DNA of 64,000 nt from Candidatus Magasanikiibacteriota bacterium (GTDB lineage: Bacteria; Patescibacteriota; Patescibacteriia; Magasanikbacterales; GWA2-37-8). Numbering within the stretch: position 1 is the stretch's first letter; each line of letters starts with the position of its first letter. Shown piece after piece: positions 1 to 64,000 of the stretch. The notes beneath the pieces were generated by a model. The model did no database searches, had not been told where the DNA came from, and worked only from the letters and a program-made list of their open reading frames with translations. The DNA lies in NCBI GenBank assembly GCA_036744835.1, contig DAIOHD010000001.1, positions 399,860-463,859 on the forward strand, written 5' to 3'. The translations under genes were made by a program, and so were the position numbers.

Positions 1-335
1 TAGATTTTAAAAATATTGATGAAAAATATAAAAAATTAGTTCGTAAAAATTCATTAGGTTTTGAAGTTTTTTCAAATGGAAAAAAAATAGAAAGCCCTGA
101 AGGTGCAGAATTAGCTGCTGTAAGGCAAATAGCTCATGAAATTTTAAAAACTTTTAAAAAAAATTATCCGCATAAAACAATGATAACAAAAAACACTGAT
201 TTTATATTAAGTGGAACAAATCTTTTAATTTCTAAAGTGGAATCTAAAAAAAATATATATAAAAATAAAATTGGCAGAAATGAAAAATGTATATGTGGTA
301 GTGGTAAAAAATATAAAAAATGTTGTGGAATATAA
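1..335 (+). CDS. secA: SecA preprotein translocase ATPase, C-terminal fragment (5' end cut by window edge)
   Basis: Frame 3 is open from the window start to TAA at 333-335. The C-terminus ...IGRNEKCICGSGKKYKKCCGI matches the SecA C-terminal zinc-binding motif (CxCxSGKKYKxCCG). Confidence 0.7.
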   Translation, partial: DFKNIDEKYKKLVRKNSLGFEVFSNGKKIESPEGAELAAVRQIAHEILKTFKKNYPHKTMITKNTDFILSGTNLLISKVESKKNIYKNKIGRNEKCICGSGKKYKKCCGI

Positions 336-364
336 TTTTTTAAAAAAAATTTTAAAATTAAAAT

Positions 365-649
365 ATGAAAAAATTTACAATTATTTTAAGTATTTTAGTT
401 GGTTTTTTTATTTTATTTGCATTTTTTATTTATTTTTTTGAATCTTATCAAAATATTAAAATCAGAAATGCCAATGCTTGTTATAATGAATTAACAAAAG
501 AAATTATCAAAGTTTGTGATAAAAAATGGGGTGAGCCAGGAAATGAATGTAGAAATGATTTTTTTTATAAAACCCCTTGTGGAAAAGCTATCAGAGAAGT
601 TTATTTTCCAAATAAAATTTGGGGAAATAATATTAAAAATATTAAATAA
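365..649 (+). CDS. hypothetical small secreted/membrane protein (N-terminal TM or signal segment, 6 Cys)
   Basis: 94-aa ORF from the track with a hydrophobic N-terminus and a Cys-rich tail. No recognisable family. Confidence 0.4.
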   Translation: MKKFTIILSILVGFFILFAFFIYFFESYQNIKIRNANACYNELTKEIIKVCDKKWGEPGNECRNDFFYKTPCGKAIREVYFPNKIWGNNIKNIK

Positions 650-655
650 ATTTAT

Positions 656-1009
656 ATGTCTCAAACCCTCAACATCCTATTCTTTACCATCATAATCATC
701 GCCGGATTTAGAATCTACGCGCTCAAACGCGAAATCGTCGCTTTATCCAAAGAATTGGAAAATGATAAAAAAGAATTTTCCACGCTTTCAAATTTTAACG
801 AAAAACAAATTGAGATAAAAAATAGAAATAAAGATAAGGTGATAAAAATGTTTGACAAACTAAGCAAAATTTCCAACAAAGACGTCGCCAAAGAATTGGA
901 TATCTCCAGCACCACATCTTTTCGTTATTTGGAGGAATTGGAAAAAGAGGGAAAGGTAAAACAGGTGAAGAAATGGGGAAGAGATGTAAAATATGTTTTG
1001 AATGGTTAA
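656..1009 (+). CDS. hypothetical membrane-anchored protein with C-terminal winged-helix (HTH)-like segment
   Basis: 117-aa ORF with an N-terminal TM helix, a coiled-coil middle, and a C-terminal segment DVAKELDISSTTSFRYLEELEKEGKV that resembles MarR/DeoR-type wHTH domains. Confidence 0.4.
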   Translation: MSQTLNILFFTIIIIAGFRIYALKREIVALSKELENDKKEFSTLSNFNEKQIEIKNRNKDKVIKMFDKLSKISNKDVAKELDISSTTSFRYLEELEKEGKVKQVKKWGRDVKYVLNG

Positions 1010-1040
1010 AAGTTGTTTTAGTAATTCAAATATTTTTAAT

Positions 1041-1096
1041 GACCAAACCCCAATGACCAATGACCAATCAAATCCCAATAACCAAATGCCCAAAAG
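1041..1096. repeat. (CCAAT-N)n repeat array, arm A (CCCAATGACCAATGACCAATCAAATCCCAATAACCAAATGCCC)
   Basis: Direct read of the sequence. It is inverted relative to the array at 1436-1490, and the two bracket the four-helix-bundle gene. Confidence 0.8.
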
Positions 1097-1448
1097 TAAG
1101 TATGATTTGGAAGAAAGAACAGCTTTGTTTTCAGAGAATTTAATAGACTTTTGTAAGAACATTAAACATAATACAATAACCACTCCTTTGATATCTCAAA
1201 TTGTCAGATCAGGTACTAGTATTGATGCTAATTATTGTGAAGCTGATGAAGCTAGTTCTAAAAAGGATTTTATCAATAAAATTTGTATTGCTATAAAGGA
1301 AACAAAAGAAACTAAATATTGGCTCCGAATCATAGCCCATACCGTGCCGGAACAAAAAGATATAGCTAGAATGCTTTGGAGAGAAGCCCAAGAATTAAAC
1401 CTAATCTTTGCCAGTATCATCAGAAGCTCTCGCGGTATTGGGAATTAG
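1086..1448 (+). CDS. four-helix-bundle protein (23S rRNA intervening-sequence protein / Avd-like family, TIGR02436/PF05635)
   Basis: MPKSKYDLEERTALFSENLIDFCKNIK...SQIVRSGTSIDANYCEADEASSKKDF...ETKYWLRIIAH follows the conserved pattern of this family. Start chosen at ATG 1086 because the upstream extension in the ORF track is encoded by the CCAAT repeat array. Confidence 0.75.
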   Translation: MPKSKYDLEERTALFSENLIDFCKNIKHNTITTPLISQIVRSGTSIDANYCEADEASSKKDFINKICIAIKETKETKYWLRIIAHTVPEQKDIARMLWREAQELNLIFASIIRSSRGIGN

Positions 1449-1490
1449 GAATTGGGTATTGATTGGGTATTGGGAATTGGACATTGGGAT
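1436..1490. repeat. (ATTGG-N)n repeat array, arm B (ATTGGGAATTAGGAATTGGGTATTGATTGGGTATTGGGAATTGGACATTGGGATT)
   Basis: Reverse-complement orientation of arm A. It overlaps the stop codon of the four-helix-bundle ORF. Confidence 0.8.
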
Positions 1491-1515
1491 TTTTCATCAG
1501 TTTTTAGCCAAAAAA

Positions 1516-1541
1516 AACACTCCAACCTAGGGTGAAGTGTT
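1516..1541. repeat. palindromic AACACTCCAACC-TAGG-GTGAAGTGTT element (terminator-like hairpin followed by TTTAAAA); family copy 1
   Basis: Imperfect 11-bp palindrome. Related copies lie at 58789-58814 (reverse orientation) and 63703-63730. Confidence 0.7.
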
Positions 1542-1566
1542 TAAAAAATAAATAATTTTAAATAAT

Positions 1567-2259
1567 ATGCCCAAACCTCGTCGCGTTGCCATTTTTGACA
1601 TTGACGGAACGATATTTCGCTCCAGTCTTTTGATTGAGATAACCGAAGCCTTGATAGATGAAGGTATATTTTCGCCCAAGACCAGAAATATTTACATGAA
1701 ACCTTACAAAAACTGGTCCAATCGCAAAGATACTTACGAGAAATATATTGATTCGGTAGTAACGGCTTTCTTGAAAAACATCAAAGGTGTTGATTATAAT
1801 ATTTTTACCAAAATTGTCAGAAGGGTGATAAATGCGAAAAAAGACCGGGTTTATCGTTACACTCGCGATTTGGTTCATGATCTCAAGAAGAAAGGTTTTT
1901 TTCTCCTGGCTATTTCTCAATCACCCAAAGAGCTTGTTCAAAATTTCGGTTATAAGATGGGCTTTGATAAAGTTTATGGTCAATATTATGAAGTTGGTAA
2001 AAACAAGAAATTTACCGGTAAAGTTTTATCATTAGAGATGACCGGTAACAAAGCCAATTTACTTAACCGCGCGTTGGAGAGAAACAATATTACTCTGAAA
2101 GGATCTGTTGGAGTTGGGGATAGTGAAAGCGACATTGCTTTTTTGAAAATGGTGGATAATCCGATTTGTTTCAATCCCAATAATAAACTTTATCAACACG
2201 CCAAAAAACATGGATGGAGTGTTATAATAGAAAGAAAAGATGTTGTGTATAAAATATAA
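1567..2259 (+). CDS. HAD-superfamily hydrolase, subfamily IB (phosphoserine-phosphatase-like)
   Basis: N-terminal FDIDGT (HAD motif I) and C-terminal GDSESDIAFL (motif IV). 230 aa. Confidence 0.8.
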   Translation: MPKPRRVAIFDIDGTIFRSSLLIEITEALIDEGIFSPKTRNIYMKPYKNWSNRKDTYEKYIDSVVTAFLKNIKGVDYNIFTKIVRRVINAKKDRVYRYTRDLVHDLKKKGFFLLAISQSPKELVQNFGYKMGFDKVYGQYYEVGKNKKFTGKVLSLEMTGNKANLLNRALERNNITLKGSVGVGDSESDIAFLKMVDNPICFNPNNKLYQHAKKHGWSVIIERKDVVYKI

Positions 2260-2280
2260 TCCGAATTTATAAATTTTATC

Positions 2281-2323
2281 CCGCCCGTCAACAACATGAG
2301 CTGTAGGCGATAGCAGGCGGGCG
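2281..2323. repeat. GC-rich inverted repeat (CCGCCCG ... CGGGCGG) downstream of the HAD gene
   Basis: 7-bp GC stem with a loop of about 27 nt and no U-tract. It may be a terminator or a REP-like element. Confidence 0.4.
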
Positions 2324-2379
2324 AAATTACAAAAAAATAATAAAAATTTAATTTAAAAATTTTTGAATAATATAAAATT

Positions 2380-3582
2380 ATGAAAAATCAATTTATTATT
2401 GAAAATAATATTAATGAATACGTAAAATATTATTCGAAAAGAATTTTGAAAGATCCGGAATTTTATAAAAAAGATGAAGCATATAAATATTTAGCAGTTT
2501 CCGTTTTTCAAAAAGAATTTGATTTAAATAAAAAAGATCTAGCATTAATGCTGAAAAAATCATTTTCAAAAGCTAGAAATTTAGTAGGATCTAGTCAATA
2601 TTTACCAGATTCAGTATTGATTGAATTTGCTAAAAAAGACCCAAGAAAAGTTTGTAAATTATTAAAAAATTTATTAACCGAAGGTTTCCCTGCAAAAGAA
2701 AGAATAGATGATTTTATTGAACAAATAAAAAATAATTTTCCTCTTCAAAAAAAACAATACTATATTGATGCGAGATTTTTGAGTTTTTTATTAGCTGCAT
2801 ATAATCCAAATAAATATTTTTATATAAAATCGAAAGAATATAAAAAATTTGCTCAAATGATTGGTTATGAATTAGATTTAAAAGGTTTATCGCAAGGAGA
2901 AAAATATCAAGCCATGGCTGAATTAGCCGAATTAACTAAAAGTATCTTAAAAAATAATAAAGAATTTAATCAAGTACATGAGTTGATTGTAGAAAGTTTT
3001 GACTATAAAGACCATTCAATAAGTTGGGGGACTTTCGATTTTATTTTTGATGTAGCCAGGAGAGAAGGAAATCAATTTGTTAAAGTTAAAGAGAAAATAA
3101 AAGAACAATCAAAGGTTGTTAATGCAAAGAAGGAATCAAGCGAAGAGTTTTTATTAGAAGAAGAAGTTGTTGACGAGATAAAAGAAAAATCAAAAGATGA
3201 AATTTTACAAGAAGCCAGAGAATTTAAACCTAAAGATAATATTGGGTATAAACAAAAAACAGGTGAATTTAAAGTTAGGATTGATAATGCAAGGCAGAAA
3301 ACTAGAGTAAAAATTTTAGAAAATTATATTTGCCAAGTTTGCGGCTTTACTTTTGAATTTCAAAATTCAGAAGGTAAAAAAAGAAAATATGCTGAAGCCG
3401 ATCACATTATAGAGAAATCTAATGGAGGTACAGAAGAAATAACCAATCTTTGGGTTCTTTGCCCAAATTGTCATATGAAAAAAACATTAAATGTTATCAA
3501 AATTGATCCAATAAAAAAAATAGTGACAGAAAATGGTAAAATAATTAAAATTAACGATAATCATTTGGGTTGGAATAAATAA
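2380..3582 (+). CDS. HNH endonuclease domain protein (unknown N-terminal domain, C-terminal HNH)
   Basis: C-terminus CQVCGF..x18..ADHIIEKSNGGTEEITNLWVLCPNCHMKK is a canonical HNH (CxxC...DH...N...CxxCH) motif. The N-terminal 300 aa has no family I recognise. Confidence 0.75.
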   Translation: MKNQFIIENNINEYVKYYSKRILKDPEFYKKDEAYKYLAVSVFQKEFDLNKKDLALMLKKSFSKARNLVGSSQYLPDSVLIEFAKKDPRKVCKLLKNLLTEGFPAKERIDDFIEQIKNNFPLQKKQYYIDARFLSFLLAAYNPNKYFYIKSKEYKKFAQMIGYELDLKGLSQGEKYQAMAELAELTKSILKNNKEFNQVHELIVESFDYKDHSISWGTFDFIFDVARREGNQFVKVKEKIKEQSKVVNAKKESSEEFLLEEEVVDEIKEKSKDEILQEAREFKPKDNIGYKQKTGEFKVRIDNARQKTRVKILENYICQVCGFTFEFQNSEGKKRKYAEADHIIEKSNGGTEEITNLWVLCPNCHMKKTLNVIKIDPIKKIVTENGKIIKINDNHLGWNK

Positions 3583-3588
3583 ATTTTT

Positions 3589-4815
3589 ATGAAACAATTC
3601 TCTCATTCCAAATTACAAGTTTATGAAAGATGTCCTTTGCAATATAAACTCAAATATCTTTCTGATATCAAAGTTAAGCGTGAGAATACAGTCGAAGCTT
3701 TTATGGGTTCGTGTGTTCATAGTGCATTGGAACTTCTTTATGATGATTTGTTAAAAACCAAACTAAATACATTGAAAGATTTGTTAGCTTTTTATCATAA
3801 AACATGGAAAGAAAATTGGGATGATGAAATCAAGATAAATAATAAAAAGTTTGATAAAAAACATTATTATAATTTGGGTAAGAAATGTATCCAAAATTAT
3901 TATGAAAAATATCACCCCTTTGACCAAGATCAGACTATAGGGATTGAAAATAAAATAAGTTTAAAATGGGGCGCCTATGAAGTAATGGGTTATATAGATA
4001 GGTTGTCTAGAGAAAAAAAGGGTGTTTACGCGGTACATGATTATAAAACCGGTAAAATGATGGAGCAAGAATACGCCGATAAAGATCGTCAATTGGCGCT
4101 TTATGCCATGGCGGTAAAAGAAAAGTTTAAAGAAGCAAAAACAGTGAAGTTGATTTGGCATTATGTCGCTTTTGGCGAAGATATTATTTCGCAACGTTCA
4201 AATGAAGAATTGAAGAAATTGAAAAAAGATATTTTGGAATTGATAAAAGAAATAAATCAAGCGGAAAAAGACGATAATTTTCCGGCTAAAGAAACGATGT
4301 GTGATTGGTGTAGTTTTTGGGAATATTGTCCCAAAAAGAAGCATCTATTCAAAATAAAAAAACTTCCCAAAAACGAGTATTTGAAAGAAAGCGGGGTAAA
4401 ATTGGCTGATAAGTATATTGAATTATCCGAAAAAAAATCAAAAATTAACAAGAAGGCAAAAACAGAAGTTGAAGATATCCAAAATGAAATAAAGAAAGTT
4501 GAAGAAGCCCTCTTGAAATACGCGGAAAAAAATAATATAGAAACTGTCCAGGGAGATAAAGCCAGAGTATTGATAAACAAAAAAAGCGTTTATATTTTTC
4601 CTAATAAAACTTCCGGTTTAGAAAATTATATTAAATTGGAAAAATTATTAAAAGAAACAAAGTATTGGAAAATGATCTCTGTAGTAAATAGTGGAAAATT
4701 GGAAGAGTTATTAGAAAAAGATATTTTTGACAAGGGTTTAAAAAAGAAAATAATAGCTTTGGCTCCAAAAGAAGAAACTATTAAAATTTCCATTAAGAAA
4801 AACAATGAAAAATAG
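3589..4815 (+). CDS. PD-(D/E)XK nuclease, RecB/Cas4-like (PDDEXK_1) with Fe-S-type Cys cluster and C-terminal extension
   Basis: N-terminal Cys (ERCPLQY), GYIDRL...AVHDYKTGK (D...D-x-K), QLALYA (QhxxY) and C-terminal CDWCSFWEYC. This is the Cas4/AddB-nuclease signature. A K/E-rich tail of about 150 aa follows. Confidence 0.75.
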   Translation: MKQFSHSKLQVYERCPLQYKLKYLSDIKVKRENTVEAFMGSCVHSALELLYDDLLKTKLNTLKDLLAFYHKTWKENWDDEIKINNKKFDKKHYYNLGKKCIQNYYEKYHPFDQDQTIGIENKISLKWGAYEVMGYIDRLSREKKGVYAVHDYKTGKMMEQEYADKDRQLALYAMAVKEKFKEAKTVKLIWHYVAFGEDIISQRSNEELKKLKKDILELIKEINQAEKDDNFPAKETMCDWCSFWEYCPKKKHLFKIKKLPKNEYLKESGVKLADKYIELSEKKSKINKKAKTEVEDIQNEIKKVEEALLKYAEKNNIETVQGDKARVLINKKSVYIFPNKTSGLENYIKLEKLLKETKYWKMISVVNSGKLEELLEKDIFDKGLKKKIIALAPKEETIKISIKKNNEK

Positions 4816-5374
4816 TATGGACTTACTTGTTAAGACAACAAAAAATAAGGAAAAGAAAAAAGAAGATAATTCTGATAAAAAAGAATTACTTTCTGTTGAT
4901 AAACATCCAAAAAGTGCGGAAAAATATCGCGAAGAGTGGTTTTTTGTTGATTATAAGCCAGCAAGAGAAAACATTTCTTATCAATTACAATATCTAGAGT
5001 TTTTGATAAATTTATACAATGATTATAAAATGTATTTGACCATAGAGTCTTTACATTGTAAAAATATCCTAATAACCCTAGCTTCCATTTTTGAAAGTGC
5101 TTTATTTGATTTGTTGTATCAAATAAACGAACAAAAAGGATTGGGGTTGGATATTAGAGAAGATTTTGTTAGTTTGATAGAATTGAGTTTTCGACATGGG
5201 TTAATAGATGGAAATATGAAATATTCACTTCATGAACTTCGAAAAGTACGTAATTTTGTACATATTTCTAGTTTGGAACATCAAGAATATCAAGCTTATA
5301 CAATTGAGCAAGTAAACTTATATCTTATATTATTAAATAATTTCCAAAAAAGAATGGAGGAAAAATTTAAATAA
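4805..5374 (+). CDS. hypothetical protein with C-terminal HEPN-like (Rx4-6H) motif; overlaps upstream gene by 11 nt
   Basis: 189 aa. ...YSLHELRKVRNFVHISS carries an R-x6-H / RN..H motif in a predicted helical C-terminal region, reminiscent of Abi/DUF4145-type HEPN domains. This assignment is tentative. Confidence 0.4.
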   Translation: MKNSMDLLVKTTKNKEKKKEDNSDKKELLSVDKHPKSAEKYREEWFFVDYKPARENISYQLQYLEFLINLYNDYKMYLTIESLHCKNILITLASIFESALFDLLYQINEQKGLGLDIREDFVSLIELSFRHGLIDGNMKYSLHELRKVRNFVHISSLEHQEYQAYTIEQVNLYLILLNNFQKRMEEKFK

Positions 5375-5504
5375 TATGATACTTATAATAGGAGTTGTAT
5401 TAATTTTGGTGATAGTTGGGGTAGCGAGTTGGTATTTTGTAGATTGAAAAAATTGCAAAGATTACAAAAATTGCAAAAATAAATAAAGTTATGAAGTAAA
5501 AAAT

Positions 5505-6044
5505 ATGAAAAAATATCTAATTTTCTTTTTAGTCATTTCTGTAGTAATTTTATCCGGTTGTAATAAAGCTACGGAAAACAAAGGTGGAGAATCGCAAAAT
5601 CAAGAACAAAAGCAAGAGCAAACAAAAAAAGGTGACATTAGCGACGATGTTTGTGCAGAGTTTAGTGCTGAGCTTGTCGGCAATGCGATGGGAAAAGAGG
5701 TGGTGAAAACAGAAGGTCCGAGTATGGCAAGTTTTTATAACTGCCGATATTATTTCAATTATGACGAAAAGACAAAGAAAGGTGATAATATTCTTTTGAA
5801 TTTAGAAAATTTGGATGTAGCGCGACAAAAAAGAGGTCATGAAATAATGGATAGAACAATAACTACCAATGATAAGATTAAAATGGAGCATTTTATGGCT
5901 ATGCAAGAAGATGGACAGATAAATTCTCTTTATCTAGTTTTAGGTCCAAATAGATTTATCTCTATCAACCGCAGTTCATTCAAAGCTGGAACAAATGAAG
6001 ATATTATCAATTTAGCGGAGAAATTGGCGGAAGAAATTAAATAG
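5505..6044 (+). CDS. lipoprotein, hypothetical
   Basis: Signal peptide plus lipobox (VVILSGC), followed by a low-complexity Q/E-rich linker. Confidence 0.5.
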   Translation: MKKYLIFFLVISVVILSGCNKATENKGGESQNQEQKQEQTKKGDISDDVCAEFSAELVGNAMGKEVVKTEGPSMASFYNCRYYFNYDEKTKKGDNILLNLENLDVARQKRGHEIMDRTITTNDKIKMEHFMAMQEDGQINSLYLVLGPNRFISINRSSFKAGTNEDIINLAEKLAEEIK

Positions 6045-6144
6045 GATACGAAATACGAAAAATTATGAAATTACGAACCGAATTTGAAAATTGATAATTA
6101 AAAATTAATTAAAAATTGTAAAATTAAAAATTAATTAAAAATTC

Positions 6145-6199
6145 ACCCCTGTGAAATTTCGCCGTAGGCGAACCCAACAAAGTTGGGATTTCACGGGGT
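6145..6199. repeat. GC-rich nested inverted repeat (outer stem CACCCCTGTGAAAT/ATTTCACGGGGT enclosing two small hairpins)
   Basis: Read directly from the sequence. Forms a three-way-junction-like fold with no U-tract. Intergenic between the lipoprotein and HIT genes. Confidence 0.5.
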
Positions 6200-6227
6200 A
6201 AAAAATTAAAAATTAAAAATTTTAATT

Positions 6228-6629
6228 ATGTCCAACTGTATTTTTTGCAAAATCATTGCCGGAGAAATTCCGAGTTTCAAAATCTATGAAGACGATTATG
6301 TTTTGGCTTTTTTAGATATTTTCCCGCACGCCAAAGGTCACACAGTCGTTATCCCGAAAAAACATTTGGAAAATATCGATGAATTTAGTGCCGAGGAATG
6401 GAATTTTTTGATGTCCGCGGTTCACAAAGTTGCCAAACGTGTGGAAGAAGTCCTCAAGCCCGACGGACTCAACATCGCGATGAATGATAAGCCTGTTGCC
6501 GGACAAGTAGTACCACACACTCATTGGCATATCTTGCCGAGATACGTTGGAGATGGGGGAGGATCAGTACATTCTATAATTAAAAATCCTGGTGATATAA
6601 AACCGGAGGAATTGATAAAATTATTTTAA
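6228..6629 (+). CDS. HIT-family (histidine triad) nucleotide hydrolase
   Basis: HTHWHILPR histidine-triad motif and an N-terminal CIFCKI. Confidence 0.85.
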   Translation: MSNCIFCKIIAGEIPSFKIYEDDYVLAFLDIFPHAKGHTVVIPKKHLENIDEFSAEEWNFLMSAVHKVAKRVEEVLKPDGLNIAMNDKPVAGQVVPHTHWHILPRYVGDGGGSVHSIIKNPGDIKPEELIKLF

Positions 6630-6632
6630 ATT

Positions 6633-7184
6633 ATGCGTAAAGCAAAAAAAACAGATGAGGAGATTATCCATCAAAATCCCTGGTGGACTTACAAACACGA
6701 TAAGTTTGAAAAAGAAGACGGCAGTGTCGGTGATTATTTTTATGTGCAAACAAACAATAGCGCGATGGTCGTACCTGTGCTTGATGACGGTCGGGTAGTA
6801 TTGATCAATCAATATCGTTATTTACAAGATAGGGAAAGTATAGAATTTCCTTGCGGGCAATTATTGGAAAACGAAGCACCATCAGAAGGTGCTAAGCGTG
6901 AATTATTCGAAGAAACCGGCTATAAAGGCGGGGATTTGATTAAAATAGGTAATTTTTGCGGTTTCAAAGGAGTGGGTAAAGATGAAACCCATCTATTCCT
7001 CGGGACCGATCTCAAACAAATAGATGAACCGCAAAAGGAAGACGATAGCGGAGAAATGGAAGTAATTTATCGTCGGGTGGATGAATTGGAGCAAATGGTT
7101 ATTGAAGGAAAAATTTGGGATGGCCAAACCCTGGCGGCCTTTGCTTTGGTTCGTGATCATCTTTATAAATTGATTACCTCGTAA
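6633..7184 (+). CDS. Nudix hydrolase
   Basis: Nudix box GQLLENEAPSEGAKRELFEETGY. Confidence 0.85.
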   Translation: MRKAKKTDEEIIHQNPWWTYKHDKFEKEDGSVGDYFYVQTNNSAMVVPVLDDGRVVLINQYRYLQDRESIEFPCGQLLENEAPSEGAKRELFEETGYKGGDLIKIGNFCGFKGVGKDETHLFLGTDLKQIDEPQKEDDSGEMEVIYRRVDELEQMVIEGKIWDGQTLAAFALVRDHLYKLITS

Positions 7185-7259
7185 AATTACAAAAGGGGAT
7201 GACTTCTTAGCAAATTTTTTGAGTTTGTGGTATAATACCCACCAGATTAAAGTTTTAAG

Positions 7260-9188
7260 ATGAGTGATAATTATTGGGACAATTTAGATGAAGAGCAAAA
7301 AAAAGAACCGGAGGAGTTTTACGCCTCTCCGGATGTTAATTATTTTGCCATGACCAATTTCCGCAATCAGATGCGTAAGTTTGGAATTAAGACTGATGAC
7401 CGTCGTCGTCATATGTATGTTATCGGTAAAACCGGTATGGGCAAGACGACCGTGATGGAAAATATGGTTTTAAATGATATTTATGCCGGGCACGGAGTCG
7501 GTTTGGTTGATCCTCATGGAGATTTTGCGGAAAAAATCATCAATTATATTCCGCCACGTCGTATCAATGATGTGGTATATTTTAATCCCGCAGACATTGA
7601 TTTTCCGGTTGGTTTTAATATATTTGAAACAGTTCGTCCGGAGCATAAACATTTGGTGGCCAGTGGTTTGATGGGAGTTTTCAAAAAGATTTGGGTGGAT
7701 ATGTGGAGTTCTCGTATGGAATACATTCTCAACAATACTATTTTGGCTCTTTTGGAATATCCAGGCACGACTCTACTTGGTATTAATCGTATGTTGGCTG
7801 ATGACGAATATCGCAATCGTATCGTGGCGAATTTGAAAGATCCGGTGGTCAAAGCTTTTTGGCAAAGTGAGTTTGCCGGTTACAATGATAGATACAAACA
7901 AGAAGCGGTCGCGCCTATCCAAAATAAAATCGGTCAATTTTTGTCCGCTTCTATTATTCGTAATATCGTGGCGCAAGTAAAAAGTAAAATTGATATTCGG
8001 GATATCATGGATAGTAAAAAGATTTTTATCATGAATCTTTCCAAAGGTAGAATCGGAGAGGATAATTCTCGGTTGCTAGGCGGTATGCTCATCACCAAAA
8101 TTCAACTTTCCGCCATGGAGCGTGTAGATCTGAAAGAAAGTGATCGTAAAGATTTCTTTTTGTATGTGGATGAATTTCAAAATTTTGCTACGGAAAGTTT
8201 TTCCAATATTTTATCTGAAGCTCGTAAATATCGTTTGGATTTGACGATGGCTCACCAATACATGGATCAGCTTGATGAGCATGTGCGCGCGGCGGTAATC
8301 GGTAACGTCGGCAGTATCGTCACTTACCGTGTCGGTTCTACCGATGCTGAAATTTTGGGTAAAGAATTTGCGCCGATTTTTACCGAAGAGGATTTGATAA
8401 ACTTACCCAAATACAATGTTTATTTGAAATTAATGATTGACGGGGTGGCTTCGCGTCCTTTTAGCGCGGTAACTTTACCACCGATTGGCAGACCAACCGA
8501 AAGTTTAGAAAAAGTGGTGCGGGTTTCTCGCGAGAGATATGCTGCTCCGCGTGATCAAATCGAAGATAAAATTATGCGTTGGAGTGGTATGGAAGATTCT
8601 ACCGGAGAAGATCGAGAGCTGGATGAAGATGAAATAGAATTTAACAAAGCGGCTCCATTGGTAAAAGCACCAGCACCGATAAATAAAGAAAAAAAGAGAG
8701 ATTTTCGTGGTGGTGATCGAGGTGGAGACAGGGGCAATGATAGAGGCGGGGATAGAAAGAAAAATAAAATGGACTTTGCTTCTCTACGTCCGGACCCTGT
8801 TTTTGTTCCACCCCCAACGGTGAGAATTCCTCGTAAAGAAAATATTCCGCCAAAACCGATAATAAGAACCGAACCAAAAATTATAGAACAAAAAAATCAA
8901 ACACTTTCTTTATCTTCGCTGCAAAATAGAACTGAAATAAAACCGCCGGAAAAATTAGCGCAAAAACTTCCACCAGAACCGATAGAAAAAGAGATAGAGG
9001 AAGTTGTACCACAAAGCATAAATTTCAGCGATTTGAAAAGATCTGCCAAACAACCTGTCAAACCGACTTTTAAACCACAAGAAAACAAAATAAATCCTCC
9101 AAAAAATAATAAACCTAGTAATGTTGTCAGTAATACGGGAGGATCAAAGCCATTAAAGCCAAATGATGTAGTGACTTTTGATGAATAG
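7260..9188 (+). CDS. TraG/VirD4/HerA-like (FtsK-HerA superfamily, DUF87-type) P-loop ATPase with long disordered P/K/RGG-rich C-terminal tail
   Basis: Walker A GKTGMGKTT, Walker B FLYVDEFQNF, and a TraG-like RKYRLDLTMAHQ. The C-terminal 200 aa are low complexity, including RDFRGGDRGGDRGNDRGGDR. Confidence 0.6.
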   Translation: MSDNYWDNLDEEQKKEPEEFYASPDVNYFAMTNFRNQMRKFGIKTDDRRRHMYVIGKTGMGKTTVMENMVLNDIYAGHGVGLVDPHGDFAEKIINYIPPRRINDVVYFNPADIDFPVGFNIFETVRPEHKHLVASGLMGVFKKIWVDMWSSRMEYILNNTILALLEYPGTTLLGINRMLADDEYRNRIVANLKDPVVKAFWQSEFAGYNDRYKQEAVAPIQNKIGQFLSASIIRNIVAQVKSKIDIRDIMDSKKIFIMNLSKGRIGEDNSRLLGGMLITKIQLSAMERVDLKESDRKDFFLYVDEFQNFATESFSNILSEARKYRLDLTMAHQYMDQLDEHVRAAVIGNVGSIVTYRVGSTDAEILGKEFAPIFTEEDLINLPKYNVYLKLMIDGVASRPFSAVTLPPIGRPTESLEKVVRVSRERYAAPRDQIEDKIMRWSGMEDSTGEDRELDEDEIEFNKAAPLVKAPAPINKEKKRDFRGGDRGGDRGNDRGGDRKKNKMDFASLRPDPVFVPPPTVRIPRKENIPPKPIIRTEPKIIEQKNQTLSLSSLQNRTEIKPPEKLAQKLPPEPIEKEIEEVVPQSINFSDLKRSAKQPVKPTFKPQENKINPPKNNKPSNVVSNTGGSKPLKPNDVVTFDE

Positions 9189-9194
9189 ATAGAC

Positions 9195-9223
9195 TTGACA
9201 AACTGGGTTTTTTGTGCTATAAT
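9195..9223 (+). promoter_or_regulatory. sigma-70 promoter TTGACA-17-TATAAT (perfect consensus) with about 115-nt 5' UTR
   Basis: TTGACA at 9195-9200, a 17-nt spacer, and TATAAT at 9218-9223, upstream of the zinc-ribbon gene. Confidence 0.75.
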
Positions 9224-9340
9224 AATGCCAAATAAGTTTGGGTTACGTACGTTTTTGTGACAAACAAGTAGTCGTTCCCAAAACAGGTCGTTTAATTAAA
9301 AATCCAAATAACATTTTGGGAAATAGTCACAAAAATTAAT

Positions 9341-9655
9341 ATGATGGACAGACAAATGTACTCGGTAGATGCTACTTGTGCGAAATGTGGCGCTCATATT
9401 TCTGAGCTTCCTTTCCAACCAAGCGGTGATCGCCCAGTGTATTGTTCTGACTGCAATCGTGAATTCCGCAACCGCAACCGTGATGACAGAGGCGGACGTG
9501 GATTCAACAATCGTGATCGCGGTCCAAAACAAATGTTTGATGTAGATGTTGTATGTGCAGGTTGTGGTGCCAAAATCACCAAATTGCCTTTCATGCCAAG
9601 AGATGGTGGAAAACCTATCTTGTGCATCGATTGTTTGAAAAAACAAAGAGCATAA
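9341..9655 (+). CDS. tandem zinc-ribbon protein with RG/RGG-rich linker (hypothetical nucleic-acid-binding)
   Basis: Two copies of C-x2-CG..I..LPF.P....P(V/I)(Y/L)C.DC are separated by RNRNRDDRGGRGFNNRDRG. Confidence 0.6.
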   Translation: MMDRQMYSVDATCAKCGAHISELPFQPSGDRPVYCSDCNREFRNRNRDDRGGRGFNNRDRGPKQMFDVDVVCAGCGAKITKLPFMPRDGGKPILCIDCLKKQRA

Positions 9656-9663
9656 AACAAAAA

Positions 9664-9690
9664 ATCACTCCTTCGGGAGTGATTTTTTAT
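9664..9690 (+). terminator. intrinsic terminator (ATCACTCC-TTCG-GGAGTGAT + T6)
   Basis: Perfect 8-bp stem with a UUCG loop and a U-tract. Confidence 0.85.
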
Positions 9691-9691
9691 A

Positions 9692-9772
9692 TCCCTCCCT
9701 CTGCCTGAGAGGGAGGTTAGGAGGGAGTGGGAGAGACTCCTCCCTAACCCTCCTCTTGAAGAAGAGGAGGGA
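9692..9772. repeat. three consecutive CCCTCC/GGAGGG hairpins (GC-rich repeat element, intergenic copy)
   Basis: H1 CCTCCCTC..GAGGGAGG, H2 TTAGGAGGGAG..CTCCTCCCTAA, H3 CCCTCCTCTT-GAAG-AAGAGGAGGG. A paralogous segment lies at 9966-10002 inside mnmA. Confidence 0.8.
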
Positions 9773-9820
9773 ATTTTGTAATCTAGAGACCATTGAAAAG
9801 AACGAAATTCTTTGTTATAA

Positions 9821-10942
9821 TTGCTCTATATGAAATCAAAGAAAAAGCCTGTAAAGGTGTTAGTTTGTATGTCCGGTGGTGTAGATTCGTCTGTCGCCGC
9901 CGCTCTTTTGGTTAAGGCCGGATATGATGTTACCGGCGCGTTTATGGTGAATTATGATGAGGTTTCCTCCTCTGCCCGAGAGGGGGCTAGGGGGAGTGGG
10001 AGCTGTTGGCGAGGGGATTATCAAGATGCTCTGCGAGTCGCTGCTAAACTTCATATTCCACTTCTACGTTTGAATTTTGTTCGGGAATACAAAAAAGCGG
10101 TTTTGGATTATATGTACGCTGAATATAAAAAAGGTAGAACTCCAAATCCGGATGTTTTGTGTAATAAATTTGTGAAGTTTGGGTTTTGGTTGAAAAAAAC
10201 AAAAGAACTCGGTTTTGGCTATATGGCGACGGGTCATTACGCGAAGTTAAGTAGAAAGTTGAAAGTAGAAAGTAGAAAGTTAAAAGATTTCGAAATTAAA
10301 TTATTACAAGCGAAAGATGACAACAAGGATCAAACTTATTTCTTGCATCAATTAAATCAAAATCAATTAAAACACGTCATGTTTCCTGTTGGCGGATATA
10401 TCAAAGATGAAGTTCGTAAATTGGCGGATAAATTTGATTTACCAACTGCCAAAAAAGAAGAAAGCATGGGTATTTGTTTTATCGGAGAAGTGCCAATGAA
10501 AGAATTTTTGCAGAAAAAAATAAAAACTAAAAAAGGAAAAATAATTTTAAATAATAGTAAAGAAGTTTTGGGCGAACACGAAGGCATCCCTTTTTATACT
10601 ATCGGACAAAGATTGGGTTTGAATAATAAACCTTATTTTGTGGTAAAAAAAGACGCAAAGAAAAATATTTTGTTTGTTGGATATGAAAATGACGAGGAAC
10701 TTTTGAAAAAAGAAATTGAAATAGAAAATGTGAATTGGATAAGTGGACAAAAGCCGAAATTGCCGTTAAAATGTGAAGTAAGGCTACGACACAGGCAACC
10801 CTTACAGCAGTGTCATTGCGAGACCGCAGGTCGCGGTAATCTTATTGTAAAGTTTAGTAACCCTCAAAAAGCAGTAACACCCGGTCAGTTTGCGGTTTTA
10901 TATAGCAAAGGTGTTTGTCTTGGTGGGGGAGTTGTAAAATAA
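9821..10942 (+). CDS. mnmA: tRNA-specific 2-thiouridylase MnmA
   Basis: PP-loop SGGVDSS, the motifs GRTPNPDVLCNK and NKDQTYFL, and the C-terminal AVTPGQFAVLY...GGG. The true start is probably ATG 9830. Contains two repeat-derived in-frame insertions (see findings). Confidence 0.9.
   Translation: MLYMKSKKKPVKVLVCMSGGVDSSVAAALLVKAGYDVTGAFMVNYDEVSSSAREGARGSGSCWRGDYQDALRVAAKLHIPLLRLNFVREYKKAVLDYMYAEYKKGRTPNPDVLCNKFVKFGFWLKKTKELGFGYMATGHYAKLSRKLKVESRKLKDFEIKLLQAKDDNKDQTYFLHQLNQNQLKHVMFPVGGYIKDEVRKLADKFDLPTAKKEESMGICFIGEVPMKEFLQKKIKTKKGKIILNNSKEVLGEHEGIPFYTIGQRLGLNNKPYFVVKKDAKKNILFVGYENDEELLKKEIEIENVNWISGQKPKLPLKCEVRLRHRQPLQQCHCETAGRGNLIVKFSNPQKAVTPGQFAVLYSKGVCLGGGVVK
10247..10280 (+). repeat. tandem AGTAGAAAGT x3 repeat inside mnmA coding sequence
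   Basis: AAGTTAAGTAGAAAGTTGAAAGTAGAAAGTAGAAAGTT encodes KLSRKLKVESRKLK, an insertion relative to the E. coli MnmA alignment. Confidence 0.7.
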
Positions 10943-10945
10943 AAT

Positions 10946-11179
10946 ATGACAACAACTATCGGTATAATCGGTGCGGGATTGGTTCTATTGGCTTTTATTA
11001 TGAATCAAACTAAAAAATGGAAAAATACGGATTTGATTTATGATTTCGTCAATTTCTTGGGCGCTTTAATATTGGTAATTTACGGTTTGATGATCAAAGG
11101 TTATCCTTTTGTTGTTTTGAATACCATTTGGGCGTTGGTATCGCTCAAAGATATTTTTATTGACTTAAAAAAGAAATAA
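10946..11179 (+). CDS. hypothetical small membrane protein (2 TM)
   Basis: 77-aa ORF with two hydrophobic helices. Confidence 0.4.
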   Translation: MTTTIGIIGAGLVLLAFIMNQTKKWKNTDLIYDFVNFLGALILVIYGLMIKGYPFVVLNTIWALVSLKDIFIDLKKK

Positions 11180-11182
11180 AAT

Positions 11183-11255
11183 GTCATCCCCGCGAAGGCG
11201 GGGATCCAGGAAAACATAAAATAACCCACTGGATTCCCGCCTTCGCGGGAATGAC
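11183..11255. repeat. long GC-rich inverted repeat (27-nt arms, each arm itself a CCCCGC-GAAG-GCGGGG-type hairpin) upstream of alaS
   Basis: GTCATCCCCGCGAAGGCGGGGATCCAG ... CTGGATTCCCGCCTTCGCGGGAATGAC. Cruciform-capable, with no U-tract on the + strand. Confidence 0.6.
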
Positions 11256-11278
11256 AAAATAAAAAAACAAAACAAAAT

Positions 11279-13102
11279 ATGTTAACATCTTTCGAACTTC
11301 GTCAAAAATATTTAGATTTTTTCAAAAGCAAGAACCATGCGATTATTGGTTCGGCTTCGGTAATCCCGGAAAATGATCCAACTGTTTTGTTTACCACAGC
11401 TGGGATGCATCCACTCGTGCCTTATTTGCTTGGAGCTAAACATCCAGCAGGTACTCGTTTGGCTGATGTGCAAAAATGTATTCGTACCGGAGACATTGAT
11501 GAAGTCGGTGACACCAGTCATTTTACTTTTTTTGAAATGCTTGGAAATTGGTCGCTGGGTGATTATTTTAAAGAAGATTCTATAAAATGGAGTTTTGAAT
11601 TTCTCACGGATAAAAAATGGCTGGGTTTGGATATCAAAAAATTGGCAGTGACGGTTTTTGAAGGTGACGCCGATGCACCGCGTGATGAATTTTCTGCTGA
11701 TATTTGGAAAAAAGCCGGGATGCCAGAAAATAGAATCGCTTATTTACCGAAAAAAAATAATTGGTGGGGACCAGCCGGTCAAACAGGTCCTTGTGGTCCG
11801 GATACAGAAATTTTTTATTGGCGGGGTATTGCTGAATTTCCGCCAGAGGATAGTAATCCAAAAACCGATGAAGAAAATTGGCTGGAAATTTGGAATAATG
11901 TTTTTATGGAATATTTTAAAAATGAAAAAGGTGAGTTTGAACCACTCGAACAAAAAAATGTTGATACTGGTATGGGGTTAGAACGCACGATTGCCGTGCT
12001 CAATGGTTTTGTGGATACTTATCAAATAGATACGATGTGGACATTGATTCAAAAGATTCAGGAAATTTCTGGACGTGAATATATAGAAAATAAAGATGTT
12101 ACCAAGGCTATGCGCGTGATTGCCGATCATTTGCGTACTTCTACAATGATCATGGGGGATGACAAAGGTATTGCTCCAAGCAATGTGGATCAAGGTTATA
12201 TCATTCGTCGTCTTATTCGTCGGGCGGTGCGTTACGGAAAAATGATTGGGTTAAAAGAAAATTTTTGTTCAACAATTTCAGAAAAAGTCATTGAAATTTT
12301 GGGTGATATTTATCCGGAGTTGATAAAAAATAAAGATTTTATTTTGACAGAAATGGCACGCGAAGAAAGTAAATTTCGAAATACTATAGAACAGGGGATA
12401 AAAGAATTCGAAAAATTGGTTGATGGTTTCCGTTTGGCATTTGAGAAGACCGGTAAATTGGTCAATCAAATTTCTGGTAAACAAGCTTTCAAACTTTATG
12501 ATACTTATGGTTTTCCCCTGGAGATGACAATGGAGCTGGCAAATGAAAATGGTTTGACGGTCGATGTAAATGATTTCGATATTGCTTTCAAGAGACATCA
12601 AGATTTATCTCGTGCTGGAGCAGAACAAAAGTTCAAAGGTGGTTTGGCAGATAATTCTGAAATTTCCACTAAATATCATACAGCTACACATTTACTTCAT
12701 GCATCTTTGCGAAAAGTATTAGGAGATCACGTAGCTCAACGTGGTAGTAATATTACCGCCGATCGTTTGCGTTTTGATTTTTCTCATCCGGAAAAAATGA
12801 CTGAGGAAGAAAAAAAACAAGTGGAAGAATTGGTTAATTCCACGATTGCCAAAAATTATCCTGTGAGTTTTGAAGAAATGACAGTAGAAGAAGCTAAAAA
12901 ACAAGGCGCAATGGGATTATTCGAAGATAAATATGGCACGTCGGTAAAAGTTTATACAGTTGGAAATGATACAGAAATATTTAGTAAAGAAATTTGCGGT
13001 GGTCCGCATGTGGAAAATACCGGTACACTTGGAAAATTTAAAATTATCAAAGAAGAAGCGGTTAGTTCTGGAGTACGTCGTATTAAAGCCATATTAGAAT
13101 AG
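11279..13102 (+). CDS. alaS: alanyl-tRNA synthetase (catalytic + tRNA-binding + editing domains; no C-Ala domain)
   Basis: N-terminal FTTAGMHPLVPYLLG and CIRTGDIDEVGDTSHFTFFEMLGNWS. Editing domain HTATHLLHASLRKVLG...CGGPHV. At 607 aa it ends right after the editing domain. Confidence 0.9.
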   Translation: MLTSFELRQKYLDFFKSKNHAIIGSASVIPENDPTVLFTTAGMHPLVPYLLGAKHPAGTRLADVQKCIRTGDIDEVGDTSHFTFFEMLGNWSLGDYFKEDSIKWSFEFLTDKKWLGLDIKKLAVTVFEGDADAPRDEFSADIWKKAGMPENRIAYLPKKNNWWGPAGQTGPCGPDTEIFYWRGIAEFPPEDSNPKTDEENWLEIWNNVFMEYFKNEKGEFEPLEQKNVDTGMGLERTIAVLNGFVDTYQIDTMWTLIQKIQEISGREYIENKDVTKAMRVIADHLRTSTMIMGDDKGIAPSNVDQGYIIRRLIRRAVRYGKMIGLKENFCSTISEKVIEILGDIYPELIKNKDFILTEMAREESKFRNTIEQGIKEFEKLVDGFRLAFEKTGKLVNQISGKQAFKLYDTYGFPLEMTMELANENGLTVDVNDFDIAFKRHQDLSRAGAEQKFKGGLADNSEISTKYHTATHLLHASLRKVLGDHVAQRGSNITADRLRFDFSHPEKMTEEEKKQVEELVNSTIAKNYPVSFEEMTVEEAKKQGAMGLFEDKYGTSVKVYTVGNDTEIFSKEICGGPHVENTGTLGKFKIIKEEAVSSGVRRIKAILE

Positions 13103-13103
13103 T

Positions 13104-13550
13104 ATGATATTGAATAAATATCTAAATTATCCTTGGTCGCACCGTGAACAATTTGTAAAATATTTTTTTATCGGTGTTTCGGGGACAATTTTAGATATTC
13201 TAACACTTTGGATTTTGAAAGAATTTTTTGGTTTACTACCAGTGATAGCTGTTGTTGTCAATCAGATCTTTATGTTGCTTTACATATTTTTTCTAAATAA
13301 AAAATTTAGTTTTCAAACCAAGGGAGATACACGCAAACAAATGGTCAGATTTTTTATCTTAGCCGGAGCCAATTATTTGTTTGCAATAAGTTGGATGTGG
13401 TTGTGGAGTCAATATTTCGGGTACAATTATGTATTGGTTAGAATCTGTAATATTGCCTTGGCCGTAGCTTGGAATTTTTTGTTATATAGAGAGTGGGTAT
13501 ATAAAGTGAGAAATGACCAAGTCCCAATGACCAATGACCAAAATCTCTAA
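13104..13550 (+). CDS. GtrA-family membrane protein
   Basis: 4-TM protein of about 130 aa with KYFFIGVSGTILDILTLWIL. The C-terminal codons (NDQVPMTNDQNL) are supplied by a CCAATGACCAA repeat. Confidence 0.65.
   Translation: MILNKYLNYPWSHREQFVKYFFIGVSGTILDILTLWILKEFFGLLPVIAVVVNQIFMLLYIFFLNKKFSFQTKGDTRKQMVRFFILAGANYLFAISWMWLWSQYFGYNYVLVRICNIALAVAWNFLLYREWVYKVRNDQVPMTNDQNL
13511..13548. repeat. (CCAAT-N)n repeat, single arm (AAATGACCAAGTCCCAATGACCAATGACCAAAATC)
   Basis: Same family as 1041-1096. It overlaps the GtrA ORF 3' end. Confidence 0.7.
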
Positions 13551-13594
13551 TATTAGCCAAATTTATCCAGTAAAAGACGGTTTTTGGCTAAGAC

Positions 13595-13623
13595 TTGACT
13601 AAAATTAAAAAATAGTTTAATAT
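13595..13623 (+). promoter_or_regulatory. sigma-70 promoter TTGACT-17-TAATAT for infA
   Basis: TTGACT at 13595-13600, a 17-nt spacer, and TAATAT at 13618-13623, upstream of infA with an SD. Confidence 0.7.
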
Positions 13624-13647
13624 ATTTACATAAATAATCCTTTCAAA

Positions 13648-13863
13648 ATGGCAAACAAAGACGCTATAGAAATCAAAGGGACAATCCAAGAGTTGTTACC
13701 AGCTGGAACTTTCAGAGTAAAACTTGAAAGTGGTCAGGTGGTTTTGGCTCATTTGTCCGGTAAAATGCGCCTGAATAAAATTCGTTTGGGACTTGGCGAT
13801 CAAGTAAAGATCGAAATGACCCCATATGATTTGACTAAAGGTAGAATTATTTATCGGTTTTAA
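13648..13863 (+). CDS. infA: translation initiation factor IF-1
   Basis: 71 aa, [41 protein letters not shown]... Confidence 0.95.
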
Positions 13864-13886
13864 AAAATAATTATTAAAAAAGAAAT

Positions 13887-13957
13887 ATCAACCACTGCGG
13901 TGTAGCTTGACATATTAGTTGAGCGTCGATATCGCGGCAGTGGTTGATGTTTTTGTG
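13887..13957 (+). terminator. large-loop hairpin (ATCAACCACTGCGG ... CGCGGCAGTGGTTGAT) followed by GTTTTTGTG; possible infA terminator or attenuator
   Basis: 12-bp stem enclosing a loop of about 32 nt, then a U-tract. Lies between infA and rpmJ. Confidence 0.45.
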
Positions 13958-13975
13958 TAATTAAAAAATAGTTTT

Positions 13976-14089
13976 ATGAAAGTACGTCCATCGGCAAAGA
14001 AAATTTGCCAAAAATGTAAAGTAGTCAGACGCAAAGGTAGAGTTTGTGTGATTTGTTCAAATCCCAAACATAAACAGCGTCAGGGTTAA
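13976..14089 (+). CDS. rpmJ: 50S ribosomal protein L36
   Basis: 37-aa [40 protein letters not shown]. Not in the ORF track (under 60 aa). Confidence 0.9.
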
Positions 14090-14116
14090 TTTAATTTATT
14101 AAAGTAAGTTTAATTT

Positions 14117-14503
14117 ATGCGTATAGCAGGTACCAATATACCCAAAGAAAAGAAAATACTTTTTTCTTTGCAGTATGTTTACGGAGTTGGTCCGACTTTG
14201 GCGGTTAAAATTTTAAAACAAGCTAAAGTTGATGGTGATTTACGCACCAAAGACTTAACCCCAGAACAAGAAGATAAAATTCGAGCGATTGTCGAAAAAA
14301 GTTACGTTACCGAAGGTGATTTACGTCGCGAGGTCGGAGCGAATATTAAACGCCTCAAAGATATCAAATGCTACAAAGGGACACGTCACATGAAGCACTT
14401 GCCCTCTCGTGGTCAACGCACCAAAACAAATTCTCGTACCGTTCGTGGTAATACCAGAAAAACCATGGGTAGCGGTCGCAAACCATCAGGTATTAAAACT
14501 TAA
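14117..14503 (+). CDS. rpsM: 30S ribosomal protein S13
   Basis: MRIAGTNIPKEKKILFSLQYVYGVGPTLAVKIL... Confidence 0.95.
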   Translation: MRIAGTNIPKEKKILFSLQYVYGVGPTLAVKILKQAKVDGDLRTKDLTPEQEDKIRAIVEKSYVTEGDLRREVGANIKRLKDIKCYKGTRHMKHLPSRGQRTKTNSRTVRGNTRKTMGSGRKPSGIKT

Positions 14504-14526
14504 TTTATTAGGTAAGTTTTTGTAAT

Positions 14527-14931
14527 ATGGCAACAGAACAAGTAAAAAAGATAGCAAAAGCCAAAAAGAAAAAAGTGGTAAAACAAGTTCCACGCGCTGT
14601 AGCGCATATTTTGGCTTCTTATAATAATACGATTATTACCGTTACCGATCCCAATGGCAATGCTTTGGGTTGGGCATCCGCCGGTATGGCCGGTTTTAAA
14701 GGTCCGAAAAAAGCTACTCCATATGCCGCTTCCATAGTGGTAAAAAATTTAGCTGACAAAATTGTTGATTATGGTGTTAAAGAAGTGAGTATTTTTGTAA
14801 AAGGCATCGGACAAGGACGTGAAGGCGCTATTCGCGCTTTTCACACCAACGGCATTAACGTGGTTTCTATTAACGATGTGACTCCTATTCCTCACAACGG
14901 TTGTCGCCCTCCGAAACCTCGTCGCGTTTAA
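14527..14931 (+). CDS. rpsK: 30S ribosomal protein S11
   Basis: Conserved S11 core ...AHILASYNNTIITVTDPNGNALGWASAGMAGFKG... Confidence 0.95.
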   Translation: MATEQVKKIAKAKKKKVVKQVPRAVAHILASYNNTIITVTDPNGNALGWASAGMAGFKGPKKATPYAASIVVKNLADKIVDYGVKEVSIFVKGIGQGREGAIRAFHTNGINVVSINDVTPIPHNGCRPPKPRRV

Positions 14932-14958
14932 TGTTAGAAAATATTTAAAATTATTGAT

Positions 14959-15585
14959 ATGTCTAAAAAAATTAATACTAATTGCGCCAAATGTCGTCGC
15001 GCTGGAGTAAAATTGATGCTCAAAGGGGAAAAATGTTTGGGACCAAAATGTCCGTTTGCTAAACGTTCTTATGCCCCTGGACAACATGGTCCTGATTCTC
15101 GTCGTAGTAAACTTTCAGGTTATGGTGCTCAACTTAAAGAAAAACAAAAAGCTAAAAGAATTTACGGTTTGATTGAAAGACAATTTGCCAATTATGTGGA
15201 AAAAGCTTCCAAAAAAACTGGAGACACTTCTAAAATTCTTTTATCTATGCTTGAATCACGTTTAGACAATGTGGTTTATCGTATGGGTCTGGGCAAATCA
15301 CGTTTAGGAGCTCGTCAAATTGTTTCACATGGTTTGGTAAGAGTAAACGATAAAAAAGTTGATGTTCCTTCTTATAACGTTAAAATTAGTGATGTTGTTT
15401 CTTTGGGAACCAAAGGAAAAGGTAAAAAAGGTTTTGAAAATATTGGTGAAAAACTAAGCAAAACCGAAGCTCCAGCTTGGTTATCTATAAACAGCAAAGA
15501 TGTTTCCGCCAAGGTTTTAAATGCGCCTCAAGTTGATGATGCCGGTTTTAATGCCAAATCTATCATTGAGTTTTATTCACGTTAA
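14959..15585 (+). CDS. rpsD: 30S ribosomal protein S4
   Basis: N-terminal zinc-ribbon-like CAKCRR...C..KC and the S4 domain ...RLDNVVYRMGLGKSRLGARQIVSHGLVRVN. Confidence 0.95.
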   Translation: MSKKINTNCAKCRRAGVKLMLKGEKCLGPKCPFAKRSYAPGQHGPDSRRSKLSGYGAQLKEKQKAKRIYGLIERQFANYVEKASKKTGDTSKILLSMLESRLDNVVYRMGLGKSRLGARQIVSHGLVRVNDKKVDVPSYNVKISDVVSLGTKGKGKKGFENIGEKLSKTEAPAWLSINSKDVSAKVLNAPQVDDAGFNAKSIIEFYSR

Positions 15586-15609
15586 AAAATATTTAATATT
15601 TAAAACCAT

Positions 15610-16452
15610 ATGGAGAATTTATTATTACCGTCAAAAGTGGAGTTTAGCGAAAGTGAACAAGGTAATATCGGGGTGGTTACCGTTTCGCCTTGTTATTTCG
15701 GTTATGGCACCACTTTAGGAAATGCTCTTCGTCGCGTACTTTTATCTTCGCTTCCCGGAGCGGCTGTAGAATCCTTTAAAATTAAAGGGGTTCAGCATGA
15801 ATTTTCTACCATCGAAGGTGTAAAAGAAGATATAGTGGAAATTATGCTTAATCTTAAACAATTGGTAATCAAAGTTTATTCCGAAGAACCGGTGACTTTG
15901 TCTTTGACCAAAAAAGGTCCAGGTGCGGTAACAGCAGCTGATTTTGATAAAAATTCCGCAGTGGAAATAATCAATCCTGAATTGGTTATCGCCAATTTAA
16001 CTTCTAACAAAAACTTTGAAATGGAAATTACGGTTGGGGTAGGTAGAGGTTTTAGAACTGTCGAAGAAAAAGATAAACAGATGGTAGATTTAGGAACTAT
16101 TTTGATAGATTCTATCTATACTCCGATAAAAGATATCGGTTACAGTGTAGAATATACTCGTGTGGGCGATATCACCAATTATGAGAAATTGGCACTGATT
16201 ATCGAAACCAATGGTTCTATTTCACCAAAATATGCTTTGGAACAAGCTGTTGATATCTTGATGGAACACTTTAAAATTGTTGCTTCCGGTATTAAAACAG
16301 AAAAAGATTCTACAAAAGAAGAATTTATTTCTGCGGAAAAAGAAATTGAAGGTATTGACGAAGAATCAGTAATTAAAAATGAAAAAACTACTAAAGAAAA
16401 AGGAGAAAAGGTCGCGAAAAAAATCAAAAAAACGACTAAAAAAAGCAAATAA
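15610..16452 (+). CDS. rpoA: DNA-directed RNA polymerase alpha subunit (N-terminal domain only; K/E-rich tail instead of canonical alpha-CTD)
   Basis: LGNALRRVLLSSLPGAAV...EGVKEDIVEIMLNLKQL is the alpha-NTD signature. At 280 aa the C-terminal 60 aa are low-complexity lysine-rich. Confidence 0.9.
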   Translation: MENLLLPSKVEFSESEQGNIGVVTVSPCYFGYGTTLGNALRRVLLSSLPGAAVESFKIKGVQHEFSTIEGVKEDIVEIMLNLKQLVIKVYSEEPVTLSLTKKGPGAVTAADFDKNSAVEIINPELVIANLTSNKNFEMEITVGVGRGFRTVEEKDKQMVDLGTILIDSIYTPIKDIGYSVEYTRVGDITNYEKLALIIETNGSISPKYALEQAVDILMEHFKIVASGIKTEKDSTKEEFISAEKEIEGIDEESVIKNEKTTKEKGEKVAKKIKKTTKKSK

Positions 16453-16455
16453 TAT

Positions 16456-16806
16456 ATGAGACATAAAAGTAAAAAAATAACTTTGGATAGAAAAGCCGCT
16501 CCACGTAAAGCGTTATTGGCTAATTTAGCCGAAAGTCTGATTCTTTACGGAAAAATTCGTACCACCAAAGCCAAAGCCAGAGCTGCTCGCTCTACAGTAG
16601 AAAAATTGGTGACTACTGCCAAAAGAAATGATTTGAACGCTCGTCGTCAAATTGCTAAAATTCTTTATACTGAAAATGCGGTAAAAAAATTAATGGAAGT
16701 TTACGGCCCTAAATATAAAGAGGTTAAAGGTGGATATACCAGGGTGATTATTCTAAAAAACCGTATCGGTGACGGAGCCGAAGAAGCGGTTGTTGAATTT
16801 ATTTAA
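16456..16806 (+). CDS. rplQ: 50S ribosomal protein L17
   Basis: MRHKSKKITLDRKAAPRKALLANLAESLILYGKIRTTKAKA... Confidence 0.95.
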   Translation: MRHKSKKITLDRKAAPRKALLANLAESLILYGKIRTTKAKARAARSTVEKLVTTAKRNDLNARRQIAKILYTENAVKKLMEVYGPKYKEVKGGYTRVIILKNRIGDGAEEAVVEFI

Positions 16807-16817
16807 TTTATTGCGTT

Positions 16818-17165
16818 ATGAATAGAAAGAAATTTGAATTTGATGCTACCGGCATGGCTCCGGGACGCTTGGCCACGCAAATTGCCAAAATCTTGATGGG
16901 TAAACACAAAGTCGGTTATGAACCTCGTTTGGATAAAGGTGATAAAGTGGTAATAACCAATGTTGATAAAATTAAATTTACCGGTAAAAAATTGGATCAA
17001 AAAGTTTATCGTCATCACAGTATGCACCCGGGTGGTTTAAAAGAAATTCCGGCTAAAAAGATTATGAAAGATGATCCTAAAAAAATAGTTTTACTTGCAG
17101 TCGCTAAAATGTTGCCAAAAAACAAACTACGCGATGGTAGATTGCTAAGAATATCTTTTAAATAA
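16818..17165 (+). CDS. rplM: 50S ribosomal protein L13
   Basis: DATGMAPGRLATQIAKILMGKHK...VYRHHSMHPGGLKE aligns to the L13 core. Confidence 0.9.
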   Translation: MNRKKFEFDATGMAPGRLATQIAKILMGKHKVGYEPRLDKGDKVVITNVDKIKFTGKKLDQKVYRHHSMHPGGLKEIPAKKIMKDDPKKIVLLAVAKMLPKNKLRDGRLLRISFK

Positions 17166-17170
17166 TTTTT

Positions 17171-17596
17171 ATGGTAAAAACAGTAAAAGCTACATTGAAA
17201 AATGTAAAAAATAAAGATGAAAATCGCGCCGTTGGTCGCCGTAAATCGGCTTCTGCTCGTGTTCGTATAGGCAAGGGTGAAGGTAAAATTACGGTTAACG
17301 GCAAAGATTACAAAGAATATTTTTCTTTTTTTGAACAAGGTGTTGTTGTAACTCCTCTAAAAACCTTGGCTAAAGAAAAAGATTTGGATATTTCTGTAAA
17401 AGTGAACGGTGGTGGTAAAAAAGGACAAGCCGTAGCCGTGCAACACGGCATTGCTCGTGCTTTATTAAAATGGAACGAGGACTTTAGAAAAACCTTGAAA
17501 GCCGCCAATTTATTAACTCGAGATCCTCGAGTTAAAGAAAGAAAGAAGCCGGGTTTGAAAAAAGCTCGCCGTGCCCCACAGTGGTCGAAGCGTTAA
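17171..17596 (+). CDS. rpsI: 30S ribosomal protein S9
   Basis: ...GRRKSASARVRIGKGEGKITVNG...GLKKARRAPQWSKR, the characteristic S9 C-terminus. Confidence 0.95.
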   Translation: MVKTVKATLKNVKNKDENRAVGRRKSASARVRIGKGEGKITVNGKDYKEYFSFFEQGVVVTPLKTLAKEKDLDISVKVNGGGKKGQAVAVQHGIARALLKWNEDFRKTLKAANLLTRDPRVKERKKPGLKKARRAPQWSKR

Positions 17597-17718
17597 GCGA
17601 GACCAGTGTGGCAGAGGGGGGTCGGGGGAACTGGGTGTTCCACCGCGGAGGAGAGCAGCGAAGCGCTGAGAACCGTGGGTTCTTAGAGCGCGCAGCGCCC
17701 GCAAATGGTCCAAACGTT
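17597..17718 (+). pseudogene. GC-rich degenerate second copy of the rpsI 3' end (frame-disrupted remnant ending ...LRARSARKWSKR*)
   Basis: AGA GCG CGC AGC GCC CGC AAA TGG TCC AAA CGT TAA aligns codon-for-codon with the native rpsI end AAA GCT CGC CGT GCC CCA CAG TGG TCG AAG CGT TAA. About 65% GC versus about 30% for the window, and an in-frame TGA lies upstream. Confidence 0.55.
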
Positions 17719-17738
17719 AAACTATTACTTCAAAAAAG

Positions 17739-17765
17739 CACTCCCAATTTGGGGGTGTTTTTTTA
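17739..17765 (+). terminator. intrinsic terminator (CACTCCC-AATTT-GGGGGTG + T8)
   Basis: 7-bp stem followed by a U-tract, directly after the rpsI remnant. Confidence 0.7.
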
Positions 17766-17774
17766 TTTGTAATA

Positions 17775-17803
17775 TTGACTTTTCCTTGAATATATGCTAA
17801 TAT
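17775..17803 (+). promoter_or_regulatory. sigma-70 promoter TTGACT-17-TAATAT for the DUF218 gene
   Basis: TTGACT at 17775-17780, a 17-nt spacer, TAATAT at 17798-17803, then SD AGAGGGG. Confidence 0.7.
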
Positions 17804-17846
17804 ATTCTGTTAACGTTCATTAACATTATTAGAGGGGAATAAAGTC

Positions 17847-18434
17847 ATGGAAGACAAGCAGGTTCTCGGTTTTATTTTTGTGCCTGCCGAACAAGTGGAA
17901 ACACAGGACAAACTGTCCGCTCGGACCATTGCGCGCTTGGAGAAAGCGTTGCAGATTCACCGGAAAGGAGAACATGTCTTTTTCGTAGTTTCCGGCGGGA
18001 TATTCAATCCGCCCGAGATTCAGACGCAACCGGCCGGCAAACTGATGAAGGAATGGTTGATAGCCCAAGGAATCAACCAAGACCTCGTTCTTGTTGAGGA
18101 TCGATCGCTTGATACCTACGAAAACATCGAGAGGTCAATGGCTTTGATAGGTACCAAGATCTGGATGAAACATTTTCCTTTCCAATACCAAGGGGTAACC
18201 TATGTCACGCCGTGCGAAGGAAAAGTGGTGATCGTGAGCGATCACTGGCACCTTAAACGGTTTAAGCGATTGATGGTGTGCAGCAAGATTCCGATTACTT
18301 TTGAAGAATCGAGATATAAACTTGGTTTCTTGGGAATCGTTAAAGAGATCGTTTTTCTTGTTATCACGTATTTTGATCCCGAAGGAGAGGGGTATTTAAA
18401 TTGTTTCAACCGAGAGAGACGTCGTCAGAGTTGA
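17847..18434 (+). CDS. DUF218 (YdcF/SanA/ElyC-like) domain protein, GC-rich (about 48% GC) gene
   Basis: ...VVSGGIFNP...EAGKLMKEWLIAQGINQDLVLVEDRSLDTYENIERS matches the DUF218 core (SGG...E..S.DT.EN). Composition differs sharply from the flanking genes. Confidence 0.8.
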   Translation: MEDKQVLGFIFVPAEQVETQDKLSARTIARLEKALQIHRKGEHVFFVVSGGIFNPPEIQTQPAGKLMKEWLIAQGINQDLVLVEDRSLDTYENIERSMALIGTKIWMKHFPFQYQGVTYVTPCEGKVVIVSDHWHLKRFKRLMVCSKIPITFEESRYKLGFLGIVKEIVFLVITYFDPEGEGYLNCFNRERRRQS

Positions 18435-18444
18435 TAAAATTTTT

Positions 18445-18473
18445 GCCGGACCTATAAAGGTCCGGCTTTTTTG
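18445..18473 (+). terminator. intrinsic terminator (GCCGGACC-TATAAA-GGTCCGGC + T6)
   Basis: Perfect 8-bp GC stem and a U-tract. Confidence 0.85.
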
Positions 18474-18549
18474 TATTTAAAAATGTTTTTTCAAGAGGTG
18501 TTTTTTTATTTGTAAAAAGCAAAAAAGCCTGATATACTACCAAAAGATT

Positions 18550-19977
18550 ATGAGTAATAGTATTGCAAAAAATACCACTTTTATGACTATGGCTTCTGTA
18601 CTCCAACGGGTCGTTTCTTTTGTTTACTTCATTATCATTGCTAGAATTATTGGGGCGGAGAATACCGGCGATTACTTTTTTGCTTTATCTTTTTCTACAA
18701 TATTTTTAGTAATAGCGGATTTCGGTTTAAATAATGTTTTGACCCGTGAATTAGCGCGAAGTCAGGAAAAAAGTGGTGTTTTTTTAAACAATTTATTAAG
18801 TATCAAACTATTACTTGGTTTTGTTTCTTATGGTTTGATCATTTTAGCCGCAAATTTATTGAATTACAGCGAATCAACCAAACAATTGATTTATGTTGCC
18901 GGTATTACGGTAATTTTTGATAGTTTACAAAATCTTTTCTACGCATCTTTGCGCGCGGCACAAAATTTGCGCTATGAAGCCATTGGAATATTTTTATCAC
19001 AAGTACTGACGATGATTATTGGCACCACAGCTTTGATTTTGGGGTGGCCTTTATATTTTTTGATTTTAGCTTATACTATTCCGAGTTTTTTGAGTGTTTT
19101 TTATTCCGGTTTTTTTGCAACCAAGATTTTATCTTTACGTTTTCGACTTTTGTGGCAAAAGGATGTTGTTAAACCTTTTTTATTGATGGCCATTCCTTTT
19201 TTTGCTGCCGCGATTATTGGAAAATTATATGCTTATAGTGATTCTCTTTTGATGAGTAAAATGTTGACCAAAACCGAGCTTGGCTATTGGAGTGTACCTT
19301 ACAAGATAGTTTTTGCTTTTCAGTTTATCCCGATAGCTTTGACGGCTAGTATGTATCCGGCTATTTCAGCTTTGTTTGTTCAAGAAAATAAAGAAAAAAT
19401 AGCTTACCTATTATTGAAAGGGTGGCGTTATCTTTTACTTGTCGCTATGCCGTTAACTTTTGGTATTTATACTATTGCTGATAAATTTATAATTTCTTTT
19501 TATTCTGCCGCTTACGCTCCGTCGGTAACGGTTCTCAAAGTTCTTATCTTTAGTTTGGTATTTTCTTATCTCAACTATACTATGGCCGCACTGCTTAATG
19601 CAGTTAACAAACAAGGAGAGCAAACATTATTAGTTTTGTCGGCTTTGATAATAAGTGTGTTATTAAATTTATATTTATTACCAAGATATGGCGTGATTGG
19701 AGCGGCTTATGCTGCGTTGTTTAGTAATGTTTTATTATCAATTTTTTCTTTTTGGCGGGTGAGAAAAATTATTTTATTGCCGATTAAAAATATAATAGTT
19801 TTGTTTGATCAGTTTCTATGGCCGTCCATTATCATGGCTGTCAGTGTAATAATTTTACAAAAATATTGGCACTTTTCTTTTTGTATTGTTGCCGGAATTC
19901 TTATTTATCTTTCCACGGCTTTTGTTTTTGGTGGATTAAATCGCGAAGATTTTAATATCAAAAAATTAATTATATAG
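18550..19977 (+). CDS. polysaccharide biosynthesis protein / oligosaccharide flippase (Wzx-like, MOP superfamily)
   Basis: 475 aa with about 12 predicted TM helices and the typical N-terminal ...RVVSFVYFIIIARIIGAENTGDYFFALS pattern. Confidence 0.75.
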   Translation: MSNSIAKNTTFMTMASVLQRVVSFVYFIIIARIIGAENTGDYFFALSFSTIFLVIADFGLNNVLTRELARSQEKSGVFLNNLLSIKLLLGFVSYGLIILAANLLNYSESTKQLIYVAGITVIFDSLQNLFYASLRAAQNLRYEAIGIFLSQVLTMIIGTTALILGWPLYFLILAYTIPSFLSVFYSGFFATKILSLRFRLLWQKDVVKPFLLMAIPFFAAAIIGKLYAYSDSLLMSKMLTKTELGYWSVPYKIVFAFQFIPIALTASMYPAISALFVQENKEKIAYLLLKGWRYLLLVAMPLTFGIYTIADKFIISFYSAAYAPSVTVLKVLIFSLVFSYLNYTMAALLNAVNKQGEQTLLVLSALIISVLLNLYLLPRYGVIGAAYAALFSNVLLSIFSFWRVRKIILLPIKNIIVLFDQFLWPSIIMAVSVIILQKYWHFSFCIVAGILIYLSTAFVFGGLNREDFNIKKLII

Positions 19978-19978
19978 T

Positions 19979-21091
19979 ATGAAAACTCTACTTATTACTT
20001 TGGAATATCCGCCAAAAATCGGAGGTATAGCGTCTTATGTCTATAATTTTGTATCGCATTTACAAACAGACCAGCTGATAGTTTATGCTCCAAAAATAAA
20101 AGAAGACAAAGAGTATGATGCTAAAAACGATTGGAAAACTTATCGTTTTAATCCCTACTTTTCTTTTTTTTGGCCAAGATGGTTGCGTTTATTTTTACAA
20201 ATTCGTAAAATTATTAAAAAAGAAAAAATAGAAAAAATTTACGTTCATCACGTATTACCCTCCGGTTACGTAGCTTTTTTATGTAAAAAGATTTATAAAA
20301 TACCATACTATATTTTTTTTCATGGTACGGATTTGGAGGTTGGGTTGAAAAAAAAGGCAAGAAAAATAAAAATGGTTTGTAAAAATGCGGATAAAATCGT
20401 AGTTAGTGGAGAGTTTTTAAAAAATAAATTAATTTCTCGCTTGGAAGATCTAGAAAATAAAATTATTATTTTACACCCTTGTCCGGGAGATTTATTTTTA
20501 ACACCGCAAGATCCGGAAGAATTGGAAAATCTAAAAGCAAAATTAGCGCTCAAAGGCAAAAAAGTTTTAATTTCGGTTGGACGTTTGGCTGATGGCAAGG
20601 GTTTTCCTCATATGGTCAGATTATTACCAAAAATTTTAGAAAAAATTCCCAACTTAGTTTGGTTGGTCATAGGTGATGGTCCGAAAAAGGAAGAGTTGAT
20701 TAAAAATATTCAAAAAAATTATTTACAAAATGTCACTAGATTTATGGGGCTTGTTCCTTTGGCGGATTTACCAAAATATTATCAAATGGCGGATGCTTTT
20801 GTTTTGCTTACACATAAAGATGAAGGATTAGAAGAAGGATGGGGAACGGTATTTTTAGAAGCCAGCGCCTCTGGTTTGCCGGTTATTGCCGGGAGGGTCG
20901 GTGGAGTGGAAGAAACGGTTGAAAATTTAGTTACGGGTATATTAGTTGATATTTATCAAGATCAAGGCGTGGTTTCTGCAATTACTGAAATTTTGAGAAA
21001 TTCTGAGTATGCTAAACAGATGGGAGAAGCGGGGAGAGAACGTATACTCCGAGAGTTTACGTGGGAGAAGCAAATTGCGAAATTAAAATAA
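19979..21091 (+). CDS. glycosyltransferase family 4 (GT4/GT-B)
   Basis: EGWGTVFLEASASGLPVIAGRVGGVEETVENLVTG is the GT4 E-x7-E region. Confidence 0.85.
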   Translation: MKTLLITLEYPPKIGGIASYVYNFVSHLQTDQLIVYAPKIKEDKEYDAKNDWKTYRFNPYFSFFWPRWLRLFLQIRKIIKKEKIEKIYVHHVLPSGYVAFLCKKIYKIPYYIFFHGTDLEVGLKKKARKIKMVCKNADKIVVSGEFLKNKLISRLEDLENKIIILHPCPGDLFLTPQDPEELENLKAKLALKGKKVLISVGRLADGKGFPHMVRLLPKILEKIPNLVWLVIGDGPKKEELIKNIQKNYLQNVTRFMGLVPLADLPKYYQMADAFVLLTHKDEGLEEGWGTVFLEASASGLPVIAGRVGGVEETVENLVTGILVDIYQDQGVVSAITEILRNSEYAKQMGEAGRERILREFTWEKQIAKLK

Positions 21092-21193
21092 TTTTTAATT
21101 TTACAATTTTGCAATTTTTATTTAATTTAAAATATTCAATTTACAATTTAAAATTAAAGCATTAAAAATTAACTAAAAATTTTAAATTAAAAA

Positions 21194-21913
21194 TTGAAAA
21201 TTTATTGTATGGTCTCCATCATCATTCCTATCTATAACCACAAACACACTATTATTAAATCCCTTGAATCAATCATGGGGCAGACTTTCCGTCCCCTAGA
21301 AGTGATAATAGTCAACGATGGTAGCACAGACAAATTTGAGGAAATAGTGCCAAAATTGACCGAAATAGGCCGTATTAATAGAGTAGAGGTAAAAGTGCTC
21401 AATCAGGCCAATATGGGGGCTCCTAAGGCTAGAAATGAGGGTTTTTTGGCCTCTCATGGAGAGTACTTGATCTTCTGGGATGCAGACACTATTGGAGATC
21501 CCCAAATGCTCCAAAAAATGGTTAAAATATTAGATCAAAAGCCGGAAATTAGTTTTGTATATAGTGGGTTTAAATTTGGTTGGAAGAAGTTTAAGAATTG
21601 TGCTTTTGATTCGGAAAAATTGAAAGAATTTAATTTTATAGATATTACCAGTTTAATAAGAAGAAAAGATTTTGTTCCGTTTGATGAAAGTTTGAAAAAA
21701 TTCCAGGATTGGGATTTTTGGTTGGGACTTTCTTTGTCCGGTAAAAAAGGGGAATGGATTAATGAAGTGTTGTATAAGAAAATTGTTCGTGGAAGAAAAG
21801 GAATTAGTTCCTGGTTACCAAGCTTTTTTTATAAGTTGCCGTGGAAAACGAAGGAAGTGAAAAAATATGAAGAAGCGAAAGAAATTATTTACAAAAAACA
21901 CCATTTGAATTAG
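21194..21913 (+). CDS. glycosyltransferase family 2
   Basis: SIIIPIYNHKHTI...LEVIIVNDGSTD (GT2 DxD-type N-terminal region). The true start may be the Met at 21209. Confidence 0.8.
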   Translation: MKIYCMVSIIIPIYNHKHTIIKSLESIMGQTFRPLEVIIVNDGSTDKFEEIVPKLTEIGRINRVEVKVLNQANMGAPKARNEGFLASHGEYLIFWDADTIGDPQMLQKMVKILDQKPEISFVYSGFKFGWKKFKNCAFDSEKLKEFNFIDITSLIRRKDFVPFDESLKKFQDWDFWLGLSLSGKKGEWINEVLYKKIVRGRKGISSWLPSFFYKLPWKTKEVKKYEEAKEIIYKKHHLN

Positions 21914-22495
21914 TATTAAGTAGATAGATTAAATATTTAAAAAACCACAGACATCTCGCCTGCGGTTTTTTGTCTCCCCTGAATATCCAACATCCTTCTC
22001 TCGTATCAGTATTATTTTTTTCTTTAATCCACTTTTTGTAACCAAAAACTGGAGGAAAAAGTTTCCTCGCGGTTGAACCAAATACTGCCAGTTGTCTTCT
22101 TCGCTGTCTCTTTTGTTCAAAACTCGACCTTCCGTCTACAACGGAAGGTCTCAAACAATTGAACAAATTTTGCTATAAGGCAAAACCATTCCAGTTCATC
22201 GCAACTGCTAATTATTTGGTTCAAATGCTCGGACTGGCGAATTGGCGGTGAAGGCGAACATTTAAAAATACGAACAAATTTTGTTAAGGAGTGGAGCGTT
22301 AAGAAATTCTACTGTTTGAGGAATGCAATGACGAGTTTAGAATTTTAGCGTAGCGACCTTTACAAAATTGTGAGGATTTTTAACAGTGAGCGATTTTCTT
22401 TCAGTCCATTTTCTTTTCTAAAAAGAAAGTGGACGAAAACCGCGAAGCAGGATAAAAATATTTAGTAAGAAGGATGTAGGAATAATAAGGAATAT

Positions 22496-23914
22496 TTAAT
22501 ACTCCAATTTTTTATGTAGAAGAAAAATGACGAAAACTATTCCCATCACATGGAATAATACCGGAGAAGTGATATTGATAATCAAAAGAGAAATTAGAAG
22601 TGATAATGAAAGTTGATTGTTTTTTGTTTGTTTAAATAATATCCAAATCAAAGTGAGCCAAATGATAAATCCGATAATTCCCAGTTCACCAATAATTTCT
22701 AGGTAACCCCAATCGTAATGTGGAGTAGTAATTTCTTTTTTAAAAACAGGGGAGTAAACAACCAAACTGTCGCCTAAACCGTTGCCAACAATCGGATGAA
22801 CTTTTATTTTTTCCCAAATTTTTGGCAATAACATCATGCGGGAAAGAGAACTATTTTCGGAATTGGGATCAACGATACTTTGAGCGCGACCAAGAAGTAA
22901 ATTTAATCCTGTGTCTTTACCGTGAGTTATTATTAAATTTGTTGAACAAAAAATAGTTAGATAAATGATGGCGGATAGAATATAAATAGAAAAAGCTTTT
23001 TTCCAATTAGTTTTGTTGATAAGAAATAAAGCCCCAAAAATTATCGCCAAGTGATAAATGCGGGTAAAGTTAATTCCCAAAACAAAAAGTAAAGCGGATA
23101 GTACGGCGATATTTTGCCAAGTAATTTTTTCTTTGATTGTTTTGTAAAGCCAATAAAGTAAAATTGGGGCAAGTAGTAGTTGTTCATTGAGAACTAGTCG
23201 ATAAAAATTTCCTCCCATTTCCGTGATTTTCCCCAAACCGATATCGCGATACCAATGGTAATAAGGACTAAACATCGCCAGCCACCCAGAAGAATATCCG
23301 ATAAAAGTCAATAAAATAAATAAAGCATTGCCGATAATCGCGGCCAGAATCATTTTTTTGGCAAAAGCAATAAATTCAGTGTTGTCCAAAAGTTCTTTGA
23401 GTGGAAAGTAATAAAAAAGAAAAAAATAGGGGATAGCGTCGGAAAAAACTAAATTTACGGCATGTCCGTTGAAAAAACCGACAATAGTGGAAATTCCAGT
23501 GGATAACACCAGTAAACCAAAAATTATACTTATGATTTTGTTTTCTTTAATCAAAGGAATCAATTGTTTGTGTTTTAATTTTTGGAAGATAAAAATCAAA
23601 GCCGAAGATATCAAAAGCAAAGTACGAAGTGACAGTCCAAAAGCGGAAAGAAATCCTCCAGCCCCGCCCAAAATCAATTCAAACGCGATAAAATACCAAC
23701 CTTCTCTGCGACGGGCAATTAGCAAAGCGGCGGTAATGCTCAAAAAGAATAATGTCAAAACAGTATTCATCCAATCACCCGGTTGGAAATAAAAAGAGAA
23801 GACGCGGAGTAGCGCGTAGTCAAGTAAGAGTAGATATGCGGGGTAAGTGGAGAACATAATTATAAAGAATATCAAATTTCCAATATCCAATGTCAAATCA
23901 ACGACAAATATCAA
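22496..23914 (-). CDS. O-antigen ligase/polymerase family membrane protein (Wzy_C-like)
   Basis: Multi-TM protein with the motif HYDWGYLEIIGELGIIGFIIW (H..YLE..GE.G..G). The N-terminal 20 codons are encoded by the CCAAT repeat, so the start is probably the internal Met. Confidence 0.65.
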   Translation of the reverse strand: MIFVVDLTLDIGNLIFFIIMFSTYPAYLLLLDYALLRVFSFYFQPGDWMNTVLTLFFLSITAALLIARRREGWYFIAFELILGGAGGFLSAFGLSLRTLLLISSALIFIFQKLKHKQLIPLIKENKIISIIFGLLVLSTGISTIVGFFNGHAVNLVFSDAIPYFFLFYYFPLKELLDNTEFIAFAKKMILAAIIGNALFILLTFIGYSSGWLAMFSPYYHWYRDIGLGKITEMGGNFYRLVLNEQLLLAPILLYWLYKTIKEKITWQNIAVLSALLFVLGINFTRIYHLAIIFGALFLINKTNWKKAFSIYILSAIIYLTIFCSTNLIITHGKDTGLNLLLGRAQSIVDPNSENSSLSRMMLLPKIWEKIKVHPIVGNGLGDSLVVYSPVFKKEITTPHYDWGYLEIIGELGIIGFIIWLTLIWILFKQTKNNQLSLSLLISLLIINITSPVLFHVMGIVFVIFLLHKKLEY

Positions 23915-23975
23915 ATTTGTAATTGGACATTTGGACTTTGAAATTGATTGGAAATTGGTAATTTGACATTTGAAA
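23869..23975. repeat. (CCAAT-N)n / (ATTGG-N)n inverted repeat pair (TCCAATATCCAATGTCAAATCAA ... AATTGGACATTTGGACTTTGAAATTGATTGGAAATTGG)
   Basis: Same family as 1041-1096/1436-1490. Spans the 5' end of the O-antigen-ligase ORF and the 3' end of fmt. Confidence 0.75.
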
Positions 23976-23976
23976 T

Positions 23977-24870
23977 TTATTTTAGGTATCCATTCACAAA
24001 CGCCTTTGTATCCATCGGTTTCTTTCCCTCAATCTGTAATTCAAGTACTTCGATTGAATTTTGTCCGCATCCAATAAACAACTTTCCGTTTTCGGCAATA
24101 AATTTTCCTTGTTCAATATTTTTTTCAATAGGTTTGATATCCAAAAGTTTTACTCGCTTATCTCCCCAAAAAGTAAATATTCCTGGCCAAACATAAAGTC
24201 CGCGGAATTGATTGTAAATATCTTGTGCAGACTTTGTAAAATCTATTTTGCCGTCTTCACGATCAAACATTTTGCATAAAGTTTTTTCTTCGTGATTTTG
24301 TTCTTGCGGTTTTGTTTTTCCATCCAAATATTCTTTTATGGTTTTATTCAGAAGTTTACAAGCCGGTAGTAACATTTTTTCACTTAGAGTCAAATAATTA
24401 TCGTCATATGCAATGGTGATTTTTTCTTGCGCTAAAATAGGTCCATGATCCATTTTACTATCCATAAGCATAATAGTTGTGCCAGTTTCTTTTTCGCCGT
24501 TTAAAATTGCGGATTGAATAGGGGAGGCACCGCGGTATTTGGGAAGTAGGGAAGTATGAATATTGATACTTCTATGTTTAGCTGAATCTAACACTATTTG
24601 CGGGATGATAAGTCCGTATTGGCAAACAATATTTAAATCCGCATCCAAATTTGGCATTTCATAGTTTTTTAAACTCTCTGGTTGGAAAATAGGAATATTT
24701 TTTTCTTTTGCCAATATTTTCACCGGAGACATTTGTATTTCTTGTTTCCTACCTGTGGGTTTATCTGGCTGGGTAAATACGGCGATAACTTCAAAATCGG
24801 AATCATTTATTAGTGATTCCAAAACTCCTCTGCCAAATTTTTCCGTTCCAAAAAATACAATTTTTATCAT
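23977..24870 (-). CDS. fmt: methionyl-tRNA formyltransferase
   Basis: MIKIVFFGTEKFG...HTSLLPKYRGASPIQSAILNGEKETGTTIM. Confidence 0.9.
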   Translation of the reverse strand: MIKIVFFGTEKFGRGVLESLINDSDFEVIAVFTQPDKPTGRKQEIQMSPVKILAKEKNIPIFQPESLKNYEMPNLDADLNIVCQYGLIIPQIVLDSAKHRSINIHTSLLPKYRGASPIQSAILNGEKETGTTIMLMDSKMDHGPILAQEKITIAYDDNYLTLSEKMLLPACKLLNKTIKEYLDGKTKPQEQNHEEKTLCKMFDREDGKIDFTKSAQDIYNQFRGLYVWPGIFTFWGDKRVKLLDIKPIEKNIEQGKFIAENGKLFIGCGQNSIEVLELQIEGKKPMDTKAFVNGYLK

Positions 24871-25400
24871 AAGGTTTTTTCCGCATGTCTTATTTTTTTT
24901 GTTTTGTCTATAAAGAGAATTCCGTTAAGATGATCTACCTCGTGTTGAATAACGCGAGCAGGGAAGTCTTCTGCTTCAAAACAAATCGTACTACCATGTT
25001 CATCCAGTGCTTTAACTTTAATTTTTTTATAACGTTTTACCCAACCATAAACTCCGGGCACGGACAAACAACCCTCTTCATCAAGGGTTTTGATTATGCT
25101 TTTTTTCTCCCAGACCGGATTTATTAAAACTAAATCTTTTTCTTTTGTTGGAGTAAAGTCTTTGGCGATAAGACAAACCATGAGAGATTCTCCGACTTGT
25201 GGAGCGGCGATACCGACACCATCACGGATGTACATGGTTTCTGTTAAGTCTTTGATAAATTTTTTGAATTTTTTTGAATCAATATCTTCTTTGGTAAGTT
25301 GTTTGGCAACTTTACGCAAAATAGGATTTGGTTCAGAAAATATTTCTAATAACATATTATTTAAAATATTTTTTAGCACATTCCAGCAATCCGGAAACAA
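24867..25400 (-). CDS. def: peptide deformylase
   Basis: GVGIAAPQVG, EGCLSVPG and HEVDHLNG motifs. The start is probably an internal Met (MLLEIFSEP...). Confidence 0.9.
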   Translation of the reverse strand: MFPDCWNVLKNILNNMLLEIFSEPNPILRKVAKQLTKEDIDSKKFKKFIKDLTETMYIRDGVGIAAPQVGESLMVCLIAKDFTPTKEKDLVLINPVWEKKSIIKTLDEEGCLSVPGVYGWVKRYKKIKVKALDEHGSTICFEAEDFPARVIQHEVDHLNGILFIDKTKKIRHAEKTL

Positions 25401-25815
25401 AGAATTTTTCTAAATTACTTTTTATTTCATCATAAGGCATCCAAACGTAATCCACATGTTCATTGCTGATTTTTATATCACCACTGATAATACTAGCTTC
25501 GAATAATAAATAAAAGTAACGGACATCTTTATTTAATCTATGTGAAAAATCTTCATGTCTGCCGTAACCAACCGGATTGTCGTTTAATAATTGATATTTT
25601 AGTTCATTACCAACTTCTTCTTCAACTTCACGTTGAAGAATTTTTGGTAAATCTGTTTTAAACTCTTCTTCATCAATACGTCCACCGGGAAAATCGTAAT
25701 AACCATTATAAGCGCTAGTATTATTGCCCCCTACTTTTAATAATAAAATTTCATTGTTTTTATTTTTAATAAGTAGTTTTAATGATATTTGGTAATAATC
25801 ATGAGTTTTTGGCAT
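25357..25815 (-). CDS. Nudix hydrolase
   Basis: GGRIDEEE...REVEEEVG is a Nudix box with an extended loop. Confidence 0.75.
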   Translation of the reverse strand: MPKTHDYYQISLKLLIKNKNNEILLLKVGGNNTSAYNGYYDFPGGRIDEEEFKTDLPKILQREVEEEVGNELKYQLLNDNPVGYGRHEDFSHRLNKDVRYFYLLFEASIISGDIKISNEHVDYVWMPYDEIKSNLEKFFVSGLLECAKKYFK

Positions 25816-25819
25816 ATTT

Positions 25820-27691
25820 TTAAAGTGATAACAATGTATTCGGGTTTGGATCCACCTTCCAATTTTTGGGAATAAGTTTGTTTATTTCTTTAACTACCTG
25901 GCGATAGTTATTATATTCCAAACGAACTAGCAGAATATAGCGATATTGTCCTTTTTGTAAAAAGGGGATTGCTTGATGCGGACCGCTTATATTAGCGCTT
26001 TTTTGACTATTTGTCAAGTTCTCCAGTTTACTTTTGAGTTCCAAAGCTTCTTTTATTGCTAAATTAGCATTAGTTTTTAAAATCGATAATTTCAGCCAAA
26101 AATTAAAAGGAGGATATTTAAAAATACGTCTTTCTTGAAGTTGTTTTTTATAAAATTCAATAGGATTGTTTAAAGAAGAAAAAAGATAATGATCTAAATA
26201 AGATCCTTGTAAGATTATCTTTGTTTTTAAATCACTTCTATAAAAAGAGTCGCGTATTTTTTGCCAAAGATGTTCGATATTTTTGTATTCTGCTGAAACA
26301 AGAGCTGAATCAGTATTGAGAAAACTCATTAATTTTATTTGTGACCAAGGAATAAGGTTCCAAGCCATTTCTGTACCTACATAAATTGTGCCTGGTTTAT
26401 GTTCAAAAGAGGCATCTTTTTCGTTTTCTGAATCGAAGCGTATGATTTGAAAGTGTTTTAATTCCGGTTCTTTGCGAAGTTCTTTTTCCACGCTTTCCGT
26501 TCCGGGATTACGCATTTTCAAATTGAAACTTTGACAGTTCGGGCAAGATCCAAAAAGAGGTTGAACGATTTCGCAAAAATTACAACGCATCTCTTTTTTT
26601 GTACCAAAATAAGATAAAGGTCGACCGCATTTTTGACAAAGAAGGGGTTTTTTACAATCACCGCAAAAAAGATATCCGGCGCTCCCTTTTTTGTTTAGAA
26701 AAAGAAAAGCGGATTCATTTCTCGCTAAATTTTTTAAATCTTGTAAAAGTTCAAAGCTTATCGGTGAAAAATTTTTGGCTCTTTTTTCTAAATTCAAGTC
26801 TATTAGTTTTATTGAATTTTTTAAAATTGATAGTTCTCCGAAAGAATCGTATTTTTTTTCTTGAGCAAAATAAAAAGAAGAAACTGATGGAGTATGGGAT
26901 GTCAAAAAAACTTTACAACCTGTAAATTTTGAAAGTAATAAAGCGGCGTCGCGAGTATGGTATCGAGGAGCCATATCCCATGATTTATAATTTTCATTAC
27001 CTTCATCAAAAATAAAAATATTTTTTAAATTTGTCCAAGGTAAAAAAAGAGCTCGGCGTGTACCGACTACTACCACATCGTCATTTTTGCGTATTTTTTG
27101 CCAAAGAACTCCGCTATTTTTATCGGTTGTGTCGCTGCTGAGAATTTCTAAAGGAAAATCTTTTTTTAAAAATAATGAAATATTTTCAATATCCGATTTT
27201 TCCGGAACCAAAATAAATTGCTGGCCGGAATAAGATAAATTTTTAATTAAAAAATTCGTTATATCTTGTTTATTTTGAAAAATAATTGTTTCCGGTTTTT
27301 TTATTTCTTTAAAATTTTTTATTTCTGAAAAATTTCTAGCGGTTAGACTGGTAAAAAATTTTTTGGTAAATTTAGGAAAACTGAATTTATAAATAAACCC
27401 CAAATCAGTGGCATAAAATTCGGAAATTTCTTTAAAAAAATTTAAAATATCTGATGGCAAAAAAGATGCTGAGAAACAAATTTTATTTAAAACGCGCAGT
27501 TTTGTTTGCGCGTTCAAACGATTTCTGTTTTGGTCTAGAGAATAAACCAGACCATACTCATTTCCGTTACGAAATGGTACTTCTACCAATTGTCCGATTT
27601 GAATTTGTTTTTTTAAATTTTCCGGTACCAGATAATCAAAGTAGGCGATATTAGGAGGCATTCTTTTGAAAAGGATAATTTGAGCCAACAT
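25820..27691 (-). CDS. priA: primosomal protein N' (PriA)-like, with degenerate Walker A and DEAH motifs
   Basis: N-terminal 3'-DNA-binding region (YFDYLVPENL...VEVPFRNG..YGLV), VVVVGTRRALFLPWTNLKNIFIFDEGNENYKSWDMAPRYHTRDAAL (PriA motif II region with DEGN in place of DEEH), and a Cys4 zinc ribbon CGDCKKPLLCQKCGRPL...CNFC...CPNC. No GSGKT P-loop. Confidence 0.7.
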   Translation of the reverse strand: MLAQIILFKRMPPNIAYFDYLVPENLKKQIQIGQLVEVPFRNGNEYGLVYSLDQNRNRLNAQTKLRVLNKICFSASFLPSDILNFFKEISEFYATDLGFIYKFSFPKFTKKFFTSLTARNFSEIKNFKEIKKPETIIFQNKQDITNFLIKNLSYSGQQFILVPEKSDIENISLFLKKDFPLEILSSDTTDKNSGVLWQKIRKNDDVVVVGTRRALFLPWTNLKNIFIFDEGNENYKSWDMAPRYHTRDAALLLSKFTGCKVFLTSHTPSVSSFYFAQEKKYDSFGELSILKNSIKLIDLNLEKRAKNFSPISFELLQDLKNLARNESAFLFLNKKGSAGYLFCGDCKKPLLCQKCGRPLSYFGTKKEMRCNFCEIVQPLFGSCPNCQSFNLKMRNPGTESVEKELRKEPELKHFQIIRFDSENEKDASFEHKPGTIYVGTEMAWNLIPWSQIKLMSFLNTDSALVSAEYKNIEHLWQKIRDSFYRSDLKTKIILQGSYLDHYLFSSLNNPIEFYKKQLQERRIFKYPPFNFWLKLSILKTNANLAIKEALELKSKLENLTNSQKSANISGPHQAIPFLQKGQYRYILLVRLEYNNYRQVVKEINKLIPKNWKVDPNPNTLLSL

Positions 27692-27694
27692 ATT

Positions 27695-28486
27695 TTAAAA
27701 TTCGTAATAGGAGGTTAAATAACCGACACCGAAAGGATTTTCGTAATTTAATTGTTTATAAGAACAGTTGATACCTTGTAAAATACCCAGTAGTATCAAG
27801 AGAGATCGAAAACCGCATTCAGCGGCGGAATTTATAAAATCAGGAGTAAATTGCAACATCCCGGAAACATTTTGCCGAGAAAGCATATCTTGAATTTTAA
27901 TATCAAAAATTTTTCCATTTGGCGAAAAACCGGCTGGGGATTCGGAAGTTAGAGCGTGAGAAAGGTCTCCCGAGGCTATAACGGCAATACGTTTATTACT
28001 ATTTAAAATAACCTCTTGTAAAACGTTTCCGAATTCTACATGTTGTTTAGGGCTTAAATCACAAAAACCAATTTGAAGAACAGAAATATTTTTCAAATGT
28101 GAAGCGAGAAAAAACAAAGGCACACCACTGCCATGATCCAAATTTTTTTCTCCAATAGTGGCAAGTGGTAAATTTTGCTCAAAAACAGCTCTGCGAATTT
28201 TGTAAGCTAACATACCATCTCCTTTGAATTTTAATTTGGTGGAAATATCTCCAAATTCAGTAAAATCAGTTTCGTACTCAGGACAAACGTTCACGGTAAA
28301 AGCATCGGAAAAATAACTCCCATGAGGAGAGATAACAATGATAACATCTGGATGAGAGGTATATAAAACTTTTTCCATTTGCAAAAAAGCTTTTTTTGTT
28401 TTTTCAATTTTTTTAATTTCTTCTTTACCAATCGTAGGAATCAGTAAAGGAGGGTGCGGTGTAATACCGGCAAAAACTAAAGACAT
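27695..28486 (-). CDS. class III extradiol dioxygenase family protein (LigB/Memo-like fold)
   Basis: GITPHPPLLIP, SPHGSYF, NLDHGSGVPL and ASGDLSHAL correspond to the LigB-subunit motifs. Confidence 0.7.
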   Translation of the reverse strand: MSLVFAGITPHPPLLIPTIGKEEIKKIEKTKKAFLQMEKVLYTSHPDVIIVISPHGSYFSDAFTVNVCPEYETDFTEFGDISTKLKFKGDGMLAYKIRRAVFEQNLPLATIGEKNLDHGSGVPLFFLASHLKNISVLQIGFCDLSPKQHVEFGNVLQEVILNSNKRIAVIASGDLSHALTSESPAGFSPNGKIFDIKIQDMLSRQNVSGMLQFTPDFINSAAECGFRSLLILLGILQGINCSYKQLNYENPFGVGYLTSYYEF

Positions 28487-28491
28487 ATTTT

Positions 28492-30873
28492 TTAAGGTTT
28501 TTGATTGGCTAAAGTGGCAAATTTTTCAGTTACGGTCCATTGAGTAAGTTTGTCCGGTTCAACAAAGCGATTTTTTGAATCGGTGTTTCCTAAAGTAACT
28601 ACGATGTATTGTTTTTTTTCTATTGTTTTGAGGTAAGCTTCCAGAGCTTGTTTGGTAACAGTGCCATAATAATTAGTATTGGCGGGGTGTTTAAAAAATC
28701 CTTTCTTTCGAAGCATTATTTGTAGCTCTTTTACCTTGGAGTTAGTTGAGCCGTATTTAAGAGTTTCGGCTAAAGATAATATAGGATCATTACTTTTACC
28801 CTCTACCAACATAACTAAAGTTGCACCGGCTTCATTGGTAAATCCGGTTTTGCTGGCCAAAATCGTGTAATATTTATTGGCAGAAGTTAGAAGTTTGTTG
28901 GTATTAATTATATTCAAACTTTGTGAAGTTTTTCCATTAATTTTGGTAAACTTATAAGTTTTTAAATTTAGAGCGTTTTTAATTTCAGATTTAGTTAAAA
29001 TTTTGGTAAATATTTTTAACAAATCGCGTGGTGTTGAAACATTTTTTTCGCTTAGACCAGAAGTGTCAGTAATTAGCGTATTGTCAGCGCCCCAATTTTG
29101 TAAACGAAGATTAATATTATTGATAAATTCATTTTCATTTACACCGCTATTTTGAGCGATAAGTCTGGAAGCGTTATTGGCCGAACCAATTAACATTCCG
29201 TATAATAAATCTTTATTTTTAATTTTATCGCCATCTTTTAAATTTAGCGGATTTCCTTCGGCATTTTGATTTTTACTATTAAATACGGAAATTTTATTTA
29301 AATCAAAATCCGTAGAAATCGCTTCAAAGGCGGTAAGGAGCTTGGTTAAAGAAGCTATAGGACGTGAAGTGTCAATATCTTTGCCAGAAATAATTCTTCC
29401 ACTTGGATATTCAGCGACGATATAAGCCGGGATACTTGTTTTAAAGAGATCCTCAACTGGGGCTTCGCTATCTCCCAAATAAATATCTTTGGTTGAAACC
29501 AAGCTGTTGTTTACATAAAGCGAAGTTCCTTCGGCCATTGCCAAAAGAGTCGATAATTCTACTGGAATAACATTTTTAAAATTATAACCCATGGCGGCAA
29601 AAGTTTCTTCATCGCTAATACGTCTTTTTTTACCTTTATCTATTACATAAAAAATATTTCGGTCTTTAATTCGCAATAAAGTACCATCGGCAAAAGTGAT
29701 TAATTTATCGGAAATCGGATAAGAAGCAATATCTTTTTTCTTCAAATTTTCAATTTCAAGTCCGGGAAAATTGGCTTTAGCCACTTCGCTTGAAAGCAAA
29801 GGATAGAGAACTTCGTCCTTTAACAAATAGTGTGCATTTTTTGCATCAATAATTTTATAGATAACACCTTGTGGTTTAGTAGTAGAAACGGTAATAAGCG
29901 GTCCTATTTCATACGAACCCAAATCTATTTCTTTGGCCTCGACTATTTCTTGCGGGTTATATCCTAATTTTCGCACAACGGCTTCATTTTCAAAAGGTCT
30001 TTTTATATCATAATCTAAAAGATAATAACGATTTTCAGTTTTGATAATGGAATAATTCGGAAAGTTTATTGAAGTACCGTTAGAATAATTTAATAAATCA
30101 GCATCAGATACTGTTACCGCTAAGTTTGGATCAGCACGAGATAGTAATACATTTTTACTTTCAAATAAACGTTTTTTACCATCAACTATCAGATAATATT
30201 GCAAAGTGGAAGCATTTTGCAGAATAGTTCCGTTTGGATAATAACCAACAAACCAATTATTCCAGATTCGCCAAAAATTTTTATTACCTTGCAGGTGAGG
30301 AGTATAAGTATAAAGAAAAGCCGTGGCCCAACTTTGAGGAACAATTTGTTGATTATTAATAAATACCGGAGAGTTTATTTTTTTAACCACCCCGTGACTG
30401 GTATTGTTGTAATACCAACGAATAATCCCAGCCGCATTGTCTACTTGTTTAGCAAAACCTTTGTACTTTTGAATTTTCGGATCGTTCATACTGCAAGAAT
30501 CACAAACCGCATAACCCATCGCCCAGTCCAATTTTTTTTGAGTTGGATTATTATCGGTTATCAAGCTTTGTTCTTTTTGTAAATTAACTAAAAGAAATTT
30601 CGGATTTATCGTATAACGTTGAGCGGCGTCATAAATAATTTGAGCAGCGGATTTATATTTACTATCAACATCAGTTTCAAAGTAACGAGCCAAATAACTA
30701 TTTTTACTTTCTAAAAATTTTTGTATTTCACTTATACCCATCGCTGAACACATTTGCATTTCTTCATCGGTAATAATGAGATTGGGGTTAAATTCTGCTT
30801 GGGTAAGCAAAACATTCGGATTAAAAAAACCAAATAAATAGATAAAAATAAGGATAATTTTAAAATATCTCAT
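28492..30873 (-). CDS. secreted D-alanyl-D-alanine carboxypeptidase-domain protein (S11/PBP5-like) with C-terminal peptidoglycan-binding domain and large N-terminal unknown region
   Basis: Signal peptide. SxxK (ASLTKL), SxN (SANN) and KTG (KTGFT), then a PG_binding_1-like VKELQIMLRKKGFF...YGTVTKQALEAYL. Confidence 0.7.
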   Translation of the reverse strand: MRYFKIILIFIYLFGFFNPNVLLTQAEFNPNLIITDEEMQMCSAMGISEIQKFLESKNSYLARYFETDVDSKYKSAAQIIYDAAQRYTINPKFLLVNLQKEQSLITDNNPTQKKLDWAMGYAVCDSCSMNDPKIQKYKGFAKQVDNAAGIIRWYYNNTSHGVVKKINSPVFINNQQIVPQSWATAFLYTYTPHLQGNKNFWRIWNNWFVGYYPNGTILQNASTLQYYLIVDGKKRLFESKNVLLSRADPNLAVTVSDADLLNYSNGTSINFPNYSIIKTENRYYLLDYDIKRPFENEAVVRKLGYNPQEIVEAKEIDLGSYEIGPLITVSTTKPQGVIYKIIDAKNAHYLLKDEVLYPLLSSEVAKANFPGLEIENLKKKDIASYPISDKLITFADGTLLRIKDRNIFYVIDKGKKRRISDEETFAAMGYNFKNVIPVELSTLLAMAEGTSLYVNNSLVSTKDIYLGDSEAPVEDLFKTSIPAYIVAEYPSGRIISGKDIDTSRPIASLTKLLTAFEAISTDFDLNKISVFNSKNQNAEGNPLNLKDGDKIKNKDLLYGMLIGSANNASRLIAQNSGVNENEFINNINLRLQNWGADNTLITDTSGLSEKNVSTPRDLLKIFTKILTKSEIKNALNLKTYKFTKINGKTSQSLNIINTNKLLTSANKYYTILASKTGFTNEAGATLVMLVEGKSNDPILSLAETLKYGSTNSKVKELQIMLRKKGFFKHPANTNYYGTVTKQALEAYLKTIEKKQYIVVTLGNTDSKNRFVEPDKLTQWTVTEKFATLANQKP

Positions 30874-30960
30874 AAAGAAAAAATCTGAGTTTATTACTTT
30901 TATATTTTAACATTTTTTAGAATATAAAACAACCCTCTTTTTTGAGGGTTGTTTGTTTAA

Positions 30961-33594
30961 TTATTTAATTACAATTTCGTTTTTGTTAAGCGATATTTTA
31001 ACTTTTTGATTCTCTTTTATTTTTCCTTCAATTATCAAGAAGGATATTTTATCCAATAATTCGTTTTGAATAACTCTTTTTAACGGTCTGGCACCATAGG
31101 AAATATCGTAACCTAAACGAGCCAAATGTTTTTTAACTTTTATATCAACATTTAATTGAATTTTCTTTTCTAACAACCTTTTTTCTATAGACTCCAGTTG
31201 TAAATCGACTATTTTTTCTATTGCTTGTTCACCCAAAGAATGAAAAATAATGGTCTCATCTATACGATTAAGGAATTCTGGTTTAAAATGATCACGCAAA
31301 GATTCGATAATTTTTTCTTTGATTTTTTCTTCATTTTTATTTTTTTCTTTTTTACCATCAGCAAAACCAAATTCACCACTGTTACGTAAGTTTAATATTG
31401 CCTCACTACCTAGATTGCTGGTCATAATAATTACGGTATTTTTAAAATTAACCGTTCTGCCTTTAGCATCGGTAACACGACCATCGTCCAAAATTTGTAA
31501 CATAATATTAAAAACATCAGGATGAGCCTTTTCGATTTCGTCAAATAAAATAACGCTGTATGGTCGACGACGAACGATTTCTGTTAATTGCCCTCCTTCG
31601 TCATAGCCTATATAACCGGGAGGAGAACCAATAATTTTACTAACACTGTGTTTTTCCATATATTCACTCATATCTATTCTAACTAAAGATTCAGAAGTAT
31701 CAAACATAAATTCTGCCAAAGTTTTGGCTAACTCGGTTTTCCCCACACCTGTTGGTCCTAAAAATATAAAAGATCCAATAGGACGATTTGGTTCAGAAAT
31801 ACCCGCACGTGAACGTCTTATAGCTCGCGCCACTGCGGATACCGCCTCTTTTTGACCGATAATATGTTTATTTAATTCTTCTTCCATATGAGCGAGTTTT
31901 TCAGTATCGTTTTGCAACATTTTAGTAACTGGTATTCCTGTCCAGCGCGCCACTACTGTAGCAATATCATTTTCAGTAATTTCTTCTTTTAAAATTCCAC
32001 GATTTTTTTGCAATTCGCGCATTTTATTTTCTACTATTTTTATTTCTTTTTCCAATTCCGGAATTTTTCCGTAACGCAATTCAGCAACTTTTTGTAAATC
32101 GCCTTGTCTTTCCTGAATTTCCGCCTGTTGTTTAGTTTTGTCTATTTCTTTTTTCAAGTTATGAATTTTTTCTATTATTTCTTTTTCGTTTTTCCATTTA
32201 GCTTCCAGTTCAGTGGCTTTTTCTTTATTTTCCGCCAAATCTTTTTCCAATTCAGATATTTTTTGTTTAACATCTTCCGATTTTTCATTATTTAAAGCTC
32301 TTTTTTCAATTTCTAATTTCATAATATATCTTTTCAATTTATCAAGTTCTTCAGGCATAGATTCTACTTCCAAACGCAATGCGGAAGCGGCTTCGTCTAT
32401 CAAATCTATGGCTTTATCCGGTAAAAATCTGTCAGTTATATATCTTTCTGATAGTTTAACTGCAGAAACAATGGCTGAATCAGTAATTCTAACCCCGTGA
32501 TGAACTTCGTATTTTTCTTTAATTCCGCGTAAAATGGAAATAGCATCGTCTTCGTTTGGTTCTGCGACTAAAACCGGTTGAAAACGTCGTTCCAAAGCCG
32601 CATCTTTTTCAATATATTTCTGATATTCTTTGAGGGTAGTAGCACCGATTGCTCGCAATTCACCACGAGCAAGCATAGGTTTGAGCATGTTAGCCGCATC
32701 AATTGATCCTTCAGATGCTCCAGCTCCAACGATAGTATGTAATTCGTCGATAAATAAAATAATTTTTCCAGCCGCAGCATCAACTTCTTTGAGCACTGCT
32801 TTGAGACGATCTTCAAATTCACCTCTAAACTTTGAACCAGCAACAAGAGAGGAAATATCTAGCGTTATCAATTCTTTGTTTTTGAGAGATTCGGGAACAT
32901 CGTTGTTTACAATACGTTGCGCCAAACCTTCAGCAATGGCGGTTTTACCCGTTCCGGGTTCACCGATAAGCACCGGATTGTTTTTGGTTTTACGAGTGAG
33001 TATTTGCATCACGCGACGAATTTCTTCGTCTCGTCCGATGACCGGATCTATTTTTTCTTTACGTGCCAATTCCGTTAAATTTTTTCCGTATTTTTTTAAA
33101 GCATCGTATTTACTTTCCGGTTCCGGAGAATCTACTTTTTGGTGTCCGCGAATAGAAGCTAGTACTTTCAGTACTTCGTCATAGTTTATTTTGAAAACAT
33201 TTAAAATTTCACTGATTGGATTTTTTCCGGAAAGCAGAGAAAGAAAAAGATGCTCTACACTGATATAATCATCACCCATTTTTTTGGCAATTTCTCCAGA
33301 ATTTTGCATAACAAAAACAGTGGCTGGAGAAAGCATGAGTTGCCCATTTTGAAGCAGGGGAGAAGCACCTGGATTTTTCGGTAATCCATTTACCATTTTT
33401 TCTATTTCAGTATGAATTTGGTTTAAAGAAACATTTAATTTGCGTAAAACTGAACTTACCACACCCTCTTCATCTTGCAACATGGCAAGCATTAAATGAG
33501 GCGGGTCTACCTGTCTTTGACCGTTTTGAGTGGCAAGTTGTGCAGAAAGTTGAATAATCTCCTGTGATTTATTAGTAAAATTATTTGGAAACAT
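30961..33594 (-). CDS. clpB: ATP-dependent chaperone ClpB
   Basis: Clp-N repeats, NBD1 [15 protein letters not shown], a long coiled-coil M-domain, NBD2 [12 protein letters not shown]. 877 aa. Confidence 0.95.
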
Positions 33595-33674
33595 ATAATA
33601 TTAAAAGATTATAAAATTACAAGATTATAAGATTTTTGGTTTACTACATGAAACACTGGGCATTCTTTATGTGA

Positions 33675-33701
33675 TTATCACTCCATGACGGAGAGTGATA
33701 A
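33675..33701. promoter_or_regulatory. CIRCE-like HrcA operator TTATCACTC-N9-GAGTGATAA immediately downstream of a clpB -10 element
   Basis: Consensus CIRCE is TTAGCACTC-N9-GAGTGCTAA, so this differs by one symmetric G/T and C/A substitution with exact 9-nt spacing. On the minus strand TTGACA (33725-33730) with a 16-nt spacer and TACAAT (33703-33708) precede it. Confidence 0.7.
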
Positions 33702-33743
33702 TATTGTAACACGAGATAAAAATTTGTCAAATAGGTGTGGTTA

Positions 33744-33772
33744 TTGACAAAATTATATATAACCAGTATATT
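33744..33772 (+). promoter_or_regulatory. sigma-70 promoter TTGACA-17-TATATT for the 33809 gene (divergent from clpB promoter)
   Basis: TTGACA at 33744-33749, a 17-nt spacer, and TATATT at 33767-33772. Confidence 0.6.
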
Positions 33773-33808
33773 AATTAGTCGTTCATTAATTGTTTTGGGG
33801 AGTAAATC

Positions 33809-34087
33809 ATGAAAGACAAGATTTTTACCGCTGAACAGGCGCTTTTGGAGTATAAAAAAGATATCGCCAAGAGAGCGATAAAAAGAGCTTTGACTTTCTA
33901 TCTTTGCTCCATGCTATTATCAGTCACTATTGGCTATGTTTATGGCCAGGAAGCCAAAAATTGCTCCGATGGTTGGTTGGTTGGCGGAATCTTTGTCTTT
34001 ATATTCTCTGTTTTTACTTTGCTTGCTTATTATAAAGACAGGGAAAATCTGGAGCGTGAATACGGATTACATAAAGATGGGGCTTAA
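33809..34087 (+). CDS. hypothetical small membrane protein
   Basis: 92 aa with two hydrophobic helices. SD GGGGAG upstream. Confidence 0.4.
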   Translation: MKDKIFTAEQALLEYKKDIAKRAIKRALTFYLCSMLLSVTIGYVYGQEAKNCSDGWLVGGIFVFIFSVFTLLAYYKDRENLEREYGLHKDGA

Positions 34088-34101
34088 CAAGCCCCTTTTT
34101 T
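34079..34101 (+). terminator. intrinsic terminator (GGGGC-TTAACAA-GCCCC + T6) overlapping the stop codon
   Basis: 5-bp GC stem and a U-tract. Confidence 0.8.
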
Positions 34102-34149
34102 GTTTGAATTTTTTCGATAAATAAGGTAAAATATACCGGTTAACGTATT

Positions 34150-35928
34150 TTGAATATGGAAGAACAAGAAAAACAAGAAAAGTTAGATTTGGGTTTAGTA
34201 AAACAAACCCTAAAGCTTTTTGCTGGCTTTTATAAAAAAAGGTGGAATTTTTTGGTATTAATGCTTATTTTTACCGTTATTAATCAAATTTTGGATATTA
34301 TTGTTCCGATTTATTATAAAAAAATAGTTGATTTTTTATTCACCGGAGCTTTTGAAATAGCTATAAAAGTTTTATTGATTGTTTTTGCTTTAAAGCTAAC
34401 ATCCTTTGTCTTTCAACGTGCATATTTTTTTGTTGTTAGTTATTTTGAAACATATGGAGATAAGGATATTCAACAGTTTTGTGTTATTCGGATGCTTGAA
34501 CATTCTTTTTCTTTTTTTAATGATCAATTTATCGGTTCATTAGTTCGAAAAATAAATAAGTTTTCCGGAGCATTTCTTACCCTTAATGATATTTTATTTT
34601 TTGAATTGAGTAATTTATTTATAGGCACAGGTGGTATATGTTTTGTATTGTATGGACGTAATCCTGGCCTAGCTTACGGAGTTTTGATCTGGTTATTATT
34701 TTTTATTTTACTTAATTTGTTGGTTTTGAAAGGTAAAATGAAAATAGATATAGAAAGTAATAAAGAGGGTAACAAAGCCACCGGATATGCGGCTGATGTT
34801 TTTGCCAATTATGCCAATGTTAAGCTTTTTAATAAGACCGAGGAAGAGATTAAAAATTTAGAAAATAAAAACGAAACTATTCGTTTGCTCAATTTAAAAA
34901 GTTGGCGTTACGGTATTTTATTTTTTGCCATCCAAGGTTTTTTGTTTATTATTTTGGAAATAGGTATCAATTATTTAGCTATTAGACTTTATCAAAAAGG
35001 TGTTTTGACCATCGGTGATTTTGTGATGATTCAAGCCTACGTAGTAATGATTATGATGAATGTTTGGGGTTTAGGCAGATCTATCCAACGACTCTATGAA
35101 TCTATGGCGGATGCCACAGAGATGACCGCGATTATTATCAAAGAAACGGAAGTTGTTGATGTAAAAAATGCCAAAAATATCGAAGTGAAGAAAGGGGAAA
35201 TAATTTTTGATAAAATAAATTTTGGCTATAAAGAAAACGCTGAAATTTTTCAAAATTTTTCCTTAAAAGTAAAAGATAATGAAAAATTGGCATTAGTAGG
35301 GCCTTCCGGTTCGGGCAAGTCAACGGTTATAAAATTATTGTTACGTATGTATAACTTGGCTTCCGGTGAAATAAAAATAGATAAACAAAACATTGCCGAA
35401 GTTGCCAAAGAAAGTTTATGGGAAAATATATCTTTTGTACCACAGGATCCGGCATTGTTTCATCGGTCTCTTTTTGAAAACATTGCTTACGGCAAAAAGA
35501 ACGCTACCAAAGAAGAAGTGATTGAAGCTGCTAAAAAAGCTTATGCTCATGATTTTATCTCACAGTTGAAAGATGGTTATAATACGGAAGTCGGAGAAAG
35601 AGGTATCAAACTTAGTGGTGGAGAAAGACAGCGTGTGGCTATTGCTCGGGCTATACTAAAGAACGCTCCTATTTTAATAATGGACGAAGCCACATCTTCA
35701 CTTGATTCCGAATCTGAACAGTTAATTCAAAAAGCTTTGGAAAATTTAATGAAAGAAAAAACCGTTATTATCATTGCTCACCGTCTATCTACAGTTGCAA
35801 AAATGGATAGGGTGGTGGTGATGGAAAAAGGAAAAATAGTTGAAGAGGGGACTCATAATGAACTAATTAAAACGAAAGGTCTTTATGCAAAATTGTGGCA
35901 TATTCAAGCCGGTGGTTTTATAGTTTAA
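34150..35928 (+). CDS. ABC transporter permease/ATP-binding protein (MsbA-like exporter)
   Basis: 6-TM N-domain, Walker A GPSGSGKST, signature LSGGERQRVAIARAIL, Walker B ILIMDEATS. Confidence 0.9.
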   Translation: MNMEEQEKQEKLDLGLVKQTLKLFAGFYKKRWNFLVLMLIFTVINQILDIIVPIYYKKIVDFLFTGAFEIAIKVLLIVFALKLTSFVFQRAYFFVVSYFETYGDKDIQQFCVIRMLEHSFSFFNDQFIGSLVRKINKFSGAFLTLNDILFFELSNLFIGTGGICFVLYGRNPGLAYGVLIWLLFFILLNLLVLKGKMKIDIESNKEGNKATGYAADVFANYANVKLFNKTEEEIKNLENKNETIRLLNLKSWRYGILFFAIQGFLFIILEIGINYLAIRLYQKGVLTIGDFVMIQAYVVMIMMNVWGLGRSIQRLYESMADATEMTAIIIKETEVVDVKNAKNIEVKKGEIIFDKINFGYKENAEIFQNFSLKVKDNEKLALVGPSGSGKSTVIKLLLRMYNLASGEIKIDKQNIAEVAKESLWENISFVPQDPALFHRSLFENIAYGKKNATKEEVIEAAKKAYAHDFISQLKDGYNTEVGERGIKLSGGERQRVAIARAILKNAPILIMDEATSSLDSESEQLIQKALENLMKEKTVIIIAHRLSTVAKMDRVVVMEKGKIVEEGTHNELIKTKGLYAKLWHIQAGGFIV

Positions 35929-35957
35929 TTTTGAGATATAGTTTTATAAAATAACTT

Positions 35958-36530
35958 ATGAAAAAACTGGAAATATTAGAACCACAGTATACATTTTCGG
36001 AAAAAACCCAGCTTTTGGAATGGGCGAGAATTGGTATTGAAAATTATTTAAAAGACAGATGGATAATCCAGACCATGACCAATAATCAAATGTTGAAACG
36101 CAAAGTCGGTGTTTTTGTGACCCTGTGGAAACAAAACCAATTGAGGGGGTGCATGGGGATAATACAAACTGATAAACCTTTAAATGAATCTGTGGTGGAG
36201 ATAGCCATAGAAGCTGCAACCAAAGACCTGCGTTTTCCTCCAGTTAATTTAAGTGAATTAACAGAAATCAAATTGGAGCTTTCTATACTTTCATCTCTTA
36301 AAAAAATTAAAAATATAAAAGACATTGAATTGGGTAAACACGGTGTGATGATAGTTCAAAATAAAAAAAGCGGAGTTTTCCTTCCGGAGGTGCCCTTGAA
36401 AGAAGGATGGAATCCAGGGACTTTTTTGGAAGCTCTGTGTGTAGAAAAAGCCGGACTACAGGCAAATGCTTGGATGGATAAAAATACTGATTTATATGTT
36501 TTTACCACAGTTAAAATCAAAGAAGAATAA
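35958..36530 (+). CDS. AMMECR1 domain protein
   Basis: GVFVTLWKQNQLRGCMGI and the AMMECR1 fold motifs. Confidence 0.85.
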   Translation: MKKLEILEPQYTFSEKTQLLEWARIGIENYLKDRWIIQTMTNNQMLKRKVGVFVTLWKQNQLRGCMGIIQTDKPLNESVVEIAIEAATKDLRFPPVNLSELTEIKLELSILSSLKKIKNIKDIELGKHGVMIVQNKKSGVFLPEVPLKEGWNPGTFLEALCVEKAGLQANAWMDKNTDLYVFTTVKIKEE

Positions 36531-36610
36531 AAAAAATAGACCCCGGTATTAAACCAGGGTCCAGAGAGTGATCAGGGAATAGGAGTAATTACTCCCCCTA
36601 AATTAGGGAA

Positions 36611-36754
36611 TTAATCGTCGTCGGGAAACGACGGGAATAATTCTTCCAACTCCCCGAAAGAATGAACAAACGACTTTTCCATAGTCGGAACCAAGACTTC
36701 ATTTTCTTCCAAAATGATGTCTTCGGAAATAAAATCTTCAAAATGGCTGGACAT
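36611..36754 (-). CDS. hypothetical 47-aa highly acidic protein (not in ORF track)
   Basis: MSSHFEDFISEDIILEENEVLVPTMEKSFVHSFGELEELFPSFPDDD. SD GGAGGTG sits 6 nt upstream. Promoter TTGACA (36844-36849) with a 17-nt spacer and TATAAT (36811-36816) on the minus strand. Terminator hairpin GACCCTGG..CCGGGGTC plus T8 at about 36541-36570. Confidence 0.45.
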   Translation of the reverse strand: MSSHFEDFISEDIILEENEVLVPTMEKSFVHSFGELEELFPSFPDDD

Positions 36755-36810
36755 GGACGCACCTCCGAAAAAAAGTTTAGATTAAAGAAAAACTTTTCTT
36801 TAACCGGAAG

Positions 36811-36849
36811 AATTATAACACATTTTTATCAAAATGTCAAGAGTCTATA
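36811..36849 (-). promoter_or_regulatory. sigma-70 promoter TTGACA-17-TATAAT (perfect consensus) driving the small acidic ORF
   Basis: Read on the minus strand. It overlaps the annotated 5' end of the + strand TagA-like gene. Confidence 0.65.
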
Positions 36850-37643
36850 TGAAATTTTGCCAGATAAATATCGATAATTTAAGCCTTAAAGAATCTAGAA
36901 ATAAGGTTTTGGATTTTTTAAATTTTACCAGTTCCCATAAAGTATTTACCCCGAATCCTGAATTTATCGTTGCAGCACAAAAAGACGAAAAATTCAAAGA
37001 AGTTTTAAACAAAGGGGATTTAAATATTTGTGACGGTTTTGGTCTAGGCTTATTTTCCGGTTGTCCACGAATACCAGGGGTGGATTTTATGATAGAAATT
37101 TGCAAAATCGCGGCTGAAAAAAACATTGGCGTATATTTACTTGGATCAGATAGTGATGAAATCGTGAAAAAAACGGCAGAGAATTTACAAAAACAAATCC
37201 AAAATTTAAAGATTAGTGGGTACGATAAAGGTTTGATGATGGAAATAATATCCAACCCGCCTTCGTCCCAAAGGGACTACGGACAGGCAGGTATTCAATA
37301 TCCAATATCTAATTATAATAAAGAAGAAAATAGTTCAATAATTAAGAAAATTAATGACTCGGGAGCAAAAATCCTCTTCGTCGCTTTTGGTATGAACAAA
37401 CAAGAGCGTTGGATAGATGAAAATTTAGCTCAAATGCCCAATATTAAAATAGCCATGGGGGTTGGGGGATCATTTGATTATATATCCGGAATTGTGCGTC
37501 GAGCCCCTTGTTTTTTGCGAAAAATTGGTTTAGAATGGTTGTATCGTTTATTTAAACAACCAAAACGTTTAGGAAGAATTTCAAACGCTATAATAGTATT
37601 TACTTATATTGTTTTAAAAAACAAAATTTTCAAAAAAATATGA
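36834..37643 (+). CDS. WecB/TagA/CpsF-family glycosyltransferase (GT26)
   Basis: ...ILFVAFGMNKQERWIDENLAQMPNIKIAMGVGGSFDYISG...EWLYRLFKQPKRLGR. The start may be the second ATG (36849, MKFCQINIDN). Confidence 0.8.
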   Translation: MSRVYMKFCQINIDNLSLKESRNKVLDFLNFTSSHKVFTPNPEFIVAAQKDEKFKEVLNKGDLNICDGFGLGLFSGCPRIPGVDFMIEICKIAAEKNIGVYLLGSDSDEIVKKTAENLQKQIQNLKISGYDKGLMMEIISNPPSSQRDYGQAGIQYPISNYNKEENSSIIKKINDSGAKILFVAFGMNKQERWIDENLAQMPNIKIAMGVGGSFDYISGIVRRAPCFLRKIGLEWLYRLFKQPKRLGRISNAIIVFTYIVLKNKIFKKI

Positions 37644-39124
37644 TAAAAACCAGATTTGCTCCAAGTCCGACCGGATATTTGCATGTGGGAGGTTTACGAA
37701 CTGCTCTTTATTCTTATTTATTTGCCAAAAAAAATAGTGGTAAGTTTATTTTACGCATAGAAGATACAGATAGAGAAAGATATGTCTCAGACGGAATTGC
37801 AAATATTTTAAAATCTCTTTATTGGGCAGGGGTTATTCCGGATGAAGGTGTGCAAATGAAAGAAAATGGAGATGTTTATCAGACTGGCGACTGCGGTGGG
37901 TCCTATATCCAATCCGAGCGCCTACCAATTTATAGAAAATATGTAGATGAGCTTTTGGAAAAAGGAGATGCTTATTATTGTTTTTGTACCAGTGAGCGTT
38001 TGGAAGAATTACGACAACTCCAACAATTAAATAAATTACCAACAGGTTATGATCGACATTGTCGAGAAATTCCGCTCGAAGAAGCAAAAAAACGTGTGGC
38101 TCAGGGAGAAAAATATATTATACGCATGAAAATGCCACTTAGCGGCGAGACCTCTTTTGTTGATAAAGTCAAAGGAGAAGTTACAATAAAAAATGAGTTA
38201 GTAGACGATCAGGTGATTCTCAAAAGTGATGGTTATCCAACCTATCACTTGGCGGTAGTGGTGGATGATCATAGTATGGGAGTAACTCATATTATTCGCG
38301 GTGATGAATGGATAAGTAGTGTTCCTAAACATATTAATCTTTATAAAATGTTTGGTTGGGAAATACCGACGATGGCACATTTACCGCTTTTACTTAATTC
38401 TGACAAAAGCAAGCTCAGTAAACGACAAGGGGATGTTTCGGTAGAAGATTATCAAAAAAAAGGGTATTTACCTCAAGCCTTAACTAATTTTGTAGCTTTT
38501 TTGGGATGGAATCCCGGAGATGAAAGAGAAATATTTAGTTTGGAAGAATTGGTAAAAGAATTTTCTTTAGAAAAAATCGGTAAATCCGGAGCTGTTTTTA
38601 ACTTGGAAAAATTGGATTGGTATAACTCCCATTATATTCGTGCTTTGCAAGGAGAAGACTTACTAGTACAAGCTACACCTTTTATTTTAGAGGCTAAATT
38701 AATGACTGAAGCTGAAATGCAAAATAAGAAAGATTGGTTATTAAAAGCTTTAACTTTGGGGAAAGAAAGAGCCAACACCTTGGTTCAGTTAGCTGAAAAT
38801 ATAGCATTTTTATTGAAAAATCTAGATTATCAAAAAGAGCTTTTGGTTTGGAAAAAAGGAAGTTTAGAAGAAGTAAAAACAATTTTGCCAGAGTTAAAAG
38901 AATTATTGAACAATTTTAGTGTTCAAAATTTTGAATCTAAAAATTTGCAAGAAAAGATAGGGGAGTGGACAACTCAAAAAGGATATAGCAATGGTAGTGT
39001 CTTGTGGCCATGGCGAGTGGCATTATCTGGAATGGAAAAATCCCCACCACCTTTTGATATTGCTGAAGTCTTGGGTAAAGAAGAGGTTATAAAAAGAATA
39101 GAAGAAGCTTTAAATAAATTATAA
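37640..39124 (+). CDS. gltX: glutamyl-tRNA synthetase
   Basis: HIGH-type TRFAPSPTGYLHVGGLRTAL and KLSKRQG (KMSKS). Confidence 0.95.
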   Translation: MIKTRFAPSPTGYLHVGGLRTALYSYLFAKKNSGKFILRIEDTDRERYVSDGIANILKSLYWAGVIPDEGVQMKENGDVYQTGDCGGSYIQSERLPIYRKYVDELLEKGDAYYCFCTSERLEELRQLQQLNKLPTGYDRHCREIPLEEAKKRVAQGEKYIIRMKMPLSGETSFVDKVKGEVTIKNELVDDQVILKSDGYPTYHLAVVVDDHSMGVTHIIRGDEWISSVPKHINLYKMFGWEIPTMAHLPLLLNSDKSKLSKRQGDVSVEDYQKKGYLPQALTNFVAFLGWNPGDEREIFSLEELVKEFSLEKIGKSGAVFNLEKLDWYNSHYIRALQGEDLLVQATPFILEAKLMTEAEMQNKKDWLLKALTLGKERANTLVQLAENIAFLLKNLDYQKELLVWKKGSLEEVKTILPELKELLNNFSVQNFESKNLQEKIGEWTTQKGYSNGSVLWPWRVALSGMEKSPPPFDIAEVLGKEEVIKRIEEALNKL

Positions 39125-39166
39125 AAATAAAAATACTCAACTTAATGCAAGTTGGGTATTTTTTTC

Positions 39167-39195
39167 TTGGCAATAAATTTAAAAAATGTTATAAT
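39167..39195 (+). promoter_or_regulatory. sigma-70 promoter TTGGCA-17-TATAAT for the M23 peptidase gene
   Basis: TTGGCA at 39167-39172, a 17-nt spacer, and TATAAT at 39190-39195. The gltX terminator hairpin (ACTCAACTT..AAGTTGGGT plus T7) lies just upstream. Confidence 0.65.
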
Positions 39196-39201
39196 ATTAT
39201 C

Positions 39202-40437
39202 ATGAATAAAAACTTAAAAATATTTTTTATTGCTTTTTTGGCAACATTCATTTTGGTGCCGGTTTTTGTTTTTTCCCAAACGGTTAGTATTGCCAGTAAT
39301 GCCGATGAAATTACGGTTTTAAATAAAGAAATTACCGCTCGCAAAGATAAAATTAAACAATTAGAAGATACTATAGCTGTTTATCGCAAAAATATAGCTC
39401 AAAAACAAACCGAGGCTGTTTCTTTAAATAATCAATTGAGCATCTTGGAAAATAAAATAAAACAAACCGAAGCGGAAATTTCCATGGCTCAATATAAAAT
39501 TGATGAAACTAAACTGGAAATAGAAGCTCTACAGCTTGGTATTGAAGATAAACAAAAAGTAATCACTAAACAAAAAACGTTGGTGGCTGAAATAATTCGC
39601 AATATTCACGCCAATGATCAAAAGAATTATCTAGAAATTCTTTTAACCAACGATACTTTTGCTGATTTTTATAGTCAGGCCCAGTATTTAAAAAGCGTTT
39701 ATGTAGATTTAGGTAGATCGGTCAAAAATTTACGTGTTGCCATGGAAGATTTGGCCAACAAAAAAGATCAAGTTGAAGCTAAAAAGAAGATCTATGAAGA
39801 ACAAAAATTTACTTTAGAAAACAAAAAACTGGATCTAAAAGAACAATCTGGTACTAAAAAAGATCTTTTAGCCGAAACTAGAGCCTCGGAACTTAAATAT
39901 AGTACTTTGCTTGAAAGTTTAAAAAGGCAATATCAGGTAATCGAAGGAGAAGTTCGCTCTTATGAAGCGGAAGTACGTAAAAAATTGGAAGAACAAAATC
40001 GTTTCAAAAATATGAGTAGTTCCGGTGATTTAAGCTGGCCGGTACCTTCTCGTTATATCACCGCCACATTTAATGACCCTACCTATCTTTATCGTCAAGT
40101 ATTTGAACACAATGCCATAGATATCAGAGCAGCTCAAGGAACAGCTGTTAAGGCTGCTACCGCCGGTTATGTCGGAAGAGCCAAAACTTGTACCACGGCC
40201 TCTTGTTATAGCTATGTTTTATTAATGCACACTGGAAACCTTTCTACAGTTTATGGTCATATGAGCAGTATTTCAGTGAAAGAAGATGCTTTTGTTAATC
40301 GAGGTGATATTATTGGATATTCTGGTGGAAAACCAGGTACTGTCGGTGCCGGACCTTTTACTACGGGGCCTCATTTGCACTTTGAAGTTCGTAAAAACGG
40401 CATCCCTGTCAACCCGGTAAACTATTTGCAAGACTAA
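39202..40437 (+). CDS. M23 family metallopeptidase with N-terminal coiled coil (EnvC/LytM-like)
   Basis: Signal peptide, about 250 aa of coiled coil, then M23 motifs HNAIDI and GHMSSI...GPHLHFE. Start moved to ATG 39202 (MNKNLKIFF...) downstream of the promoter. Confidence 0.85.
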   Translation: MNKNLKIFFIAFLATFILVPVFVFSQTVSIASNADEITVLNKEITARKDKIKQLEDTIAVYRKNIAQKQTEAVSLNNQLSILENKIKQTEAEISMAQYKIDETKLEIEALQLGIEDKQKVITKQKTLVAEIIRNIHANDQKNYLEILLTNDTFADFYSQAQYLKSVYVDLGRSVKNLRVAMEDLANKKDQVEAKKKIYEEQKFTLENKKLDLKEQSGTKKDLLAETRASELKYSTLLESLKRQYQVIEGEVRSYEAEVRKKLEEQNRFKNMSSSGDLSWPVPSRYITATFNDPTYLYRQVFEHNAIDIRAAQGTAVKAATAGYVGRAKTCTTASCYSYVLLMHTGNLSTVYGHMSSISVKEDAFVNRGDIIGYSGGKPGTVGAGPFTTGPHLHFEVRKNGIPVNPVNYLQD

Positions 40438-40466
40438 TTGACAAATCTTTTATTAATTGTTAATAT
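40438..40466 (+). promoter_or_regulatory. sigma-70 promoter TTGACA-17-TAATAT
   Basis: TTGACA at 40438-40443, a 17-nt spacer, TAATAT at 40461-40466, then SD GGAGGAG before ATG 40514. Confidence 0.65.
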
Positions 40467-40513
40467 TTAAAGTCTGTTCTTTTATAAGGTTTTTATAATC
40501 GGAGGAGCTAAAC

Positions 40514-40705
40514 ATGTCTAACAAAAAACGTCGTGACGAGCTTCTTAACAAAGAATTTTTATCCAAAGAGGAGGAAAAAGAGTTAAAAGAGCTGGTCAAA
40601 AAGTATCCTTTTGGTAATAAATCCAACCGTCGTAAAGCTTTGAGAATTTATCACGAAGGCATAATAAGACTTTTGGGTAAAATCCAAAAAAATAAGGTAA
40701 TTTAA
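40514..40705 (+). CDS. hypothetical small basic protein
   Basis: 63 aa, K/R/E-rich, with a strong SD and a dedicated promoter and terminator. Confidence 0.45.
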   Translation: MSNKKRRDELLNKEFLSKEEEKELKELVKKYPFGNKSNRRKALRIYHEGIIRLLGKIQKNKVI

Positions 40706-40713
40706 AAAAAACA

Positions 40714-40746
40714 AATCGGTTAAGGTTGTGCCTTAACCGATTTTTT
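40714..40746. terminator. bidirectional intrinsic terminator (AATCGGTTAAGG-TTGTG-CCTTAACCGATT flanked by A8 and T6)
   Basis: Perfect 12-bp stem. It serves the convergent 40514 (+) and xer (-) genes. Confidence 0.85.
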
Positions 40747-41716
40747 ATTTCTTTGCTCCGCTGTGAAAATTTTTATACACATTTTTGAGACCAGCATTAG
40801 TAATGTGCGTATAAATCTGGGTAGTAGCGACATTACTATGACCTAGTAATTCCTGGACCGAGCGCAGATCAGCACCATGTGACAGTAAATCTGTCGCAAA
40901 ACTATGTCGTAAGGTATGCGGAGTAGCTTCTACTGGCAATCCAGCCATCATTGTATACTTGCGTACTAAACTTTCTATAGAACGAGGAGATAGTCGACGT
41001 TCACTGTCTTTTTCACCACCATGGAAATAGTTAATAAACAGGGGAGGGAGCATGTCTTTTCGAACCTTGAGATATTTAGTCAACCATTCAAGAGTGCGTT
41101 TAGAGAAATAAACGGTCCGCATCTTACCGCCTTTGCCGATAATGTTTAACTCAACATAGTCCGGAATTTTTCCAGCTATTAAATCATTTATATTAAACTG
41201 CTTTAGGTTAAGCGAAGTAAGCTCGGAAACCCGCATTCCAGTAGAGAAGAGGACCTCAAGTATGGCTTTATCCCGCAAACCGCTTGAATTAGAGGTATCG
41301 GGCATGGATAGGAGCTTTTCTATTTGGTCAAAATTTAAAAATTTAATTTGCTTGTCTTTGTCGGTCAATTTTGGTAATTTAATTTTTTCTGATGGTAATG
41401 TAACAATATCCTTATCTGTAAGATATTTAAGTAAGTTACGTAAAGCACGTAGATAGTAGCTCTGGGAAGTCTTTTTAAGATAAGCGCCCTTATAGTCCTG
41501 TTTACGAGATAAATAGAGACGAAACTCCCAAACATGCTCGGGAGTTAGCTCATGTGGTAAAAGATCGCTTAACTTAGACTTATCAAGCCAATCAACAAAA
41601 ACTTTGAGAAAATTATGATAGTTCTTAGAAGATACTGGAGAAAGACCCTTCTCAACCTCACAGTATTCCAAAAACACGGGGATATGTTTAATAAGTGGTT
41701 TATTTGATTTTTGCAT
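40745..41716 (-). CDS. tyrosine site-specific recombinase XerC/XerD family
   Basis: C-terminal ...HTLRHSFATDLLSHGADLRSVQELLGHSNVATTQIYTHI (RHR-Y catalytic residues) and an N-terminal SAM-like core-binding domain. Confidence 0.85.
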   Translation of the reverse strand: MQKSNKPLIKHIPVFLEYCEVEKGLSPVSSKNYHNFLKVFVDWLDKSKLSDLLPHELTPEHVWEFRLYLSRKQDYKGAYLKKTSQSYYLRALRNLLKYLTDKDIVTLPSEKIKLPKLTDKDKQIKFLNFDQIEKLLSMPDTSNSSGLRDKAILEVLFSTGMRVSELTSLNLKQFNINDLIAGKIPDYVELNIIGKGGKMRTVYFSKRTLEWLTKYLKVRKDMLPPLFINYFHGGEKDSERRLSPRSIESLVRKYTMMAGLPVEATPHTLRHSFATDLLSHGADLRSVQELLGHSNVATTQIYTHITNAGLKNVYKNFHSGAKK

Positions 41717-41765
41717 ATATTATACTTCGGTTATCCTCTGTTATACGAAGTTAGATATATTATCT
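41717..41765. promoter_or_regulatory. inverted repeat ATATAT-TA-TACTTCG ...16 nt... CGAAGT-TAG-ATATAT directly upstream of xer (candidate recombinase site or operator)
   Basis: Direct reading. The right arm TATACGAAGTTA matches 12 of 13 positions of a loxP arm. Confidence 0.3.
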
Positions 41766-41793
41766 CACAACCTTTTAAATAAAGCAATATTTC

Positions 41794-42855
41794 TTATTTC
41801 CAATATACCCTATCTTCAAATCGTAGGTCGATATACTCTTTTGGCAGATTAATGCCACCTTCCTGTTCTAAAATTGTTTTAAGTTTAATAATTTGTTTAT
41901 CTATATCTTCAAAAGTTATTTTTAAATACCATTTTTTATCTTGAAGATATAGTTCAGCTCCGCTTAGGTGGTTCTCTTGTCCCAAAAAATATCCTGTCTT
42001 GGCTATCCCCTGTTTTTTTAACTCTGATTGCCAATAATTAATCGCTTCCAAGTGTTTATCAGTCAAAATATTTCTTTGATCTTTTTCTATTTTTTTATCT
42101 TCTGAAATACAAAAAAGAGGTAAATCTTGATATTGTATATCAACTTTAGTATAACTGGGTTTAAATTTTTCTTTTATACTGGAAGTCGAAGATAATAAAC
42201 TCATACTGGTGGTAACGGTTGTATCTATTATTTCTTGATTTTCCAATATTGGTATTTCTTTTTCCCAAAATATTTTAATCACACTCCCCTTTTCATCCAA
42301 CAGATAATAACCCTCCGATGTACAAAATACGATACTCTGATTTTTTTCAATTATATCTATCTTTAAAATATCCGGAAAAATTTTTATTACCTGCACATCA
42401 CTTATGTCAAAATTTTCCTTGATGGCGGAGGCTATTTTTTTCGGTTTAATCACAAAATAATTATTTTTGTGCCAGTATTTTCCGGATTTAAGATAATTTT
42501 CAAAAACAAAATTTTTAATTTCTTCAGCGTTTAAAACTTTGATACCATAATAAGATATATTATCTATATAAAAATATGGTAAATAAAACATGAGCCAAAA
42601 CCAGGCAATAAAAAAAGAAGAAATGAATATAGGATAAAATATTTGACGAAAATTTATTTTTTTCTTTGATTCTTTACGAAAAGGATTGTTTCCAACTTGA
42701 AAATTCAAAGCATCTTGCGGAGTTTGAGTTTCAAAAATTTTTAACTTTTTATTCGGTGTTCTTTTTTTTTCAAAAAAAGAAAAAAGTGAACGCTTTTTTT
42801 CATCGTATTTATATTTTTGAAAATCAAGATAGGGTTTTTTACCTCCCGAAGACAT
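41794..42855 (-). CDS. cell division protein FtsQ/DivIB-like (single TM + POTRA-like domain)
   Basis: Basic cytoplasmic N-terminus, one TM (IFYPIFISSFFIAWFWLMFYL), then ISYYGIKVLNAEEIKNF in a POTRA-like region. Position next to serS. The assignment is tentative. Confidence 0.5.
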   Translation of the reverse strand: MSSGGKKPYLDFQKYKYDEKKRSLFSFFEKKRTPNKKLKIFETQTPQDALNFQVGNNPFRKESKKKINFRQIFYPIFISSFFIAWFWLMFYLPYFYIDNISYYGIKVLNAEEIKNFVFENYLKSGKYWHKNNYFVIKPKKIASAIKENFDISDVQVIKIFPDILKIDIIEKNQSIVFCTSEGYYLLDEKGSVIKIFWEKEIPILENQEIIDTTVTTSMSLLSSTSSIKEKFKPSYTKVDIQYQDLPLFCISEDKKIEKDQRNILTDKHLEAINYWQSELKKQGIAKTGYFLGQENHLSGAELYLQDKKWYLKITFEDIDKQIIKLKTILEQEGGINLPKEYIDLRFEDRVYWK

Positions 42856-42860
42856 AATTT

Positions 42861-44117
42861 TTAAAGTTTTTTCAAACCGCAGTATTTTTGTAAAACTTTT
42901 GGTACAGCAATACTACCGTCTTTTTGTTGATGATTTTCTGTTAAAATTATTGGAAAACGACTTAAAACCACAGCAGTTCCATTTAAGGTATGCACATAAT
43001 TATTTGTACCGTCTTCTTTTTTGTATTTGATATTCAATCGTCTGGCTTGATAGTCCGTACAATTGCTACAGGATGTTATTTCTCCGTAATCACCTTGGTT
43101 TTTATCATCCCCTTTCATAATCATATAGCCCTCTATATCAAACTTACGATAAGCCGGGCCACCAAGATCGGCACTGGCGATGTCTATCACACGATAAGGA
43201 ACTTCTAAACCGTCCAAAATTTCTTTTTCTATTTTCAAAATTTCCGCATGGTATTTTTCACTATCTTCGGGTTTACAAAATACAAACATTTCCAATTTGG
43301 TAAATTGATGAACACGATAAAGTCCTTTACTGGTTTTACCATAAGCCCCGGCCTCAGTGCGAAAACAGTGCGAAAGAGCAATATATTTTTTAGGTTCAGT
43401 GCTTAAATCCAATATTTCTCCGGCATGATATCCCCCAATAGTTATTTCTGCCGTACCCACCAAGCTCAAGTCAGTATTTTTCAGAGAATATATTTGTGTT
43501 TCTTCGTCGCTTCTAGGGTTAAAACCAATACCACTTATTACTTCATTTTTGGCGATATCTGGAGTTTCCAACAAGACATAACCGTATTTAGCGGCTATAT
43601 CCATACTATAATTTAAAAGCGCTTGATTTAGACGGACTAAATTATTTTTATAAAAATAAAATTTAGTACCGGTGGTTTTAGTAGCACGTTCAAAATCAAT
43701 AAGGTCATTTTTTAACATCAATTCTTCATGGTCAAGAGGTTTAAAATCAAATTCTTTTGGTTCAAAATTTTTATAAATTATTTTGAAATCAGATTCTTCA
43801 CCAATTGGGGATTCTGGATGGGTTAAGTTCGGAATTTTCATCATTTCTTCAAGGTATTTTACTTCTACCTCTCCTAATTCTTTTTCAATTTTAGCGATAT
43901 TATCCCCTACTTCACGCATTTTTTTGATTTCTTCTTCGCTTGGCTTACCTTTGGACTTTGCATTACGCAAACCTCTCAGTTCTTCGGTTTGTTTCAAAAG
44001 GTCTTTTCTTTGGTCGTCTAATTTCAAAACTAAATCAACATCGACTTTGGCTCGACGGTCAAGACAATTTTGTTTTATCAATTCTTTATTTTCACGAATG
44101 AATTTAATATCTAACAT
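42861..44117 (-). CDS. serS: seryl-tRNA synthetase
   Basis: N-terminal coiled coil MLDIKFIRENKELI... and the class II core ...CFRTEAGAYGKTSKGLYRVHQF. Confidence 0.95.
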   Translation of the reverse strand: MLDIKFIRENKELIKQNCLDRRAKVDVDLVLKLDDQRKDLLKQTEELRGLRNAKSKGKPSEEEIKKMREVGDNIAKIEKELGEVEVKYLEEMMKIPNLTHPESPIGEESDFKIIYKNFEPKEFDFKPLDHEELMLKNDLIDFERATKTTGTKFYFYKNNLVRLNQALLNYSMDIAAKYGYVLLETPDIAKNEVISGIGFNPRSDEETQIYSLKNTDLSLVGTAEITIGGYHAGEILDLSTEPKKYIALSHCFRTEAGAYGKTSKGLYRVHQFTKLEMFVFCKPEDSEKYHAEILKIEKEILDGLEVPYRVIDIASADLGGPAYRKFDIEGYMIMKGDDKNQGDYGEITSCSNCTDYQARRLNIKYKKEDGTNNYVHTLNGTAVVLSRFPIILTENHQQKDGSIAVPKVLQKYCGLKKL

Positions 44118-44127
44118 AAATTTAAAA

Positions 44128-45594
44128 TTATTTTTCTTCCGGTTTTAAAGTAGGAAATAAAATTACTTCTTTGAGATTATCGGTATTCATCAAGAGTTTT
44201 ACCAATCGGTCTATCCCCATACCAAGTCCGGCGGTCGGAGGCATACCTTGTTTTAAAGCAGTAATAAAATCAGCATCATATTGCATACCTTCATCATCCC
44301 CTGCTTTACGGAGACTCTCCTGTTCTTTGAAACGTGTTTCTTGATCAAGCGGATCGTTAAGCTCGGAAAAAGCATTGCAGAGTTCATTTCCACCCACACA
44401 CACCAGTTGCATTCTTTCGGTATAAGCAGGATTATCTATTTTTCTTTTAGCCAAAGGAGATAATTCTACTGGATGGTCAATCATAAAGATAGGATTGATA
44501 ATTTTTGGTCTGGCATACGTTTTGTAAATTTCATCAATCAATTTACCTCTACCGGTATTTTTATCTATGCCTTCAATTTTTAATTCTTTGGCTTTTTCAA
44601 AAAGTGACTTTTGGTCAGGATAATCTTCTATATCAATATTGGTATATTGTTTGATGATTTCACGCATAGTAATACGAGGATAAGGCGGAGTAAAATCAAC
44701 TTCTTGTTCATCAATAATCATTTTAAGAGGTAGGTTCATAGCCTTGATAAGTCGAGGTAGTAAATCTTCCATTAAATTCATTAAATCTTGATAATTGGCG
44801 TAAGCCCAATAAAATTCTATCTGGGTAAATTCTGGATTATGGTTATTGTCTATACCTTCATTACGAAAACACTTAGCTACTTCATAAACCTTTTCAAAAC
44901 CACCGACAACAAGACGTTTGAGGTATAGTTCTGGAGCAATGCGTAAAAATAAATCTGCTCCTAGTGCATTATGATGGGTAACAAAAGGTTTGGCATTTGC
45001 TCCGCCATAAAGAGATTGTAAAATAGGAGTTTCTACTTCATAAAAACCCAAGGAATCAAAGTAATTGCGTAATTCTTTGACCAACAAACTTCGAGCCACA
45101 GCAATTTTCATGGATTCTTCATTGGCAAGTAAATCTAAATAACGTTGACGATAGCGAGTTTCGATATCACTTAAGCCGTGAAATTTTTCAGGCATTGGTA
45201 AAAGAGACTTAGCAATAATTTTAAATTCTTCCACTAAAACAGAAATTTCTCCTTTGTGGGTAATAAAAATTTTTCCTTTTATTTCCAAAAAATCTCCAAT
45301 ATCAAAATTTTTGGTGAAAAATTTAAATTTATCTTTGCCTAAATCTTTTTCTGAAACAGCTAGTTGTATTTTACCGCTAAAATCTTTGAGATGAGCGAAA
45401 CAAAGTCTGCCCATTTCTCGAGAAGATACTAGGCGACCAACCAAAACAACCTCGGAATCAACCGGCAGCTCTCGAGCTTCTACGATGGTGTGGGTTTTTT
45501 GGCAAGAGCTAGGATATGAATCTATACCTTGTTGCTGTAAAGACTCTAAACGGCCTATTCGGACCGATTCCTCACTTAAATTTTTGTCTGTCAT
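44128..45594 (-). CDS. lysS: lysyl-tRNA synthetase (class II)
   Basis: OB anticodon-binding domain plus ...GGFEKVYEVAKCFRNEGIDNNHNPEFTQIEFYWAY. Confidence 0.95.
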   Translation of the reverse strand: MTDKNLSEESVRIGRLESLQQQGIDSYPSSCQKTHTIVEARELPVDSEVVLVGRLVSSREMGRLCFAHLKDFSGKIQLAVSEKDLGKDKFKFFTKNFDIGDFLEIKGKIFITHKGEISVLVEEFKIIAKSLLPMPEKFHGLSDIETRYRQRYLDLLANEESMKIAVARSLLVKELRNYFDSLGFYEVETPILQSLYGGANAKPFVTHHNALGADLFLRIAPELYLKRLVVGGFEKVYEVAKCFRNEGIDNNHNPEFTQIEFYWAYANYQDLMNLMEDLLPRLIKAMNLPLKMIIDEQEVDFTPPYPRITMREIIKQYTNIDIEDYPDQKSLFEKAKELKIEGIDKNTGRGKLIDEIYKTYARPKIINPIFMIDHPVELSPLAKRKIDNPAYTERMQLVCVGGNELCNAFSELNDPLDQETRFKEQESLRKAGDDEGMQYDADFITALKQGMPPTAGLGMGIDRLVKLLMNTDNLKEVILFPTLKPEEK

Positions 45595-45705
45595 AATGAA
45601 ATTTTAATTATATTTTGATATTGAAATTATAGCTAAAATTGCCATAAAAGTAAAGAATCCCGCTTGTCACAAAGGCAAACGGGATTCTATTCTATTTTTC
45701 AGGTA

Positions 45706-46167
45706 TTAAAATACTTTTTTTATTTCGTAATTTTGTAAACCAGCCGGAGTTTGAACTTCCACTTTGTCCCCCGCTTTATGCCCTAAAAATGCGTTTCCAA
45801 GAGGTGATTCATTGGATATTTTACCGTTTATCGGATCGACTTCTTGCGCCCCGACAATTTGGTAAGTTTTTTCTATTTTATTAATTTCAACCACTACGGT
45901 GTTACCTAAACCAATCTTGTCACTTTTATTTTTTTCGATAATTTGCGCATTACCAATAATATTTTCCAATTCTAAAAGACGTCCTTGCGCCCAAGCCATT
46001 TCTTCTTTGGCCTGGTGATACTCAGCGTTTTCAGACAAATCACCTTGCTGTTTAGCTTCGTTAATTTTATTAGCAACATTTGGAATACGATTATATTTCA
46101 CATCTTCATACTCCTTTTTTAAAGCCTCTAAACTTTCTTGACTTAAATAATGGACTTTTTCTGCCAT
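45706..46167 (-). CDS. greA: transcription elongation factor GreA
   Basis: ...KQQGDLSENAEYHQAKEEMAWAQGRLLELE... and the C-terminal FKBP-like domain. Confidence 0.95.
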   Translation of the reverse strand: MAEKVHYLSQESLEALKKEYEDVKYNRIPNVANKINEAKQQGDLSENAEYHQAKEEMAWAQGRLLELENIIGNAQIIEKNKSDKIGLGNTVVVEINKIEKTYQIVGAQEVDPINGKISNESPLGNAFLGHKAGDKVEVQTPAGLQNYEIKKVF

Positions 46168-46271
46168 ACTGTTTTTTGGTAATTTTAGTAAAAATAATAT
46201 TCCGAAAGAGTTTCGGAATGTTTGTTAATTAATAATAGCATTTTTGGGTTTTTACTGTCAAGGACAATTTT

Positions 46272-46676
46272 TTAACCCAATTTAATTAATTTGGAAACCA
46301 TTATAAATATCGCCCCTTTAGCCGATAAACCCTTGTTTTCAGGCATTTTTTCAACGTATTTCTTCCATTTACCGCTTGTAAAATACTTAGCCTTCCCCAC
46401 CAATTTATATCCTTTCCAATTTTTATCCCAAACCGCTAAACAAACGTTGTTATTTTTGACTAAGTTTGCCTTTGTTTGTTTCATAAAGTTATCCGTAATC
46501 AATACTTGGTTTTTTGCCACCACTTTAACATAAGCCACACCAACGACATTTGGTTTGCTGGTTTTATCAACCGTCGCCAAAGACGCAGCATTGTTTTCAA
46601 TAATTTTTTTCGCAATTGGAGTTATGTTAACCATATTAGTGTTTAATTTTTTTAAGTAATCGCTGTAATAAGACAT
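46272..46676 (-). CDS. pyridoxamine 5'-phosphate oxidase-like FMN-binding split-barrel protein
   Basis: 134-aa protein with the PNPOx-like split-barrel pattern. Terminator hairpin TTCCGAAA-CTC-TTTCGGAA plus a U-tract downstream on the minus strand. Confidence 0.7.
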   Translation of the reverse strand: MSYYSDYLKKLNTNMVNITPIAKKIIENNAASLATVDKTSKPNVVGVAYVKVVAKNQVLITDNFMKQTKANLVKNNNVCLAVWDKNWKGYKLVGKAKYFTSGKWKKYVEKMPENKGLSAKGAIFIMVSKLIKLG

Positions 46677-46719
46677 GTTTATATTATATCATAACTTGTA
46701 ACTTTCTACTTTCAACTTT

Positions 46720-48690
46720 TTACTTCAAATATTTCGTTCCCCACCAGCGCAAAAATTCGTTGGCTACCGGCATAGCAGCAGTAGAACCCTCTTTCCCCTC
46801 TTCTATAAGCACTGTAATGACGATTTTAGGGTTATTGTAAGGCGCAAAACCGGTAAACCAAGCATGTGGATCCGATTTCTTACTCCATTGAGCAGTACCT
46901 GTTTTACCAGTAGCTAAAAATGGCAAAGAATTTAACAGTTGGCAACTACCTGTTTTAACACACTCCCTCATCCCTTCTTTAACTATGTTTATATTATTTT
47001 CAGAAATAAAGTTACTATTAGTTATAGTAACGGGAATTTCATAAGTATTTTTTTGCACCGTGTCAACTATATATTTGCCTAAATGCGGTTGTACAATTTT
47101 TCCTCCATTGGCTATAGCTGCAGTCCAAACCGCCACCTGAAGCGGAGTAACCAGTAGGTCTCCTTGACCGATTGATAGATTATAAGTATCACCGACATAC
47201 CAACGTTCTTTTTTTGTTTCCAATTTCCAATCTTTGCTAGGTAAAAAACCGGGTTGTTCTCCGGGCAAATCTATTCCTGTATTTTTACCCAAATTAAATT
47301 TTTCCATATATTCTATGATTGTATCTACACCCAAACCGGAAAAATTTTTATAACCTCCGCCGATATAATAAAAATAAGTATTGACCGACCAAGCCAAAGC
47401 ACGAACGATATTGGTATTACCATGTCCGCCGGCTCGCCAATCTTTAAAAAACCAATCTCCAACCTCTATCCCTCCAGAACTTAAAAAAGCTGTAGTTTTA
47501 GAAACGATTTTTTCTTGTAAAGCTGCTGCCGCCACTACCAATTTAGCTGTAGAACCAGAAGGGTATGTTCCGGCAATCACCCGGTTGTACAATGGTAATG
47601 TTTTGTCATATAAATATTTACGATATTGAGAAACAGAAATTCCGCCGGAAAAATGATTATTATCAAACGCCGGAAGGGAAACCATAGCAATTATTTCTCC
47701 GTTTTGCGGATTCATAGCAACTGCTACCCCCTTTTTTAAATTCATGGTTTTTAGTTTAGTGCTTAATATTTTCTCTAATTTTACTTGTGCTTCTACATCA
47801 AGCGAAAGAATCAAGTTCTTTCCCGGAGTTGGAGGTTCTTCAGCTAAAATACTTTGCTCTCTTCCAAAAGCATCCACCTCAACCTTCTTTTTTCCATAAA
47901 CTCCGCGTAAAATTTCTTCATAAGTTTTTTCAAGACCGGTTTTACCGATATTATCAGTTGATAAATAACCTTTGGTTTTCAAAGTCGCCAGATCAAATTC
48001 GTTTAGTTTTGCAAGATAGCCCAATAAATGTGATAAGCTCAATGTCTGTTCTTTTTCATCTTTGCTTTGATTAAGATAAAGACGTTTTGTTCCTTTTTCA
48101 ATTAAAATCCCCGGTAAATTGGCGTTTTGAATATAAAGCTTCAAAGCTGTTTCGTGATCTAAATTTTCTTTAACAACCAGAGATTCATAACTATAATTTC
48201 CGTATTTATCAAGAATTTTTTGAATTTCTTCTTTTTGAACTCCGGTAATTTCAGAAAGTTGAGAAATTATTTTTTCTGCCTCTTCCGCTTTTTTAGGAAA
48301 ATCTTGTGGCACTATGGATAAGGAAAAACTGGGAATATTTTGTACCAATTGTGTTTGAAATCTATCATATACAATACCTCTTTCCGCGACTATCGGTCGT
48401 AAACGAATACGATTATTTTCAGCCAAATTACGATAGTCTTCCGCTTTATAAATTTGTAAAAAAGCAACTCTGGCGATCAAGACACAGACCGCCAAAACGA
48501 TAAAAATAAAAAATAATAATAATTTTTTTGAAGATAATGATGCCCCCAAAAAATCCCCGGTTTCATTTTGTGGTCTTTGTTTACCGATATTTTTTTCGAA
48601 ATTAAAAGATTCTTCAGTCCAAGTTTTACTGAATTTTCCTTGTAAGTCCCCGTAGCTTTTGGTAAAAAATTCGAAAAAATTCTTATTCAT
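46720..48690 (-). CDS. mrdA: penicillin-binding protein 2 (peptidoglycan D,D-transpeptidase)
   Basis: N-terminal TM and dimerisation domain, transpeptidase SxxK (STAK), SxN, KTG (GKTGTA). Sits downstream of mreBCD. Confidence 0.9.
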   Translation of the reverse strand: MNKNFFEFFTKSYGDLQGKFSKTWTEESFNFEKNIGKQRPQNETGDFLGASLSSKKLLLFFIFIVLAVCVLIARVAFLQIYKAEDYRNLAENNRIRLRPIVAERGIVYDRFQTQLVQNIPSFSLSIVPQDFPKKAEEAEKIISQLSEITGVQKEEIQKILDKYGNYSYESLVVKENLDHETALKLYIQNANLPGILIEKGTKRLYLNQSKDEKEQTLSLSHLLGYLAKLNEFDLATLKTKGYLSTDNIGKTGLEKTYEEILRGVYGKKKVEVDAFGREQSILAEEPPTPGKNLILSLDVEAQVKLEKILSTKLKTMNLKKGVAVAMNPQNGEIIAMVSLPAFDNNHFSGGISVSQYRKYLYDKTLPLYNRVIAGTYPSGSTAKLVVAAAALQEKIVSKTTAFLSSGGIEVGDWFFKDWRAGGHGNTNIVRALAWSVNTYFYYIGGGYKNFSGLGVDTIIEYMEKFNLGKNTGIDLPGEQPGFLPSKDWKLETKKERWYVGDTYNLSIGQGDLLVTPLQVAVWTAAIANGGKIVQPHLGKYIVDTVQKNTYEIPVTITNSNFISENNINIVKEGMRECVKTGSCQLLNSLPFLATGKTGTAQWSKKSDPHAWFTGFAPYNNPKIVITVLIEEGKEGSTAAMPVANEFLRWWGTKYLK

Positions 48691-49220
48691 ATCCGCTTTA
48701 TATATTTGGGATTAAGCTTGGTCAAAAAACGACTCAAGAAAAGATAGATCAAGGTTATTACAATGGCGGTCAAAGCCATTTCATAAGCATAATCTGCGGC
48801 CGTACGCGAAGTATATAAAAAATCTTTTTTGAAGAAAAAATTAACCACCGAAATAAGGCCTAAAAAATAAACCCTATATATAAAAAGACTGAGCGTAGAT
48901 GCAAAAATTATAATATAAAAGCTACGATTGGTTAAAAAATAAGTTATTAACCATTTAGTAGAAAGCATACAAAAAAATAAAGCCATCAAAGTGATTCCAA
49001 AAGAAGAAGAAATAAAAAGTTCCATCAAAAAACCTAAGATTAAAGCATACCACAAAACTACTCCTTCTTCATCCGTCAATAAATAGATAAAAAGAAAAAC
49101 AAAAATAAGATTTATATACTCAAATGGATATGGCAAAACATTTTTTAACCAAATATGACCGATAAAAATCGACATAACCAAAAATATTTTACCTAAAACG
49201 GTTAAAATTGTTTTTAGCAT
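48687..49220 (-). CDS. mreD: rod shape-determining protein MreD
   Basis: Polytopic membrane protein of about 170 aa, located between mreC and mrdA. Confidence 0.6.
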   Translation of the reverse strand: MLKTILTVLGKIFLVMSIFIGHIWLKNVLPYPFEYINLIFVFLFIYLLTDEEGVVLWYALILGFLMELFISSSFGITLMALFFCMLSTKWLITYFLTNRSFYIIIFASTLSLFIYRVYFLGLISVVNFFFKKDFLYTSRTAADYAYEMALTAIVITLIYLFLSRFLTKLNPKYIKRI

Positions 49221-49223
49221 ATT

Positions 49224-50105
49224 TTAAGGTAACAACAGGACATTTAAAAAGACGAAACGATTATAATCAACGCTGGGAGTTAAAATAGCTTGTTGAAACG
49301 GTTGATAAGCTTCATTTTCCACTGCCGCCACCTTCCCGATTAGCAATCCTCGGGGAATGTTTTCTTCTAAACCGGAGGTTACTATCAAATCCCCCATTTG
49401 TACCGTTTCGTTACGAGGGATAAAATTCATTTTGATAGATAGACCATAACCGCCCTCTACTACACCTAAACTTTTTTCACGATTTAAAATAGTAGCTGCC
49501 ACCTTACTTTGATTGTCGGATAATAATCGAATAATAGAAATATCTTTTTCTGTTTTTATAATTTTTCCGATCAAAACACCTTCCCCAACCACCACCGAAG
49601 CACCTGTTTTTATACCATCACTTTCACCTTTATCAATAATCAAAGTTTTTTCCGTACCCTCCAAATTATTTCCAATCACTTTGGTTAAAATAAAATCATA
49701 ATGATATTTTTCTTTGAAATTCAACTGCTTTTTTAATTCGGCGTTTTCTTCCAAGAGGAGCTTTATTTGCGCCTCATTTTCATCGTGCTTTTGTAAAGAA
49801 AGCTGGCAGGTTCTATAACTATCAAAGAATTTTTCCCGATCTTTGAAAAATTCGTATTCATCTTTTATTTGAATACTAAAATCACTACTCTGTCGAATAA
49901 ATGGAATAAAAATTTGTCTAATAATTTTTTTTCCAAAATCAAGCCAGCCAAGATAATTAAAAAAAACGAGGAATACGATTATTCCTCCAACCAAAAAAGT
50001 TGTTTTTTGTAAATTATTTTGCCGCATATTTTTAATCAAAATTTTCATTAGAAGGAGAAATAACCACCTCTTCCAAAAGATCTTCATCGTCAAGCAATAT
50101 TCCAC
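49224..50105 (-). CDS. mreC: rod shape-determining protein MreC
   Basis: N-terminal TM and coiled coil, then C-terminal beta-domain ...GDLIVTSGLEENIPRGLLIGKV. The true start is likely an internal Met (about 50040), because the ORF-track 5' end overlaps mreB. Confidence 0.8.
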   Translation of the reverse strand: MEYCLTMKIFWKRWLFLLLMKILIKNMRQNNLQKTTFLVGGIIVFLVFFNYLGWLDFGKKIIRQIFIPFIRQSSDFSIQIKDEYEFFKDREKFFDSYRTCQLSLQKHDENEAQIKLLLEENAELKKQLNFKEKYHYDFILTKVIGNNLEGTEKTLIIDKGESDGIKTGASVVVGEGVLIGKIIKTEKDISIIRLLSDNQSKVAATILNREKSLGVVEGGYGLSIKMNFIPRNETVQMGDLIVTSGLEENIPRGLLIGKVAAVENEAYQPFQQAILTPSVDYNRFVFLNVLLLP

Positions 50106-51081
50106 ATCCTCGTACTACGGATGTAAGAGGATCGTCAGCAATACGAACCGGTAATTCGGTAGCTCTGGAAACCAATTGATCAATTCCCCTCAAAAGAGAT
50201 CCCCCACCGGTCAATAAAATACCTCTTTCATGAATATCAGCGATTAATTCCGGAGGTGTAATCTCTACCGTAGCCTTGATATTATCAACAATTTCTTTTA
50301 GCGATCTAGCCAAAGCTTCACGTACCTGAGTGTCGTTTACAATAACTTCTTTTGGAAGTCCGGTAATCATATCTCGACCACGCATAGGAAATTCCATTTT
50401 TTCAGAAAGTTCTACCGCAGAACCTATTTTTATTTTTACTTCTTCGGCCTGACGTTCACCCACCAGTAAATTAAAATTATCTCTGGCATATTGCATAATG
50501 TTTTGATTGAATTCATCTCCAGCAACTTTTATAGATTTACTTTTAACAATACCTGAAAGAGAAATAACAGCTATCTCAGTAGTACCACCTCCGATGTCAA
50601 TGATAAAATTACCAACCGGATCTTTTACCGGCATACGCGAACCAATAGCCGAAAGCATCGGTTCTTCAACTATATAAACCTTGGTTGCGCCGGCATTTAA
50701 TACCGCATCACTAACGGCTTTTCTTTCTACTTCGGTTAAATTCAACGGAGCGCCAATAACCACTTTTGGCCTGGAAATAAAACCCAAACTGCCGGTATTT
50801 ATTTTTTCAATATAATAAGTGAGCATTTTTTCCGCAACTTCAAAATCAGAAACAATCCCGTTGGTGAGAGGCCTTGTAGTTAAGAGATGAGGAGGTGTTT
50901 TACCAATCATGTCTTTGGCTTCACTACCAACAGCCAAAATTTGTTCAGTTTTTGTGTTTATTGCCACTACTGATGGTTCATTTACCACTATCCCCCGTCC
51001 TTTTAGATAAATCAAAGTATTGGCCGTACCCAAATCAATCCCCAGATCTTTACGAAATTTATTAAAAATTTTATCAAACAT
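50032..51081 (-). CDS. mreB: rod shape-determining protein MreB
   Basis: Actin-like ATPase motifs GIDLGTANTLIY...DIGGGTTEIAVIS... Confidence 0.95.
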   Translation of the reverse strand: MFDKIFNKFRKDLGIDLGTANTLIYLKGRGIVVNEPSVVAINTKTEQILAVGSEAKDMIGKTPPHLLTTRPLTNGIVSDFEVAEKMLTYYIEKINTGSLGFISRPKVVIGAPLNLTEVERKAVSDAVLNAGATKVYIVEEPMLSAIGSRMPVKDPVGNFIIDIGGGTTEIAVISLSGIVKSKSIKVAGDEFNQNIMQYARDNFNLLVGERQAEEVKIKIGSAVELSEKMEFPMRGRDMITGLPKEVIVNDTQVREALARSLKEIVDNIKATVEITPPELIADIHERGILLTGGGSLLRGIDQLVSRATELPVRIADDPLTSVVRGCGILLDDEDLLEEVVISPSNENFD

Positions 51082-51553
51082 AAAAAGAATCTTTTGATTT
51101 TTTTTCTGAAAAAATTATTCCCTCGTAAATAAAATAAAAGAAAAGAATTAATAAAAAATTAAATGTATTTAACAACCCTTTATGTGCTAAAAATAACAGT
51201 AAAATAATTAAAAAGGAGAAAATTATCGCTTGTTTAAATATTTTTTTAATTTGTCGAAAAATAACTTCTTCGTTTTTGATAGTTATTTTTTTAAATAAAA
51301 CGGCTATAAAAGTAAAACCACCAGTCAACCCCAAAAATAAACTTAGATAAAAGAAAATAAGCGGTAAAATCGGTTTGCTAAGCGGGTCAAAATTCATTAT
51401 TACCAAAAAACAGATAATCAAACATAAAAAAGACCCCGCACCCAATGAAAATAGATATTCTTTCAAACTCATAGTAATTTTGATTTTAACAGAAGGAAAC
51501 GTCTTTGGCAAGCTAAAGAATTGTTTTAATTCCAGAAATAGTCGCTGAAGCAA
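51074..51553 (-). CDS. hypothetical membrane protein (4 TM)
   Basis: Hydrophobic 159-aa ORF with no recognisable family. Confidence 0.4.
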   Translation of the reverse strand: MLQRLFLELKQFFSLPKTFPSVKIKITMSLKEYLFSLGAGSFLCLIICFLVIMNFDPLSKPILPLIFFYLSLFLGLTGGFTFIAVLFKKITIKNEEVIFRQIKKIFKQAIIFSFLIILLLFLAHKGLLNTFNFLLILFFYFIYEGIIFSEKKSKDSFYV

Positions 51554-51803
51554 ATTCTTGCCTTATTCTAGCCAAAATTTCTACTTCGTTTAAACGAAGT
51601 TCATTGGCTACTATCGGACTCTTGCACCAGATGTAAATAAAACCATTTTTTACATATTTTGCTTGCATAAAATCCAAAGCTTGTTCACCAAAAAGTTCAG
51701 AAATTATTTTATTAGCTTGATCTATAGACAAAACCGCTTTAGCTGATTTCAAAACCGGTGTTTCTTCGATATGTTTTTTTAAAATAGAAAAAAGTGAATT
51801 CAT
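51513..51803 (-). CDS. DUF721 (DciA-like) domain protein
   Basis: ...AKAVLSIDQANKIISELFGEQALDFMQAKYVKNGFIYIWCKSPIVANELRLNEVEIL fits the DUF721 pattern. Confidence 0.5.
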   Translation of the reverse strand: MNSLFSILKKHIEETPVLKSAKAVLSIDQANKIISELFGEQALDFMQAKYVKNGFIYIWCKSPIVANELRLNEVEILARIRQEFASATISGIKTIL

Positions 51804-51806
51804 ATT

Positions 51807-54734
51807 TTAAGCTCTAAAATCACAAATATCCTTGAAATCACAGTGTTCGCAAGTATATTTTTCCGGTTTGGGAGAAAAATCCAAAGCTTTGATTTTCTCT
51901 ATGATTTCTATGATTTTTGTTTTTATTTTATCCAATTCCTTTTCTCCCCCGATAAAAGTCAACTTACTCTGATCGGTTAAATAAAGATAAATCAAAGAAC
52001 TAACTTTTCCGATATTTTTAAATTCCGGCAATTCTTCCATTGCCAATTGATAAATAAGTAACTGATCTTTATCATCTGAATCAAGTTTTTCCTTAGGGTT
52101 GCCGGTTTTATAATCAATAATACACAAAGTACCGTCCGGAAGTTGTTCGATGCGATCGATTTTTCCGGAAAGCAGGTGCCCGCCGATTTTATACTTAAAA
52201 CTTTGTTCCAAGGCTAAAGGCAATGTCCAATTGTTTTCATTACTACGATAATAATCGCGTAGTATTTCTTTACCGCGCAAATAATAATCCTCTTTTTGTT
52301 TGGCGCTTTTATACCAATCATCGATAAAAGATTGTTCGTAAATTTCCAACAATTCTTCGAGAGTTGGTGTTTGTATTTTTTCTTTTAAAATAGAATTTTT
52401 TTGTGGTAAAGCAAACAGGTTTTCTTGTTTGACAGAATTTAATTCTCGCATTCGTTCATAAAATTTTTGTAAAGTATTATGTATACTTGAACCAAACGAT
52501 AATTGCGGACCGCCTTTGGTTTGTAATTTTAAAATATTACGCAATTTATATTGATAAGGGCAACTTTCATAAGAATTTATTTGCGAATAAGAAAAACTTT
52601 TTGGTAGTTCATACACAAACTCCCCCTGATCTTCAATTTTAATTGTTTTTGACGGTAGATTATTCTTTTTTTCTTTTTTTATAAATTTTTCCACTTTAAA
52701 ATTTAGTTCTTCTAAAAAACGACTGATTTTTTTATCTCGTATCCCACCATAATCCGTAGCAGAAGTAAAAAACAATTTTTCTTTGGCTCGAGTAGCACCG
52801 ACATAAAATAACCTTCTTTCTTCTTGAATATGAGAATCCCCTTCCGGAGGTTGTTCTTTTATTAATTCTGTCGGGATTTCTATCCCCTCGCTTTTACGTC
52901 GAGAAGGAAAACGATCGTCAACCAAATTAACCATAAAAACATATTTGAATTCCAAACCCTTGGACATGTGAACAGTCATAATGTTTACCGAATCCGGGGT
53001 TTCTGTTGGTTGTTTGAAAATCCCAATATCTCCGGCATCTAGCACATCGGAAAAATAAACAATAAAATCAGCCACTTTTGCACCAGGAATCATTTTTTCA
53101 TAATTTTCCACATAAGCAAAGTATTGGGTCAATTGATTAATCTGACGAATAATTTCCCGATTTCCTTTGTTTTCACCGTCAACTAGATATTTTAGATAAC
53201 CACTGTTTTCCAAAAAATTATAAAGTATTCTAGTTGGTTTTTCACCGCGTTGTTGTTTCATTCCTTCATGCAAAAATTCTAAAACTTTAAAAAATATTTT
53301 TTCTCCCTGCTCACTAAGCGCATATTCCTTACCACGCTTAAGAGCTTCATAATAAGATATGCTTTTGCGAGAAGCAAAAAATAACATTTTTTGCATGTCA
53401 TTTTCACTGATATTTAAAAATGGCAACCGAAGCAATCGATAAACGGCGGTATTTTCATGATAACCATGAATAGCTTTGAAAAAATTATAACAGTCCAAAA
53501 CTATTTCTTGACGAAATAATCCTCCACTACTCAAAAATTCATAGGGCACACCATGGTTTTCAAAAGAATTCATAAAAGGTTCAGCGTGGCTATTGGCACG
53601 CACCAAAACAGCAAAATCATCCCAAGAAACATTTTCTTCTTTTTCTTTTATTTTTTTTATTTCTTCCGTAACAAATTTTATTTCTTCATCCAAAGTATGA
53701 AAATGGTTATGAATAACTTCGCCTTTCTTGATATCTCCTTTAGAAACTAATTTTTTATCGATTTGTAATTTTTTTTCCAAACGGTCGGGATTATTATTAA
53801 TAATACTTTTATAAGCAGTGTCCAATATGTTTTGTCCACTACGATAATTTTCAGTTAATATTACCTCCGCACAATCGGAAAAATCTTGTTTAAAACGTAA
53901 AATATTGGAAACATTGGCTCCGCGAAAAGCATAGATACTCTGATCATCATCTCCAACCACGGTTAATTGAGCACCGCCTTCAGTCAAAAGTTTAACCAAT
54001 TCGTATTGTGCATAATTTACATCTTGAAATTCATCAACCAAAATATATTTAAAACGTTCGTGAAACTTTCTTAAAATATTTTTTCTTTTTTTAAAGAGTT
54101 GCACACTATAATAAAGTAAGTCTCCAAAATCTAAAGCATTATTATCCACTAACAGCTGATTATAGACATGGTAGGCATCGGCGATTTCCGTTAAACGATT
54201 TTTTTCATCAAGATTTTCTTTGTCTAATTTTAGATTTTGCGCATAATCCAAATATTCTTGCGCGGAAATCAATTCATCCTTACATTTACTAAAGTGTTTG
54301 AGCATCTCATGAATATGGCGCACCGGATTACCCAAAGGTTTATAATAATCCAACTGAAATTTATCCAAATTTTTTTTCATGAGCAACCAAGCATCGGTTT
54401 GTGTTACAATTTTAAATTGATTTGATAAACCAATATCTAAACCGAAATTTTCCAAAATTCTTTGCGCAAACGCATGAAAAGTGGAAATTTGCATATCCGT
54501 ATAACCGATAGACAATATTTCATCCATTCTCTCTTGCATTTCAGCGGCCGCTTTTTCATTGAAAGTCAAAGCTAAAATTTCTTCTGGTTTGGCTAAATTA
54601 TTTTCCAACAAATAAGCAATTTTTTGCGTAATAACTGTAGTTTTACCGGTCCCTGCACCAGCTACGATCATCAACGGTCCGCCAGTGTATTCCACTGCGG
54701 TTTTTTGCGCTTTATTTAAAGTATTTTTCGACAT
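51807..54734 (-). CDS. UvrD/PcrA-type SF1 helicase fused to C-terminal PD-(D/E)XK (RecB/Cas4-like) nuclease domain
   Basis: N-terminal AGAGTGKTTVI (Walker A) with UvrD motifs. C-terminal ...ESCPYQYKL...IDRIEQLPDGTLCIIDYKTGN...QLLIYQLA...CEHCDFKDIC (nuclease plus Cys cluster). Confidence 0.85.
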   Translation of the reverse strand: MSKNTLNKAQKTAVEYTGGPLMIVAGAGTGKTTVITQKIAYLLENNLAKPEEILALTFNEKAAAEMQERMDEILSIGYTDMQISTFHAFAQRILENFGLDIGLSNQFKIVTQTDAWLLMKKNLDKFQLDYYKPLGNPVRHIHEMLKHFSKCKDELISAQEYLDYAQNLKLDKENLDEKNRLTEIADAYHVYNQLLVDNNALDFGDLLYYSVQLFKKRKNILRKFHERFKYILVDEFQDVNYAQYELVKLLTEGGAQLTVVGDDDQSIYAFRGANVSNILRFKQDFSDCAEVILTENYRSGQNILDTAYKSIINNNPDRLEKKLQIDKKLVSKGDIKKGEVIHNHFHTLDEEIKFVTEEIKKIKEKEENVSWDDFAVLVRANSHAEPFMNSFENHGVPYEFLSSGGLFRQEIVLDCYNFFKAIHGYHENTAVYRLLRLPFLNISENDMQKMLFFASRKSISYYEALKRGKEYALSEQGEKIFFKVLEFLHEGMKQQRGEKPTRILYNFLENSGYLKYLVDGENKGNREIIRQINQLTQYFAYVENYEKMIPGAKVADFIVYFSDVLDAGDIGIFKQPTETPDSVNIMTVHMSKGLEFKYVFMVNLVDDRFPSRRKSEGIEIPTELIKEQPPEGDSHIQEERRLFYVGATRAKEKLFFTSATDYGGIRDKKISRFLEELNFKVEKFIKKEKKNNLPSKTIKIEDQGEFVYELPKSFSYSQINSYESCPYQYKLRNILKLQTKGGPQLSFGSSIHNTLQKFYERMRELNSVKQENLFALPQKNSILKEKIQTPTLEELLEIYEQSFIDDWYKSAKQKEDYYLRGKEILRDYYRSNENNWTLPLALEQSFKYKIGGHLLSGKIDRIEQLPDGTLCIIDYKTGNPKEKLDSDDKDQLLIYQLAMEELPEFKNIGKVSSLIYLYLTDQSKLTFIGGEKELDKIKTKIIEIIEKIKALDFSPKPEKYTCEHCDFKDICDFRA

Positions 54735-54804
54735 AAATAGTTATTTTTAGTGTCTTTATCATAACTCAAAAAAACAAAAAAGACAACTCTTGGGTTTCGG
54801 GTTA

Positions 54805-54837
54805 AAAAACAAATAAAAAACCCCGGGAGTCCCGGGG
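54805..54837 (-). terminator. intrinsic terminator on minus strand (CCCCGGGACTCCCGGGG + T-run)
   Basis: GC hairpin at 54821-54837, preceded on the + strand by A15. Confidence 0.8.
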
Positions 54838-54843
54838 ATAAAG

Positions 54844-55005
54844 CTATTCCATTCCTATACTATCCAATGGTTCTTTGTGACCACATATATCACAGACATA
54901 TTCCTGATCTTTTATAGTCATCTTGATTAAGCAAGCTCGGCAAACAATGGTTTCTCTGGTTTCGTTCTTGGTATCCTCGATTTTTTTTTCAGTAATCCCA
55001 TCCAT
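54844..55005 (-). CDS. hypothetical 53-aa zinc-ribbon protein (CxxC...CxxC)
   Basis: MDGITEKKIEDTKNETRETIVCRACLIKMTIKDQEYVCDICGHKEPLDSIGME with SD AGGAGG. The ORF-track version starts at an upstream Met. Confidence 0.5.
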   Translation of the reverse strand: MDGITEKKIEDTKNETRETIVCRACLIKMTIKDQEYVCDICGHKEPLDSIGME

Positions 55006-55183
55006 ATTTTTCCTCCTTTCTTTTTCTTTTCGAGTTGATAAAAAGATACAAATGATAAAAGTACGGCGCAACTACCATGGTTATTTTAACCAAAATAAAA
55101 AAGATAATAATTGCCAGTACTCCAAAAATTTTTCCCAGCATTCTCCAAAAAAAACCGATTAACCTTTCAAACTTTTTACGCAT
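54989..55183 (-). CDS. hypothetical 64-aa membrane protein
   Basis: ORF from the track. SD GGAGAAGGGGGG. One TM helix. Its end overlaps the start of the zinc-ribbon gene. Confidence 0.4.
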   Translation of the reverse strand: MRKKFERLIGFFWRMLGKIFGVLAIIIFFILVKITMVVAPYFYHLYLFINSKRKRKEEKYGWDY

Positions 55184-55320
55184 TCCCCCCTTCTCCTTTT
55201 AAAATAATTGACAATCTTTTCAATTCCTTTTACCAAAAAAAATACGATAAACGCCGAAACAATGATACATATCGCCATAAAAATTCCCAAAAAAACCAAA
55301 ATCTCCAAAATAATTTTCAT
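55159..55320 (-). CDS. hypothetical 53-aa membrane protein (not in track)
   Basis: MKIILEILVFLGIFMAICIIVSAFIVFFLVKGIEKIVNYFKRRRGECVKSLKG with SD GGAGGG 5 nt upstream. Promoter TTGACA-17-TAATAT on the minus strand at about 55385-55415. Confidence 0.3.
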   Translation of the reverse strand: MKIILEILVFLGIFMAICIIVSAFIVFFLVKGIEKIVNYFKRRRGECVKSLKG

Positions 55321-55458
55321 GATACCCTCCGTTTGTTTTTAAAAGAACAAAATATTCTATATAACGCTTTATATTAATATATTTTTTCAATTTTGTCAAG
55401 CTAAGAGATAAAATTAAAAAGTCCCTCATTTTTATAAGGGACAAAGTTTTTTTGGAGA

Positions 55459-55614
55459 TTATCCTCTATCTCCTTTAAAGAACCAAAAAACTTCAGCGCT
55501 GCCACGGAAAATAAATGTGACAATCGTTAGTGCGATCAATACTAGTGTGAGTATCCCTACCAGAAATGCACTTAAAACATGCTCTTCAAAAAAATACTTT
55601 AGTCTACCTGACAT
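55459..55614 (-). CDS. hypothetical 51-aa membrane protein (not in track)
   Basis: MSGRLKYFFEEHVLSAFLVGILTLVLIALTIVTFIFRGSAEVFWFFKGDRG with SD GAGAGG. Minus-strand promoter TTGACA-17-TAAACT at about 55640-55670. Confidence 0.3.
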   Translation of the reverse strand: MSGRLKYFFEEHVLSAFLVGILTLVLIALTIVTFIFRGSAEVFWFFKGDRG

Positions 55615-55751
55615 TTTTTACCTCTCTTAAATAATTTGTTTTATTATCTTAAGTTTATTTTATTTTCAGATTTTGTCAAATAAAAAAGAAAGGCGGTCCT
55701 CCTTGACAGAACAATGTGAAAACATTATCCCAGGAAAAACCGCCTAAAAAG

Positions 55752-55985
55752 CTACCCCGCTGCATGTTGAAGATTCGCCTCCTTAAATTCAGAGATTTGT
55801 TTTACAGAAAACTGCATACTGCAATCTCTGCATTGGTAGCCACACCTGATAGAAAAGATCGGCTTGATCAGCATGACCAGTCCTTTGTGAGTTTGGTGTG
55901 AAAGTTCACTCAGGACGATGTTGGCACGGCATTGTTCCAAGGGCCCGCCGCACAAAGGGCACCTTTTTGTGTTTTCCGGTTTCAT
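55752..55985 (-). CDS. YgiT/MqsA-type zinc-finger small protein, GC-rich gene
   Basis: MKPENTKRCPLCGGPLEQ...SIRCGYQCRDCSMQF follows the CPxCGG...x30...C..C..C pattern of the YgiT-type zinc finger. SD GGAGGT 4 nt upstream. About 50% GC. Confidence 0.55.
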   Translation of the reverse strand: MKPENTKRCPLCGGPLEQCRANIVLSELSHQTHKGLVMLIKPIFSIRCGYQCRDCSMQFSVKQISEFKEANLQHAAG

Positions 55986-56077
55986 TTTTACCTCCCCCGG
56001 AAGTTGATAAAGGGCCTCTTTTTAGCATCTCTTTATCTTAATTCTATTATAACAGCTCTGTTTAAAAAAGCCAATAT

Positions 56078-56106
56078 TGACAATACCTTTAAACCCTGCT
56101 AATATT
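56078..56106 (+). promoter_or_regulatory. sigma-70 promoter TTGACA-17-TAATAT for the structured RNA
   Basis: TTGACA at 56078-56083, a 17-nt spacer, and TAATAT at 56101-56106. Divergent from a minus-strand TTGGCT-17-TATAAT that serves the zinc-finger gene. Confidence 0.7.
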
Positions 56107-56111
56107 TTTTA

Positions 56112-56447
56112 GTTGTTCTTTAGAAGCCCGCGCAGCCAGCGGGATTACCTGTCCGGAACGGTAATGGGAATGCCGAGATTTCCAAGATCCTAGGCTCCTT
56201 GGAAGACATTAGCCTCCCCTAGCAAAGACGGATTGGCAAATGTCATGGCTGTATCTTCAGCTGTCGTCCGTGGCCGCTATAAATGCCGGAGCAAAAACCT
56301 CCTGAAAAATCTCAGGGTTTGGCCTGGGTGAGCTCCGAATGGATTACCTGCAGGCAAAAGTCAGGGTAAGTGCAATCTGCGCTTATAAAAATCCAGGTCG
56401 AATTCCCCTGTCTCGGGGGTCTGGCTAGGCTAAAGAACAATTTCCAG
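56112..56447 (+). ncRNA. unclassified GC-rich structured RNA of about 335 nt (13-bp terminal helix 1-13/320-332, 3' tail UCCA)
   Basis: About 52% GC in a roughly 30% GC genome, with no ORF of 60 aa or more in any frame. 5' AGUUGUUCUUUAG pairs with 3' CUAAAGAACAAUU. Seven internal hairpins. Flanked by a consensus promoter and an intrinsic terminator. Confidence 0.55.
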
Positions 56448-56481
56448 GCGCGTCACGCCATCCAGTGCGCGCCTTTTTTAT
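56448..56481 (+). terminator. intrinsic terminator (GGCGCG-N15-CGCGCC + T6)
   Basis: 6-bp GC stem and a U-tract immediately after the RNA 3' end. Confidence 0.8.
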
Positions 56482-56553
56482 TTATTTTTTTATCTTGCAA
56501 TTAGCCGGTAAACTGTTGTATACTAAAGAAGTATTTTAAAAATAAAAATTTTT

Positions 56554-57951
56554 ATGCAAAAAAATAATGTTTTAGTCAAACAAATTTGGGCAGACCCGAA
56601 AAAATATTTAGATAAAGAAATTTCTTTGTCCGGTTGGGTACGCACTTCACGATCTTCCAAAACCTTTGCTTTTGTTGAATTCAACGACGGATCTTGCTAT
56701 AAAAACATTCAAGTGGTTTTTGATGATAAACTACCCAACTTTGCTGATTTAGAAAATATTTATACCGGTTCTTCTCTTGAAATTAAAGGTAAATTGGTCA
56801 AATCTCAAGGTGATAAACAACCTTTTGAAATTCAAGCTACTAAAATTGAAGTAGTCGGTGTTGCTGATTTGAGCAATCCTATTCAGACCAAACGTCATTC
56901 TTTTGAATTTTTACGTACCGTTCCTCATTTACGTCCGCGCACTAATACTTTTATGGCGACTTTCCGTGTGCGTTCCATTGTCGCTCAAGCTATTCATCGC
57001 TTTTTTGAAAATAAGGGTTTTGTTTATATCCATACTCCAATTTTGACTAGTAATGATGCCGAGGGTGCTGGTGAATTGTTTCAAGTCACTTCTCTTAATT
57101 TAGAAAAATTACCCCAAACTGCGGAGAAAAAAATTGATTATTCGGAAGAATTGCTTGGTAAAAAAGCATATCTCACGGTTTCTGGACAATTGGCGGTTGA
57201 ATCTATGTGTTTTGCTTACAGAAATGTCTATACTTTTGGTCCAACTTTTCGTGCAGAAAATAGCAACACTGCTCGTCATGCCAATGAATTTTGGATGATT
57301 GAACCGGAAATTGCTTTTGCAGATCTTTTTGCAGACATGGAATTGGCAGAAGAATTTATCAAATATCTTATCAACGACTTGTTTGAAAAAGCTCCTGATG
57401 AAATGAAATTTTTCAATGAATTTATTGAACCTGGTTTGATAGAAAAATTGCAAAACATCGTCAAAGAAGATTTTGCTCGTGTATCATACACTGAAGCGAT
57501 AGAAATTTTGAAAAAATCCAAAGTTAAATTTGAATATCCGGTTATTTGGGAGGATGGTTTACAAAGTGAACATGAGAAATATCTGGCTGAAACAGTTTAT
57601 AAAAAACCGGTGTTTGTTTATGACTACCCCAAGGAAATAAAAGCTTTTTACATGCGACTTAACGATGATAATAAAACCGTGGCCGCTACTGATCTGCTCG
57701 TGCCGGGAATTGGTGAAATTATTGGCGGATCACAACGTGAGGAACGCATGGATATTTTGATCCAAAAAATCAAAGATCATGGACTTAACCCGGATGATTA
57801 TTCTTGGTATTTAGATTCTCGTAAATATGGTACATTCCCTCACGCTGGATTTGGACTTGGGTTTGAACGCGCTATTATGTATTTTACAGGGATGAAAAAT
57901 ATCAGAGATGTGATTTCTTATCCAAGAACTCCAAATAACATAATATTCTAG
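56554..57951 (+). CDS. asnS: asparaginyl-tRNA synthetase
   Basis: OB domain plus class IIb core FRAENSNTARHANEFWMIEPEIAFADL and GGSQREER. Confidence 0.9.
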   Translation: MQKNNVLVKQIWADPKKYLDKEISLSGWVRTSRSSKTFAFVEFNDGSCYKNIQVVFDDKLPNFADLENIYTGSSLEIKGKLVKSQGDKQPFEIQATKIEVVGVADLSNPIQTKRHSFEFLRTVPHLRPRTNTFMATFRVRSIVAQAIHRFFENKGFVYIHTPILTSNDAEGAGELFQVTSLNLEKLPQTAEKKIDYSEELLGKKAYLTVSGQLAVESMCFAYRNVYTFGPTFRAENSNTARHANEFWMIEPEIAFADLFADMELAEEFIKYLINDLFEKAPDEMKFFNEFIEPGLIEKLQNIVKEDFARVSYTEAIEILKKSKVKFEYPVIWEDGLQSEHEKYLAETVYKKPVFVYDYPKEIKAFYMRLNDDNKTVAATDLLVPGIGEIIGGSQREERMDILIQKIKDHGLNPDDYSWYLDSRKYGTFPHAGFGLGFERAIMYFTGMKNIRDVISYPRTPNNIIF

Positions 57952-58061
57952 CAATAAAGAACAAAACCGCTTAAAAGGCGGTTTTGTTGTTGTAATTTTT
58001 TGCTAAATGTTTTATAATAATGTCGGTTATTTTAAGTTCTTTTTTTATAGGAGGATATAGG

Positions 58062-58409
58062 ATGTCTAAGAGAAAGCCTCGATTAAAACTGTTGAGAATT
58101 TGGTGGGCTTTAAAACGGAAAAGAGAAAGAAGGATGGTTTTTTGTGCTTGGTGCCAGGAAAGAATAAAACCCGGCTCCGAAATTACCGCTTACTCGCTTT
58201 TTTATAAAGCAGAAACGGAAAAAATGAAAAACCGTAAAGGGGTTAGATATTTTTCTCTGTCTCCAAAAGAACCTCTTGTTTTTATCGGCTGTTGCAGAAA
58301 CGATTGCCCTTCAAACAAAGACGGTGTTTTTGTCTCTGGCAAACTCACGGTAGAAGGTAAGATTGAAATCAATCAAGAAATAGAACGAAGATATCTTATT
58401 CGTTACTAG
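58062..58409 (+). CDS. hypothetical small basic Cys-containing protein
   Basis: Start moved to ATG 58062 (MSKRKPRLK...) behind SD AGGAGG. Terminator AACCCGCG-TATAAAA-CGCGGGTT plus T6 at 58418-58446. Confidence 0.45.
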   Translation: MSKRKPRLKLLRIWWALKRKRERRMVFCAWCQERIKPGSEITAYSLFYKAETEKMKNRKGVRYFSLSPKEPLVFIGCCRNDCPSNKDGVFVSGKLTVEGKIEINQEIERRYLIRY

Positions 58410-58516
58410 CACATTTTAACCCGCGTATAAAACGCGGGTTTTTTATTGACAATTTTGCTTAAACATGCTAGTTTAATAAATAATTAGTTCATTTCATTTT
58501 TTATAAGGAGAAAAAA

Positions 58517-58723
58517 ATGAGTAAAAAAAACAAAGTAGTGAAAGCCACTGTTGAAGTAATTTTGGTAGAAACCGACTTCAAACCTATCACTTTTGAAGGA
58601 GCACCTTTTGTAAAAGGCTGGGAATCAACACTTCCTCCTGAAAAGAAAATAAGAAAAACTCGTAAAAAAGAAAAAAGTATTTTCGAGTTAATTTACAAAA
58701 AAACCAGAGATATAGTTCTCTGA
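58517..58723 (+). CDS. hypothetical 68-aa protein
   Basis: SD AAGGAGA. Terminator CCCTGCA..TGCAGGG plus T6 at 58729-58756. Confidence 0.4.
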   Translation: MSKKNKVVKATVEVILVETDFKPITFEGAPFVKGWESTLPPEKKIRKTRKKEKSIFELIYKKTRDIVL

Positions 58724-58788
58724 TACTACCCCTGCAGAATAATGCAGGGTTTTTTATTAACAAAAGTTATAATAAATATATTATTTTA

Positions 58789-58814
58789 AACACTTCACCC
58801 TAGGTTGGGGTGTT
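58789..58814. repeat. palindromic AACACTTCACCC-TAGG-TTGGGGTGTT element, family copy 2 (reverse orientation of 1516-1541)
   Basis: 24 of 26 nt identical to the reverse complement of copy 1. Confidence 0.7.
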
Positions 58815-58888
58815 TAAAATAGCTACTATAAGCCAAAATTAAAAAAGGCCGTTTTTAACAGTCTTTTTTAATTGAACACTTTTTGTAT

Positions 58889-59146
58889 TCACCCTGTGAA
58901 ATAAGATTTGAGCCTATTTCTTATAAATAATTTACCTTTGTAAGATTTTAAGTATTTTTCCCTACAGGTTGCATCTTGCTGGTTTAAGCAAGCTTCATAA
59001 TAGATCAGTTTAAAAGGTTTTCTAAGCTTGGTGGATTCTACCAGTCCTTTATTATGTTGCTCAAATCTTGATTTTAAATTTTTTGTATAACCGGTATAAA
59101 ATTTATTGTCTTTTTCAGATAAAAGTACATAAGTATAGTAGAACAT
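58889..59146 (-). CDS. GIY-YIG nuclease family protein (UPF0213-like)
   Basis: MFYYTYVLLSEKDNKFYTGYTKNLKSRFEQHNKG... is the GIY-YIG core. Start at the second Met behind SD AGGAGG. Confidence 0.75.
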   Translation of the reverse strand: MFYYTYVLLSEKDNKFYTGYTKNLKSRFEQHNKGLVESTKLRKPFKLIYYEACLNQQDATCREKYLKSYKGKLFIRNRLKSYFTG

Positions 59147-59182
59147 ATTTCCTCCTTTAAAATTTAAAATCATTTCACAGGG

Positions 59183-59554
59183 TTAACTTTTCCATAACCC
59201 ATGCAAATTGCAATAAGCTCTGGTAAACCCTAGTTCAGTGATGTTAAATCTGACTTCTGGCTTATCTCCTGGTTTGAGATATTTTCTATCTACTTTGGTT
59301 TCTGTCACATATTCAATCCATTCAATATAATGTGATTCTTCCATCGGATGTTCTACAGCACCGATTTTTATCAACACTCCGGTCTCATCGCGCTCTATCA
59401 CTGGAACATGTTTTTCCAAACTGGCATCCACTGTGTTTTCCGTTTGTAATATCATCGGTTTACCACAACAGACTAGTTGTCCGACTCCGGTGTGTACCAT
59501 TTCTACTATATTTCCGCAAACCTCACATTTGTATATTTCATTGATTTTAGTCAT
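59183..59554 (-). CDS. dfx: desulfoferrodoxin (superoxide reductase)
   Basis: N-terminal desulforedoxin CEVCGN...CCG and C-terminal neelaredoxin HxxxxH...C..H domain. Confidence 0.9.
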   Translation of the reverse strand: MTKINEIYKCEVCGNIVEMVHTGVGQLVCCGKPMILQTENTVDASLEKHVPVIERDETGVLIKIGAVEHPMEESHYIEWIEYVTETKVDRKYLKPGDKPEVRFNITELGFTRAYCNLHGLWKS

Positions 59555-59587
59555 AAACTATTTTTTAAATAAATTTAAAAAATGAAA

Positions 59588-59696
59588 ATCCCAATGTCCA
59601 AATCCCAATTCCCAATCAATGCCCAATGCTCAAATACCTAAATAATTTTAAAGCTCAGGGTTTAATTGGACATTGGTCATTGGAGTTTGGTCATTT
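59588..59696. repeat. (CCAAT-N)n / (ATTGG-N)n inverted repeat pair between rbr and dfx
   Basis: CCCAATGTCCAAATCCCAATTCCCAATCAATGCCCAATG ... AATTGGACATTGGTCATTGGAGTTTGGTCATTT. Confidence 0.8.
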
Positions 59697-59745
59697 AAAA
59701 ACCTTGAATTATTTTTTTAGAATTTAACAATTTTGAATTTTGTAT

Positions 59746-60270
59746 TTAATAAGTCTCTATAAAGATTTCAAAGTACCCTTGTGGATGAGAACAAGCCGGG
59801 CATTTTTCCGGAGCTTCGTCCCCTTCGTGAATATAACCGCAATTATTACATTTCCAACTTTTAACTTCCGGTCTTTTGAATACTTCGCCTTTTTCCAAGT
59901 TTTCCAATAATTTTTTATAACGCATAGCGTGTTTTTCCTCTACTTCACCAACTTCAGTAAACATTTTGGCGATTTCTTCTTCTCCTTCTTCCATAGCTTC
60001 TTTGGCCATGCGTGGATACATGTCATTGGTTTCATAAAGTTCACCCGCAATAGCATCTTTGAGGTTTTGTGGTAAATCATTGATCATACCAAGAGCTTTT
60101 GCCCAAAGTTTGGCGTGCTCTTTTTCGTTTCCCGCAGTTTCTTCAAAGATATTGGCAATTTGTACAAACCCTGCTTTACGCGCTACAGATGAATAATAAG
60201 TATATTTATTGCGAGCAGCACTTTCCCCCGCAAAAGCTTCCTCTAAATTTTTCTTTGTTTTAGGACCCAT
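59746..60270 (-). CDS. rbr: rubrerythrin
   Basis: Ferritin-like diiron domain (E..H motifs) plus C-terminal rubredoxin-like CNNCGY...CPAC. Confidence 0.9.
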   Translation of the reverse strand: MGPKTKKNLEEAFAGESAARNKYTYYSSVARKAGFVQIANIFEETAGNEKEHAKLWAKALGMINDLPQNLKDAIAGELYETNDMYPRMAKEAMEEGEEEIAKMFTEVGEVEEKHAMRYKKLLENLEKGEVFKRPEVKSWKCNNCGYIHEGDEAPEKCPACSHPQGYFEIFIETY

Positions 60271-60351
60271 ACAAAAATAAATTAAACTATAAATTAATAA
60301 ATTTGTTTTAAAATAATTTTAACTTCTTATGTTTTTTTGATAGTCTGTTAA

Positions 60352-60450
60352 ATCCCAATTACCAATTCCCAATGACCAAAACCATATACATATTTTGAGT
60401 TTTAAATATTTTGACATTGGTCATTCATTGGGCATTGGACATTGGGGTTT
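60352..60450. repeat. (CCAAT-N)n / (ATTGG-N)n inverted repeat pair upstream of rbr
   Basis: CCCAATTACCAATTCCCAATGACCAAAACC ... GACATTGGTCATTCATTGGGCATTGGACATTGGGGTTTGGTCATTT. Confidence 0.8.
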
Positions 60451-60612
60451 GGTCATTTTATTCCAAGATTTAGACTCTTAAAAATATACCATATTTTCCT
60501 CTTTTTGCCAACTCTTTATTTTTTACAAAAAATACCCCTTTCCCTATTTCCTCTTTTCCAAAAATTTGATATAATTTAAGCGGAGAATGTATTTAAAAAT
60601 AATTTTAAATCT

Positions 60613-62316
60613 ATGGAGGACATTTTTATCCAAATAACCTTGCTTTTAGTCTTGACGGTAACTATCGCATTTACGATTCGACTTTTCAAACAACCGCTTA
60701 TCATCGCTTATATTATTACCGGCATGGTTTGTGGACCACTATTTTTGAATCTTCTACAAGGTCAGGAAAAAATGTATGAAGTTTTTGCACAATTTGGAGT
60801 TGTGCTTTTACTTTTTATTATAGGGCTTAATCTCAACTTCAATCATCTCAAAAATATCGGTAAAACATCTTTAATCACCGGATTAGGTCAGGTGCTATTT
60901 ACCGGAATTATTGGTACCATTATTTTATTGGGGTTAGGAATGAATCTTTTAACCGCGGTTTATCTAGCCGTGGCCATTACCTTCAGTAGCACTATCATTA
61001 TTATGAAACTACTGTCGGATAAAAAAGACACGGAAACGGTTTACGGTCGTTACACGATAGGCTTGATGCTAGTCCAGGATATTATCGCCGTACTCATTAT
61101 GATAGCTCTCGGGGTACTCAAAAATACTCATGGCAATATTTGGGAATCTTTTTTTCTATTGTTCATCAAAGGTTTAGTGGCAATAATTTTTATTGTTTTG
61201 ATCTCCAAATATATTTTACCTAAATTTTTAGACAAGATTTCCAATTCCGGGGAACTTCTTTTTATTTTTACCGTGGCTTGGTGTTTCGGGATAGCCAGTT
61301 TGTTGATGTATTTTGGTTTTTCCGCAGAAATCGGAGCTATCGCTGCCGGGCTAGCACTGAGTAACTCCCCTTATCAACCACAAATCGCTTCTCGAGTAAA
61401 ACCATTACGTGATTTTTTCCTGGTCCTATTTTTTATTGTTTTGGGCAGTGAAATGAACATGGCTTCATTTAGCGATATTTGGTTTCCAGGATCAATGCTT
61501 TCCCTTTTCATCCTTATTGGTAATCCTTTTATTTTATACACTTTATTTAGAATGATGAAATTTACTCGCCGTAACAGCTTTCTCTCCGGTTTAACCGCGG
61601 CACAAGTGAGTGAATTCGGTTTTGTTTTACTTTTTATCGGAGTACAAACAGGACATATTATCGGAAACGAAATCGCTATTTTTACCATGGTGGCGATAAT
61701 AACTATATTCATTTCTTCTTACTTGATTTTATATAACGAACAAATTTATCGCTTTTTTATTCCGCTGTTTAATCTTTTTGGCTTGGACAAATACCGTGAA
61801 CAGGAAAAAGAAATGGGCGGACTATATGATGTCTGGGTAGTCGGATATCATCGTATCGGTCAAAATGTCTGTGACACTCTAAAAGAAATGAAAAAAAGTT
61901 TTGCGGTAATAGATTTTGATCCGCTGGCGATGAAAAAATTACGTACAAAAAATATTCCATCTATTTTTGGCGATGTGGCTGATATAGAATTTTTAGCAGA
62001 TTTGAAATTTTGTAACACTAAATTGGTAATAATGACAATTCCAACCACCGACGATCAGCTCAATTTTATCAATCACCTCAAAAGTCTCAAATGCAAAGCC
62101 ATCATCATCGCTAATGCTTATCATAAAACCGATGCTAAAATACTTTATATGGCCGGCGCCGATTACGTGATGATGCCACATCTTTTGGGTGGGGCTTATG
62201 TCGCCAATATGCTCAAGAAAAACGCTTGGACCAAAAAGAAATTCAACGAACTTAAAAAAGAACAACAAAAAATGATTCCTGAGTCAGAAAGTTTTTTGAC
62301 TCATCTTCTAAACTAA
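60613..62316 (+). CDS. cation:proton antiporter (CPA2, Kef-type) with C-terminal RCK/TrkA-N domain
   Basis: About 12 TM helices, then VWVVGYHRIGQNVCDTLKE (Rossmann GxGxxG-like) RCK domain. Confidence 0.85.
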   Translation: MEDIFIQITLLLVLTVTIAFTIRLFKQPLIIAYIITGMVCGPLFLNLLQGQEKMYEVFAQFGVVLLLFIIGLNLNFNHLKNIGKTSLITGLGQVLFTGIIGTIILLGLGMNLLTAVYLAVAITFSSTIIIMKLLSDKKDTETVYGRYTIGLMLVQDIIAVLIMIALGVLKNTHGNIWESFFLLFIKGLVAIIFIVLISKYILPKFLDKISNSGELLFIFTVAWCFGIASLLMYFGFSAEIGAIAAGLALSNSPYQPQIASRVKPLRDFFLVLFFIVLGSEMNMASFSDIWFPGSMLSLFILIGNPFILYTLFRMMKFTRRNSFLSGLTAAQVSEFGFVLLFIGVQTGHIIGNEIAIFTMVAIITIFISSYLILYNEQIYRFFIPLFNLFGLDKYREQEKEMGGLYDVWVVGYHRIGQNVCDTLKEMKKSFAVIDFDPLAMKKLRTKNIPSIFGDVADIEFLADLKFCNTKLVIMTIPTTDDQLNFINHLKSLKCKAIIIANAYHKTDAKILYMAGADYVMMPHLLGGAYVANMLKKNAWTKKKFNELKKEQQKMIPESESFLTHLLN

Positions 62317-62322
62317 ACTTTT

Positions 62323-63684
62323 ATGAATGAATTAAAAAAGAAAATTAATGAGCTTCTTTTGGCCAAAGATCACAAAACAGCAATCAAAGAAATTAAAAAA
62401 CGTCATGCCACCGAAGTAGCGGAGATTCTCAAGGAACTCCCTCCCAAAGATCGTAATCTGATTTTTGCACTATTACCTTCCAAGTTAGCAGCCAATGCTT
62501 TTTCTTATTTACCGCTCAAAGAACAAAAATGGTTCTTGAATACGTTCAAAAACGCACAAATAAAAATTTTACTCTCCAATCTTACTCCTGATGATCGCAC
62601 GGAACTCTTTGAAAAATTACCTATAAAACAAGCGGAAAAACTCCTCGATTTACTTTCTATTAAAGATTTACAAGAAACTAAATTTCTTCTTCATTATCCC
62701 AAAGAAAGTGTGGGTCGTGTGATGACACCTGATTATATCTCTATAATCAAAGATTGGTCGGTACAAAAGGCTCTGAATTATATTCGTAAAAATAGTCGCG
62801 ATGTAGAAACCGCCGATGTTATCTATATTACCGATGACGAAGACCATTTACTCAACGAAATCAAACTTCATAAACTTATTTTAGCACAACCGAATTCTCA
62901 ATTACGAGATATTCTGGACGATACAAATAATATTATCGCCAAATTATCGCCGTTGGATGATCAGGAAAAAGCGGTACATATGATCAAAAAATATAACCGC
63001 ACTGCACTCCCGGTAGTAGATTCCGCCAATGAACTTCTTGGGATAGTTACGGTCGATGATTTGATGGATATTCAAGAAGAAGAAACTACCGAAGATTTTC
63101 ATAAAATTGGGGCTGTTTCACACGATATTGAAGACGGGATGACCGATGATCTAGCCAACGCACCAATTCGTTTTGTTTATAAAAGAAGGATTTGGTGGCT
63201 TTTGATTTTAGTCGGGGTAAACTTTTTTTCCGGCGCAGCTATGATGCGTTTTGAAAACATAATTTCTTCCACTGTAGTTTTAGTTGCCTTTTTACCTTTA
63301 CTTATTGGCAGTGCCGGTAATGCCGGAGCACAAGCTTCCACCATCATCATTCGTGCTTTGGGTACAGGTCATATCAAAAAAAATACCTGGTTAAAAAATT
63401 TCTTCAAGGAAATGGCTATTTCTTGGTTGCTCGGAGCTTCTATGGCTGGAGCTGTCAGCATAGTTGGCTATTTTGTAGGTGGACCAAAAATATCTATAAT
63501 CGTAGCCATATCAATGATGACGGTAGTGATGATCGGTAGTTTACTTGGTGTTACATTACCTTTTATTTTTTCTAAATTCAAAAAAGATCCGGCAACCGCT
63601 AGCGGACCGTTAGTCACTTCGATTGTTGATATTCTTGGTGTAGTTATCTATTTTTCTATCGCCACCCTTATTTTGAGCTTGTAA
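62323..63684 (+). CDS. mgtE: magnesium transporter MgtE
   Basis: MgtE-N, tandem CBS and 5-TM MgtE domain (...GNAGAQASTIIIRALG...). Confidence 0.9.
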   Translation: MNELKKKINELLLAKDHKTAIKEIKKRHATEVAEILKELPPKDRNLIFALLPSKLAANAFSYLPLKEQKWFLNTFKNAQIKILLSNLTPDDRTELFEKLPIKQAEKLLDLLSIKDLQETKFLLHYPKESVGRVMTPDYISIIKDWSVQKALNYIRKNSRDVETADVIYITDDEDHLLNEIKLHKLILAQPNSQLRDILDDTNNIIAKLSPLDDQEKAVHMIKKYNRTALPVVDSANELLGIVTVDDLMDIQEEETTEDFHKIGAVSHDIEDGMTDDLANAPIRFVYKRRIWWLLILVGVNFFSGAAMMRFENIISSTVVLVAFLPLLIGSAGNAGAQASTIIIRALGTGHIKKNTWLKNFFKEMAISWLLGASMAGAVSIVGYFVGGPKISIIVAISMMTVVMIGSLLGVTLPFIFSKFKKDPATASGPLVTSIVDILGVVIYFSIATLILSL

Positions 63685-63702
63685 AATATAGTATAAACAA
63701 AA

Positions 63703-63730
63703 AACACTTCAGCCTACAGGCTGAAGTGTT
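63703..63730 (+). terminator. perfect palindrome AACACTTCAGCC-TACA-GGCTGAAGTGTT + TTTAATTTTT (terminator-like; family copy 3)
   Basis: 12-bp perfect stem directly after mgtE. Same family as 1516-1541. Confidence 0.7.
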
Positions 63731-63777
63731 TTAATTTTTGCAATCTCTGTAATCTTTGTAATTTCTGTAATATAGTT

Positions 63778-63990
63778 TTAGTTTATCAGCACTATCGTCA
63801 AATTCAAGAAAGCTGCAAAACTCACCCACAAAATATATGGTATGAGTAAATAAGCGGCGGTTTTATTGATTTTATAAAAGAAATAAATATTTATCACTAT
63901 TGCTAACCATAAAAAGATGATATCAACAAAAGCCAATAACGGATTATGCAAACCAAAGAAAAATATTGACCAAAAAACATTAAGTATCAA
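63778..63990 (-). CDS. hypothetical membrane protein (possibly continues beyond window)
   Basis: Hydrophobic 70-aa ORF at the window edge. Confidence 0.3.
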   Translation of the reverse strand: MILNVFWSIFFFGLHNPLLAFVDIIFLWLAIVINIYFFYKINKTAAYLLIPYILWVSFAAFLNLTIVLIN

Positions 63991-64000
63991 TTGTACAGCA

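Follow-up and report, generated by a model that had tools for sequence, protein, structure and literature searches.

What is the short four-helix-bundle (4HB) gene that stands between two mirrored repeat arrays near one end of this 64,000-nt stretch of DNA (the window), and why do arrays of similar make recur beside other genes of the same stretch? A preliminary description, made without database searches, had listed seven arrays and read them as a MITE/REP-like mobile or RNA-structural family or, alternatively, as binding sites for a regulator. The proteins encoded in the window have their closest relatives among Patescibacteria/CPR.

All seven arrays were confirmed, with positions that match those of that description exactly or to within a few bases. 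The window has a G+C content of 34% and abundant simple repeats, as would be expected if the arrays were artefacts of chance or low complexity in AT-rich DNA. However, the motif CCAATNNCCAAT (CCAAT-N2-CCAAT) has 16 matches on the two strands, against 0.25 expected and a maximum of 2 in 100 dinucleotide-preserving shuffles, and clusters of at least three CCAA/TTGG cores number 11, against 0.33 expected and a maximum of 2 in 200 shuffles. Seven of the 11 clusters belong to this repeat family, with spacings of 7, 7, 7, 11 and 7. TRF independently reported arrays of period 7 and of period 25 in two copies at 1044-1093, 1437-1489 and 13512-13541, and again at 23913-23981, 59586-59695 and 60353-60457. 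The architecture is also kept across 71 homologous loci whose G+C content runs from 0.32 to 0.64. The shuffles, together with the arm controls given below, rule out low complexity as the expectation that had been raised against the arrays, and we give practically no credence to a chance origin. One further match, at 47220-47231, consists of one unit pair within a long ORF and is probably a chance occurrence.

The first two arrays enclose the gene. Positions 1029-1493 are a discrete unit of about 465 nt, made of a left arm, the 4HB ORF and a right arm:

1029-1092, plus strand: left (L) arm of the gene-bearing element, from sequence, TRF and homology to the locus L073
1086-1448, plus strand: 4HB protein ORF (PF05635/TIGR02436), with a 120-aa core, or 131 aa from the ATG at 1053
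1434-1493, plus strand: right (R) arm, from sequence, TRF, an array detector and homology to L073

The L arm begins with AATATTTTTAATGACC and continues with about seven units of the form [AC]CCAA[AT]N, including one of 11 nt (CCAATCAAATC). The R arm is its imperfect reverse complement, with about eight ATTGG[GA]N units, a mirrored irregular unit (ATTGATTGGG) and the end ...CATTGGGATTTT. Both arms are built of two blocks of about 25 nt, a block being three 7-nt units and a further 4 nt (TRF: period 7, and period 25 in two copies). The start and stop codons of the 4HB ORF are embedded in the arms: in-frame ATGs occur within the L arm at 1053, inside a CCAATGA unit, and at 1086, and the TAG stop at 1446-1448 lies inside the R arm. 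The donation of codons by the arrays, as proposed earlier, is borne out for all three ORFs concerned; the one read from 1002 to 1448 has the N-terminus ...TPMTNDQSNPNNQ-MPKSK and the C-terminus ...GIGN*. An array-internal ATG 36 nt 5' of the homology start is common to the window element and the homologous loci L001, L002, L004-L007 and L013. We rejected the idea that the 11-nt unit serves solely to remove an in-frame TGA after the array ATG, as the 7k+4 shift also occurs without ATG/TGA; the phase shift is found on the downstream arm as well. No recognisable promoter or Shine-Dalgarno sequence is found within the cassette.

Homology to L073 begins at about 1029 and ends at about 1493, which are the arm tips. 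Over this span the L arm is identical to the L073 copy at 53 of 58 positions (91%), while synonymous sites of the ORF have diverged to a pS of 0.60. The arms are under nucleotide-level constraint, and the suspicion that they might be unconserved does not hold. Described earlier as inverted repeats, they do pair inversely and yet are not interchangeable: L and R have distinct identities, so that the hairpins they form have polarity.

The arm pair, placed in the preliminary description at 1041-1096 and 1436-1490, does surround a four-helix-bundle gene, the sole one in the window. The ORF matches PF05635 (52.2 bits, cut-off 33.8; E 8.3e-14) and TIGR02436 (72.8 bits, cut-off 24; E 2.4e-20), a very large family with solved structures and at least 3,500 matches among those listed. 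No transposase, integrase or nuclease domain is recognisable in the element, whose enclosed ORF matches PF05635/TIGR02436 only. The family motif is GxxRxxxSxxxNxxE (PMC3936711). The protein carries it as R41-x3-S45-x3-N49-x2-E52, with Q38 at the G position in this subfamily; among homologues S45 is invariant, and N49 and E52 are conserved in at least 90%. Its dN/dS against the L073 copy is about 0.06, and the ORF is under strong purifying selection. An AF2 model of the monomer (pLDDT 92.8; helices 8-24, 32-54, 59-86 and 88-115) gave Foldseek TM scores of 0.75-0.86 to 2rld and 2gsc, both up-down four-helix bundles, the former also matched by sequence (E 1.5e-16). Each of these deposited structures contains five chains, and by homology with them the 4HB protein is probably a pentameric barrel.

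The same model also resembles Avd, the accessory protein of diversity-generating retroelements (DGRs), with TM scores of 0.68-0.74 to 4dwl and similarity to 8ube. The label 'Avd-like' used in the preliminary description is correct for the fold, whereas the sequence profile stops at 2rld and 2gsc and does not find Avd. DGRs are common in CPR bacteria, and together with the shared fold this might suggest a degenerate DGR in which Avd has survived the loss of the reverse transcriptase and of the template and variable repeats. We regard this as barely credible: neither gene calls nor Pfam reveal a reverse transcriptase from about 10 kb upstream to 5 kb downstream of the 4HB gene, and the repeat-armed layout is found in most of the 71 loci, which are not DGRs.

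The remaining arrays of the window enclose no ORF:

13511-13548, plus strand: solo L-type arm, AATGACCAAGTCCCAATGACCAATGACCAA, which makes up the final ~14 codons and the stop region of ORF 13104-13550 (GtrA family)
23869-23978, strand unassigned: hp23, a more diverged ORF-less hairpin with units TCCAATA and TCAAATN
59575-59710, minus strand: hp59, an ORF-less copy, from L/R ends, fold and gene layout
60340-60465, minus strand: hp60, an ORF-less copy in the leader/spacer upstream of rubrerythrin (60270-59746, minus strand)

The solo arm is identical to the L arm at 29 of 30 positions and scores 50 against L and 28 against the reverse complement of R. It supplies the end of the GtrA ORF (...VRNDQVPMTNDQNL*), the GtrA domain itself stopping before it, at residue 132 of 148. 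The minus strand of hp59 reads as an L end (38/43 identical to that of the 4HB element), a loop of about 30 nt with no ORF remnant in it, and an R end (40/43); its summed orientation score is 132 on the minus strand against 55 on the plus strand, with a fold z of -2.8 to -3.5. The corresponding scores for hp60 are 96 against 69, with z about -4 on both strands. The polarity of hp23 is ambiguous (68 against 57), and its fold has z -5.5 on the minus strand and -2.1 on the plus strand. It lies in the spacer between fmt (24870-23977, minus strand) and a Wzy_C membrane ORF, also on the minus strand, and the annotated ORF, 22496-23914, begins with MIFVVDLTLDIGNLI inside hp23; this start is probably over-extended. 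The three self-complementary pairs noted earlier (23869-23975, 59588-59696 and 60352-60450) all fold as hairpins, with z from -2.1 to -5.5. We conclude that hp59, hp60 and the solo arm at 13.5 kb are ORF-less derivatives of the 4HB element, and that hp23 is probably another. All orientable copies in the window point in the same direction relative to replication as inferred from GC skew.

The placement around the oxidative-stress genes was described accurately, with hp60 upstream of rubrerythrin and hp59 between the rubrerythrin and desulfoferrodoxin genes, in the same orientation. Two hairpins flanking rubrerythrin, one of them shared with desulfoferrodoxin, could recall the binding sites of an oxidative-stress regulator. 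This proposal fared poorly and is very improbable: sequences with the same L and R ends surround the 4HB gene, close the GtrA gene and lie between fmt and the Wzy-like gene, and homologous structures in other genomes stand among tRNA, cas and DISARM genes, with no shared functional theme.

Outside the window, the unit of gene plus arms recurs in unrelated contexts at 78-84% identity. The window element and L073 are 84% identical over 467 nt, with homology ending at the arm tips and unrelated neighbours on both sides, and in six further pairs, one of which joins Parcubacteria to Omnitrophota, homology is confined to 468-509 nt. Among true orthologues (L023, L026 and L034), homology continues through the flanks. 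Relatives of the 4HB protein labelled as different phyla share 67-75% protein identity, which may partly reflect mis-binning, most loci coming from metagenome-assembled genomes; plasmids of cultured strains display the same architecture as the metagenome loci.

The TIGR02436/PF05635 family has been reported as 'associated' with CRISPR-Cas loci, and a cas locus on plasmids of Nostoc and Anabaena is the one site found at which filled and empty forms can be compared. Two Nostoc plasmids have the empty form, with either a 2-nt gap or a 1-nt overlap between cas1 and cas2. In the filled form, in Nostoc TCL26-01 and Anabaena cylindrica, the genes are separated by the element, which is antisense to the operon, and arm-encoded residues now form the end of Cas1 in place of its C-terminus. 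The comparison of orthologous loci suggested in the preliminary description was informative at cas1|cas2 and gave no clean empty site for the window copy. None of 80 metagenomic loci with an orthologue of the HAD gene (up to 89% amino-acid identity) carries 4HB, HTH or HNH genes; we rejected them as an empty site, the homology with the three closest being limited to the HAD gene, and the segment upstream of HAD is simply non-conserved. Altogether, these comparisons show that the 4HB unit is discrete, occupies non-orthologous positions and is present or absent at an orthologous site.

Target-site duplications had also been named as a sign to look for, and none was found, either at 12 junction pairs examined for direct repeats or where the element separates cas1 from cas2. 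In Nostoc the latter site has a CCTGT repeat, which was rejected as a candidate because it does not occur in Anabaena. The idea of a MITE/REP-like mobile or RNA-structural family is upheld in that there is a discrete recurring unit with ORF-less copies, and the strict MITE label does not fit, given the lack of target-site duplication and a gene-bearing partner without a recognisable transposase. The elements resemble MITEs and Correia elements in being small, bounded by terminal inverted repeats and intergenic, and in forming co-transcribed hairpins; Correia stems are RNase III substrates. They differ from MITEs in having no target-site duplication and no autonomous partner of the DDE type, the gene-bearing form encoding the 4HB protein only. 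Eukaryotic Foldback elements are also similar, with long inverted arms of short tandem repeats and sometimes a coding centre. REP/REPIN-RAYT systems (REPtrons) offer a further likeness: a single gene between inverted palindromic repeats, gene-less hairpins elsewhere and no target-site duplication, with hp59, hp60, hp23 and the solo arm as REPIN-like dispersed gene-less copies. Unlike a RAYT, however, the window gene encodes a 120-aa four-helix bundle without HUH/Y1 motifs; its arms are heptamer arrays and not single palindromes of about 35 nt; and it is the complete 4HB unit, with its gene, that turns up in unrelated contexts and taxa.

The armed layout holds across homologous loci from several phyla. 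The best period is 7 in 45 of 71 upstream and 40 of 71 downstream flanks, against 28 of 565 control segments, and the complementarity score of a locus's own arms averages 35, against 14 for control pairs. Arms are weak or undetectable in roughly a fifth of homologues. Units are specific to lineages (CCCAATG, ACGAATG, TTTCAAT, ACCAGAA, GGTCGGA, AAAAGTA and others), and in most loci the downstream arm mirrors them; on one contig with three paralogues, each has a separate unit type. A strict 7-7-[11]-7-7 detector recovered 4 of 51 arms, and the usable evidence for the block structure is the averaged lag profile, in which lag 25 exceeds lag 28 in both arms. Extra arrays have the local arms among their top three matches in 8 of 44 cases, against about 2 expected, and in L046 the tRNA spacers are filled by ORF-less hairpins with the local unit.

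In other genomes the elements are found between tRNA genes, cas genes and DISARM genes. Their places are transcribed spacers, in operons for mRNA as well as for tRNA. In 56 of 66 loci the gene next upstream has the same orientation, and the gap to it, largely made up of arm, has a median of 106 nt; this 85% is not far from the 76% found for adjacent genes generally in these genomes. Co-orientation is no strict rule, as the antisense copy at cas1|cas2 shows. Array length changes quickly, as seen between the Anabaena and Nostoc arms and in an array of about 28 units in Planktothrix. In Planktothrix, three operon spacers also hold arrays in the order R...L, and neither these nor the long array are explained by a simple one-cassette model.

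Cyanobacterial STRR heptamers were described in 1990 and have been used in strain typing. The window unit TGACCAA is presumably the reverse complement of STRR2 (TTGGTCA), and the window shares with STRRs its tandem heptanucleotide, hairpin-forming arrays in intergenic spacers. In the Nostoc, Anabaena and Planktothrix plasmids, STRR-like arrays are the arms of 4HB genes. STRRs differ in having been described for heterocystous cyanobacteria and without an associated gene, whereas the window belongs to CPR/Patescibacteria and its arrays are the ends of a cassette. Described as tandem 7-nt units, STRRs form hairpins in operon spacers such as hupS-hupL, where a role in transcript stabilisation or translational coupling has been proposed (PMC2670836). 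They are also reported from inside the RNase P RNA gene (Vioque 1997).

These proposals raise the alternative that the 4HB gene is a resident host gene with STRR-like cis-regulatory hairpins, acting as stabiliser, terminator or coupling device and employed by the host at many operon spacers, and that nothing moves. The window hairpins do lie in operon spacers, co-oriented with the operons, and the arms abut neighbouring start and stop codons. Such a reading is nonetheless improbable in the face of seven pairs of near-identical units of gene and arms, set in unrelated contexts and homologous no further than the arm tips, and of the filled and empty forms at cas1|cas2, where the inserted copy runs antisense to the operon that it interrupts and replaces the Cas1 C-terminus. 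The 80 orthologous HAD loci without the element and the protein identity across relatives labelled as different phyla argue in the same direction.

Intervening sequences (IVSs) of rRNA have been a puzzle since about 1990. The preliminary description had seen an IVS-type gene between inverted repeats outside rRNA, and this is what we find: the neighbours of the 4HB gene are protein genes, no Rfam family reaches the gathering score anywhere in the window, and conserved rRNA motifs occur in 0 of 76 homologous 4HB loci. ORF-bearing 23S IVSs (Leptospira, Coxiella burnetii, Xanthomonas-type S23p) share with the window element the protein family and stem-forming terminal inverted repeats; the window copy differs in lying outside rRNA, as do all 76 4HB loci, which occupy spacers of mRNA and tRNA operons, and in the strong purifying selection on its ORF. 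The Coxiella IVS has three to four tandem heptamers (GACAGAT), variable in number between strains, right before the S23p ATG and a 28-bp terminal stem that RNase III cuts at the first repeat, and is viewed by its authors as a selfish element of unknown mobility with a decaying, untranslated ORF (PMC4990558). In CPR bacteria, rRNA insertions encode this 4HB family at scattered 16S and 23S sites (bioRxiv 10.1101/2024.02.27.582315). In the literature searched, IVSs had not been described with a two-block heptad geometry, with L/R polarity or with ORF-less derivatives. Altogether, our results indicate that the rRNA IVSs and the cas-locus cases are one self-contained, repeat-armed gene cassette landing in transcribed spacers, a cassette that probably also links the long-unexplained cyanobacterial heptamer repeats.

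How would such a cassette work? The explanation that we favour, at somewhat better than even confidence, is a mobile foldback cassette expressed by host read-through, whose arms form a stem and whose 4HB pentamer is its own factor. Expression probably comes from host read-through transcripts, as suggested by the lack of an own promoter or Shine-Dalgarno sequence and by the usual co-orientation with the upstream gene. In the transcript the arms would pair into a stem of about 50 positions with about 77% complementarity and a mismatch of 1-2 nt roughly once per heptad. By drawing the host flanks together, this stem would account for the tolerance of the element within rRNA helices, tRNA spacers and operons. 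It would also serve as the substrate for excision by RNase III, which has been demonstrated for the Coxiella IVS. The pentameric protein may bind the mismatched stem, by analogy with the five protomers of DGR Avd. Propagation and arm maintenance would proceed through folded DNA (recombination or template switching) more likely than through classical DDE transposition, given that neither a G:U excess nor a target-site duplication is found.

The minimum free energy fold of 1030-1500 closes with an L:R stem, and across loci arm-stem mismatches recur at lag 7, 1.44-fold over expectation. Against the model, the full element folds only marginally better than its shuffles (z -1.95). Across 55 arm pairs there is no excess of G:U, with 89 G:U-type against 91 A.C-type mismatches. 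An RNA-strand signature as proof of selection on an RNA stem is therefore unsupported, and maintenance of the arm pairing could take place entirely in DNA.

This absence of a G:U excess suits a further reading, in which the arms are DNA-level terminal inverted repeats for an enzyme or pathway acting in trans, the 4HB gene is a passenger and RNA folding is incidental. Candidates would be a Y1/HUH RAYT-like enzyme, an IS200/IS605-type transposase, a tyrosine recombinase or a replication-slippage/hairpin-repair pathway. Without target-site duplication, transposase, integrase or nuclease, the 4HB gene could indeed be cargo: hairpin- and ssDNA-based systems likewise leave no target-site duplication, ORF-less copies persist with their polarity kept, arrays grow and shrink fast, and the window copies share one direction relative to replication. 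We nevertheless consider this reading doubtful, a minority possibility. The arms and one ORF family stay together across several phyla, and each protein lineage has its own unit, down to the three paralogues of a single contig, which suggests a match between protein and arms. Strong purifying selection acts on the ORF within a moving unit, the arms contain its start and stop codons, and no candidate enzyme was identified.

For the favoured cassette with its own factor, Avd provides the closest analogy for what the protein might do. The Avd pentamer grips an imperfect stem-loop beside the avd gene via flipped-out bases, and RNA downstream of avd base-pairs with the 3' codons of that gene (bioRxiv 10.1101/2023.10.23.563531). 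The window protein has the same fold and the 3' codons of its ORF lie in a periodically mismatched predicted stem, the difference being that heptad-array arms flank the window gene on either side. By this analogy, the 4HB pentamer might be a recognition protein, specific for sequence and shape, that would hold one flipped-out base in the crevice of each protomer and drive the copying, excision or maintenance of cassette and hairpins. We think this version unlikely; if true, it would be a mobile system without recognisable nuclease, transposase or recombinase, could represent the ancestral module of protein and RNA from which DGRs took Avd, and would explain ORF-bearing rRNA IVSs, STRR repeats and the 'CRISPR association' together. 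A fixed number of heptads set by five protomers was considered and dropped, as arms of about 7-8 units give no simple match.

If the cassette interpretation is true, the cas association of the family reflects insertion and not function, and ORF-less hairpins are a source of at least part of the STRR-type repeats and of similar repeats in CPR, Planctomycetota, Omnitrophota and Chloroflexota. It would also make the function of the 4HB family directly testable. For annotation, the arms are routinely translated as spurious N- or C-terminal extensions, as in the 4HB, GtrA, Wzy and Cas1 proteins.

The heptamer arrays of the window lie where the preliminary description placed them and are not due to chance. 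Dinucleotide-preserving shuffles contain CCAATNNCCAAT 0.25 times on average and at most twice, whereas the window has 16 copies; for clusters of three or more CCAA/TTGG cores the count is 11, with 0.33 expected. Tandem Repeats Finder, an independent method, returned period-7 arrays and period-25 x2 arrays at the same positions. The first array pair does enclose a four-helix-bundle (4HB) gene, whose product is a member of TIGR02436/PF05635 (E 2e-20 and 8e-14, respectively). We also verified the neighbors named for the other copies (rubrerythrin, desulfoferrodoxin, GtrA, Fmt and a Wzy-like protein), and the arms genuinely donate terminal codons to all three ORFs for which this had been claimed. 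The gene-bearing unit spans approximately 1029-1493.

Arrays and hairpins of the window
1029-1092: left arm (L), AATATTTTTAATGACC followed by [AC]CCAA[AT]N heptads, including one 11-nt unit
1086-1448 (plus strand): 4HB ORF
1434-1493: right arm (R), an imperfect reverse complement of the left arm with the mirrored irregular unit ATTGATTGGG
13511-13548: solo arm
23869-23978: ORF-less hairpin hp23
59575-59710: ORF-less hairpin hp59
60340-60465: ORF-less hairpin hp60

In-frame ATGs at 1053 and 1086 fall within the left arm and the TAG stop within the right arm, so that the arms enclose the ORF body alone. When RNA 1030-1500 is folded, an L:R stem closes the molecule, with a whole-molecule z of only -1.95. 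The three gene-less pairs fold as hairpins (z -2.1 to -5.5) whose stems are 5-bp CCAAU:AUUGG helices with small internal loops between them. An isolated CCAATTTCCAAT at 47220-47231 falls within the long ORF 46720-48690; it consists of one unit pair with no surrounding array and is probably a chance match.

We scanned the 4HB family using one genome per species, which gave 71 loci with relatives at 37-75% identity in Patescibacteria, Omnitrophota, Planctomycetota, Margulisiibacteriota, Bacillota, Gemmatimonadales and others. Most carry a short-period array immediately upstream of the gene and its reverse complement immediately downstream, with units that vary by locus (CCCAATG, ACGAATG, TCTAATG, TTTCAAT, TTTAAAT, ACCAGAA) and measure ~8 nt in a diverged subfamily; about a fifth of homologs have weak or no arms. 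Seven was the best period for 45 of the 71 upstream flanks and 40 of the 71 downstream flanks, compared with 28 of 565 control segments. The upstream arm scored on average 35 against the reverse-complemented downstream arm, and same-locus control pairs 14 (95th percentile 18.8). Three 4HB paralogs within 10 kb of one contig (L073, the locus with an 84%-identical copy) have separate units of periods 7, 9 and 7, each mirrored. For either arm, the lag profile has maxima at 7, 14 and 21; the next maximum falls at 25 instead of 28 (0.38 versus 0.30), so each arm consists of two ~25-nt blocks offset by 4 nt. Arm-arm mismatches also follow period 7, with enrichment of co-mismatch at lags 7 (1.44-fold) and 1 (1.39-fold) (median 51 positions, 77% complementarity). 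In the closest subfamily, the sole in-frame ATG is internal to the array, 36 nt upstream of the start of homology, which yields a conserved arm-encoded N-terminus, MTNDQ(S/P)NP... Many genomes hold other, unrelated array families, and extra arrays match the local arms within the top three in only 8 of 44 cases (~2 expected). At L037 (75-224), a CCAAT-type hairpin much like the window family accompanies a 4HB gene that uses the unit AATTTCC; several arm families thus coexist in one genome.

Constraint acts on both the protein and the arms. Comparison of the window copy with that of L073 gives pS 0.60 and pN 0.07 (dN/dS ~0.06), which indicates a functional 4HB protein; across 55 pairs, median pN/pS is 0.23. 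Between the window and L073, 53 of 58 left-arm positions are identical, so arm conservation far exceeds what neutral evolution would leave.

A discrete mobile cassette (L, ORF and R) with ORF-less derivatives is, in our assessment, a highly probable reading of these loci. The related protein P0007, 88% identical to that of the window, sits between unrelated genes, and DNA identity between the two loci (84% over 467 nt) starts and ends at the arm tips. Homology is likewise limited to 468-509 nt in six further pairs, one of them Parcubacteria/Omnitrophota, and continues through the flanks in a trio of true orthologs. A clean filled/empty case is provided by cas1|cas2 in cultured cyanobacteria. 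The cas1-cas2 gap is 2 nt or a 1-nt overlap in two Nostoc plasmids, whereas a 4HB cassette whose arms are (AAAAGTA)n separates the genes in Nostoc TCL26-01 and Anabaena cylindrica. Homology ends at ...CATCATCC TG and restarts at the cas2 ATG; ~66 nt encoding the Cas1 tail (the last ~22 codons) have been replaced (L157 and L158 versus L163 and L164), and Cas1 of the cassette-bearing plasmids now terminates in arm-encoded residues, ...SEVKSQKLKGKREE... Such insertions, and not function, may account for the published "association" of the family with cas loci. Each element has a short terminal inverted repeat at its ends, and no target-site duplication was visible at any junction.

At the window's own site, the element was absent from all 80 loci with orthologs of the downstream HAD gene, where no clean empty site can be defined; HAD alone is conserved in the closest relatives, which makes the 4HB region a synteny breakpoint. 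The cassette lies in a defense-like island (1-15000, with the gene calls of L072) comprising DUF3800, SNase, type III RM methylase, OLD-like TOPRIM/AAA, DEAD/ResIII helicase, SEC-C, HTH, [4HB], HAD, HNH and PD-(D/E)XK genes.

In-register alignment of all nine arms in the window revealed two kinds of ends. On the minus strand, hp59 presents the 4HB left end (38/43 identical), a ~30-nt loop and the 4HB right end (40/43 identical), with a summed orientation score of 132 versus 55 the opposite way. The polarity of hp60 is the same (96 versus 69), the 13.5-kb solo arm belongs to the L type (29/30 identical), and hp23 is too diverged for orientation. Minus-strand gene order is hp60 - rbr (rubrerythrin) - hp59 - dfx (desulfoferrodoxin), so both copies are co-oriented with their operon. 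Neither a second 4HB gene in the window nor ORF remnants in the hairpin loops were found. Judged by sequence, hp59 and hp60 are ORF-less copies of the 4HB element. The earlier reading of the arrays as mobile or structural elements is therefore supported by a discrete unit in unrelated contexts, the filled and empty cas1|cas2 sites and the ORF-less copies; its alternative, an array of regulator-binding sites, is unsupported. Cumulative GC skew of the whole window climbs until ~40 kb and falls after, suggesting that replication direction changes near there; all orientable copies (4HB and the solo arm on plus, hp59 and hp60 on minus) match the inferred leading strand and neighboring gene direction.

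The upstream neighbor is co-oriented with the 4HB gene in 56 of 66 loci (median gap 106 nt, mostly arm), against a 76% adjacent-gene baseline, which argues for gene-like and not random placement. Host sites include a tRNA operon (L046) ordered Gly, Leu, [hairpin], Arg, [hairpin], His with the gene-bearing element upstream, the tRNA-Thr/tRNA-Trp spacer of L068, DISARM and restriction-modification operons, a fatty-acid gene pair and cas operons; none of 76 loci lies in rRNA. At L046 (3435-4284), ORF-less heptad hairpins fill the Leu-Arg and Arg-His spacers to within about 6 nt of their edges and carry the unit of the cassette just upstream. Altogether, we observe a polymorphic discrete cassette with constrained arms and ORF, and ORF-less derivatives, in transcribed spacers.

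The protein family is known in 23S intervening sequences (IVSs; PMC4990558), at scattered 16S and 23S gene sites of CPR bacteria (bioRxiv 10.1101/2024.02.27.582315) and "within cas loci", one instance lying between cmr3 and cmr2 (PMC3936711). The Coxiella IVS has 3-4 tandem GACAGAT heptamers ahead of the ATG and a 28-bp terminal stem; its repeat number is strain-variable, and RNase III cuts at the first repeat (PMC4990558). With its S23p ORF, this layout is the architecture of the present cassettes; the window element works like an ORF-bearing rRNA IVS but differs in location. It also resembles cyanobacterial STRR (short tandemly repeated repetitive) hairpins, although its host is a CPR bacterium, and its layout is like that of REPIN/RAYT, without the defining transposase, and of a MITE with an autonomous partner, without transposase or target-site duplication. 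Our literature search found no paper extending heptad arms to the whole 4HB family or tying them to STRR repeats. We rejected a diversity-generating retroelement (DGR) as the identity of the element, since gene calls reaching about 10 kb upstream and 5 kb downstream of the 4HB gene contain no reverse transcriptase.

The cassette may rely on host read-through transcription. Its arms would pair within the transcript and bring the host flanks together, so that rRNA helices, tRNA spacers and operons could tolerate the insertion; the paired arms could be an RNase III substrate, as in Coxiella, and the 4HB protein may bind their stem. The 4HB fold has a TM of ~0.8 to 2rld and 2gsc and of 0.68-0.74 to the DGR accessory protein Avd (predicted model). 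In the DGR ribonucleoprotein, all five Avd protomers touch an imperfect stem-loop adjoining avd, flipped-out bases enter inter-protomer crevices, and avd 3' codons pair with downstream RNA (bioRxiv 10.1101/2023.10.23.563531). By analogy, the heptad stem, which has one small mismatch in each repeat, could plausibly serve as such a ligand. We propose this RNA-stem and protein-binding mechanism tentatively, as somewhat likelier wrong than right. Counting against a purely RNA-level reading, arm mismatches are equally G:U-type (89) and A.C-type (91), and the cas cassette is antisense to its operon. These findings, with the lack of target-site duplications, suggest that copying and arm homogenization act on DNA, through foldback/cruciform structures or slippage and template switching, which fits the rapid expansion and contraction of arrays.

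Three spacers of the Planktothrix DISARM operon carry arrays in R...L order, unlike the cassette. These (CGTAAAT)n/(ATTTACG)n arrays (L165, Planktothrix agardhii plasmid NZ_LR882964.1, 13013-13847 and 23368-23674) reflect either several genes each bracketed L-gene-R or arrays spreading and expanding from neighbors. An L-type array of ~28 units runs directly into the drmB ATG. The drmD and drmA stop codons mark where the arrays begin, and the start codons of the MmeI-type gene and drmB where they end; the coding regions of the MmeI-type gene and of drmA contain degenerate remnants.

Other repeats were seen in the window.

10247-10289 (plus) and 46692-46726: second heptamer family (AAGTAGA/AGAAAGT)
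5443-5481 and 63737-63773, 58 kb apart: 9-nt tandem arrays, ATTGCAAAA and its reverse-complement-like partner TTTGTAATC
1516-1541 (minus) and 58789-58814 (plus): 26-nt GC-containing palindrome AACACTTCACCCTAGGTTGGAGTGTT, 0 and 1 mismatch, 0 expected

One AAGTAGA-family copy lies within the long ORF 9821-10942 (MnmA-like by eye alone), encoding ...KLSRKLKVESRKLKDF...; the other, reverse-complemented, fills the 43-nt spacer from ORF 46272-46676 to ORF 46720-48690 (PBP2-like by eye), and the two have about 20 nt in common (AAGTTGAAAGTAGAAAGTTA). The palindrome occurs just downstream of the 4HB cassette and ~75 nt downstream of a small GIY-YIG gene; it appears to be another dispersed, terminator-like repeat that accompanies small inserted genes. 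That gene is a 94-aa stand-alone GIY-YIG nuclease ORF (58889-59173, minus) immediately after dfx. A similar small gene in the Planktothrix DISARM operon (L165, 18540-19400) has ~60-nt inverted-repeat hairpins of its own family on both sides (GTCATTCTGAGTGAAACGAAGAATCTC...GAGATCCTTCATTTCGCT.CGCTACATTCAGGATGAC); this hairpin-flanked GIY-YIG gene represents another type of small-gene cassette that has entered operon spacers.

Follow-up and report, generated by a model that had tools for sequence, protein, structure and literature searches.

The segment at 2380-5374 of the window, the 64-kb stretch of contig that was analyzed, carries three genes on the forward strand, referred to here as g1, g2 and g3; related loci are given L numbers. 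Translation verified the open reading frames of g1 (2380-3582, 400 aa) and g2 (3589-4815, 408 aa) together with their motifs, and placed g3 in the frame 4805-5374, as a sequence-only reading of this DNA had described. The 6-nt gap between g1 and g2 given in that reading was correct. Its 11-nt overlap between g2 and g3, which assumed a 189-aa product starting at 4805, was revised. Because all g3 homologs begin at a conserved M-[ED]-L-L, the start was inferred to be the ATG at 4817, giving a product of 185 aa (4817-5374, forward strand), so that a gap of 1 nt most likely separates g2 from g3.

The flanks of the cluster had been described as unrelated housekeeping or hypothetical genes only, a description that does not hold for the contig, where a Type III restriction-modification (R-M) system and an OLD-family nuclease are encoded just upstream of the window. 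The proposed anti-phage setting was supported by restriction and defense genes around the cluster and around its relatives. The GC content of the cluster (0.23-0.30) was lower than that of the downstream genes (0.35-0.45). A HAD hydrolase gene (1567-2259, forward strand; Pfam HAD) is likely a core gene that marks where the island segment was inserted; in L005, a 50%-identical HAD copy is followed by an inserted block encoding a serine recombinase, a ParB-methylase, a nuclease, DUF2779 and g3. GC-rich palindromes do exist on both sides of the cluster, as a weak hairpin between HAD and g1 (2282-2323; dG -17.4, z -1.8) and a strong three-way hairpin downstream of a lipoprotein gene (6147-6198; dG -29, z -5.2; no Rfam match), but they are not cluster borders, since comparable GC-rich hairpins recur in many other intergenic regions of the window. 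Immediately behind g3, translation revealed a 23-aa hydrophobic ORF (5376-5447, forward strand; MILIIGVVLILVIVGVASWYFVD), of which a diverged copy was present in the closest relative, L054, and which was absent at the other g3 loci. This ORF possibly encodes a small membrane peptide, and its membership in the module is uncertain. The three genes themselves are genuine nuclease genes, located within an anti-phage island of this Patescibacteria genome.

The HNH motif attributed to g1 (CQVC...DHII...NGG...NLWVLCPNCH) was found by translation at 3331-3489, in agreement with a match to Pfam HNH (E 2.5e-12). Sequence search of the PDB matched EcoKMcrA (6ghc) and TagI (6ghs), and Foldseek analysis of the g1 AF2 model (pLDDT 87.7) returned a probability of 1.0 for TagI and McrA. 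The C-terminal HNH (beta-beta-alpha-metal) domain is of the McrA type (3247-3546, forward strand), with a Cys4 zinc site formed by C318, C321, C361 and C364, and with H342. A long helix links it to an all-alpha N-terminal domain (aa 1-227; 2380-3060, forward strand), a putative modified-base sensor whose likeness to the HhH-GPD/Ogg/EndoIII fold was detected as weak matches both in Foldseek and at the sequence level. Homologs of this N-terminal domain were found on the NucS-like nuclease of L022 (hhalign 99.8%), on the McrB-like protein of L002 (hhalign 90.5%) and on an McrB-like ATPase of Butyrivibrio plasmid pCY186, where mcrC is the next gene. An inactivated sensor of the END type would have lost the catalytic Lys and Asp of glycosylases; K210-D211 and D220, near helix 215-227, are invariant in the g1 family. 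Full-length members of this family number about 30 and come from several phyla. No methyltransferase gene lies beside g1 in the window, L012 or L013, and a Type III mod gene follows the g1 relative in L010. The g1 protein is probably a modification-dependent-type HNH endonuclease, an END-like nuclease of the HNH type. Its N-terminal domain probably derives from a glycosylase (EndoIII/Ogg-like) and reads modified bases, like the sensor of END nucleases.

The Cas4/AddB-type PD-(D/E)XK core claimed for g2 was evident in translation as IDRL...HDYK, RQLALY and CDWCSFWEYC, and g2 matched Pfam PDDEXK_1 over residues 3-248 (E 5e-30; 105.7 bits versus a cutoff of 22) and the PHROG_69 exonuclease over residues 2-362. 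In 26 g2-family sequences, C15, D137, D151-Y-K153, Q168..Y172, C238, C241 and C247 were invariant, and the catalytic core D...(D/E)xK, the QxxxY motif and the four-Cys cluster are all present in g2. The K/E-rich tail of about 150 aa noted earlier (aa 256-408; 4354-4812, forward strand) is a C-terminal domain conserved across the whole g2 family, with invariant G269, L272, Y276, G322 and P338, and was covered full-length in homologs at about 40% identity. Assignment to Cas4 was rejected, as the TIGR00372 equivalog scored 44.7 bits, below its cutoff of 65; no CRISPR-like array or cas gene was found in the 64-kb window, and no cas genes in related loci. PDB profile search matched AdnAB nuclease domains (6ppu at 2e-7), and assignment to an AddAB/AdnAB helicase-nuclease was also rejected, since only the nuclease domain aligned (profile positions 122-255), without a helicase domain; no helicase gene adjoins g2. 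Overall, g2 is a predicted Cas4/AddB-like iron-sulfur DNase. Its family is large, of the repair type and mostly stand-alone, with more than 1258 proteins of about 400 aa across phyla.

The window protein g3 had no match in Pfam, PADLOC, NCBIfam or PHROGs. When curated HEPN models were compared with 34 g3 members, all matches fell below the gathering threshold (DUF4145, best E 0.044, 5/34; HEPN_RES_NTD1, 0.0025, 1/34; HepT-like_2, 0.15). The HEPN-like character suggested for g3 was upheld by the four-helix fold of its AF2 model (pLDDT 87.5) and by the position of its motif. This motif, LRKVRNFVH, was found by translation at 5237-5263 (forward strand) as L-R146-K-V-R149-N150-F-V-H153; it is of the HEPN active-site type and invariant in the close family. 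The R...H pair sits at the end of helix 3, with N150 directly after R149, and E97, within helix 78-111 and likewise invariant in the close family, provides the helix-2 acidic residue of HEPN domains. In the wider family (17-46% identity), R149, H153 and E97 were at least 90% conserved, and R149, N150, H153 and the helix-2 Glu were the most conserved positions, placed as in canonical HEPN domains. The family-wide pair is R149-x3-H153, one residue short of the canonical Rx4-6H; R146, which gives an Rx6H spacing (R146-x6-H153), was confined to the close clade. A conserved N-terminal DNSDKK peptide was modeled at low pLDDT (65-73). The family included 571 cluster representatives at E<=1e-3. It is distributed almost entirely in Patescibacteria (CPR), and one copy, in L062, was frameshifted. 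On the strength of alignment and model, g3 is a previously unclassified HEPN family with a seemingly intact R-N-x-x-H / Glu active-site constellation.

Synteny did not support the earlier view of the trio as one module. All three genes occurred together at no examined locus except the window's own contig (L001). Relatives of g1 at 49-59% identity had no g2 or g3 nearby, and relatives of g2 at about 40% identity stood alone, beside pst/phoU-uvrA or UDG/AP-endonuclease genes. Close relatives carried mixed subsets: g1 and g2 without g3 in L056, GmrSD_N, g2 and g3 without g1 in L055 and L061, g2 alone among housekeeping genes in L057, and g1 and g2 as a remnant in L060. Each gene on its own and each possible pair of the three was encountered among close relatives. 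The slot before the g2-g3 pair was filled by a Type IV-like module in the window (g1), in L055 and L061 (GmrSD_N) and in L002 (McrBC), while a Bro-N protein is encoded upstream of g2 in L008. Since g1, g2 and g3 are scattered independently among relatives, an outcome that the sequence-only reading had itself named as refuting, the trio is not one unit. Nor does the close spacing speak for the operon that had been inferred from it, because gene packing is tight in these compact genomes and g1 and g2, which lie just as close together, clearly travel separately; such spacing is no evidence of a multi-gene system. An obligate, co-transcribed anti-phage system in which two DNases and a HEPN protein work together would account for the co-directional genes with junctions of 6 nt and 1 nt, for the renewed adjacency of g1 and g2 in L056 and L060, and for the Type IV-like modules that repeatedly occupy the slot upstream of g2-g3. 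Set against the scattered relatives and the at least 10 other gene families with which g3 pairs, this reading is very improbable and already largely refuted by synteny. We moderately favor separately shuffling modules over a fixed three-gene system.

The g3 gene was the last gene of the array in about 30 contexts, nearly all of them from Patescibacteria, behind many different genes. These encoded PDDEXK_1, DUF2779, GmrSD, GmrSD_N, NucS/YhcG-like, DUF4268, NERD and RE_TdeIII proteins and a 1070-aa methylase fusion, as well as NYN, Fic, AAA_15/21 and ABC ATPases. In about 16 of the 29 annotated contexts, the gene immediately before g3, or separated from it by one small ORF, coded for a DNase or a restriction protein, and g3 partners matched the PADLOC candidate defense families PDC-S02, PDC-S11 and PDC-M55C/HEC-05. 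At about 12 distinct loci the junction lay between -17 and +3 nt, and about half of the g3 loci had a gap of 17-257 nt. The g2-g3 pair was present in five distinct contexts (window, L002, L008, L055 and L061), where g2 identity ranged from 57 to 98%, the two genes were 0-11 nt apart and the flanking genes differed; GmrSD_N was followed by g3 without g2 in L033, versus g2 and g3 in L055. Because non-nuclease neighbors (ABC transporter, Fic) and wide gaps were also seen, the adjacency of g3 to its partners may partly reflect defense-island clustering and compaction.

The explanation that we prefer, and to which we give somewhat better than an even chance, is that 2380-5374 is a defense-island segment of independent restriction modules with a PrrC-style back-up HEPN RNase. 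From the domain identities, folds, conserved residues and gene neighborhoods observed here, we infer the activities, a physical g2-g3 interaction and its trigger. As a self-contained Type IV-like restriction endonuclease, g1 would recognize modified or hypermodified DNA of phages through its N-terminal domain and cut it with its HNH domain, and g2 would degrade DNA ends. Translationally coupled to g2 through the 1-nt gap, g3 would most likely be a latent RNase restrained by its DNase partner, an analogy drawn from PrrC and from further HEPN clades linked to R-M systems. A phage that neutralized or overwhelmed the DNase would then free g3, leading to abortive infection or growth arrest. The non-canonical Rx3H spacing of the wider family and the occurrence of g2 without g3 in L056 and L057 count against this explanation.

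The slots might cooperate more closely than independent modules would, with a swappable modification-dependent module (g1, GmrSD_N or McrBC) cutting first, g2 degrading the cut DNA and g3 serving as a fail-safe RNase. The role of g2 in this scheme is suggested because CPR bacteria often lack RecBCD/AddAB. A Type IV-type gene was co-directional with and immediately upstream of g2 in four of six distinct close contexts (window, L056, L055/L061 and L002), and g3 was always the final gene of the array. Defense islands by themselves would yield such neighbors, however; the Bro-N gene in L008, the absence of any such gene in L057 and the lack of g2 in L033 also speak against cooperation, as does an IS element in L061 that separates GmrSD_N from g2 without decay of the genes. 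Such a layered arrangement is unlikely. The opposite view, that nothing is coupled, would make g2 the lineage's repair-type RecB-family exonuclease and g3 an autonomous Abi/toxin-like HEPN protein or a selfish hitch-hiker. Tight junctions would then follow from CPR genome compaction only, as the g1-g2 junction of unlinked genes illustrates, and the view gains from the uvrA, UDG and AP-endonuclease genes beside distant g2 homologs, from the housekeeping surroundings of L057, from g3 genes placed after ABC transporter and Fic genes or, at many loci, large gaps, and from the frameshifted copy in L062. It is similarly unlikely, given that g2 and g3 stay adjacent over g2 identities between 98% and 57% while the flanks differ, that stop-start overlaps with at least eight unrelated upstream families exceed what random island placement would readily give, and that DNase or restriction genes so often precede g3.

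An improbable alternative sees in g3 not an RNase but a HEPN-fold protein without catalytic function, which as a regulator or antitoxin-like adaptor would restrain or target the nuclease encoded upstream. The Rx3H spacing would agree with this, binding without catalysis is the role of many HEPN domains (PMC3710099), and the DNSDKK peptide, modeled at low pLDDT, could serve as a docking segment. R149, N150, H153 and the helix-2 Glu are nevertheless the most conserved residues and lie exactly at the HEPN active-site place, and a non-catalytic role is disfavored because such conservation is the signature of catalysis. Beyond the preferred explanation of independent modules with a PrrC-style RNase, a bolder and rather unlikely proposal is offered tentatively: g3 would be a largely CPR-specific "plug-in" HEPN guard on many structurally unrelated restriction DNases, set off by inhibition of the DNase. 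Here it would form a three-layer cassette, as the fail-safe behind an END-like HNH sensor nuclease and a Cas4-like exonuclease, with g1 as the first HNH-type END nuclease. Docking of g3 onto DNases would perhaps use the conserved N-terminal DNSDKK segment.

CPR bacteria (Patescibacteria) are episymbionts with tiny genomes and a little-explored set of anti-phage defenses; g3 was missed entirely by the standard tools PADLOC, Pfam and NCBIfam. Should g3 be an RNase attachable to a dozen restriction nucleases, it would offer a compact natural test case for how "guard"-type abortive effectors monitor the state of first-line defense. Should g1 be an HNH-type END nuclease, the END family, described only in 2025, would gain a new cleavage chemistry and new phyla, and g1 would become a candidate reagent with which to detect hypermodified DNA.

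The cluster fits no named multi-gene system, as the sequence-only reading had concluded, and PADLOC gave domain-level HNH and Cas4/DruK matches only. Septu, Zorya II and other named HNH systems were rejected, with the PtuA ATPase and ZorA/ZorB absent and HAD, g2 and g3 as the neighbors of g1. The McrA, TagI and ScoMcrA Type IV HNH restriction endonucleases are among the closest known systems, the HNH domain of g1 being of the McrA/TagI type. END nucleases are fusions of an iEndoIII sensor with PLD, NucS-like or McrB-like modules (Yee et al. 2025 preprint, PMC12191111). The g1 protein resembles these in joining a putative EndoIII/Ogg-like all-alpha sensor to a nuclease domain, and homologs of its sensor on NucS-like PD-(D/E)XK and McrB-like proteins reproduce the same alternative partners and the same modular fusion. 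END-PaCF1 has an N-terminal PLD domain, in contrast to the C-terminal HNH domain of g1, and no HNH fusion is listed for END nucleases in PMC12191111. With Cas4, AddB and AdnAB, g2 shares the D...D-x-K and QxxxY core and the 4-Cys cluster; it differs in its extra conserved 150-aa C-terminal domain and in having no fused or adjacent helicase.

Identification of g3 as a HEPN-MNT toxin was rejected, since no MNT nucleotidyltransferase gene adjoined it in any locus examined; unlike the type VII toxin-antitoxin proteins (HepT; PDB 8xdj, 5yep, 7ae2), g3 lacks the RX4HXY tyrosine context, and its partner is an upstream nuclease gene. As a single-domain protein of about 185 aa without the N-terminal ABC ATPase of PrrC and RloC, g3 also falls outside that group. 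Links to R-M systems have been described for at least 16 HEPN clades, and a PrrC-like model has been proposed for them (Anantharaman et al. 2013, PMC3710099). From these R-M-linked HEPN RNases g3 differs in reaching no existing HEPN model, in its Rx3H core spacing and conserved N-terminal DNSDKK extension, and in its near-exclusive CPR distribution and unusually wide partner range. It resembles them (PrrC-EcoprrI) in its HEPN four-helix fold, its R...H pair, the Asn after the Arg and the acidic residue of helix 2, and in its position behind restriction-type DNases (REase-fold, GmrSD) in defense islands, and by analogy a back-up RNase role is proposed for g3.

The HNH nuclease gene (g1, 2380-3582, 400 aa), the Cas4/AddB-type PD-(D/E)XK nuclease gene (g2, 3589-4815, 408 aa) and the HEPN gene (g3, 4805-5374, 189 aa as first called) are co-directional on the forward strand, with exactly the coordinates and lengths reported in the sequence-only reading. 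The motifs quoted there for the three proteins were confirmed by translation. The 11-nt overlap previously placed between g2 and g3 is most likely a 1-nt gap, since all g3 homologs begin at a conserved M-[ED]-L-L, corresponding to the ATG at 4817, and the gene calls on the source contig likewise start g3 there. The upstream in-frame ATG at 4805 falls within an imperfect 25-nt tandem duplication (4764-4811, 1.9 copies) across the 3' end of g2. This duplication may explain the four extra codons (MKNS) of g3 relative to its MELL-starting homologs.

The proposal that the three genes form one uncharacterised defence module was not borne out by synteny comparison, as the genes occur solitary or in other combinations among relatives. 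The proteins of the trio were located on Patescibacteria (CPR) contigs. Three relatives of g1 (49-59% identity) were solitary, with neither g2 nor g3 nearby, and adjoined a Type III restriction-modification (R-M) system, a Type I R-M system and housekeeping genes, one each. g2 and g3 were found together in loci L053 and L054 (98% identity in g2); in L055 (78%), where HsdR lies ahead of GmrSD_N, g2 and g3 without g1; and in L061-L066 (67%), which carry AbiEii, SNase, GmrSD_N, an IS3-type insertion, g2 and g3. In L056 (70%), g1 and g2 precede a glycosyltransferase-like gene and g3 is absent, while L057 (64%) holds a solitary g2 amid housekeeping genes. Signs of rapid turnover were seen in L060, where an intact g1 is followed by a 44-aa g2 remnant (4001-4132), in L062, where g3 is frameshifted (2849-3407), and in L061, where an IS3-family transposase is inserted between GmrSD_N and g2 (3816-4917). 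Scans against PADLOC, NCBIfam and PHROG gave domain-level hits only, in agreement with the earlier statement that no named system matches; Septu, Zorya and Druantia-type assignments were ruled out on the same grounds. The domains and the defence context of the original interpretation were retained, and the three-gene system was not. The cluster is best supported as a defence-island segment of independent modules.

The GC content of the cluster is 23-30%, compared with 35-45% in genes from approximately 6.2 kb onward. The flanks, earlier described as only unrelated housekeeping or hypothetical genes, are not merely housekeeping: directly upstream of the window, the same contig encodes Type III R-M together with a nuclease of the OLD family. 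The OLD-family gene (AAA_15/AAA_21 plus TOPRIM) is situated between the Type III mod and res genes (positions 1-5959 of L001, the window's own contig), and a SEC-C-motif protein whose 3' end is at window 180-335 follows the R-M system. The product of 656-1009 (+) is a 117-aa protein whose N-terminus forms a hydrophobic helix and which has a winged helix-turn-helix resembling CasR/Csa3. An 86%-identical copy lies between hsdR and GmrSD_N-g2-g3 in the island of another genome (L055, 1384-1725), and the protein is possibly an island-associated regulator. The end of its gene is overlapped by 8 nt by the gene for a 148-aa "23S rRNA intervening-sequence protein" (PF05635; 1002-1448, +), within the low-GC island segment. 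A HAD hydrolase gene occupies 1567-2259. In L005, a counterpart with 50% identity (502-1200) stands ahead of a different inserted block, in which a large serine recombinase gene comes before genes for a ParB-methylase and a PDC-S11 protein, then DUF2779 and g3. In CPR genomes, integration may recur at a hotspot downstream of the HAD gene. Beyond the cluster, a 642-aa P-loop protein with a long Pro/Lys-rich low-complexity C-terminal tail is encoded at 7260-9188 (+).

The palindromes noted on both sides of the cluster exist. They do not delimit it, since comparable GC-rich hairpins are scattered at many intergenic sites of the window, and a role as mobile-element borders was ruled out for the same reason. 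The hairpin at 6147-6198 forms a three-way structure (z -5.2), and that at 11182-11256 (dG -54 kcal/mol, z -11.8) stands out in this AT-rich genome; further very stable examples lie at 1515-1542, 58782-58821 and 63701-63732. Several of the others share a common AAACACTTCA(C/G)CCT arm. No Rfam match was obtained for the hairpins in window 1-8000; a role as terminators, or membership in a REP-like repeat family, is conceivable. Behind g3, at 5376-5447 (+) and starting 1 nt past its stop codon, lies a strongly hydrophobic 23-aa ORF, MILIIGVVLILVIVGVASWYFVD. L054, the closest relative, has a diverged version, MSFMLIIGAILLLVIVGVVSWKMME, behind its own g3; every other g3 locus lacked the ORF, which ruled it out as a conserved fourth component.

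The g1 protein matched Pfam HNH at residues 318-369 (E 2.5e-12). In its structural model (pLDDT 87.7), a long helix links an all-alpha N-terminal domain (1-227) to an HNH domain of beta-beta-alpha type. The N-terminal domain is shared with a NucS-like PD-(D/E)XK nuclease in L022 (hhalign 99.8%), itself encoded upstream of a g3 homolog, with a McrB-like protein in L002 (90.5%), and with a McrB-like ATPase followed by mcrC on a Butyrivibrio plasmid. In the END nucleases described in a preprint (PMC12191111), an EndoIII/Ogg-like domain that has been inactivated senses hypermodified bases and is fused to PLD, a NucS-like PD-DExK nuclease or a McrB-like GTPase. Because its N-terminal domain shows this same pattern of alternative partners, g1 was read as END-like, although that paper lists no HNH fusion and the g1 effector is HNH. 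A PDB profile search found no glycosylase match for the domain, and hhalign against E. coli Nth was not significant (with an approximate Nth query sequence). On this analysis, the best reading of g1 is that of a stand-alone enzyme resembling Type IV, probably an HNH-type END variant.

The g2 protein matched Pfam PDDEXK_1 at residues 3-248 (E 5e-30) and, as predicted from its invariant residues (C15, D137, D151-Y-K153, Q168...Y172, C238, C241 and C247), is a RecB/AddB/Cas4-type iron-sulfur nuclease. The AdnAB nuclease domains are its nearest solved relatives. It scores below the Cas4 equivalog cutoff, and no CRISPR array was found in the 64-kb window. The family exceeds 1258 proteins of approximately 400 aa across bacterial phyla and archaea, and the C-terminal 150 aa are conserved throughout.

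The g3 protein had no match in Pfam, PADLOC, NCBIfam or PHROGs, and a PDB profile search found nothing; individual family members scored below threshold against DUF4145, HEPN_RES_NTD1 and HepT-like_2. An exhaustive profile search recovered 571 cluster representatives (E<=1e-3), most of which are 180-230 aa long and stand alone. The LRKVRNFVH stretch proposed as an R-x6-H motif is present, but Rx6H via R146 is confined to the close clade. The deeply conserved motif is R-N-x-x-H, since R149 and H153 are, with F47 and E97, conserved in at least 90% of 58 representatives (17-46% identity). The only fusion seen in the close family is P0043 (256 aa; L037, 5779-6549), whose approximately 70-aa N-terminal extension has CxxC...C motifs and the look of a zinc ribbon. 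No relatives of g3 were found in the plasmids searched, no MNT gene accompanies it, and a phage origin was ruled out, as IMG/VR viral contigs held no relatives. This HEPN family is unclassified and absent from current libraries, and its partner range in CPR bacteria is unusually broad.

Co-directional arrays end with g3 in 33 genome loci and in the metagenome loci. The genes upstream encode Cas4-like PDDEXK_1 proteins (five distinct contexts), a 258-aa PDDEXK_1 protein, DUF2779, full-length GmrSD and GmrSD_N-only proteins, NucS/YhcG-like PD-(D/E)XK nucleases, DUF4268, NERD, the TdeIII restriction enzyme, a 1070-aa methylase fusion, NYN RNases, Fic, AAA_15/21, ABC ATPases and an unannotated 311-347 aa family. 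Several match families that PADLOC lists as defence candidates (PDC-S02, PDC-S11 and PDC-M55C/HEC-05). The overlap of the 311-347 aa family with g3 homologs reaches 17 nt (L019-L021 and L023, ~4940-6023; Colwellbacteria and other CPR), and a 591-aa protein precedes g3 in L030 (634-2409). Neither has a Pfam or PADLOC match, and both are candidate novel nuclease partners. The 386-aa protein upstream of g3 in L005 is PADLOC PDC-S11; the g1 N-terminal domain was ruled out for it (hhalign probability 1.4%).

In the proposed mechanism, g3 would be a HEPN add-on whose translation is coupled to that of the DNase gene ahead of it, whichever that is, and would be released when restriction is neutralised, as in the PrrC-like model; we infer the activities of g1-g3, the g2-g3 interaction and the trigger. 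Three main rivals were weighed. One holds that no coupling exists: the genome is compact, and a repair nuclease lies next to a HEPN gene that acts autonomously. Relatives of g2 at approximately 40% identity are indeed solitary, lying behind pstSCAB-phoU and before uvrA or adjoining UDG/AP-endonuclease genes, and g3 junctions in the remaining loci have gaps of 9-257 nt; to be set beside this, junctions of -17 to +3 nt occur in approximately 12 distinct loci, with upstream genes from at least eight families.

Another main rival is a more loosely built functional cassette of three slots, in which Type IV modules can be swapped. L055 and L061, where GmrSD_N stands upstream of g2 and g3 and g1 is missing, speak for it; L033, where a GmrSD_N protein of the L055 type is directly upstream of g3 without g2, speaks against it. 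The third is that g3 is non-catalytic. Its motif is one residue shorter than the canonical HEPN Rx4-6H; Asn, a polar residue, follows the motif Arg, and a conserved Glu lies in helix 2, as in the HEPN active-site arrangement (PMC3710099).

What is new is a HEPN family missing from current libraries and a probable HNH-type END-like nuclease. Both the g3 family and g1 are variants of already known kinds. At least 16 HEPN clades are tied to R-M systems, for which a PrrC-like model of release upon neutralised restriction has been described (PMC3710099), and the position of g3 behind DNases parallels these clades and PrrC.

Follow-up and report, generated by a model that had tools for sequence, protein, structure and literature searches.

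The colonization of essential enzymes by in-frame repeats is best known from Rickettsia. Rickettsia palindromic elements (RPEs) form dispersed palindromic families that lie between genes and often in-frame within unrelated housekeeping genes, where they add a conserved peptide at places that the fold permits, and several such families coexist (PMC10969869). How RPEs are mobilized has never been resolved (PMC10969869). REP sequences and REPINs, mobilized by RAYT (Y1, IS200-like) transposases, are likewise short imperfect palindromes repeated many times, with doublets or triplets that can fold either into individual hairpins or into a single long one; they are extragenic by definition. Movement as a hairpin of single-stranded DNA has been proposed for REPINs (PMC3116915). 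Prokaryotic MITEs (ERIC, BOX, Correia, and cyanobacterial elements) are small, nonautonomous, and structured, and some form in-frame fusions with host genes (PMC10969869). Terminal inverted repeats and target-site duplications are typical of them, as are a high A+T content, a length above 100 bp, and insertion into A+T-rich intergenic DNA. Fungal mitochondria harbor mobile GC clusters along with double-hairpin or "byp" elements, all of them organellar, short, G+C-rich hairpins scattered in an A+T-rich genome, also in coding genes; byp elements, which have stops or a frame break with matching take-off and landing codons, are skipped by the ribosome. The small dispersed repeats (SDRs) of Nostoc are very small mobile hairpin-type repeats of 21 to 27 nt that nest within one another, and we know of no systematic in-frame occupation of housekeeping enzymes by them. 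SDRs are also mentioned in PMC3116915.

The repeats described here were found around and within mnmA in a 64-kb window (the whole stretch of patescibacterial DNA that was analyzed), and they resemble RPEs in behavior and structure. RPEs are about 100 to 150 bp long, whereas these units measure 41 or 85 nt; they are G+C-rich (at least 66% G+C) in an A+T-rich genome (approximately 33 to 41% G+C) and modular, with hairpin A, hairpin B, and a tail combined in different orders. Also unlike RPEs, they overwrite host codons, and a single gene has loops that are shared by several families. The first-pass annotation had proposed RPE-like in-frame colonization of coding sequence, which alignment, a census of copies, a structure model, and sister strains all support; its remark that this is unusual outside the Rickettsiales needs qualification, because the behavior is not unique to that order (ERIC, BOX, and cyanobacterial MITEs; PMC10969869). 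The likeness to REPINs extends to a neighboring third family that forms a true inverted doublet, but about 60% of the copies here are intragenic. Compared with MITEs, the units are G+C-rich and short (41 to 85 nt), and no target-site duplication was seen in 40 copies. Nested inserts recall the SDRs, although phylum and sequences differ. The features are collected in Table 1.

Table 1. Repeat elements and associated features in and around mnmA (positions within the window)
Feature	Position	Strand	Evidence
Full-length three-hairpin copy, 85 nt, GGAGGG/CCCTCC repeat family, CCTCC/GGAGG subtype	9689..9774	+	Fold; nhmmer E = 1e-11
Hairpin A, CCTCCCTCT-GCCTG-AGAGGGAGG, 9-bp stem, GCCNG loop	9694..9716	+	Fold
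Central hairpin, ACTCCTCCCTAA paired with G-rich tail TTAGGAGGGAGTGGGAG	9717..9747	+	Fold
Hairpin B, CCCTCCTCTT-GAAG-AAGAGGAGGG, 10-bp perfect stem	9748..9771	+	Fold
mnmA promoter, TTGAAA, 17-nt spacer, TATAAT	9793..9821	+	Hexamers kept in relatives
mnmA (tRNA 2-thiouridine synthase), host gene	9830..10942	+	Pfam PF03054, PF20259, PF20258; PDB matches 1e-83
Short form, 41 nt (made up of hairpin A and a G-rich tail; CCCCC/GGGGG subtype), mnmA site 1, in-frame	9962..10002	+	Alignment; relatives
Period-7 mini-array, AAGTAGA x 4.6, mnmA site 2, in-frame	10247..10282	+	TRF
TGTCATTGCGAG...GGTAATC hairpin-type repeat, mnmA site 5	10811..10841	+	GC island
Inverted doublet of third family (GTCATCCCCGCGAAGGCGGGGATCC), spacer before alaS	11183..11255	.	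Sequence
Intergenic period-7 copy, overlapping stop codon of PBP2-like gene	46692..46725	-	Inverted repeat I15

Three consecutive hairpins had been noted 5′ of mnmA in the first-pass annotation, and RNA folding recovers them as hairpin A, a central hairpin, and hairpin B, with a predicted energy of -67.5 kcal/mol for the full-length copy (z = -5.95 against shuffles). Across 24 distinct copies, 92.6% of the cells in the hairpin A stem are paired, and one stem pair shows a compensatory C-G / U-A change. The arrangement of the central hairpin is also found in L006, L007, L025, L036, and L040, and full 85-nt copies with 90 to 96% identity stand in unrelated contexts in L006, L036, L025, L007, and L028. 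At other loci, B-type hairpins join hairpin A in the order A-B or B-A; in the B-A arrangement, the 3′ GGGGGAGT is complementary to the 5′ ACTCCCCC, and the short form is without such ends. In the 85-nt form, two similar palindromes flank the central hairpin, and an alternative fold is a single long hairpin.

The full-length copy in the window lies between the terminator of the upstream gene and the mnmA promoter. Because it is upstream of the -35 box and the transcription start, it is not in the mnmA 5′ untranslated region, and its interpretation as a 5′ leader or riboswitch was rejected; the riboswitch interpretation is also opposed by the unrelated repeats that fill the same slot in close relatives. 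At the gathering score, Rfam 15 yielded no matches in the whole window or in three sub-regions, the element region giving only sub-threshold hairpin-like (miRNA-type) matches, and a scan for tRNA and tmRNA found none. The intergenic copy is surrounded by a near-identical stretch of 147 nt with sharp limits (9653 to 9799), a block that is 98 to 99% identical across lineages whose flanks there are 60 to 81% identical.

The only other copy of the GGAGGG family within the window is the short form at site 1 of mnmA, and exact matches to CTCTGCCYGAGAGGG within the 64 kb are limited to these two copies. When it is aligned with positions 9693 to 9733 of the intergenic element, 35 of the 40 columns match, 2 are mismatched, and 3 are single-base gaps. 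This local alignment scores 49, a value attained by none of 5,000 dinucleotide shuffles (mean, 17 to 19; maximum, 39), so the similarity between the two stretches is significant. The in-gene copy alone folds no better than shuffles (z = -0.6). The idea that it arose by local duplication of the intergenic copy next to it was rejected because the subtypes differ (CCCCC/GGGGG versus CCTCC/GGAGG); judged by their sequences, the two are members of one family and not direct parent and offspring.

The site 1 insert encodes VSSSAREGARGSGS, and the predicted MnmA translation spanning it includes NYDEVSSSAREGARGSGSCWR. Sixteen residues separate the NY/NW and Cys positions, compared with eight in the MnmA structures 2hma and 9hlv, the same counts that the first-pass annotation had given relative to E. 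coli MnmA. A short loop of 8 to 9 residues is present in 56 of 96 close orthologs, and the modal length equals that of the PDB homologs; the ortholog alignment identifies the inserts at sites 1 and 2 as lineage specific. Sister contig L004 has neither insert, and the site 1 insert is also missing in other close relatives with approximately 80% DNA identity. In the AlphaFold model, MnmA residues 44 to 57 and 146 to 152 have a pLDDT below 50; both inserts fall in such low-confidence regions, which are modeled either as unstructured or as the tip of a hairpin and coincide with the gaps in the PDB alignment. The extra residues at site 1 are thus predicted to form a disordered Ser/Gly/Arg-rich loop of MnmA, presuming that they are translated.

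The second insert, described originally as a triple 10-mer, is real and makes MnmA eight residues longer at site 2 than 2hma and 9hlv (SRKLKVESRKLK versus RVARD), but it is a period-7 array, which encodes part of KLSRKLKVESRKLK. The array is missing in L004 and L045, and the same family is present at mnmA site 4 in L042 to L044. A reverse copy had been reported near 46701 to 46720; it exists and is longer than claimed, with 88% complementarity to the site 2 array over 34 nt, 25 of which are at 96%. We infer that the array represents a second, nonpalindromic family that acts like the hairpin family. The site 5 repeat shows a compensatory change of ACC/GGT to GCC/GGC, but it leaves the length unchanged relative to the PDB homologs and its status as an insertion is uncertain. 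A nested 21-nt hairpin is found at this site in L003 and L043, and P0076 also carries a nested insert. In L046 and L047, mnmA site 2 holds in-frame members of the GTCATCCCCGCGAAGGCGGGGATCC family.

Overall, mnmA has at least five insertion hot spots across orthologs, and its loops, like the intergenic slot, are occupied by different families in different relatives. Relatives that share approximately 80% DNA identity differ in having filled or empty alleles, and the alleles are clearly mosaic between strains. The repeat families discerned are GGAGGG, GTCATCCCCGCG, CATTGCGAG, and the period-7 arrays. The title "uncultured Gammaproteobacteria" borne by many contigs with matches looks wrong: L037, from one genome so titled, shares with L002 an mnmA of the Magasanikbacteria type, and L040 is the ortholog of the spacer in the window.

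A search for the hairpin unit, suggested in the first-pass annotation and run here across the collection, revealed a dispersed family with sharp ends. The pattern, with 25 specified bases, gave 37 exact core matches in 36 loci among 185,579 species genomes, and one genome has at least 15 copies; viral contigs scanned for the element gave no matches. The GGAGGG family appears to be confined to Magasanikbacteria-like Patescibacteria, the groups named wherever the titles of the matching records are informative. Twenty-four of 40 distinct copies (approximately 60%) are in long open reading frames (ORFs), all in-frame, free of stops, and placed in surface loops, and the 41-nt unit is present in at least 16 unrelated genes as well as in intergenic DNA. 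Conservation is much higher in the copies than in their host genes (95 to 100% identity compared with 66 to 67%), a contrast inflated by the search pattern, which fixed 25 positions. The hosts, housekeeping genes identified by Pfam, encode MnmA, Dus, RadA, TruB, an RlmN-like protein, an RluA-type protein, UvrD, and a U5-methyltransferase, together with DnaE, Tgt, TrmD, QueA, RecR, IleRS, and LigA. On the same strand, SPSA(R/G)EG is read at 9 of 10 independent sites, and most opposite-strand sites use the PS(R/Q/L)AEG(D/E) frame; the two favored frames yield unrelated peptides, and the G-rich tail is read in three different frames. These open frames and their strong bias point to translation of the intragenic copies. 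Translational bypass was rejected on the same grounds, the open host frame at each intragenic copy and the marked frame bias, and these also separate the repeats from byp elements.

The explanation that we favor, with a probability of roughly 0.6, is that these are dispersed, recently active, RPE-like short repeats that are kept only where they are in-frame in tolerant loops. Copies would be made by a copy-and-paste process acting on hairpin DNA, most likely single-stranded, and selection would retain the insertions that preserve the frame, carry no stop, and fall in tolerant loops. Such selection is proposed to give rise to the loop hot spots of mnmA, and homologous recombination between strains would reshuffle filled and empty alleles. 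Weighing against this explanation are the failure to find a mobilizing enzyme in the sequence searched, the missing target-site duplication, the overwritten host codons, and the presence of only two copies of the family in the 64-kb window.

The footprint of insertion bears on how copies move. No target-site duplication was found in the flanks of 40 copies, in which conservation ends at -8 and +1 and the only target motif is a T at -7 and -5. Units are 40 to 44 nt long, not multiples of three, with a conserved unit of at least 37 nt, whereas the net gain in mnmA is 24 to 33 nt; thus, host codons have been overwritten or trimmed. Comparison of filled and empty alleles, with junctions blurred at 65 to 80% flank identity, suggests the replacement of approximately 19 nt by 43 nt at the window site and of approximately 6 nt by 39 nt at mnmA site 3. 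The overwritten codons and the missing target duplication do not resemble the outcome of simple, precise transposition, and the replacement of host bases fits better with imprecise recombination. No transposase, reverse transcriptase, or insertion sequence was found among approximately 50 window ORFs of at least 120 amino acids, where the related functions are limited to a XerC/D-type recombinase, an HNH endonuclease, and PD-(D/E)XK nucleases. RAYT/Y1 genes, which accompany REPINs, were likewise not found in approximately 500 kb of related loci, as judged, at a preliminary level, by tblastn with an approximate IS608 TnpA query and by an HUH/Y motif scan.

These observations also suit a process in which the same family is spread without dedicated machinery, either through recombination (short-patch illegitimate or microhomology-mediated) or through ectopic gene conversion, with hairpin-forming single-stranded fragments that come from other genomic copies or from imported DNA replacing a short target stretch. 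The overwritten codons, lengths that are not multiples of three with a tail read in three frames, the lack of a target duplication or transposase, the mosaic alleles, and the bounded near-identity tract are all in its favor. However, the family has the same sharp termini in all 40 copies, and the presence of at least 15 copies in one genome would rather be expected of an element whose ends are defined; furthermore, microhomology at the junctions is indemonstrable at 70 to 80% flank identity. We consider spread of this kind unlikely, though the most probable of the alternatives.

A bolder reading, which we regard as improbable, is that a hitherto undescribed hairpin-directed process in Magasanikbacteria-like Patescibacteria writes short modular cassettes of several families, the nonpalindromic period-7 arrays among them, preferentially into the loops of nucleic acid enzymes and homogenizes them genome-wide, the loops being maintained and possibly functional variation of protein or mRNA.

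Recruitment of the inserts as functional modules, either as an mRNA or DNA hairpin (for pausing, processing, or insulation) or as a Ser/Gly/Arg-rich loop that aids the handling of nucleic acids, seems highly improbable. Every one of the 15 host families identified with Pfam has DNA or RNA as its substrate, compared with approximately 40% of window genes, and the compensatory stem change and the conserved intergenic block would suit a function, as would the higher conservation of the elements than of their genes, inflated as that contrast is. Nevertheless, close relatives manage without the inserts, other lineages have unrelated sequences in the same loops, disorder is predicted for the loops, two frames give unrelated peptides, and the in-gene copy does not outfold its shuffles. 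An ancestral long loop in this clade from which the short alleles arose by deletion, or convergence of G-rich low-complexity coding sequence, is scarcely credible and already largely refuted: the "empty" loop GAAGCTTTGACAAGT matches the element tail at 8 of 15 bases and a different insert in L044 at 11 of 15, so that some decay or ancestry is possible, but the short loop is shared by PDB homologs from other phyla and most of the orthologs, chance similarity is rejected by the shuffles, and the unit recurs in unrelated genes and in intergenic DNA.

A dispersed RPE-like repeat in these genomes would extend the in-frame colonization of essential enzymes to free-living or episymbiotic ultra-small bacteria of the CPR. 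The literature searched holds no report of such in-frame repeats in Patescibacteria, which is weak evidence of novelty given that subscription journals were mostly uncovered. The filled and empty alleles in many metagenomic populations amount to a natural experiment on loop tolerance, and populations with both alleles offer direct access to the mechanism of mobilization. For phylogenomics of these lineages, the inserts inflate protein lengths and disturb alignments. They also create spurious antisense ORFs, as in L004, where a 67-amino-acid gene has been called across the element.

The window MnmA exceeds the solved structures 2hma and 9hlv by two surpluses of 8 residues each, at the places where the first-pass annotation had put two lineage-specific insertions. 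The NY-to-CW distance is 8 to 9 residues in 56 of 96 scorable close orthologs (with a tail up to 39), and the syntenic sister contig L004 (~80% identical in DNA over 11.5 kb) has neither insert; the inserts are thus lineage specific. DNA alignment of nine close relatives gives a mosaic picture, in which the GGAGGG insert at site 1, the first loop insertion point, occurs in the window and L003 and is absent from L004, L042, L043, L045, L046, and L047, while L044 has a different insert at the same point. In a structure model (mean pLDDT, 81.6), residues 44 to 57 are predicted to be an unstructured segment (pLDDT below 50) and residues 146 to 152 the tip of an extended beta-hairpin. The identical protein was also found in independent assemblies and on a contig of 906 kb, so that the gene structure is not peculiar to a single assembly. 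Its closest named relatives are from “Candidatus Magasanikbacteria” (Patescibacteria/CPR), and the window has a G+C content of ~33%.

The three adjacent hairpins reported 5' of mnmA were recovered, with a combined fold of -67.5 kcal/mol (z = -5.95 versus shuffles). Their proposed homology to a stretch within mnmA also held, as positions 9962 to 10002 align to 9693 to 9733 (35 identical bases, 2 mismatched bases, and 3 gaps of one base), and the score of 49 was reached by 0 of 2000 to 5000 dinucleotide shuffles of either partner or both (maximum, 39). The 15-mer CTCTGCCYGAGAGGG has exact matches in the window only at these intergenic and in-gene copies, which are the only two of the GGAGGG family there. 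By its subtype (CCCCC/GGGGG), the in-gene copy differs from its intergenic neighbor.

Features in and around mnmA in the window and in related loci (L numbers); sites are loop insertion points of mnmA
Feature	Position	Strand	Location or remark
Zinc-ribbon gene	ends 9655		upstream of mnmA
Bidirectional terminator hairpin	9659-9688		after zinc-ribbon gene
Hairpin A	9694-9716		mnmA upstream spacer
Central hairpin	9717-9747		mnmA upstream spacer
Hairpin B	9748-9771		mnmA upstream spacer
mnmA promoter	9793-9821		near-consensus
mnmA	9830-10942	+	all three MnmA Pfam domains
GGAGGG unit			mnmA sites 1 and 3
ALAGRSEAK repeats			mnmA loops
Period-7 AAGTAGA array			site 2 (window, L042-L044), site 4 (L042-L044)
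CCAAT-type period-7 arrays			mnmA loops of L003, L002
GTCATCCCTGCGAAGGCAGGGATCC hairpin			mnmA site 2, in-frame, L046 and L047
CATTGCGAG...GGTAATC (also given ...GCAATC) hairpin	10811-10841		site 5, MnmA C-terminal barrel

Copies 90 to 96% identical to the full 85-nt window form are found in L006, L036, L025, L007, and L028 within unrelated flanks. The block from 9653 to 9799 (terminator, element, and 25 nt to the -35 box) is identical to that of the L004 lineage at 144 to 146 of 147 positions (98 to 99% versus the L004/L045/L043/L040 lineage) and has sharp bounds, whereas the flanking coding and promoter DNA is 60 to 81% identical. At 147 nt, this block exceeds the dispersed unit (85 nt), which points either to a tract of recombination or to constraint.

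The expected dispersal was borne out when a pattern of 25 specified bases (CTCTGCCNGAGAGGG, 2 to 12 unspecified bases, GGGAGTGGGAG) was searched in 185,579 species, with one genome each: it matched exactly 37 times, spread over 36 loci. A single genome carries at least 15 copies of the element, and viral contigs scanned for it had no copy. Magasanikbacteria or Patescibacteria are named in several titles of matching records. Many element-bearing contigs (L006 to L041) are titled “uncultured Gammaproteobacteria,” yet their genes are of Magasanikbacteria type; these labels are doubtful, since L037, so titled, has the mnmA of the Patescibacteria contig L002, and L040 holds the ortholog of the window spacer.

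Flank conservation around copies stops at -8 and +1, which defines a unit of ~41 nt: WTNTCCCC-CTCT-GCCNG-AGAG-GGGG, a 1- to 6-nt spacer, and then GGGGGAGTGGGAG. Stem complementarity is kept in three subtypes (CCCCC/GGGGG, CCTCC/GGAGG, and TCTCC/GGAGA). By formal counting, 92.6% of stem cells are paired, and 8 of the 24 sequences have U-A in place of C-G at one pair; the covariation score was reached by 0 of 500 shuffles, and the stem changes are few independent events inherited by subfamilies. Two module orders occur, A-tail-x-ACTCCC-B in the window and ACTCCC-B-A-tail in the L002 mnmA, where the tail is the G-rich stretch after hairpin A. Elements are 95 to 100% identical where genes are 66 to 67% identical, a contrast inflated by the search pattern, which fixed 25 positions.

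Of 40 distinct copies, 24 lie within long ORFs with short alternative frames. The hosts identified by Pfam are MnmA (two different sites), Dus, TruB, a radical-SAM RlmN-like protein, an RluA-type pseudouridine synthase, a tRNA U5-methyltransferase, Tgt (two different sites), TrmD, QueA, IleRS, RadA, UvrD, DnaE, RecR, and LigA. The classes represented in L008 to L041 are tRNA/rRNA modification, replication, repair, or aminoacylation. All identified hosts are DNA- or RNA-acting enzymes, versus roughly 40% of window genes, an excess to which ascertainment and tolerance effects could contribute. Same-strand copies use the SPSA(R/G)EG frame at 9 of 10 independent sites (P ~1e-3 by our binomial estimate if frames were equally used), and opposite-strand copies use the PS(R/Q/L)AEG(D/E) frame at most sites. 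This frame bias and the absence of stops argue for translation of the inserts and for a selective filter acting on them. Many hosts in L008 to L041 also contain several other repeat-derived peptides each, e.g., PLTKGGRGGV and LPLSKREREGVAEVS.

The GGAGGG repeats form a dispersed family: its ends are defined, its copies are recent or homogenized and polymorphic for presence and absence, and they survive in-frame in loops. New copies would be made from hairpin DNA by a copy-and-paste process, selection would then filter the insertions, and recombination between strains would follow. Short-patch illegitimate recombination is a serious rival as the insertion step, because several observations fit precise transposition poorly: comparison of the flanks of copies revealed no target duplication, units are 40 to 44 nt versus net gains of 24 to 33 nt (so that host codons were overwritten), spacer length sets which of three frames the tail is read in, and no transposase was found in the window or in the related loci examined. 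Bypass elements are ruled out by the frame evidence of the in-gene copies.

The earlier reading of a palindromic element entering coding sequence in-frame, as Rickettsia palindromic elements (RPEs) do, is supported, and we regard the finding as real. Like RPEs, the repeats are in-frame, loop compatible, and of several families (PMC10969869), although they differ in size, composition, modularity, and host lineage. They resemble REPs/REPINs in size and alternative folds (PMC3116915) but are not confined to extragenic DNA, and no RAYT was seen; unlike MITEs, they show neither target duplication nor A+T richness. We found no description of such repeats in Patescibacteria in the searchable literature.

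Orthologs of mnmA encode 337 to 448 residues, with at least five loops of variable length that hold recognizably different repeats. A period-7 array (AAGTAGA x 4.6, 10249 to 10280) codes for the second surplus. The repeat noted there earlier is real, but its description as a triple 10-mer was imprecise; its reverse-strand relative (46692 to 46725; 34 nt, 88%) lies in the spacer that follows a PBP2-like gene. The site 5 hairpin shows a compensatory ACC/GGT-to-GCC/GGC change in relatives, and an extra 21-nt hairpin is nested in its loop in L003 and L043. The L046/L047 hairpin belongs to the same family as an inverted (REPIN-like) doublet of GTCATCCCCGCGAAGGCGGGGATCCAG at 11183 to 11255, between a CBU_0592-like small ORF and alaS. 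In L042, L046, and L047, the terminator-promoter slot upstream of mnmA is likewise occupied by unrelated repeats.

On the sister contig L004, a 67-aa antisense “gene,” probably spurious, is called over the GGAGGG element, and the TrwB-like/zinc-ribbon gap includes 107 nt of G+C-rich hairpins (9222 to 9328 of L004) that are missing from the window. The only recombination- or nuclease-type genes found in the window, apart from AddA-like UvrD-PDDEXK and PriA, lie at 2380 to 4812 and 40748 to 41716 and encode an HNH endonuclease (400 aa) adjoining a PD-(D/E)XK nuclease and, elsewhere, a XerC/D-type tyrosine recombinase. No Rfam match was found in a 156-nt G+C-rich island covering the end of rpsI and downstream (17562 to 17717), even at a permissive threshold, or in a 1.8-kb region (54734 to 56554) with no ORF of at least 90 aa, small Cys-rich ORFs of ~75 aa, and three G+C-rich islands. 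Many degenerate period-7 mini-arrays of ~30 nt (AATGACC, ATTGGGA, CCCAATG, CATTGGG, AAATTTG, and others) are present, at 1022 to 1093 and 1437 to 1493, 59585 to 59711 and 60350 to 60457, 13512 to 13541, and 23913 to 23981. They often form inverted pairs around small genes, flanking a 23S-rRNA-IVS-protein-family ORF (1002 to 1445) and a rubrerythrin gene (59749 to 60270). A GtrA-like gene (13104 to 13550), a 439-nt insertion relative to L004, has a period-7 array at its end.
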